The translations under genes and the position numbers were made by a program. This document shows, piece by piece, positions 1-26,245 of a stretch of 26,245 nucleotides of DNA (the stretch's first letter is position 1; every line of letters begins with the position of its first letter). The stretch spans positions 89,354-115,598 of the forward strand of contig JBHLMP010000003.1 in the NCBI GenBank assembly GCA_048938025.1. Direction: 5' to 3'. Origin of the DNA: Promethearchaeota archaeon (GTDB lineage Archaea > Asgardarchaeota > Lokiarchaeia > Sigyniarchaeales > SOKP01). Under the pieces are notes generated by a model, which saw nothing but the letters and a program-made list of their open reading frames with translations, was not told the DNA's origin and ran no database searches.

Positions 1-2346
1 AGTAAGTAATTCTTTGTTGTAAGAAGGCCATAAAGCTAAACTAATAAATCCTTTTTTACCAATGATTTCCCAGATTTCTTCAGTGATATGAGGAATAATT
101 GGATGGAGTATTAAAAGTAATTTTTCTCTACATTCTTCAAAAATTTCTTCAACCACACCTTCATTTTTATATTTATTAAATTCAGAAGCAAATTGTATTA
201 TATTGTTTACAGCGTCTCTAATTGATAATTTTTCAAAATTATTAGTAACTAGCTTAATCGTTTTGTTTAAAATATATTTTACAAGAGTATCTCGAATAGT
301 TATTTCTTTTCTTTTAATCTCAGGAGGATCAACTAGCATTGAAAAGGTGTTTTTTATGAATTTATTTGCAAACCCAACACCGTCATCTGACCATTCTAAG
401 CTAGATTCAGGACTTGCCCCGAATAAAATAAAAAACCTAGCAGCATCAGCTCCATATTCATCCATTATGCTTAGGGGATCAACTGTATTACCAAGTGATT
501 TACTCATTTTAACACTTTTTAGAACATATTCTGTTCCACATCGTTTACATTTCTTATCATGCACATCTGTCTTCATAGCAAAAGTATTACATTTAGGACA
601 ATAAGGATGAGCTTTATTGATCATTCCTTGAGTTAATAATCGTTGAAATGGCTCATCAAAAGAATGCAAACCTAAATCTCTTGCAACTTTAGTAAAGAAT
701 CTCGCATATAGTAAATGCATAATAGCATGTTCAATTCCACCTATATATTGATCTACATTACCCCAATAATCGACAATATCTTTTCTGTATGGTAATTCTT
801 TTGAAATTGGATCCATAAATCTGAAGAAATACCAAGCGCTATCTACAAATGTGTCCATTGTATCAGATTCACGCATACCCTGTTTCCCACAATTAGGGCA
901 TATAACTTTTATGAAATTTTCACTTGTTTGTAATGGGTTTCCTTTTCCAGTAAATTTTACATCTTTTGGTAATTCTACAGGTAAATCCTCATATGGTACA
1001 GGTATTATTCCACAATCGTCACAATATATTATAGGTATAGGACAGCCCCAATATCTCTGGCGAGAGATTAACCAGTCTCTTAATTTATAATTAATCGTCG
1101 CAAAGCCCATTCCAATTTGTTCCAACTTCTCTGTAATGGCATTCATAGCTGTTCGGTTTTCTATACCGTTAAATTCTTTAGAATTAACTAATATACCATC
1201 ACCTTCATAAGAACGTGTTATTTTATCTACATTTAACTCATAATCAAAAGGTTGAATTACTATTTTAATTGGAATATTGTATTCTTTAGCAAATTCAAAA
1301 TCACGCTGGTCATGGGCAGGGACAGCCATAACAGCCCCAGCACCATATTCATAAATGACAAAATTTCCTATATAAATGGGGATCTCTTCTTTTGTCATAG
1401 GGTTAATAGCGTATTTTCCGATGAACATTCCCTTTTTTATAACTTCAATATCTGTTCTTTCAAATTTATCTTGTATCATTACCTCATCATAGAATTTTAT
1501 GAAATCTTTCTCGTACTTTGTATTTTTTACCCAAGTTTTAACCCAAGGATGTTCAGGAGCGAAAACCATGAAAGTAGCACCAAACAATGTATCGGCTCTT
1601 GTTGTAAAGATATCTATGGTTCTATCTTCACCTACAATTGGAAATTTGATTATTGAACCTTCAGATTTTCCAATCCAATTTCTCTGCATTATTTTAACCT
1701 TTTCAGGCCAATCCACTTTGTTTAAACCATCTAATAACTCTTCTGCATAAGTTCTTATTCTTAAGAACCATTGGGTCAAAAATTTCTGTTCCACTTCAGA
1801 ATTACATCGCCAACATTGACCACTTTGAACTTGTTCATTTGCTAAGACAGTAGCACAACTAGGACACCAATTTACATAACTCTCTTGTCTATAGGCAAGG
1901 CTTCTTTCGAACATTTTTAGAAAAAACCATTGATCCCATTTGTAATAATATGGATCATGGCTATAAATCATCCTCGTCCAATCATAAGAAAGTCCTATTC
2001 TTTTCTGTTGTTCTTTCATTAATTTCATATTAGCATTAGTCCACTCTTCAGGATTCGCATTTTGGTCTATAGCAGCATTTTCTGCTGGAAGTCCAAATGA
2101 GTCATAACCCATTGGATAGAGAACATTATACCCACACATTCTTTTAAATCGTGCAAAAACATCTCCGATAGAGTAATTCCGGAGGTGTCCCATATGGAGT
2201 CCTTCTCCTGAAGGATAAGGATACATTTCCAGAACATAATATTTATTCTTCTTTTTTTTCAGATCCTCTTTTACTGTAAATATATTGCTAGCTTCCCATT
2301 TCTGCTGCCATTTTTTCTCGATTTTCTGTGGATCATAGCTTACCAT
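1..2346 (-). CDS. leuS: Leucyl-tRNA synthetase, bacterial type (partial; C-terminus runs off the left edge)
   Basis: Manual translation from ATG at 2346: MVSYDPQKIEKKWQQKWE...YYVLEMYPYPSGEGLHMGHLRNY (HIGH variant HMGH at 2185-2196), ZN1 VNWCPSCATVLANEQV, CP1 editing motifs FTTRADTLFGATF and GAGAVMAVPAHDQRDFEFA, RDWLISRQRYWGCPIP, DTMDTFVDSAWYF, YIGGIEHAIMHLLYARF, KMSKS at 496-510. These motifs lie in one frame, which reads through position 1 (consistent with its absence from the ORF track). Confidence 0.97.
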   Translation of the reverse strand, partial: MVSYDPQKIEKKWQQKWEASNIFTVKEDLKKKKNKYYVLEMYPYPSGEGLHMGHLRNYSIGDVFARFKRMCGYNVLYPMGYDSFGLPAENAAIDQNANPEEWTNANMKLMKEQQKRIGLSYDWTRMIYSHDPYYYKWDQWFFLKMFERSLAYRQESYVNWCPSCATVLANEQVQSGQCWRCNSEVEQKFLTQWFLRIRTYAEELLDGLNKVDWPEKVKIMQRNWIGKSEGSIIKFPIVGEDRTIDIFTTRADTLFGATFMVFAPEHPWVKTWVKNTKYEKDFIKFYDEVMIQDKFERTDIEVIKKGMFIGKYAINPMTKEEIPIYIGNFVIYEYGAGAVMAVPAHDQRDFEFAKEYNIPIKIVIQPFDYELNVDKITRSYEGDGILVNSKEFNGIENRTAMNAITEKLEQIGMGFATINYKLRDWLISRQRYWGCPIPIIYCDDCGIIPVPYEDLPVELPKDVKFTGKGNPLQTSENFIKVICPNCGKQGMRESDTMDTFVDSAWYFFRFMDPISKELPYRKDIVDYWGNVDQYIGGIEHAIMHLLYARFFTKVARDLGLHSFDEPFQRLLTQGMINKAHPYCPKCNTFAMKTDVHDKKCKRCGTEYVLKSVKMSKSLGNTVDPLSIMDEYGADAARFFILFGASPESSLEWSDDGVGFANKFIKNTFSMLVDPPEIKRKEITIRDTLVKYILNKTIKLVTNNFEKLSIRDAVNNIIQFASEFNKYKNEGVVEEIFEECREKLLLILHPIIPHITEEIWEIIGKKGFISLALWPSYNKELLT

Positions 2347-2480
2347 GATAACCAAACCTAATTTTTTCAATAAAGTTTACATAAATATAATCTTGAATAA
2401 TTTATTCAATAAATTTTTTATGAATAAGTTTAATTTTATTTGAAAAAAACTTAACTTGATAAAAAAATTAGGGAAAATTA
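2347..2480. promoter_or_regulatory. Divergent promoter region between leuS and the lipoate/F420 cluster, containing a 17-bp inverted repeat TTGAATAA-T-TTATTCAA (2393-2409)
   Basis: Very AT-rich gap between divergent start codons; perfect 8-bp arms read directly from the sequence. Regulatory role is inferred. Confidence 0.45.
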
Positions 2481-3482
2481 ATGGCAATAGATAAAATTAG
2501 GGTCTCGTTTGGGAGTGCATCAGTTTTAAGTTTGTTTCAAAATAAAAAATTCATAGATCCTCCAACAACATGTTATATTATGACTTATATAAAAGGGCAT
2601 TGTCTTGCAAATTGTGGGTTTTGTCCTCAAGCTCGTAGTTCAGATAGTTCAACAGAGAAGTTATCACGAGTAACTTGGCCAGTGTTTCCCTTTAATGATT
2701 TTTTAACAAAACTTAACTATATGCCTCCTCCTAAAAGATTTAAAAGAATTTGTATACAGACATTAAATTATCCGCAAAATTTTGAGGATTTAATAGAAAT
2801 TATTACTCAAGTTAAGAAAAATACCAATATACCTATATCTATCGCAATTCCACCAATGTCAACAGAAAAATTAAAAGATTTAAAATTCATTGGTGTGGAG
2901 AGAGTTGGGATTGCCTTAGATGGTGCAACTAAAGAAGTTTTTGAAATGATAAAAGGTGAGGGTGTGAAAGGACCTTATAATTGGGGTGAACACATTCAAA
3001 ATCTTAAAGAGGCATTAGAAATTTTTTCTGAAGGTTTTGTTACTACACATTTAATTGTAGGATTAGGAGAAACTCAAGAAGATATATTAAATCTAATTGA
3101 GGATTTATATAATTTAAAAATACAGGTGAGCTTATTCGCGTTTACTCCAATAAAAGGCACCAAACTCGAGAATCTAAATCAACCTGATCTTTCAAAATTC
3201 AGAAAAATACAACTTGGGAGATATCTTATTTTAAATGCTCAAAAGAATATAAAAGATTTTACTTTTAACCTGAAAGGAGATATAATAAGGTTTCATATAA
3301 ATAAATTAGAATTAAAAAACATAATCGCTGATAGTGATGCTTTTATGACTTCAGGATGCCCTGGTTGTAATCGTCCCTATTATACTTCAAAACCCTCTGG
3401 ACCAATATTTAATTATCCAAGAAAATTATCTACGAGTGAAAAAGAAGAAATTTATAATTTATTGCATAGATTTGTTAATTAG
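2481..3482 (+). CDS. lipS2: Radical SAM lipoyl synthase component LipS2 (TK2248-like)
   Basis: CxxxCxxC (CLANCGFC) plus C-terminal TSGCPGCNRP, matching the TxGCPxC(N/D)RP signature of archaeal LipS2; adjacent to a lipoate ligase and LipS1. Confidence 0.88.
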   Translation: MAIDKIRVSFGSASVLSLFQNKKFIDPPTTCYIMTYIKGHCLANCGFCPQARSSDSSTEKLSRVTWPVFPFNDFLTKLNYMPPPKRFKRICIQTLNYPQNFEDLIEIITQVKKNTNIPISIAIPPMSTEKLKDLKFIGVERVGIALDGATKEVFEMIKGEGVKGPYNWGEHIQNLKEALEIFSEGFVTTHLIVGLGETQEDILNLIEDLYNLKIQVSLFAFTPIKGTKLENLNQPDLSKFRKIQLGRYLILNAQKNIKDFTFNLKGDIIRFHINKLELKNIIADSDAFMTSGCPGCNRPYYTSKPSGPIFNYPRKLSTSEKEEIYNLLHRFVN

Positions 3483-3499
3483 GTACATTTTGAGAAACA

Positions 3500-4279
3500 A
3501 TGGATAAATGGAGACTTTTACGTTTTGAAACTAGGAATGGGTATTGGAATATGGCGTTAGATGAAGCCATTTTAAAATCAGTTATTGAAAAAAAGTCCCA
3601 AAATACTTTAAGATTTTACAAGTGGAATCCATCAACGGCTAGTATAGGAAGAAATCAGAGTTTATCAGCAGAAGTTGATTTGGAGTTTATAATAGAAAAA
3701 GGATTTAATGTAGTTAGAAGGATTACTGGAGGAGGGGCTGTATTTCATGATTCTGATGGAGAAATTACGTATTCAATTGTTTGTCCCATTAAATTTTTAA
3801 AGAATTTGAACGCAATAAATATTTTAGACCAATTTGAGATTATAACGCAAGGAATTATCGCAGGTTTAAGGGATTATGGATTAGAGCCAGCAAAAGGTAT
3901 TATTCATTGTCCTGCTATTTTTTTAGATGGAAAAAAATTTTCTGGGAACGCACAAGTAAGAAAAAAAGGATATATCCTTCAACATGGGACTATATTATTA
4001 GAAATTGATCCTAATTTAATGTATTCTGTGTTAAAAGTTCCTGAGTATGTTGATAAATCAAGGATGGTCAGATCTGTTCGAGCTAAATGTATAGGAATAA
4101 AGGATCAAATAAGAAATTATGATGAAAGACAGTTTTTAAACTCATTGAAATTTGGATTTGAAAAAATTTTAAAAATTAAATTAGAGGAGGGCTATTTTTC
4201 AGATTATGAGCTTAACTTAGCTGAAAACTTAGTTAATGAGAAATATTCAAATCTGAATTGGTTAAAGAAATATGAGTGA
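3500..4279 (+). CDS. Lipoate-protein ligase / octanoyltransferase (BPL_LplA_LipB family; catalytic domain only, LipM/Lpl-N-like)
   Basis: NMALDEA, TLRFYKW, SIGRNQ, VVRRITGGGAVFHD, catalytic Lys motif KKFSGNAQ, QHGTIL; 259 aa with no LplA C-terminal domain. Confidence 0.92.
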   Translation: MDKWRLLRFETRNGYWNMALDEAILKSVIEKKSQNTLRFYKWNPSTASIGRNQSLSAEVDLEFIIEKGFNVVRRITGGGAVFHDSDGEITYSIVCPIKFLKNLNAINILDQFEIITQGIIAGLRDYGLEPAKGIIHCPAIFLDGKKFSGNAQVRKKGYILQHGTILLEIDPNLMYSVLKVPEYVDKSRMVRSVRAKCIGIKDQIRNYDERQFLNSLKFGFEKILKIKLEEGYFSDYELNLAENLVNEKYSNLNWLKKYE

Positions 4280-5324
4280 AATTAAACAACTATTTGATAA
4301 AATAAAATCCGGAAATGTTAATTTGTCCGATTTTTCAGTATTTTTAAATTTAAACAAGGATGATATAGAACCATTTTTTAATATCGCTTATGAAATGACC
4401 AAACAGAATTTTAATAACACATTGAAGGTTTATAATCCAACCAATAAATTTCCAGCAATAAGTATTACTGGTAATAAGTGTGCACTTCACTGTGAACATT
4501 GTAATGAAAGATATTTGGAAGGAATGAAACCAATCTTGAATAATCTTGATTTGGAATTATTTTTAATGAAACATTATGAAAATGGTGGTGTTGGAGCCCT
4601 AATTTCTGGAGGATGTGAGCCAGATGGTTCAGTACCATTAATTCAATTTTTGGATACAATTAAAAAGGTTAAGGCTCAAACTAACCTAATAATAAACACT
4701 CATACTGGATTATTACATGAAGCTACTGCTCAGAAATTAGCTGAATCAGGTGTAGATATTGTTTCTTTTGATATTAATTTAGATGAGGAAATTATAAGAG
4801 AGATATACCATTTAGATAAAAATTTAATGGATTATAAAAAAGCAATAATTCTTTTAAAACGATATAATCTAAATATAGTTCCTCATATTTGTATCGGTTT
4901 ATATTACGGAAAGCTCCATAAAGAATTAGAATCAATTAAATTTATCTTGGATTCTGAGATTAATCCCTCATTAATAGTACTAATTGCATTAATCCCTCCA
5001 AAAAAATCTATTAAATTCAAAACCCCAATGGCACTTGATATCGCAAAAATAGTAGCAATAATTAGATTTCTTTTTCCTCATACAGAAATTTCTCTGGGAT
5101 GTATGCGTCCCAGAGGATCAATAAAAATAGAATTAGAAAAGTATGCTATTAAAGCAGGAATCACAAGAATTGAAATACCGTCAAAACAAACATTAAAATG
5201 GTTAAAGAAGGAAAATCCTCAAATAAAATTAAAATATTTTTCAGCTTGTTGTTCCATTCCAAAGAAATATGAAAATTTGGCTATGAGTAAATATTCAGAT
5301 ATTAAAAGATATTTAAATTTATAA
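4272..5324 (+). CDS. lipS1: Radical SAM lipoyl synthase component LipS1 (TK2109-like)
   Basis: ISITGNKCALHCEHC (CxxxCxxC), LISGGC, LGCMRP (GC(M/A)R) and C-terminal SACCS (CC) signatures of LipS1; overlaps the ligase gene by 8 nt. Confidence 0.88.
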   Translation: MSEIKQLFDKIKSGNVNLSDFSVFLNLNKDDIEPFFNIAYEMTKQNFNNTLKVYNPTNKFPAISITGNKCALHCEHCNERYLEGMKPILNNLDLELFLMKHYENGGVGALISGGCEPDGSVPLIQFLDTIKKVKAQTNLIINTHTGLLHEATAQKLAESGVDIVSFDINLDEEIIREIYHLDKNLMDYKKAIILLKRYNLNIVPHICIGLYYGKLHKELESIKFILDSEINPSLIVLIALIPPKKSIKFKTPMALDIAKIVAIIRFLFPHTEISLGCMRPRGSIKIELEKYAIKAGITRIEIPSKQTLKWLKKENPQIKLKYFSACCSIPKKYENLAMSKYSDIKRYLNL

Positions 5325-5339
5325 AAATTCCAACTTAAG

Positions 5340-6752
5340 TTGACTATTATGAATGAAATTCAAATCATAGGATTAAGAGAGATTCCATTAATTAAGAAGG
5401 GGGATGATATTGCTAAAATTATTCTCGAAGCCTTAAAGAAAAATAATCTAGAGCTTCTGAATGGTGATATATTCGTTATTGCTCAAACAATAATTACAAA
5501 GAGCAATGGAAGGATTAGAAATCTTAAGAAAGTAACACCAAGCTCGAGAGCTATTGAAATTCATCAAAAGCTTTTGTCAAAAGCAATTAATCTTGACCAT
5601 CCTGTAAAATCCCCTGAATTAATTCAATTAATACTGGAAGAATCAAATGAGATTTTAAAAATTGAGCATGTTTTAATTACAGAAACGAAACATGGATTTA
5701 TTTGTGCAAATGCTGGAATAGATAAATCTAATATTGAAGGGAAAGAGAATGTGGGATTATTACCTAATAATCCAGATGAAGATGCTAAAAAAATTAAAGT
5801 AAATCTTAAAAAATTTACAAATAAAGATGTTGCTATAATAATTTCTGATTCATTTGGGAGACCGTTTAGAGTTGGAGCAGTTGGAGTAGCTTTAGGTCTT
5901 TCTGGAATAAATCCAATATTAGATAAACGTGGAAAAAAGGATTTATTTGATTATGAACTTCAAAGTACTGTAATAGGACATGTTGATAGTCTTGCTTCTG
6001 CTGCACAATTAGTCATGGGTGAAACTGATGAAGGAATTCCTATAGTATTAATTAGAGGATATGATTTTGAGTTAAAAGAAAATGTGTCAATAAAAACCAT
6101 TTTAAGGGATAAAAATCTTGATGTATTTCGAGCAGGTAATAGTGAATATATTAAAAAAATTCTGAAAAACCGGAGGAGTTATAAGTTCGATTTTGATTCC
6201 AGAAAAGTTGATAAAAAAATTATTGAAGAATGTATTGAACTTGCCAGATGGGCACCAAGTGCTCATAATGGACAATATTGGCGTTATATAATATTAAATA
6301 AAGGAAATTTACGAAATAGATTAATTGATAAAATAAATGAAAAGTTGAGATTTGATTTAGAAAAAGATGGCAGAACAGAATCTTTTATTAGAAATAAGAT
6401 TAAAAAAACAAGAAATAATTTCTTAGAAGCGCCAATTTTAATTCTATTATGCTTAGATTCGAGAGATTTAGAAAAATATCCAGACGAAGAGCGATCTCAG
6501 AATGAATTTATTTTAGGAATCCAAAGTGTTAGTTGTTCAGCAATCTATTTACTAATTGCTTTTGAAGTAGAAAAATTAGCTGCTTGTTGGTATTGTGCTC
6601 CTTTATTCACTAAAGAAATTATAAAAGAGGTTTTAAAACTTCCTGAATCTTATATTCCAATGGCATTTTTTACTGTTGGATATCCTTTAAAGCCAATTAA
6701 GGCACCACCACGTAAAAACTTAAATGATATTATTTTTAAATTAAAAGCATAA
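5340..6752 (+). CDS. cofE: Coenzyme F420-0:gamma-glutamyl ligase (CofE) fused to a C-terminal nitroreductase domain (FbiB-like); start may be ATG at 5349
   Basis: N-terminal CofE motifs ICANAGIDKSN, IISDSFGRPFRVG, AAQLVMGETDEGIPIVLIRG; C-terminal FMN-nitroreductase motifs NRRSYK, ARWAPSAHNGQYWRY, ACWYCAPLF, VGYP. Confidence 0.93.
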   Translation: MTIMNEIQIIGLREIPLIKKGDDIAKIILEALKKNNLELLNGDIFVIAQTIITKSNGRIRNLKKVTPSSRAIEIHQKLLSKAINLDHPVKSPELIQLILEESNEILKIEHVLITETKHGFICANAGIDKSNIEGKENVGLLPNNPDEDAKKIKVNLKKFTNKDVAIIISDSFGRPFRVGAVGVALGLSGINPILDKRGKKDLFDYELQSTVIGHVDSLASAAQLVMGETDEGIPIVLIRGYDFELKENVSIKTILRDKNLDVFRAGNSEYIKKILKNRRSYKFDFDSRKVDKKIIEECIELARWAPSAHNGQYWRYIILNKGNLRNRLIDKINEKLRFDLEKDGRTESFIRNKIKKTRNNFLEAPILILLCLDSRDLEKYPDEERSQNEFILGIQSVSCSAIYLLIAFEVEKLAACWYCAPLFTKEIIKEVLKLPESYIPMAFFTVGYPLKPIKAPPRKNLNDIIFKLKA

Positions 6753-6765
6753 GCAAAAGGATAAT

Positions 6766-7695
6766 ATGTCAGAAGATTATTATGTTGTATTAGCTGGAGG
6801 AGTGGGAGCAGCAAAATTTATTGAAGGGTTAGTTAATGTTGTAAAACCAGAATTGCTCAAAATCATTGTCAATACTGGAGATGATATTGAATTGTTTGGT
6901 TTAAAAATCTGTCCAGACTTGGATATAATTACCTATACATTAGCTAATTTGATAGATAAAGAAAAAGGTTGGGGTTTTGTTGATGAAACATACAATTGCT
7001 TAAGAATATTGAAAACATATTATGAGACAGGCTGGTTTAATGCAGGTGACAAAGATTTAGCAACGCATATTTATCGCACTGATTTATTTACTCGAGGTTA
7101 TACTAAAGCTCAGATTACTGAAATGATTTGCAAGAGGTTAGGAGTGAAATCTCAACTAATTCCTATGTGTAATGAAACTGTAGAGACTTACATTGGTACT
7201 CATGATGGTGAGATTCATTTTGAAGAATATTACATAAAAGAACGCTGTGAACCAGAAGTTTTTGATGTAAAATTCAAGGGAATTGAAAATGCTAAACCAG
7301 TTGATGGTGTATTGGACTATATTAAAAATGCTAGGAAAATTTTGATTTGTCCGTCAAATCCAATTGTATCTATAGGGACAATACTTCAAGTTCCAAAATT
7401 AAAAGAAATGCTAATGAAAAAGAAAAGTAAAGTTTTTGCGATAAGTCCGATAATTGAAGGCGCTGCTGTTAAAGGACCAGCAGCCCCTTTAATGCAAGCA
7501 TTAGGTTTAGAAGTTTCTTGTGTTGGTGTTGCAACTTTTTATAAGGAATGTATAGAGCATTTCATAATTGACAACAAAGATTGTAAATTAAAACCAAGAA
7601 TTGAAGAATTGGGGATAAATACTTATTGTTATGATACTTTAATGATAAACTTAAAGAAAAAAAGAAATTTAGCTCAATTTATCATTAATTTATAA
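6766..7695 (+). CDS. cofD: 2-phospho-L-lactate/phosphoenolpyruvate transferase (CofD/FbiA)
   Basis: LAGGVGAAKF, IVNTGDD, ICPDLD, GDKDLATH, HFEEY, CPSNPIVSIGTIL, ISPII, KGPA motifs; adjacent to cofE. Confidence 0.95.
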   Translation: MSEDYYVVLAGGVGAAKFIEGLVNVVKPELLKIIVNTGDDIELFGLKICPDLDIITYTLANLIDKEKGWGFVDETYNCLRILKTYYETGWFNAGDKDLATHIYRTDLFTRGYTKAQITEMICKRLGVKSQLIPMCNETVETYIGTHDGEIHFEEYYIKERCEPEVFDVKFKGIENAKPVDGVLDYIKNARKILICPSNPIVSIGTILQVPKLKEMLMKKKSKVFAISPIIEGAAVKGPAAPLMQALGLEVSCVGVATFYKECIEHFIIDNKDCKLKPRIEELGINTYCYDTLMINLKKKRNLAQFIINL

Positions 7696-7706
7696 AATAA
7701 AGATAT

Positions 7707-9125
7707 TTAAGCTGTCTCTTCTACGATTTCTTCTACTTCTTCTTTTTTAACATAATCTCCTACAGATGCTAGAATCTCTTTTATACGCCCTTCTTGTTGC
7801 AGTCGAATTATCAAATTCCTGTGTTTAATGTAAGAAATTATCTGAGAAATTACAGGAAAAAGTAGCATTATCGGAAGTAATAAAATTATAATAGATTCTG
7901 GCGAATACATAGCAACACTTTCAGTTATAGCAGGAGGTAAATTAAAAACATTAAGTAAGAACCATCTAGGATGAATAATTATATAACTTATAAAAATTAA
8001 TAAAATAACGCGATAACTAAAATTAATCACTGTTGAATATGCTAAATTTCCTATACGTGGTGCAGAAGAACTTGCCGTTAATGTATTTTGTGCTTCAGGA
8101 TCTTCTTGAAAAAGACGATCTATATATCTACCAAGCCTTCTTGTTTTAGATGCGGCTGTTACCAATTTTTTTTCTTCTTCTTCCAACCTCCTCCTTTCTA
8201 TCATTTCTTTTACAAATGAAAATCGTTTACTTGTTCTTGCGAAAAATTTTCCTACTGATATTCCTTCTTTTTGTCCAGTTTCGATTTCTTCTCTTCTTTT
8301 TTTAGCTTCTTCCCTGATTTTATCTACATTTGCTGTAATATAAGTTGATTCTCTTCTTAATATATTTAGTTGGGCTTCTAATCTATCACTTCTTTGTAAT
8401 GAAGGTTTAGTAACAGTTTCTGCATAATTTGCCTGAAATGAGAGTTCTAAATATATGTAAGCTATAATCCCAAACACAGTAACTGGACTTGCCATGAATG
8501 CAGCAAAATCGTCAATTGGTATAGTATTTAATGTATCATCAATTGGGTTTGCTAAATTTTCAAAGAAAGGGAGTGTTTCCAATCCTAACAACTTCATCAT
8601 ATCATTAAACTCAAACACCATAAATGGAATAACAATCATAAGGACTATTGAGCCGATAGTATAAAGTGTGTATTTTGGATCACTTTTAAAAAAGGATCTT
8701 ATAGCATATATTATTGCTATTGCGAATAAAATTTGGAAAGAAAATAAATAGACATTATTTAATAATCCAGCAATTTCATCCCCTATAAGATCAGGGATTT
8801 GATCAATATCAGGACTAATACCGCCTGGAAATCTAAACCACAAACCTAAATAATTTTGAAAAAAGGTACTAATAAAATCGAATAAATATCTATTTGAACC
8901 AGCTGTTACAAAAGCGCAAAAAATAGCAATCAAAAAAGCAACCGCATAAAAAAGATATGTAAAAACATCAACTAATGAACCAATAACAGCAAAAAAAACG
9001 AAGTCTCCATCGTTATTATATACAACTACATCAAAATGGAATATTGATATCACAAATATAGTTAACATCCATGAGAGAACTAATGCACCTATGACTTTTA
9101 ATATTAATATATAATATCTTGACAT
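7707..9125 (-). CDS. Uncharacterised multi-pass membrane protein with a central charged/coiled-coil region
   Basis: 472-aa ORF with about five N-terminal hydrophobic helices, an E/K/R-rich stretch, then two more hydrophobic helices; ATG 3 nt after the DUF58 stop, so apparently the last gene of the MoxR locus. Confidence 0.8.
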   Translation of the reverse strand: MSRYYILILKVIGALVLSWMLTIFVISIFHFDVVVYNNDGDFVFFAVIGSLVDVFTYLFYAVAFLIAIFCAFVTAGSNRYLFDFISTFFQNYLGLWFRFPGGISPDIDQIPDLIGDEIAGLLNNVYLFSFQILFAIAIIYAIRSFFKSDPKYTLYTIGSIVLMIVIPFMVFEFNDMMKLLGLETLPFFENLANPIDDTLNTIPIDDFAAFMASPVTVFGIIAYIYLELSFQANYAETVTKPSLQRSDRLEAQLNILRRESTYITANVDKIREEAKKRREEIETGQKEGISVGKFFARTSKRFSFVKEMIERRRLEEEEKKLVTAASKTRRLGRYIDRLFQEDPEAQNTLTASSSAPRIGNLAYSTVINFSYRVILLIFISYIIIHPRWFLLNVFNLPPAITESVAMYSPESIIILLLPIMLLFPVISQIISYIKHRNLIIRLQQEGRIKEILASVGDYVKKEEVEEIVEETA

Positions 9126-9128
9126 CTT

Positions 9129-10457
9129 CTAATACGCTCTTCCCTTTTTCTTTGCTTCCATATAGTTGTTCAATACTTCACCCATCATATTATCGGGTGC
9201 AACCGTTATTATATTAACCCTTAAATTTCTTAATTCTTGTTTTATTTTAAGGATATGTTCCATCATTTCCTCACTTATCGCTTCTGCTAAAGCTTTATCA
9301 GTTGAAGATAAATCGATTTCATGTATTTCAAACCAAGGACTAAATGGATTAATAATAATAATTGTATGGTTAAAAGGAATTAACTTTTTTATTGCTTGGG
9401 TAACTTCTTTATCAGCTGCTTCTAAATCAGAGATAATAAAGATTAAGCTACGCTTTTGGAAACGTCTTGTGAAAAAATCAATTGCTTCAACAATTCTACA
9501 TTTTCCCTCTGGTTTCACTCGAGCAACAAAATCTAATACTTGATAAAAATGGTCTTCACCACTTCCAGGTTTTAAAAACTTTAGATTCTTTTTATCAGAA
9601 AAAGTAAAAACGCCTACACTATCTCGACGCGTCAGGGCTACTTTTGTTAATAACATACAAGCTCTTATGGCAAATTCAAATTTTGTGTTTTCAATAGCTC
9701 CTCCGGCCATAGAACTTGAAGAATCTACTAAAATCATAACAGTGATGTCTCTTTCTGATTCAAACTCCTTTACAATTAATGTTTGGGCGCGAGCACTTGC
9801 CTTCCAGTCAATTAGTCTAAATTGATCACCAAAAGCATATTTTCTCATACCATAAAACTCTGAACCAAGGCCTTTTTGTTTAGATCTTTGGAGACCATAA
9901 TTCAATTGTAAAGATCTTTTTGAACCTAGTATCTCAATTCTTTTAATATCTTCATAAGGAGGATAGACAAGTATATCTGTAACACTATTAGGAACAATTC
10001 TTTCGAGTGAATTAAAACCTAAGCGGTCTTTAACTATTATTGACAATGGTCCCAATGCATATTCACCCCTAACTTTTGGTTCAAGAACATAAGAGAACCT
10101 TACAGTAGCTCTAGGTCCTATTCTCGTTGATATGAAATTTTCACCTAAAATTAGTCTAAAAAGTTGTGGGTTAAAATTGTCTCTAATTTCAAGATAATCA
10201 AAGCTACTTCGACCAATATTCTCTATAACCACTTTAACATGGACAAAATCATCTTTGAATACTTTTTCTTTCTCGAGTTCTCTATGTACCCTCAATTCTT
10301 CCACATTCATCTTATAGTGAAATATTGGTAAACTAATAATGGTACTAAAGAGCAAGAGAATGGCGAAATATATTAGGAAATAATTAACAAACGCAAATCC
10401 TGCTGTAAGAAAAAAAACAGCAAATAAAACTAAACTCCTGCCTTTTCCTCCTAAGAT
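9129..10457 (-). CDS. DUF58-domain vWA protein (MoxR partner) with N-terminal transmembrane hairpin; start uncertain (proposed ATC at 10457; track uses 10355)
   Basis: GSEFYGMRKYAFGDQFRLIDWKASAR, LIVKEFE, MIDAS DSSSSM, KFEFA, IISDL. The frame is open upstream of 10355 to 10469, encoding ILGGKGRSLVLFAVFFLTAGFAFVNYFLIYFAILLLF. Confidence 0.88.
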   Translation of the reverse strand: MLGGKGRSLVLFAVFFLTAGFAFVNYFLIYFAILLLFSTIISLPIFHYKMNVEELRVHRELEKEKVFKDDFVHVKVVIENIGRSSFDYLEIRDNFNPQLFRLILGENFISTRIGPRATVRFSYVLEPKVRGEYALGPLSIIVKDRLGFNSLERIVPNSVTDILVYPPYEDIKRIEILGSKRSLQLNYGLQRSKQKGLGSEFYGMRKYAFGDQFRLIDWKASARAQTLIVKEFESERDITVMILVDSSSSMAGGAIENTKFEFAIRACMLLTKVALTRRDSVGVFTFSDKKNLKFLKPGSGEDHFYQVLDFVARVKPEGKCRIVEAIDFFTRRFQKRSLIFIISDLEAADKEVTQAIKKLIPFNHTIIIINPFSPWFEIHEIDLSSTDKALAEAISEEMMEHILKIKQELRNLRVNIITVAPDNMMGEVLNNYMEAKKKGRAY

Positions 10458-10524
10458 TTTAACGCCACCTTACTCATAATAATTAACTTAATTGAATATA
10501 ACCCCATAAAATATGGAAAAAAAT

Positions 10525-11502
10525 TTATATCGGTACTGGAATATCTTCGATAATTCCTTTAATCACTGCATTTACATCAAGACCTTCTAATTCAGCTTCA
10601 GGTTTCAATAAAATCCTATGATTTAATGCTGGGACCGTTAATGCACGTACATCGTCTGGTGTTACATAAGTACGCCCTAAAATTGCAGCCCGTGCCTTTG
10701 CACATTTCATTAAGGTGAGTCCAGCTCTAGGACCGCATCCTAACGCAATTTGCGGATGATTTCGAGTTTTTAATATCACATCTCTAATATATTTTAGTAT
10801 TCTATCATCTATGTAAACCATATTTACTAACTTTTGAGCAGCAAGTATTTCTTCTGCGTTAGTAATTTTATCTACTGATGGTGATTCACCAGAAATTTGT
10901 CTTCTCATAATGTCCACTTCTTCATCTTGTTCAGGGTAATCTAGCCAGAGTTTGAATAAAAATCGATCAACTTGTGCTTCTGGTAATGGGTAAGTTCCCT
11001 CCATTTCAACGGGATTTTCAGTTGCTATAACTATAAAAGGTTTTACAAGTTCAAGGGTTTCTCCCTCTATGGTTACTTGTCGTTCAGCCATAGCCTCGAG
11101 TAGAGCTGCTTGTGTTTTAGGAGCACTCCGATTAATTTCATCTGCAAGGACAACGTTTGCGAAAATAGGGCCCTTTTGCAGAACAAATGTACCTTCTTCT
11201 TGTGAGAAAATTTTAGTGCCTGTGATATCAGCTGGTAGTAAATCAGGGGTGAATTGAACCCTCCTAAATGAAATTCCAAGAGTTTTTGCAAAAGTCTTTG
11301 CCATTACAGTTTTTCCGAGACCTGGTACACCTTCTAATAGAACATGTCCATTTACAAGAAGCGAAATGAATAACTGTTGTAGAATATCACCATACCCTAC
11401 AATAACTCGGCTTACTTCACTTAATACCTCCTGTGCTATTTCTCTTATAGGAGTAATATCAATTTCTTCATGTTCATAATATTTTGCCTTGTCGACTTCC
11501 AC
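10525..11502 (-). CDS. moxR: MoxR-family AAA+ ATPase
   Basis: Walker A GVPGLGKT, RVQFTPDLLPADITG, Walker B LADEINRSAPKTQAALLEAM, NPVEMEGTYPLPEAQVDRF; GTG start 8 nt behind an AAGGTG SD. Confidence 0.97.
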   Translation of the reverse strand: MEVDKAKYYEHEEIDITPIREIAQEVLSEVSRVIVGYGDILQQLFISLLVNGHVLLEGVPGLGKTVMAKTFAKTLGISFRRVQFTPDLLPADITGTKIFSQEEGTFVLQKGPIFANVVLADEINRSAPKTQAALLEAMAERQVTIEGETLELVKPFIVIATENPVEMEGTYPLPEAQVDRFLFKLWLDYPEQDEEVDIMRRQISGESPSVDKITNAEEILAAQKLVNMVYIDDRILKYIRDVILKTRNHPQIALGCGPRAGLTLMKCAKARAAILGRTYVTPDDVRALTVPALNHRILLKPEAELEGLDVNAVIKGIIEDIPVPI

Positions 11503-11573
11503 TTTTTATACACCTTTTTTTTTTCGAATTTTTTATTTTTGATTTAATCATTTAATTTAATACGTAAACGTGA

Positions 11574-13307
11574 CTAGATATTATTTACAACCCATTCCAT
11601 TTCAAAGAACAGGTTTTCAAAATCTTGTTCATTTCTTATTTTTTCTTTACCTTCTTTTATCAATAAAATCTTATCCATAAATCTATCTATTCTTCTAACT
11701 TTTGTTTTACTAATTCCTAGTTCTTTAGCGACAACCATATCTACTACATTTTCTTTTGTGATTTTTTGACTCTTTAATAGGCTATTTAATTTCCTTTCCA
11801 ATCTCCTATAGAGTAGAGTTAATGCTTTTCCATAGTTACTTTTCTCTCTATACCATTCGATTTTTTGGGCAAAAAAAGAAGAGGTTCTAAATTTCGCTAT
11901 TTCTTCTTCCTTTTCTGCTTTTTCTGTTTTCTTTTTCTGTTCTTTCTCATCTTTTTTTGGTAGATATCTTTTTAAGGTATAATAAGCTAAGATTGGGTAA
12001 ATCCATGCTGTAATTGGGTTAGTCGATAAATGTATTACATATTGCATTATAAACCCGTAAATACCCGCAGATGTTAGATCTCTTGAATATTCTGGACGGA
12101 TGTGAGCTTCATCAAACACTATAATCCAGTCATCTTTATTACCACCTGAATTTATGTATGTTAACCACTCAATAACATTTATACCAAATTGACGGTTATC
12201 ATAAAGTTCAATTAACTCATTATTAAATAGACTAGCATCTGCAGATACGAATATCCTGATATTTTGATATTCTTTTGCCATAAATACTGGTTGAGGATAA
12301 ATTCCTAAAGGTAAATTATTAAGTGGAAAACTAGGGATCATACCACTCATAAAACCTAGATTAAGAACATCTGTGTCATTATCAAATTGATCATTATCAT
12401 TCTTATCGATAAAACTTTGTGCACTTGAATAACCGATATCGTCCCACCCAAAATAACTTATTAAAGGTCCCCCAGCTGCAGAAGTTGCTTGCCCTAAGAC
12501 AACTTGCATACCAGAAAAAACCGTTGGATGAGGATTAAAAGTTGTAATAACTGGATATTCGGCAGTTTTATAATATGAATAATGATCTCTTAAAACGCCA
12601 TCTGGAAATATAGTTAATGGAAAACTTTTATCTACTTCTTGAGTTAAAAAGCTTGCAATTAATATTTCCCATAATAGAGTACTTGTAGAACCATGATCAT
12701 GGCATATTAATAAAGAATTACTGCTATTGAAGAATTTAATAAAATATGGAATTTCGAATATTGGATCATAATATTGATTAGGACCCATCAAAATCAGGAG
12801 AATTCTTTTATCCAACCGCTCAGTAGCACTAAGGCTTGATTGTACCGTCATTATTTCATAACCTTGACCTTCTATAGTATCTCTAAAATCTGAGCACCCA
12901 TTCCAATCTGTATTGTATATTGAGAAATGTTGATTATTTTTACCTTGATCAATTATTGGGGCAAGTAAAGGAACAAATGCAAAAATAAATATTATCAAAA
13001 AAAGGGCTTGTTTGTACATTGATCCTTTTTTAACTTGTTTCCGGGATTGGGTTTGGCGAGTCTTGTAGACTGAAACATTTCTAATGAATATAATAAAAGC
13101 AATACCTAAAAATAATGCCCCGATATAACATAATAAAGGGATATAGCTAACCAAAACTGGTAGATCTCCAGGGTTATGGTTCTGAAAAGAGACTATAAAT
13201 TCACTAATTACAATTCCAAATACAATTAAGTATATTGTGAAAAACACAAAAATTATTGCTTTTGATATATTAATGCTTTTCTCAGAAGCTTTACCTGCTT
13301 TAACCAT
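11574..13307 (-). CDS. DUF4350-like membrane protein (3 N-terminal TMs, large soluble domain, TM, C-terminal helical domain)
   Basis: FSIYNTDWNGCSDF, DASLFNNELI and IVFDEAH motifs typical of archaeal DUF4350 proteins; lies immediately upstream of moxR, the usual context. Confidence 0.75.
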   Translation of the reverse strand: MVKAGKASEKSINISKAIIFVFFTIYLIVFGIVISEFIVSFQNHNPGDLPVLVSYIPLLCYIGALFLGIAFIIFIRNVSVYKTRQTQSRKQVKKGSMYKQALFLIIFIFAFVPLLAPIIDQGKNNQHFSIYNTDWNGCSDFRDTIEGQGYEIMTVQSSLSATERLDKRILLILMGPNQYYDPIFEIPYFIKFFNSSNSLLICHDHGSTSTLLWEILIASFLTQEVDKSFPLTIFPDGVLRDHYSYYKTAEYPVITTFNPHPTVFSGMQVVLGQATSAAGGPLISYFGWDDIGYSSAQSFIDKNDNDQFDNDTDVLNLGFMSGMIPSFPLNNLPLGIYPQPVFMAKEYQNIRIFVSADASLFNNELIELYDNRQFGINVIEWLTYINSGGNKDDWIIVFDEAHIRPEYSRDLTSAGIYGFIMQYVIHLSTNPITAWIYPILAYYTLKRYLPKKDEKEQKKKTEKAEKEEEIAKFRTSSFFAQKIEWYREKSNYGKALTLLYRRLERKLNSLLKSQKITKENVVDMVVAKELGISKTKVRRIDRFMDKILLIKEGKEKIRNEQDFENLFFEMEWVVNNI

Positions 13308-13362
13308 TTTGATTTTGTTTATTATTTATTTTTAATGTCAATAAAAATGATAGTCTATATAT

Positions 13363-13743
13363 TTACAACTTAGGGAGAGAGACTGACTTTCCATAAATTT
13401 CGTTGTATAAATTCGAGAATAATTCAATTGTATAATTTAATTCGTTGTTAGTTGGCTCAATACCTCCATAGATGATGTCTTCAATCTTTTTAATAAAGGG
13501 ATAAACGGATTCTGGTTTCAATTTCTTTTCTAATTCATTTACACACGAAATTGCGAATTCACGAATAGTTTGATGGGCTTGTCTAGGTTTTTTAAATTTG
13601 ATATTGATAATATCATCATAGATAAGATAAATGTAAGCAATTGCCTCTTTAGGTCTATTAGTTTCAACCAAAACCTTCACGTTATCAAATCTTTGTTTTA
13701 CGTTTATTTCTGGTTCTGGTTGCTTCTTTTTCTTCTTTGCCAT
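13363..13743 (-). CDS. Stand-alone small helical protein, DUF4129-like; paralog of the C-terminal domain of the upstream gene
   Basis: PRQAHQTIREFA...FIKKIEDIIYG resembles the DUF4129 pattern (R..xxT.RE......F....YG) and aligns by eye with the C-terminus of 13873..15495. Confidence 0.7.
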   Translation of the reverse strand: MAKKKKKQPEPEINVKQRFDNVKVLVETNRPKEAIAYIYLIYDDIINIKFKKPRQAHQTIREFAISCVNELEKKLKPESVYPFIKKIEDIIYGGIEPTNNELNYTIELFSNLYNEIYGKSVSLPKL

Positions 13744-13872
13744 TTTTTCATACCATTGTCTTTTTTTTTAATAATTTATTTAATAATTTATTTTGAGTTT
13801 ATAATTTTTTGCAGTTCATTTTAATTTTTATTTTTAATATTTTTATTATAGATTTGAATTTGTAGATTTTAT

Positions 13873-15495
13873 TTAAAAATTTAATACGAAATTATAACCA
13901 GTTAATTGGAAATAAATCGGAGAAAATAATTCACATGTGTTATAAAAATCTTTTTCTGTTATTTTAAAAGGTTTTGCATAGATCACTTCTTCAATTTTCT
14001 GGATAAATGGATATACAGTAGCAGGGGTTAACTTTAATTCTTTAACAGACACTATAGCAAAATCTCTAATTGTTTCATTATCTTTTCTTGCTCTTCCATA
14101 TTTCGCATTCACTAAATCCATATAAATTGCATTAAACAAATAAGATAAAGATTCTTCCAATCTTCCTGAATCTTTAAGAATTTTAAGGTTTTTAATTCTT
14201 GAGATTAGAGGAACATTTACCACCCGGGCTTCTTCTTCTTGTTTTCTATAATAGCGCAATGCATAAACAATAAGACCTGCTATAATAATACCTAATATCG
14301 GAAAAAAAATTACTGAGAAAATTAAAAATGGGGGTAATTCAGCACCTCTATTTGAAGGTAAAGCAACATCTACAAATATATATGTTGGGGTAGAGCTAAT
14401 ATCTTTTCCTGCATAATTAACTAATTGAACTTGAAGAGGAAAGGTCCCATTGCTACCTGTTATATCAAAAGTAGATGTAAAGGACCCATCAGCTCTAGTT
14501 TGAACGGTATCAACTGTATTTCCATCATAAAGAATCTCAACATCTCTATTATTTATTTTGAGGGAACTATCAGTTAATGAGGATAATTGCCCTGTAATTG
14601 TATATCGTGCTCCCACGTATGTACTAAGGTCGATATTCAAATCCCAGAAAACATCTGAGAAAGTTTTTATGGGAGGACTAAAACTTTCGGAGTAACTGAT
14701 AAAAGGAACATTTGAAAAATTTAACTTTAAAGTCAGTTGACTTAATAAAGTATTAGGTACTTGAATATCTGAAAGATCTCCGGAAGAATCAGTCCAGAAT
14801 GACCCTTGATCAATTACATTAAATCCGTCAAGCCAGAAATAATAAACTTCTTCAAAAGAGAGACCAATTCCACTACCATCTCTTAAATATCCATCAATTA
14901 CTAGATACTCTTCTATTAGTTTTGGAGCCAGATCATCATAAGATACAATATCAAAATCCGAACTAGTATTTACGTATATAGTATAATAATCAGGGTTTTC
15001 TATAACGCCGCCAGGAGGAATTGTTACGTAATTTATTGGAATAGCTTTAAGTTCATGAGAACTATATATATCCAGAGATGGATCAATTGTATAATCAATA
15101 GTAAATCTTCCATTAGGATTGGTAAAATCATTATAACTTGGATAATTCATACCATCTACTTGTATTATCACTTCTATATCTGATTTATTTGTGCCATCAG
15201 ACTTACTATAAATTCTGCCTTCAATAGAAATGTCAGTATTATGTGTAAATCGTGAGTTATTGACTTCTAACGGATTTGTTAGATCTAATGTAGCCCATTC
15301 CCAGGATAATCTAGGTTCCTTTTCATTTAATAGATGACTCTTATCATCATTATAATGAAAGTAAGTAAAAAAACTAATGTTAATCAAAATAAGTAAGGTC
15401 AAAAATGTTATTAGAAAGAGGTTTTTTCTTGAGTGAAATATTCTATATTTCCGTGTTATTTTTGAATTTAATTTATTCATAGTTTTAAGTTTCAC
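13873..15495 (-). CDS. Membrane-anchored protein: N-terminal TM, about three Ig/beta-sandwich-like domains, TM, C-terminal DUF4129-like domain (start GTG 15495 or ATG 15480)
   Basis: Two hydrophobic helices; repeated motifs ISIEGRI/LVIDGYL/YTITGQL and TNPNGRF/TDSSGDL/TRADGSF; C-terminal RARKDNETIRDFA...FIQKIEEVIYA. Confidence 0.75.
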   Translation of the reverse strand: MKLKTMNKLNSKITRKYRIFHSRKNLFLITFLTLLILINISFFTYFHYNDDKSHLLNEKEPRLSWEWATLDLTNPLEVNNSRFTHNTDISIEGRIYSKSDGTNKSDIEVIIQVDGMNYPSYNDFTNPNGRFTIDYTIDPSLDIYSSHELKAIPINYVTIPPGGVIENPDYYTIYVNTSSDFDIVSYDDLAPKLIEEYLVIDGYLRDGSGIGLSFEEVYYFWLDGFNVIDQGSFWTDSSGDLSDIQVPNTLLSQLTLKLNFSNVPFISYSESFSPPIKTFSDVFWDLNIDLSTYVGARYTITGQLSSLTDSSLKINNRDVEILYDGNTVDTVQTRADGSFTSTFDITGSNGTFPLQVQLVNYAGKDISSTPTYIFVDVALPSNRGAELPPFLIFSVIFFPILGIIIAGLIVYALRYYRKQEEEARVVNVPLISRIKNLKILKDSGRLEESLSYLFNAIYMDLVNAKYGRARKDNETIRDFAIVSVKELKLTPATVYPFIQKIEEVIYAKPFKITEKDFYNTCELFSPIYFQLTGYNFVLNF

Positions 15496-15511
15496 CTATT
15501 CCTTATTAATA

Positions 15512-18500
15512 TTAAGGTGGCCTAAAAACTTGTTGTTCAATTATTTGTACATATGTACCATCGGGTCCAAAATTGATAATATCCTCAGGGTAAAAATAAA
15601 CATAAACTACAGTATCATCTTCCCACGCACCAACCGTAAACGTTACATTAAAGAAACCAAATGCATCTGTTTGGAATGAAAGAGCAGTTTCTAAAATGTT
15701 ACCATTTCCATCTCTAACAGTTGCATTTATATACATGTTCTCTATAGGAGTTCCATTATCCCAGTATAAATTACCATATACCCATAATTCATCATTAAAA
15801 TACCAGTCCTCCTTATCATATAGAGTGTCATAAAATCCAATGATATAAGTGCCTGCTATAATTTTTATTGAGATATCCGAACTACTATTATGAACCATAT
15901 AATCTGATAATGATATTCCCGCCTCTTGTATGCCTCCATTAAACTCAATTCTTATATAATAGTCTCCTTGAGGACAAGAAATATCAATAAAGTTGAAGAA
16001 TTGATAATAACCAACATTATCAGTTATATCTGTTTGAGATCCAATTAGATAATATGAAGTGACGTCACTATAAGTGCTATTTAATAATGTAATTTCGAGT
16101 ACTAAACCTCTTAAACCTTCTCCACTTTCTAGCACTGTACCATCAACAATAAAACTGTCAAGGTTCCTTATAACTGAATTCTTATCTATTGAACCAAATA
16201 TATTGACCGTTCCATTTATAATTACATATGTGGTATTAGAAGTAAGAGTGGCATCCCACTCCACTTTTATTTTATGTAATCCCACATGCCAATTTGTTGT
16301 AGTGTTAATGAATTCATGATATCCGTAATCAGCAGATCCATATGTGTAAGATCCAATTACTATACTTGTATATACATCTGTGAGAATGACTGTTCCATTT
16401 CCTGGACTTCCACCTTGCTCAATAATAACCGTAAGATTAATCTGTTCTCCAGGATTGTAGCGTTTAGGAAGATGAATATCATCATAGAAAGAAAGAGTTG
16501 GAGTTCCATCAACAAATAGGTATATATTTATATCATCCGGATCCATAACTTTTAAGTCATAAACGCAAGCAACATTACTGGTAAAATTCGTAATGAAATC
16601 AAGATTAAAGTAGTATGGATAACTACTCCCTAAATAATCGAACCATCCATTAAACCATACTTCTAATGTGTAATTCCTTGCAGGAGTAGATTCAGAAACC
16701 TGATAAGTAAGATCAAATTCTCCTGTTTCGTCGAGCACTAAAGATCCAGACACTAAGTTAAGTAAGTATGAGACATCAGTTGGGCCGTCAAATAAGTGAA
16801 CTGTGATTTCACCAAATTTGATTGGATTCCCATTATCGGAATCATTTAAAAATCCATGGATTATAAAATTTCTATTGATCGTCCCACTTCTAAAAATTTC
16901 AGGAGGTTGAGGACAAACATCCAGAGCAATAATGATTGGTGCGTCCAATATAAAGTATGAATAATGATAATTATTTTTCCATTTAGCATAAATCAAATGA
17001 GGTCCTGCTAAAGAATTCAAACCAATCGGGTATGAAGCATTAGCGTAGCCTGATATTGTCTGTACAGAATCAATAGGGGTTCCTTGAGTAACATCATAGA
17101 AATCTACCCATTCGCCATTAGGTATAGGTGTGCTACCATATTGAATAAGTACAGTTAGATTAAGAGCATCATAACGATTTATTATTGGATTGTTGATGTC
17201 ATAAGAGGGATACCCATTTATCCAAAAATCGAAATATAAGATGGCAGGAGTTTCTACTTTCAATTCATCGACCAAAACAATGGAAGAACTTAACGAAACT
17301 AAATTAAATATATATGGATATGGATAACTCGTTAGATCAATTGTTCCATAGAAATCCATTCTTAATGTGTAGTTACCAGTCGGTGTACTAGGATCTACTT
17401 CAAATGTTAAATCAAAAGTGCCATTTTGAAGTGTTTGATAAGGGTAACTTTCAGATGGAACTAAATAAGAAGAATTATCATAACCATCACTTATTAATCT
17501 TAAAGTAACTTCAGAGTAGCGTAATGGTCTAGAACTATTAATAGCGTCAGTAATATTTCCTATGATGTTAAATTTTGTATTTGTATTTCCACCACCAGTA
17601 CGATTAATTACTTGAGGTGTTGGACCAGAAGTAATATGAATAGTAGGAGATTCATCCACAATAAAGTAAGAATAATTTTCTTGAATTCCAAGTCTTGCGA
17701 ATAATAAATTAGGACCTGATATACAATAATCAAGTACATCGTAAGTAATAAAAGCAGTACCATTCTCATCCGAAAAAGCACTACCGATTTTAATACCACC
17801 TCGAGAATAATCATAAAAGAATACTTCTTTATCTGGCTTTGGACCAAAATTTTCTAACATAACCTTAGCAGTGAGATCAAGAGTTGAACCTCTTGAAACG
17901 GAAGGAGCATAAGGGTTATCTGCTGGAGTATTATCAATATAGAACCAAACAGACAAAGCTTTAGTAATGTTAAGACCCATTCTATTACTTGAATTTGTTA
18001 TAAATCCTACTGGAAATGGTATTCCATATAAAATCCAAGTTCCATTAAAATCAACTCGAATTTCATATTGACCTGATGGAACAATGGGATTAATAGTTAG
18101 AGTTGTATCAAATTCACCATTATTCCCTGTAATTTGTGAAGGGGGAGTAAATGCAAATGGTTCTTCTATTGAAGTAACTTTTTGGAGTAATACAAAATTA
18201 ACCTCTGCATCCTTGACTCGTTTTCCATTTATTGGATCATAGACATAACCTTGGACGTAAGTTTCATCAGGAATAGGGTCAGATCGATTAACTTCAGTTG
18301 GATTTACATTTGTCAAATCAATTGCTATATCTCCTAATATTACAGTGACAGTGTAATTGAAATTGAAGAAATCATACCTAGCTTCTATAATGTGGGGACC
18401 TACAACATATGAATCATTTAATTGTACTGAAATTTTTGTTATACCACTAACATCTGTATCATTAACTCCTAGGATTTGGTTAGATGTTATATCAGTAAAG

Positions 18501-19975
18501 GTAATTGTTCTGTTCTCAACTGAAGCTGTAAGGGAAGATAAGGTAGCAGTTAGTTTCATTTCATCGGTTCTATTATAGAATAATTTATCAGAAGTAACAG
18601 TGATATTAAATGTATCTCCTGTAATTGGACTTCCACCAGTTCCATAGCTATCAAAAAGGATATCCATCTGAACCCATTCACCATCTCCAAATATATTAAA
18701 TGGAACAAAAATTTCTGCCCAATTATATAAATTTTTGTACTTGATAGCAAAAGTTTCTTCGCCAAAAGGAGGATTCTCATTATAATCAGTAAAACTTTCA
18801 ATCCATCTACTGTTAAAACCACTTACAAATCTGCTTGCTACACCAAAAGCACGAGAAAATATGCTAAACGCAGTAGCAAAATCTGGCCATAAACCTTGTT
18901 GTTGTTCGCAGAACCAATCTACTGCATCTCGACCTGGATCTGGTGAAGGAGTATAGTTTAAATAAAAATTAGTTTGGAGATAATTCCTAATTTTATTAGC
19001 AATTACAAATGCATTATCATTTTGATTTATTATAGTGTTATTCAAAATATCATAATGATATTTAAAATTAAGGTTATTTGTCAAATATGTCTGTAAATTT
19101 GGCGGAATTTGTGTATACATAGTCAATAAATCTAAATATTCTGGTGTGGGGTTTGTAACCGTATCTGCCAGACTATTTATCTCATCATTTGAACGTAAAT
19201 CTAAACCAAATAAGTTATATGTCATATTTACAGCATCATTAGATGAAAAGTAGAGATCTGCTTTTGAAACATTAAACAAATTTTTGTATAATGTAGTATC
19301 AGTTAACGTTGAAACACTTAAATTATTTAATGCATCGAAACTCTCTTTTATTATAAACGGAATTGGAAACAGGGAAGGAATAGCAATCGAGTTTCTCTCG
19401 CTTGCATTAGGAGATAATAGCATTTTTATTTTTAATAGATCTAAAAACCAATATTGTGAAGAATAATTATTAAAAGTATAGAAATCATCAACTTGCATAG
19501 GAACTGAAGTTAACCAATCAGTTCCAGTATATTGATCATAGCATTCATATTTCCATAGTTTTTCATCCATTTCATTAAAATTGGAATATCCATAAACTCT
19601 AAAAACTTCCATTTCAGCAGCCGCAGAGGCTAAAAGCGCCATAAGGCCCTCTGAAAATTGACTTAAATCTAAATCATCTGAATTACCATCAAGAAGATCA
19701 GATAACATATCAAGCAAATCATCCAAGTCTTCTGGGGGTATATCTGAAAAATTGAGATCTTCCCAGGGAAAGTAGGGTGTCAAAGGTGGTTCATTTACTT
19801 CATCTTTATCGGATACTGAATCGTCAAAATCATATCGTTGAGTTCCAAATAATAAATTTAATAAAACTGTAGAGAAGGCAAACATCGAGATTAACAAAAT
19901 AGCAATAATGACAATACCCAATACTCTTTTCTTGTCGATCTTCTTGCCTGAGAGATCCTCTCCTATTACTGACAT
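15512..19975 (-). CDS. Large membrane-anchored transglutaminase-fold protein (predicted inactive) with about nine C-terminal Ig-like domains
   Basis: N-terminal TM; DUF3488-like LWKYECYDQYTGTDW; TGase core AVDWFCEQQQGLWPDFATAFSIFSRAFGVASRFVSGF...YNWAEIF...GEWVQMD; beta-rich tandem repeats with many N-x-S/T sequons. Confidence 0.82.
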   Translation of the reverse strand: MSVIGEDLSGKKIDKKRVLGIVIIAILLISMFAFSTVLLNLLFGTQRYDFDDSVSDKDEVNEPPLTPYFPWEDLNFSDIPPEDLDDLLDMLSDLLDGNSDDLDLSQFSEGLMALLASAAAEMEVFRVYGYSNFNEMDEKLWKYECYDQYTGTDWLTSVPMQVDDFYTFNNYSSQYWFLDLLKIKMLLSPNASERNSIAIPSLFPIPFIIKESFDALNNLSVSTLTDTTLYKNLFNVSKADLYFSSNDAVNMTYNLFGLDLRSNDEINSLADTVTNPTPEYLDLLTMYTQIPPNLQTYLTNNLNFKYHYDILNNTIINQNDNAFVIANKIRNYLQTNFYLNYTPSPDPGRDAVDWFCEQQQGLWPDFATAFSIFSRAFGVASRFVSGFNSRWIESFTDYNENPPFGEETFAIKYKNLYNWAEIFVPFNIFGDGEWVQMDILFDSYGTGGSPITGDTFNITVTSDKLFYNRTDEMKLTATLSSLTASVENRTITFTDITSNQILGVNDTDVSGITKISVQLNDSYVVGPHIIEARYDFFNFNYTVTVILGDIAIDLTNVNPTEVNRSDPIPDETYVQGYVYDPINGKRVKDAEVNFVLLQKVTSIEEPFAFTPPSQITGNNGEFDTTLTINPIVPSGQYEIRVDFNGTWILYGIPFPVGFITNSSNRMGLNITKALSVWFYIDNTPADNPYAPSVSRGSTLDLTAKVMLENFGPKPDKEVFFYDYSRGGIKIGSAFSDENGTAFITYDVLDYCISGPNLLFARLGIQENYSYFIVDESPTIHITSGPTPQVINRTGGGNTNTKFNIIGNITDAINSSRPLRYSEVTLRLISDGYDNSSYLVPSESYPYQTLQNGTFDLTFEVDPSTPTGNYTLRMDFYGTIDLTSYPYPYIFNLVSLSSSIVLVDELKVETPAILYFDFWINGYPSYDINNPIINRYDALNLTVLIQYGSTPIPNGEWVDFYDVTQGTPIDSVQTISGYANASYPIGLNSLAGPHLIYAKWKNNYHYSYFILDAPIIIALDVCPQPPEIFRSGTINRNFIIHGFLNDSDNGNPIKFGEITVHLFDGPTDVSYLLNLVSGSLVLDETGEFDLTYQVSESTPARNYTLEVWFNGWFDYLGSSYPYYFNLDFITNFTSNVACVYDLKVMDPDDINIYLFVDGTPTLSFYDDIHLPKRYNPGEQINLTVIIEQGGSPGNGTVILTDVYTSIVIGSYTYGSADYGYHEFINTTTNWHVGLHKIKVEWDATLTSNTTYVIINGTVNIFGSIDKNSVIRNLDSFIVDGTVLESGEGLRGLVLEITLLNSTYSDVTSYYLIGSQTDITDNVGYYQFFNFIDISCPQGDYYIRIEFNGGIQEAGISLSDYMVHNSSSDISIKIIAGTYIIGFYDTLYDKEDWYFNDELWVYGNLYWDNGTPIENMYINATVRDGNGNILETALSFQTDAFGFFNVTFTVGAWEDDTVVYVYFYPEDIINFGPDGTYVQIIEQQVFRPP
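15515..18610 (-). repeat. Protein-level tandem repeat: four roughly 230-aa two-domain (A+B) Ig-like units plus a final domain
   Basis: A-domain motifs GPHIIEAR / GPNLLFAR / GPHLIYAK / GLHKIKVE alternate with B-domain motifs GQYEIRVDFNG / GNYTLRMDFYG / RNYTLEVWFNG / GDYYIRIEFNG. Diverged at DNA level. Confidence 0.8.
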
Positions 19976-20237
19976 AATTATTTAAAATTAGTCTTATTAT
20001 TAACTAAACAAAGTTAGAATACTAATCAAAATTATTATATATATAATTTTTCACATAATAATTTAAATTATTAGATAAATTGCAAAATTATATTTGAATT
20101 AAAACAGGAAAAATCTACAAATTATATTAAGAAATTATTCAATTTGTTAAAAGGATTTAATAGAAACAATCTTGTAAAAATGTAAAAAGAATAACTAATC
20201 CAGACTATTTGACATTATATATTAGTTTATTCTCTTT

Positions 20238-21056
20238 CTAGAATTCAAAACCACACTTAGTACAGACGTATTTTTTTGCGTAAGTCGGTTTAGGAATGTA
20301 GCTTATAATTCTTGTTTTATCTTCTACCTCCTTCACAGCAAAGCCTGACGCTCCACAGCTAGGACACACTCTTCTTCCTGTTCCTACTGGCATAGCAGGA
20401 CTAGGCGTTGGTGTTGTAGAGGGAGATATAGAAGGAGTTGTTCCATAACTGGGTGTAGGAGATTGAGAGGTTATTCCTTGCGCTAAACTAGATGGCATTA
20501 CAGCTTTAGGTTCTTTTAACTCTTCAATACGTTTCTCTTTATAAGCTAATTCTTGTTGCAAATTTGTAATTTGACCCTGTAAAGGACCAATTTGTTGTTG
20601 AAGCATTGAATTATGTTGTTGTAATTCTTGAACTTGTTGTTGTAATCCTGGAATTTGAGCTCTTAATTGGGCAGTTTCATTATTTAATTGATTAACTTGA
20701 TTTTGATAAGCTTCTGCTGAAGTTTGAAGTGATTGGAGTTGATTACTTAATCGAGTTACTTGATTATTTTTTTCAGCAAGTTGAGCTCTTAAGTTAGAAA
20801 TTTCAGCACTTTTTTCATTAATTTGACCATACAATTGACTGATTGTGGAATCTTTTTCTTGAACTTGGCTTAATGCAATATTATAATCATCTTGTGAAGG
20901 ACCAACTGGAATAGTGGGTGCTTGCTCAAAAGAGGGGGGAGGAGCTTCTAATGGAGGGGGTGTTAATGGAGGAAATGCTGAAGGGGGTGGCATTGATGGA
21001 ATGCGTGGAGGACGACGTTCGTCTTCTTCATCATCTCTATCATTTTCATATGACAT
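20238..21056 (-). CDS. Proline-rich, coiled-coil protein with C-terminal Cys4 zinc ribbon
   Basis: Acidic N-terminus, PPPSAFPPLTPPPLEAPPP, about 120 aa of Q/L heptads, S/T/P linker, CPSCG...CTKCGFEF; AGAGGA SD 5 nt before the ATG. Confidence 0.85.
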   Translation of the reverse strand: MSYENDRDDEEDERRPPRIPSMPPPSAFPPLTPPPLEAPPPSFEQAPTIPVGPSQDDYNIALSQVQEKDSTISQLYGQINEKSAEISNLRAQLAEKNNQVTRLSNQLQSLQTSAEAYQNQVNQLNNETAQLRAQIPGLQQQVQELQQHNSMLQQQIGPLQGQITNLQQELAYKEKRIEELKEPKAVMPSSLAQGITSQSPTPSYGTTPSISPSTTPTPSPAMPVGTGRRVCPSCGASGFAVKEVEDKTRIISYIPKPTYAKKYVCTKCGFEF

Positions 21057-21168
21057 AATAATCCTCTATTTAAAATTCATTAATTTTTACTTGTTTTTGT
21101 AATTTAAATATGGTGTACGTGTTTATAAATTATAGCACAAATGGATTATAAAAAAGTTTTTAAAAATA

Positions 21169-22263
21169 TTAAAAACAATTCCAATAAGGATTTAACTTTT
21201 TTTTTATAGCAGGTATCAATTTTTCATTGATATAAGCTAATAATTCCCTGTTAGAGGTTCGAGATTCTTCTTGAATGAGACTCTCATCCTCATCATTAAG
21301 AACCTTAAGACAATTATATACTGCCCTTGCTTGTTTTTCAACCTCATACCCTCCTTCCAATGTTATTAATATTCTATCCTTTGAGTAGTCTTTTGCAATT
21401 TCTTTGATTCTTTTTAAATAATTTGCTGGACCTTGAATGGTCCATCCCATATTCGTTAATGTATCTGTCCAATGGGTATCAAATCCTGCGGATATAAGTA
21501 TAAATTCTGGTTTAAATTCTTTACATACTGGTGAGATTATTTCATCAAAAAATGTAATAATAATATCGTCAGCTGCTCTTGGTGGCATTGGATAATTAAT
21601 TATTTTACCTTCACCTTTCCCAGAGCCAATTTCACCTAAAAATCCACTCCCTGGATATAGTGTTCTTCCATCTTGATGAGAACTAAACATTACTACTTCA
21701 CCATTTTTTGAAGGACTGCCTTCATAGAATATATCTTGTGTACCATTTCCATGATGACAATCCCAATCTACTATTGCAATTCTCTTAAAACCCTTTTCTC
21801 TAATAAGATATTCTGTTGCGATAGCTACATTGTTAAAAATACAAAATCCAGCACATTTATAAGAATTTGAATGATGACCTGGGGGTCTAACTGCAGCAAA
21901 AGCATTTTTTATATTTCCTTCTAGAATTTCATCAGCAGCTTGAAGATTTCCCCCAACAGAATATAATGAGGCTTCGTAAGTTTTACCTGATACTGCAGTA
22001 TCCATATCAAGGTATTGAATATTATTTGTTTTTTCAGCTAAACGGCTCACCTCTTGAACTTCTCTAATTAAACCTTCTTCGTGTATATACTTAATTTGAT
22101 CTAAAGTTGCTTTTCTTGGTTTTATTAATTTAAAATTTGGGTCTTCAAGAACGTTCATTTCTTTTAAGAATTTCATAATCTCTATAAGTCTCATATGGCT
22201 TTCTACATGAGTACCAATTCGATGCTCCAGATAAATATCATCATAGATTATGCCTGTAGTCAA
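21169..22263 (-). CDS. Zn-dependent histone deacetylase-family protein (HDAC/AcuC/APAH superfamily)
   Basis: RPPGHH, GFCIFNNVA, DWDCHHGNGTQ, YPGSG, ISAGFD, LEGGY all intact; TTG start behind an AGGTGG SD. Confidence 0.95.
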   Translation of the reverse strand: MTTGIIYDDIYLEHRIGTHVESHMRLIEIMKFLKEMNVLEDPNFKLIKPRKATLDQIKYIHEEGLIREVQEVSRLAEKTNNIQYLDMDTAVSGKTYEASLYSVGGNLQAADEILEGNIKNAFAAVRPPGHHSNSYKCAGFCIFNNVAIATEYLIREKGFKRIAIVDWDCHHGNGTQDIFYEGSPSKNGEVVMFSSHQDGRTLYPGSGFLGEIGSGKGEGKIINYPMPPRAADDIIITFFDEIISPVCKEFKPEFILISAGFDTHWTDTLTNMGWTIQGPANYLKRIKEIAKDYSKDRILITLEGGYEVEKQARAVYNCLKVLNDEDESLIQEESRTSNRELLAYINEKLIPAIKKKLNPYWNCF

Positions 22264-22379
22264 GAATTCCCACCTAAACCTTTAAATATATTATTCTTCT
22301 ATTTAATATTTTAAAATTTAATTCTTTTAATATTTAAATATATAAACTTAAAAAATTTTTTTCATAAATTTAATCATAT
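22264..22379. promoter_or_regulatory. Divergent promoter region (deacetylase / small GTPase) with TATA-like TTTAAATATATAAA near 22333-22346
   Basis: AT-rich gap between divergent genes; TATA-like element about 35 nt upstream of the GTPase ATG. Weak evidence given the base composition. Confidence 0.4.
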
Positions 22380-22910
22380 ATGAGTAAGAACAAGAAATAT
22401 TCTTTAAAAATAATTATCATTGGAGAACCCGCTGTTGGGAAGACAAGTTTAGTTAAAAAATTTGTATCAGGGCAATTTTCAAAGGACTATCGTTCGAGTA
22501 TCGGAACTAATATCTTTACAAAACAAATTGATTTAAAAAAAGATACTAAAGCATCGATTCAATTATGGGATATTGCTGGACAGGAACGCTGGGTAAAGAT
22601 GAGACATGTTTATTATAGAGGTGCTAAGGGGGTAATAGTTGTTGGAGATTTAACAAGAAAAAATACATTCGATCAAATAGAAGAATTTTGGATTCCAGAT
22701 GTTAAGCAATATTGTCCCCAAGCTCCTATTACTCTTCTTGCTAATAAAAATGATTTAAAAAAAGAATTAAATGAAAAAGATATTTCATTGTTAGGAGAGA
22801 GAATTAATACTATATCTGTGTTATTAACATCAGCCAAAACGGGAGAAAATGTGGAAAAAGCATTTATATTAATTTCTGAACATGCTATAACACTTTTCAA
22901 TAAGCTTTAA
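22380..22910 (+). CDS. Ras-superfamily small GTPase, Rab-like
   Basis: G1 GEPAVGKTS, G2 region YRSSIG, G3 WDIAGQE, RabF4-like YYRGA, G4 NKND, G5 TSAK; 176 aa with no C-terminal prenylation cysteines. Confidence 0.95.
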   Translation: MSKNKKYSLKIIIIGEPAVGKTSLVKKFVSGQFSKDYRSSIGTNIFTKQIDLKKDTKASIQLWDIAGQERWVKMRHVYYRGAKGVIVVGDLTRKNTFDQIEEFWIPDVKQYCPQAPITLLANKNDLKKELNEKDISLLGERINTISVLLTSAKTGENVEKAFILISEHAITLFNKL

Positions 22911-22999
22911 TCATTAAATTTACTTTCTATTAAAGTTTAATAATTTAAGAATATATGAGATTAGATATGAATAAACATGATGAACATATTATTAATAAT

Positions 23000-25126
23000 T
23001 TAATCTTCTTTGTTTGTGAATTTAATAAAGTTATTTCTTGGTTCATATAGAGTGCCTTCTTTAATAAGCTCATCTATGGCATTTTCTATAAATTTCTTAT
23101 CTAAGCTTTCCTCTAATTCTAAAATTTGAATTACATTGTCTCTCTCAAGTGCTTTCCAATTGTTTTCTTCGGAAATTTCTTTAAGTCTGGTCATTAAGGT
23201 TTCTAATTTATTAAGATTACTTCGTGATTGTCCAATAAAAATTCTATCCATATCAATCTTTCCAGTAGTTTCGTCATAACCAGTATCTTTTAAATATCTT
23301 TTAAACAGTTTAATAATTTCTTCTACATCCTCTTTTAATACTTTATTTCTTAAAGCCATTTTTGCATAAGATTCACTCAATCTAACTAGAGCATCTAAAT
23401 TTCTCGCTAAGATTGAAATAATCGCATCTTCGCTATCATAGCGACCACGTAATTCTAAATAGAATTCTTTTATCCTTTCTTTAGCCTCATCAGTTAAAAC
23501 AGGATTAACAGTCTTTTTAGCATGCTTAACATATTTTTTTAGGAGATCCCTTGGAATGGGCGCTACAGCCGGGTTTTCTTTTTCATAAGATTCTTCTGGT
23601 CCTGTCATCGAATTTTTTAAGATAAATTCAGCCATTTGAGCATCATCTGCGGGATCAGGTCTATCAATAACTACAAAAATTAAATCAAAACGAGATAGAA
23701 GTGATGGTGGTAAATGAATGTTTTGAGTAGGAGTTTTATATCTATCATATCTTCCAGAACGAGGATTTGCTGCAGCAATGATAGCTGTTTCCGCTTTCAA
23801 TGTTGCTACAATCCCCGCTTTTGCTATACTTACCGTTTGTTGCTCCATTGCCTCATGGAGCGCTGATCTATCTGCAGTATCCATTTTATCGAATTCATCA
23901 ATAGCAGCAATTCCACCATTAGCCAAAACAACCGCCCCAGCTTCTAAATTCATTTGTCCAGTATCAGAATCTTTAATTACAGCTGCAGTTAAGCCAACAG
24001 CTGTTGAACCTTTTCCAGAAGTATATAATCCTCGTGGAGATACTTCTATTAGACTTTTTAAGATTTCAGATTTTCCCGTTCCTGGGTCTCCAACAAATAA
24101 AATGTGAATATCACCTCTTTTGTATCCGCCTCCAGGTCTTTTTCTTCTAGTTCCTCCAAATAAACTTAAGGCAGATGCTAATTTAAGATCATCTCTTCCA
24201 TAAATAGTAGGAGCTATAGAACGAGCTATTTTTTTTTGGATCATTGGCTCTTTTGAAAGACTCTCTATTTGTTTTCTATCTTCTTTGGAAAGTTCTACAA
24301 TATCTTCACTTTTATCTTCTGGATCTATAAAATTGATATCAATAAAGGTCTTGAATAAAGTTGAGTTATTACTTTTAGTTGATTGAGCTAATACAGATTT
24401 AAAAATTCCCATAATTTTAACTCTATCCCCTGGTTTAACAGTATCAACTGAATTGTATGTTAATATTGCTTGAACTGATCTTGGAATTCTTCCAGGGGGT
24501 AAATCTTCAGGAATTTCTTGAATCATAATACTTTGCCAGTCAATGAATTCAGATTTCTTTGATATAAGACGGAAATCTGATTGTGCTTTAGCTTTACATC
24601 TCTTGTTTATGCAAAATTTAGGCCATTTTATTCTTGAGGTTAACTGAATGATCTCAAATTGAGCTCCACATATTGTACATTCAAAATTTGCTTTCATTAG
24701 TTTTGGTCTTATTGTTGAACTTCTTACTAAAATCCCTTTCGACCAAATAAGATTATCAATATTTTTTGCTCTTAATCCTCTTAATGGAATTGTCAATGGA
24801 CTTTTTGGATCTTTAGTTGTTATTCTTACAAAATATTCTTGAGGGGTCAATTTTGCACCTTGAAATTTTAATACATTTTTAAAGGCTTCAATAGCATCTT
24901 CTATTAGAGCTTCCGGATCATTTTTCAACATGTTAGCAATCTGAGGGTCAAAAGCTAATAAATCCTCATATAATATAATTAAACTATTCCCTCCTTTAGA
25001 AAAAATTTCATTTATCTTATCTTGATATTTGTATATACCGGGTTTATCTTGAAATAAACGATAAAAATCATCAAAGCGCTGAACTTTATTAATTGGAGGA
25101 GTAGGATTTGAGCTAGGGATTGTCGT
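23000..25126 (-). CDS. mcm: Replicative helicase MCM; start uncertain (proposed ACG at 25126; track uses ATG at 24931)
   Basis: Zinc finger CTIC...CINKRC, IQEIPE..PPG, Walker A GDPGTGKS, Walker B IDEFDKM, AANP, arginine finger SRFD, C-terminal winged helix. The frame is open from 25132 and encodes the MCM N-terminal helical subdomain (QRFDDFYRLF...YKYQDKINE...SLIILYEDLLAFDPQIANML). Confidence 0.96.
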   Translation of the reverse strand, partial: TTIPSSNPTPPINKVQRFDDFYRLFQDKPGIYKYQDKINEIFSKGGNSLIILYEDLLAFDPQIANMLKNDPEALIEDAIEAFKNVLKFQGAKLTPQEYFVRITTKDPKSPLTIPLRGLRAKNIDNLIWSKGILVRSSTIRPKLMKANFECTICGAQFEIIQLTSRIKWPKFCINKRCKAKAQSDFRLISKKSEFIDWQSIMIQEIPEDLPPGRIPRSVQAILTYNSVDTVKPGDRVKIMGIFKSVLAQSTKSNNSTLFKTFIDINFIDPEDKSEDIVELSKEDRKQIESLSKEPMIQKKIARSIAPTIYGRDDLKLASALSLFGGTRRKRPGGGYKRGDIHILFVGDPGTGKSEILKSLIEVSPRGLYTSGKGSTAVGLTAAVIKDSDTGQMNLEAGAVVLANGGIAAIDEFDKMDTADRSALHEAMEQQTVSIAKAGIVATLKAETAIIAAANPRSGRYDRYKTPTQNIHLPPSLLSRFDLIFVVIDRPDPADDAQMAEFILKNSMTGPEESYEKENPAVAPIPRDLLKKYVKHAKKTVNPVLTDEAKERIKEFYLELRGRYDSEDAIISILARNLDALVRLSESYAKMALRNKVLKEDVEEIIKLFKRYLKDTGYDETTGKIDMDRIFIGQSRSNLNKLETLMTRLKEISEENNWKALERDNVIQILELEESLDKKFIENAIDELIKEGTLYEPRNNFIKFTNKED

Positions 25127-25305
25127 ATTACATCACTTCAAATTTAATTTTTTCAAATATTTAATTATCCTTTTTATGATATTTTAATTCTAATATTAAC
25201 GGGATAGCTTATTAAGCTGTCAATAAACTAAAAAAATAAAAAAATCACATGAGAGGGAAGAATTAGTAAAGTTTTTTACTTATATCTAATCATAAGTATA
25301 TTTCT

Positions 25306-26245
25306 TTAGCTCTCTTTAAATTGATATAAAGTTTCACATATAATTGGATCTTGAGTCATTTCACATCTTGCTTTGAGTAAAGGAATAACTCTTTTTTTAA
25401 TATTTTTATCTCCATATTTAACAGTTCGACCTAAAATTAAAGCTATTGATTGTTGGATTTCTAATGATCTTTCAGCACTAAGATTTTGTAGGAGCTTTGA
25501 TAAAATTTTATTAATTCCTACATCTCGAATTATTTCAACCAAGATATTAACTATACTAGTTCTTACTTCTTTTGATTTATCTCCTAATAAATCAACTATT
25601 ATATCGAATAGTTCCTCAATTTGATTACTATAAATTTTCAATAATCTCGTTGATGCTTCTCTCACGTTATAGTCTTTACTTATAAAATTCTTTGATAATT
25701 TTTCGAAAGAGAGATGTGATGTATTAACTTCTTCTATTTTCGATAACATCTTTAACGCAGTTCTCTTGACCCAATTTTCTTCATCATCAAGTAGATGAAC
25801 AAGTTTCCCTATAATTTCTTCTTTATTTTCAATGTAATCAATAAGTATCCCTAAGCTAGAGGCTGCTGCTTCTCGAACAATCCATTCCTCATCAATTAAA
25901 GCAGTATTAATTAAAGAATTGGCTGTTAATAATGTATCTCTTTTACCTATAAAACCTAAAATCCTTGTGCTTGTCTCACGTATAAATGAATCTTTATCAG
26001 AGAGAAAATTAATAACATTACTGACCGGAATAATTTCTGGTGAACTTTTAGCAATTTCCAACAAAGATTTAAATAATGTAATTTTTACTGACGCCTCCTG
26101 CTCATTGATAGCTTGAAAAATTTCAGAGATTAAAGGTTTTATTAAAATAGGATTTTTTTTAGCTATTGTTGAAATAATTTTTGAAGATTCTTTTTTAATC
26201 TGCTTATTTTTATCTTTTTCCAATAACGTGATAATTGGTTTCATT
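25306..26245 (-). CDS. HEAT-repeat (alpha-solenoid) protein, probably truncated by the right edge
   Basis: Recurring motifs about 38 aa apart: LSDKDSFIRE, LIDEEWIVREAAA, LDDEENWVKR, SKDYNVRE, LGDKSKEVR. The ATG at 26244 sits at the window edge and may be internal. Confidence 0.85.
   Translation of the reverse strand, partial: MKPIITLLEKDKNKQIKKESSKIISTIAKKNPILIKPLISEIFQAINEQEASVKITLFKSLLEIAKSSPEIIPVSNVINFLSDKDSFIRETSTRILGFIGKRDTLLTANSLINTALIDEEWIVREAAASSLGILIDYIENKEEIIGKLVHLLDDEENWVKRTALKMLSKIEEVNTSHLSFEKLSKNFISKDYNVREASTRLLKIYSNQIEELFDIIVDLLGDKSKEVRTSIVNILVEIIRDVGINKILSKLLQNLSAERSLEIQQSIALILGRTVKYGDKNIKKRVIPLLKARCEMTQDPIICETLYQFKES

Follow-up and report, generated by a model that had tools for sequence, protein, structure and literature searches.

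The 26,245-nt window, the whole stretch of DNA that was analysed, carries seven co-oriented ORFs (g1–g7) at positions 7707–19975 on the minus strand, as defined by ORF calling and reading of the translations. Their coordinates and architectures are as follows.

15512..19975, minus strand: g1, 1487 aa; predicted type-II membrane protein with one TM segment (residues 13–45), an acidic linker, a transglutaminase-like head and a repeat stalk.
13873..15495, minus strand: g2, 540 aa; bitopic by hydrophobicity scan, with TM 24–47, ectodomain 48–383, TM 384–416 and a cytoplasmic DUF4129 tail.
13363..13743, minus strand: g3, 126 aa; soluble DUF4129 protein, poly-lysine at its N-terminus, paralogous to the tail of g2.
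11574..13307, minus strand: g4, 577 aa; DUF4350 (GldG/GIFT-like) protein with three N-terminal TM segments, an ectodomain, a weakly hydrophobic C-terminal segment and a conserved cytoplasmic tail (TM scan).
10525..11502, minus strand: g5, 325 aa; MoxR-type AAA+ ATPase, predicted cytoplasmic.
9129..10355, minus strand: g6, 408 aa from TTG (9129..10457, about 442 aa, if ATC is the start); DUF58 protein with an Ig-like domain and a vWA domain, plus an N-terminal two-helix membrane hairpin if ATC is the start.
7707..9125, minus strand: g7, 472 aa; about five N-terminal TM segments, a charged cytoplasmic region (about 235–355) and a C-terminal TM hairpin (TM scan).

These coordinates bear out the seven co-oriented genes, sizes and gene content of the original prediction, and its MoxR, DUF58/vWA, DUF4350 and transglutaminase-like assignments all scored above the Pfam cut-offs. 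The gaps that it listed are also correct for g1–g2 (16 nt), g2–g3 (129 nt), g3–g4 (55 nt), g4–g5 (71 nt) and g6–g7 (3 nt); its value of about 67 nt for g5–g6 holds only with a non-canonical ATC start at 10457, the distance to the first ATG/GTG/TTG of g6 being 169 nt. The g6 frame stays open upstream to this ATC, and in an alignment the codon coincides with the ATG/GTG/TTG starts (‘MLGGKGRS’) used by g6 orthologues in neighbouring genera. The extension encodes the two-helix hairpin, which is conditional in the window because the ATC start is needed.

The hydrophobicity scan detected a single hydrophobic segment in g1. The remainder of the protein matches Pfam Transglut_core at residues 314–438 (45.3 bits, cut-off 23; E 1.2e-11), Big_3_5 (36.3 bits, cut-off 35.5) and MG2 (33.8 bits, cut-off 32.8), and is composed of two parts.

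18629..19072, minus strand: transglutaminase-like core of g1, residues 302–449, with Trp-Tyr-Asp as the triad.
15770..18568, minus strand: stalk of g1, four tandem units of about 232 aa (residues 470–697, 700–933, 935–1165 and 1177–1402).

The best PDB match of the core profile, built from nine cores, is TgpA (6g49, E 1.2e-7). Cys277, His335 and Asp358 of human TG2 align to Trp, Tyr and Asp of the window in this profile, and hmmalign of 28 domains gave the same triad columns as the PDB-anchored alignment. Judged from these alignments, the g1 head lacks its nucleophile, Cys-His-Asp being replaced by Trp-Tyr-Asp, and is a predicted dead enzyme; the degenerate transglutaminase claimed earlier is upheld. 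The catalytic Cys is absent in 24 of the 26 Asgard giants examined, including that of the window, and Cys-His-Asp is kept only in loci L035 and L037. Several MoxR–vWA pairs activate enzymes (PMC3893208), and TgpA of Pseudomonas aeruginosa is both enzymatically active and essential, its gene sharing the transcription unit PA2875-PA2874-tgpA with the two genes upstream (PMC3507681). The cluster could, like CoxD/E, NorQ/D and CbbQ/O, be a chaperone for cofactor insertion or enzyme activation, the transglutaminase being the enzyme matured; however, giants that lack the Cys offer no enzyme to activate, and we regard this reading as highly improbable.

The four stalk units share 22–35% pairwise identity (MAFFT), confirming the long repeat stalk. 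Pfam Big_3_5, Big_1 and MG2 all match within the stalk, and each unit probably comprises two β-sandwich domains. The g1 ectodomain contains 41 N-x-S/T sequons, compared to a shuffle mean of 18.0 (at least 41 in 0 of 1000 shuffles); no enrichment was found in the g2 and g4 ectodomains of the window. MoxR, DUF58 and g3 are poor in sequons, and MoxR, DUF58 and g7 have one each. The g1 ectodomain is enriched in predicted N-glycosylation sites and is fast-evolving. In one Asgard glycoproteome, glycosylation is infrequent and largely found on one solute-binding protein (PMC11284389).

Three cytoplasmic helical modules were compared, namely g3 and the following two tails.

13876..14247, minus strand: DUF4129 domain of g2, residues 417–540, cytoplasmic.
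11577..11960, minus strand: cytoplasmic tail of g4, residues about 450–577, with the motif F..LFFEM.W at its end.

The Pfam matches of g2 are sub-threshold and Ig-like only (Big_13, E 0.0015). The window's own g2 tail and g3 gave no Pfam DUF4129 match even at E 5, and this g3 has no Pfam family above threshold. Among orthologues, DUF4129 matches three of eight g2 tails (best 9.4e-6) and seven of eight g3 proteins (E 1.9e-6 to 0.097); it also matches the giant of locus L039 (4.6e-13). By hhalign, the g3 family aligns with the g2 tails at 99.95% (E 1.2e-37), the control of g3 against g7 giving 0.13%. The search gave 466 g3 homologues; among the 120 matches listed, identity is 77–100% and none carries any Pfam family. 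Assigned via their orthologues, g3 and the tail of g2 both belong to DUF4129. The g4 tail aligns with the g3 family at 85.7% (E 5.5e-6, 93 columns) and with the g2 tails at 92.6% (E 4.6e-7), while the Pfam DUF4129 search matched none of six g4 tails; by profile comparison alone, it is a probable, remote third DUF4129-like module. The proposal of up to three such modules is therefore supported, with the third only probable.

The ATPase g5 matches AAA_3 (216 bits, E 1.5e-64) and AAA_lid_2 (E 1.5e-24), and its translation contains Walker A (GVPGLGKT) and Walker B (ADEINR) motifs. Its neighbour g6, single copy in the genome, matches DUF58 (117 bits, E 8.1e-34) and VWA_2 (E 1.1e-11); the MIDAS-type DxSxS motif is conserved in 20 orthologues, with D211 and D310 invariant and S213 nearly so. 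MoxR ATPases and vWA/MIDAS cofactors are described as maturation chaperones (PMC3893208). Biological conflict has also been linked to MoxR–vWA systems (PMC12067865), and Pfam bpMoxR matches g5 at 2.2e-9. An anti-virus or conflict system of the MoxR–vWA ternary type is nevertheless extremely improbable: PADLOC returned no system match for any of the seven proteins, with weak P-loop matches for g5 only, and the cluster is single-copy, syntenic and present in 266 of 301 phylum genomes, unlike patchy defence islands.

The DUF4350 match of g4 is just above the cut-off in the window (30.8 against 30.4 bits); in 13 orthologues, DUF4350 was found in all (best 1.3e-20), GldG-type ABC_transp_aux in nine and IFT52_GIFT in two. 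The TM scan of g7 confirmed the additional polytopic membrane subunit. No Pfam or NCBIfam family matches g7; the motifs YLE..FQ..Y, PS.ER and TLTA..S.P are invariant in 14 orthologues. The g7 family occurs in 266 of 301 Promethearchaeota genomes (86 of the 90 high-quality ones), and was not matched in several Asgard families (f18, 0/3; f21, 0/5; f22, 0/5; f25, 0/7). Only 135 clusters match it among 1.84 billion representatives, and none of 20 distant members has a Pfam family. On these searches, g7 is an undescribed membrane protein family, near-universal in the phylum. In 33 of 34 phylum-level loci, no other gene separates DUF58 from g7. This adjacency, the polytopic nature of g7 and the GldG-type ectodomain of g4 are consistent with a dedicated secretion or export system, in which MoxR would energise a conduit made of g7, g4 and the DUF58 hairpin, with the giant as cargo; a ‘novel secretion system’ has been predicted from the arCOG01314 neighbourhood of DUF4350, MoxR, vWA and Ig-like membrane proteins (PMC5898192). 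We consider this unlikely. The giant has an ordinary N-terminal TM/signal-anchor, and a second TM in fused forms, so general insertion machinery could place it; searches with the cluster proteins gave no match to a known translocase ATPase or channel family, and the known role of MoxR proteins is that of remodelling chaperones rather than translocases (PMC3893208).

The gene-neighbourhood survey agreed with the expectation that the genes are conserved together. Among close relatives, 44 of 80 loci have the seven genes in the same order and 32 more are collinear up to the contig end; the arrangement is far beyond chance. Across the phylum, 28 of 34 loci keep a collinear core of five genes, and the other six have a partial gene set. 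In three loci of a sister family (L020, L021 and L026), MoxR and DUF58 are separated by 2–7 kb of unrelated genes, among them those of a DEAD helicase on the opposite strand, a resolvase, and TPR and LRR proteins; the MoxR stop of the window is followed by a T7 run. Given these inserts and this T7 run, the seven genes do not necessarily form a single operon. In genome G006, g1–g3 are located about 0.77 Mb from g4–g7. Within the genus, identity is 39–47% for g1, 44–47% for g2, 59–66% for g7, 61–66% for g4, 79–85% for g3, 85–88% for DUF58 and 88% for MoxR; by these comparisons, MoxR, DUF58 and g3 evolve slowly and the ectodomain of the giant evolves fast.

[quoted passage not shown] This reading is improbable, since the cluster and its immediate neighbours include no gene for a kinase, a response regulator or any other signalling output, and near-universal single-copy presence better fits a housekeeping role.

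Giants of other Asgard families match the g1, transglutaminase-core and g2 profiles within one protein, the g2 profile falling on their C-terminal parts; these fused giants have one TM at each terminus. Like TgpA, they combine a weak TgpA_N, Transglut_core and a C-terminal DUF4129, all three being found together in the giant of locus L030. As shown by these profile matches, g1 and g2 are the split form of one putative ancestral TgpA-like giant, fused in other Asgard lineages, with the predicted order N-terminal TM, transglutaminase-like head, Ig-like stalk, TM and cytoplasmic DUF4129. Asgard giants are typically 1045–2377 aa in length. The original prediction overstated what is unusual here, since Cys loss, giants of this size and the near-universal g7 are the Asgard norm.

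TgpA (PA2873; PDB 6g49) and g1 are both membrane proteins with the transglutaminase-like domain facing outward (PMC3507681). TgpA itself is 668–688 aa long, with six TM helices and no stalk; its triad is intact and its activity has been measured, and the paper does not name PA2875 or PA2874 as MoxR or DUF58 (0 occurrences; PMC3507681). Different from TgpA, g1 has one TM, the Trp-Tyr-Asp triad and a repeat stalk of about 930 aa; in the cluster, the giant is split over two genes and accompanied by DUF4350, a free DUF4129 and g7. We take PA2875 and PA2874 to be MoxR and DUF58.

The archaeal arCOG01314 (DUF4350) ‘secretion or membrane remodeling complex’ proposed in 2015 by Makarova, Galperin and Koonin resembles the cluster in its membrane-anchored DUF4350 protein, MoxR-family AAA+ ATPase, Ig-vWA protein, and Ig-like and small polytopic membrane proteins (PMC5898192). 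Its vWA protein is ‘likely secreted’, whereas for that of the cluster a cytoplasmic location behind a TM hairpin is predicted; in the text, transglutaminase has 0 occurrences, and Asgard genomes, a dead enzyme head, DUF4129 handles and the g7 family are absent (PMC5898192). The PFNA cluster, fixed in gene order, also has a large secreted Ig-type (FN3) glycoprotein, a MoxR (MRP) ATPase, DUF58 and a membrane-spanning transglutaminase-like protein. In this bacterial cluster, the first gene encodes a Ser/Thr kinase that phosphorylates MoxR, the transglutaminase gene comes after DUF58, and DUF4350, DUF4129 and g7 are not reported (PMC8430577, PMC12067865). In RavA-ViaA and in the MRP subfamily, to which RL3499 of Rhizobium leguminosarum belongs, the AAA+ MoxR gene likewise adjoins a vWA/MIDAS cofactor gene; RL3499 reportedly matters for membrane integrity and cell morphology (PMC3893208). 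These MoxR–vWA chaperone pairs have targets other than those proposed here. To our knowledge, no pair of the RavA-ViaA or RL3499 type is associated with a giant surface protein.

The wider DUF4350-MoxR-vWA module has already been predicted in print (PMC5898192), and the cluster is an Asgard variant of a widespread envelope gene module rather than a system of a new kind. In the translations, the cytoplasmic flanks of the TM segments are rich in lysine and arginine. In the predicted topology, the ATPase and its adaptor are intracellular and the giant is extracellular; this arrangement, proposed earlier, is supported by the TM scans, the open upstream frame of DUF58 and the g1 sequons. We favour, with somewhat more confidence than doubt, a Loki-type (Promethearchaeia) TgpA/DUF4350-MoxR-DUF58 envelope module that acts as follows. 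The DUF58 hairpin and polytopic g7 would form a membrane base, and the vWA domain of DUF58 would recruit the MoxR hexamer from the cytoplasmic side. Helical modules of the DUF4129 type, namely free g3, the tail of g2 and probably that of g4, may serve as cytoplasmic handles through which vWA/MoxR, using ATP, would assemble, insert or conformationally switch the parts outside the cell: the stalk with its non-catalytic transglutaminase-fold head, the ectodomain of g2 and the GldG-like one of g4. This head would most likely bind a ligand rather than cross-link, and the output may be a housekeeping surface structure of cells without an S-layer.

Seven open reading frames (ORFs) lie on the minus strand at window 7707–19975, in a genome of 3.5 Mb that is 96.7% complete:

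15512–19975, minus strand: g1, transglutaminase (TGase)-like giant surface protein
13873–15495, minus strand: g2, protein with TM segments, ectodomain and DUF4129 tail
13363–13743, minus strand: g3, free DUF4129 protein
11574–13307, minus strand: g4, DUF4350 protein
10525–11502, minus strand: g5, MoxR
9129–10355 (or to 10457), minus strand: g6, DUF58 protein
7707–9125, minus strand: g7, polytopic membrane protein

In this order, the ORFs encode 1487, 540, 126, 577, 325, 408 and 472 residues, the sizes given in the original prediction; ORF calling also returned the intergenic gaps of 16, 129, 55, 71 and 3 nt that it had listed. The gap between g5 and g6 had been put at about 67 nt. It is 169 nt long when measured to the first ATG, GTG or TTG of g6, and 67 nt only with a non-canonical start; therefore, the shorter value implies non-canonical initiation of g6.

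To both sides, the cluster is flanked by housekeeping genes that are unrelated to it:

2481–7695, plus strand: compact, co-oriented block of a radical-SAM gene, an LplA/LipB-type ligase, a second radical-SAM gene, a CofE (F420 gamma-glutamyl ligase)-nitroreductase fusion and CofD
downstream of the cluster, plus strand: LeuRS, by flank annotation
upstream of the cluster: coiled-coil protein, deacetylase, Ras-family GTPase, MCM and HEAT-repeat protein

The plus-strand block and g7 are convergent, their stop codons being 11 nt apart. The upstream coiled-coil protein is 272 residues in size; its gene and that of the histone-deacetylase-family protein (window 20238–22263) are on the same strand as the cluster. 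Seven full loci of the family extend to this point (L018, L029, L031 and L047–L050), and both genes keep their position in each of them; the pair was not found at this position in the loci of other families checked for both genes; it may be plain synteny. The small GTPase is of the Ras/Roc family, 176 residues in size (window 22380–22910), and its gene adjoins the MCM and HEAT-repeat genes. Such GTPases are typical eukaryotic-signature genes of Asgard archaea. Rfam and tRNA scans gave no matches, and the tandem repeats are trivial.

To analyze the conservation of the cluster, we annotated 34 phylum-level loci around g7 matches with profiles and Pfam. The giant, DUF4350, MoxR, DUF58 and g7 genes are collinear in 28 of them, and the other six (L019, L023, L025, L028, L034 and L040) carry partial sets. 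MoxR precedes DUF58 in 28 of the 34 loci; of the 28 collinear ones, 19 include g3. The tightest pair is DUF58-g7, directly adjacent in 33/34 loci. A DUF58-alignment search gave a second set of 80 loci from close relatives, whose titles all read Promethearchaeota or Promethearchaeia. The full set of seven genes stands in order in 44 of these, and 32 more are collinear up to the end of the contig or locus; four deviate (L063, L068, L080 and L105). The genes are thus conserved together in relatives, as had been predicted, and these counts rule out a chance neighbourhood. In taxonomic orders other than that of the window, a single protein with N- and C-terminal TM segments makes up the giant, and the g1, TGase-core and g2 profiles all match it; this identifies g1 and g2 as parts of a split gene.

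The cluster occurs in single copy and almost throughout the phylum. This distribution is poorly compatible with a conflict system, and PADLOC matched none of the seven proteins beyond weak P-loop matches of g5. It is likewise poorly compatible with enzyme activation by a MoxR-vWA pair.

The genes do not always form one unit. In a sister family, three loci carry 2–7 kb of unrelated genes between MoxR and DUF58 (L020:3852-11258, L021:11380-15748 and L026:13620-15667); the insertions include an opposite-strand DEAD-box helicase, a resolvase, and TPR and LRR proteins. Hence, the genes need not form a single operon. A search for sequencing runs listed 20 records, all of them DNA metagenomes. In genome G006, g1–g3 are located together elsewhere on the chromosome, so that the genes are kept and the cluster is broken. 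In the window, a T7 run follows directly after the MoxR stop codon (10515–10524, minus strand); it could be an archaeal terminator, and it lies at the junction where the sister-family clusters are split.

The head of g1 is of TGase fold. Transglut_core (PF01841) matched residues 314–438 with 45.3 bits, compared to a cut-off of 23; Big_3_5 and MG2 matches were just above their cut-offs. The single g1 core retrieved nothing from the PDB. With a profile of nine Asgard TGase cores, the best solved relative is the Pseudomonas aeruginosa transglutaminase TgpA (6g49, E 1.2e-7), followed by human transglutaminase 2 (TG2) and factor XIII. In the printed alignments, Trp, Tyr and Asp of g1 occupy the columns of TG2 Cys277, His335 and Asp358, respectively. 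An alignment of 28 core domains was built from 26 giants, that of the window among them. The fold-defining positions are invariant; in the window's family, the triad columns read W/Y/F-Y-D, and Cys-His-Asp is kept in two giants only (L035 and L037), which come from two other families. The original prediction of a degenerate TGase is right with regard to the lost triad, but the loss is not unusual: with two exceptions in 26 giants, it is the Asgard rule and no peculiarity of the window. Two giants carry two TGase-like domains each (L035:7004-11716 and L030:6952-13818); in L035, the triad columns are Cys-His-Asp in the first domain and Pro-His-Asp in the second.

Judged from these residues, the TGase of g1 is predicted to be catalytically dead. 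The missing nucleophile also speaks against the enzyme-activation reading, in which MoxR and its vWA partner would switch on a transglutaminase. Loss of catalysis with retention of the module suggests that the TGase fold acts as a structural element and not as an enzyme. The TgpA_N (DUF3488) multi-helix membrane domain has no match in g1, which contains one hydrophobic segment only; weak TgpA_N matches were found in two fused relatives, L024 and L030. DUF4129 is likewise not on g1 but on the separate g2, and it shares a protein with the TGase only in the fused relatives.

Behind the head, motif search and MAFFT alignment identified a stalk of four tandem units of ∼232 residues, with mutual identities of 22–35%; g1 self-BLAST returned no repeats at 1e-3. 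Each unit probably comprises two Ig-like domains. The membrane layouts were derived from hydrophobicity scans and from Lys/Arg-rich flanks read in the translations. g1 is predicted to have one N-terminal anchor with ∼1440 residues outside. g2 is predicted to run in-TM-out-TM-in, which places its DUF4129 tail in the cytoplasm; g4 would have three TM helices, the DUF4350 domain outside and the tail inside. In g7, about five predicted TM helices are followed by a charged region in the cytoplasm and then by a TM hairpin. MoxR and g3 are predicted to be cytoplasmic, as is the DUF58 body. As listed below, the outside proteins diverge fastest within the genus and the inside ones slowest.

Within-genus identity of the cluster proteins
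g1: 39–47%
g2: 44–47%
g7: 59–66%
g4: 61–66%
g3: 79–85%
DUF58: 85–88%
MoxR: 88%

The g1 ectodomain contains 41 N-x-S/T sequons, compared to 18.0 in shuffled sequences, and none of 1000 shuffles reached 41. MoxR, DUF58 and g7 have one sequon each, and the ectodomains of g2 and g4 are not enriched. An Asgard glycoproteome reports infrequent glycosylation (PMC11284389).

The original prediction counted up to three DUF4129-like modules. Two copies, g3 and the g2 tail, are secure; the third, in the g4 tail, is only probable. With the window's own sequences, g2 gave only sub-threshold Ig-like matches and g3 no Pfam match, and neither g3 nor the g2 tail matched Pfam DUF4129 (PF13559) even at E 5. The family did match seven of eight g3 orthologues and three of eight g2-tail orthologues (two above the curated cut-off), and a related giant, L039, at 4.6e-13. 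Aligned with hhalign, g3 and the g2 tail gave 99.95% (E 1.2e-37), compared to 0.13% for the control pair g3 and g7. DUF4129 membership of the window's copies therefore rests on orthology and on this alignment, by which g3 is a paralogue of the g2 tail. None of six g4 tails matched Pfam DUF4129; hhalign gave 85.7% to the g3 alignment and 92.6% to that of the g2 tails. The best-kept residues in 34 domains are T59, R61 and E88 (g3 numbering), and E88 is present in 32 of them. In the window's class, g3 is soluble with a poly-lysine N-terminus; free g3 proteins with their own N-terminal TM helix are encoded at L032:7667-8167, L045:7131-7574 and L051:12510-12986.

Assignment of g4 to DUF4350 (arCOG01314, GldG-like/GIFT) is close to the limit in the window (30.8, cut-off 30.4, profile positions 2–52 only). 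All 13 g4 orthologues match DUF4350, the best at 1.3e-20, and ABC_transp_aux, a GldG-type family, is matched by nine of them. The layout expected of arCOG01314 proteins is a signal peptide, a large outside domain and one C-terminal TM segment. In the window, g4 shows three TM helices at its N-terminus, and its C-terminal hydrophobic segment is below the scan threshold; most other Asgard DUF4350 forms have both N- and C-terminal hydrophobic segments.

g5, an MRP-type MoxR, matches the full AAA_3 profile (PF07726, 1.5e-64) and AAA_lid_2 (PF17863, 1.5e-24), and Walker A (GVPGLGKT) and Walker B (ADEINR) motifs could be read in its translation. The DUF58/vWA cofactor gene g6 follows g5; its protein matches DUF58 (PF01882, 8.1e-34) and VWA_2 (PF13519, 1.1e-11). 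The MIDAS-type DxSxS motif of g6 is DSSSS (residues 211–215); among 20 orthologues, D211 is invariant and S213 nearly so. In L033, a second MoxR-DUF58 pair and a 260-residue ORF without Pfam family are located just upstream of the main cluster (L033:718-3840).

The g6 frame is open for 38 codons beyond its first TTG, and the whole-genome scan recorded a 446-codon open frame at the site. The extension encodes a two-helix membrane hairpin, which is present at the DUF58 N-terminus of g6 orthologues; for g6 of the window to include it, translation would have to begin at ATC. Orthologues in neighbouring genera begin with MLGGKGRS on ATG, GTG or TTG, and the window aligns ATC at 10457 with this position. 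Loci of the same genus likewise lack a canonical DUF58 start here (window 10355–10472, minus strand). The ATC may reflect either non-canonical initiation or an annotation trap that removes the membrane hairpin.

g7 belongs to no Pfam or NCBIfam family; for the cluster proteins in general, NCBIfam adds nothing specific. With the single sequence as query, 57 of 61 related genomes gave a g7 match; with a 14-sequence profile, g7 was found in 266/301 genomes of the phylum, 86/90 high-quality genomes and 59/70 genera. The families without a match include f18 (0/3), f21 (0/5), f22 (0/5) and f25 (0/7). In G056, from a family without g7 match, the DUF58 gene is cut by the contig end, and two f21 genomes gave weak vWA matches only. 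The profile matched 135 clusters among 1.84 billion representatives. The nearest ESM Atlas clusters are Promethearchaeota proteins without Pfam family; of ten distant members that were examined, the two with names are Asgard proteins, and none of 20 distant members has a Pfam family. Based on these searches, g7 appears to be Asgard-restricted; the locus survey covered Promethearchaeota. Its best-conserved parts are the juxtamembrane motif YLE..FQ..Y....PS.ER, the motif TLTA..S.P and the C-terminal hairpin.

In the mechanism that we propose, the DUF58 hairpin and g7 would form the membrane base, and the vWA domain of DUF58, with its conserved DxSxS, would recruit MoxR. DUF4129-type modules would be present on every ectodomain-bearing subunit, in addition to free g3, and would serve as handles through which ATP hydrolysis is used to assemble or switch the extracellular parts; the TGase fold would bind a ligand instead of catalysing. 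The proposal as a whole is in line with the established role of MoxR-vWA pairs as maturation chaperones (PMC3893208). With less probability, the same parts could be read as a dedicated secretion system, or as a sensor that signals from outside to inside.

Related modules are known from other organisms. PA2875 and PA2874 of P. aeruginosa are presumably MoxR and DUF58. TgpA, a six-TM, active and essential transglutaminase, is co-transcribed with these two genes; the TgpA paper does not name them MoxR or DUF58. For archaea, DUF4350, MoxR, Ig-vWA and Ig-like membrane proteins led Makarova et al. (2015) to postulate a 'secretion or membrane remodeling complex' (PMC5898192); a transglutaminase is not mentioned in their description. 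The bifidobacterial PFNA cluster contains FN3, MoxR, DUF58 and a TGase-like gene in fixed order. The literature searched gave no description of the cluster in Asgard archaea. Taken together, the cluster is real and strongly conserved. It represents a lineage-specific version of a module that is known but still uncharacterised; its distinctive features are the split giant, the dead head, the proposed DUF4129 handles and the apparently Asgard-restricted g7.

Lokiarchaea in culture are bounded by a single membrane and lack an ordered S-layer (PMC9834061). Cryo-tomography revealed 'complex surface proteins' of unknown identity on them, which are thought to mediate cell-cell contacts relevant to eukaryogenesis (PMC9834061). 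It is a rather improbable reading that the cluster builds these proteins of S-layer-less cells and controls them from inside in an integrin-like manner. A sugar-coated head would stand on an Ig-type stalk, the DUF4129 tails would be gripped by the vWA/MIDAS adaptor and the MoxR motor on the Asgard-specific g7 base, and ATP would set adhesion or partner contact. More generally, a giant, sequon-rich surface protein coupled to an internal ATPase could be a candidate for the unidentified Lokiarchaeal surface structures. The cluster supplies a defined set of candidate proteins that could be tagged or followed by proteomics and cryo-ET in cultured strains, and it would be a tractable case for what MoxR-DUF58-transglutaminase modules do.
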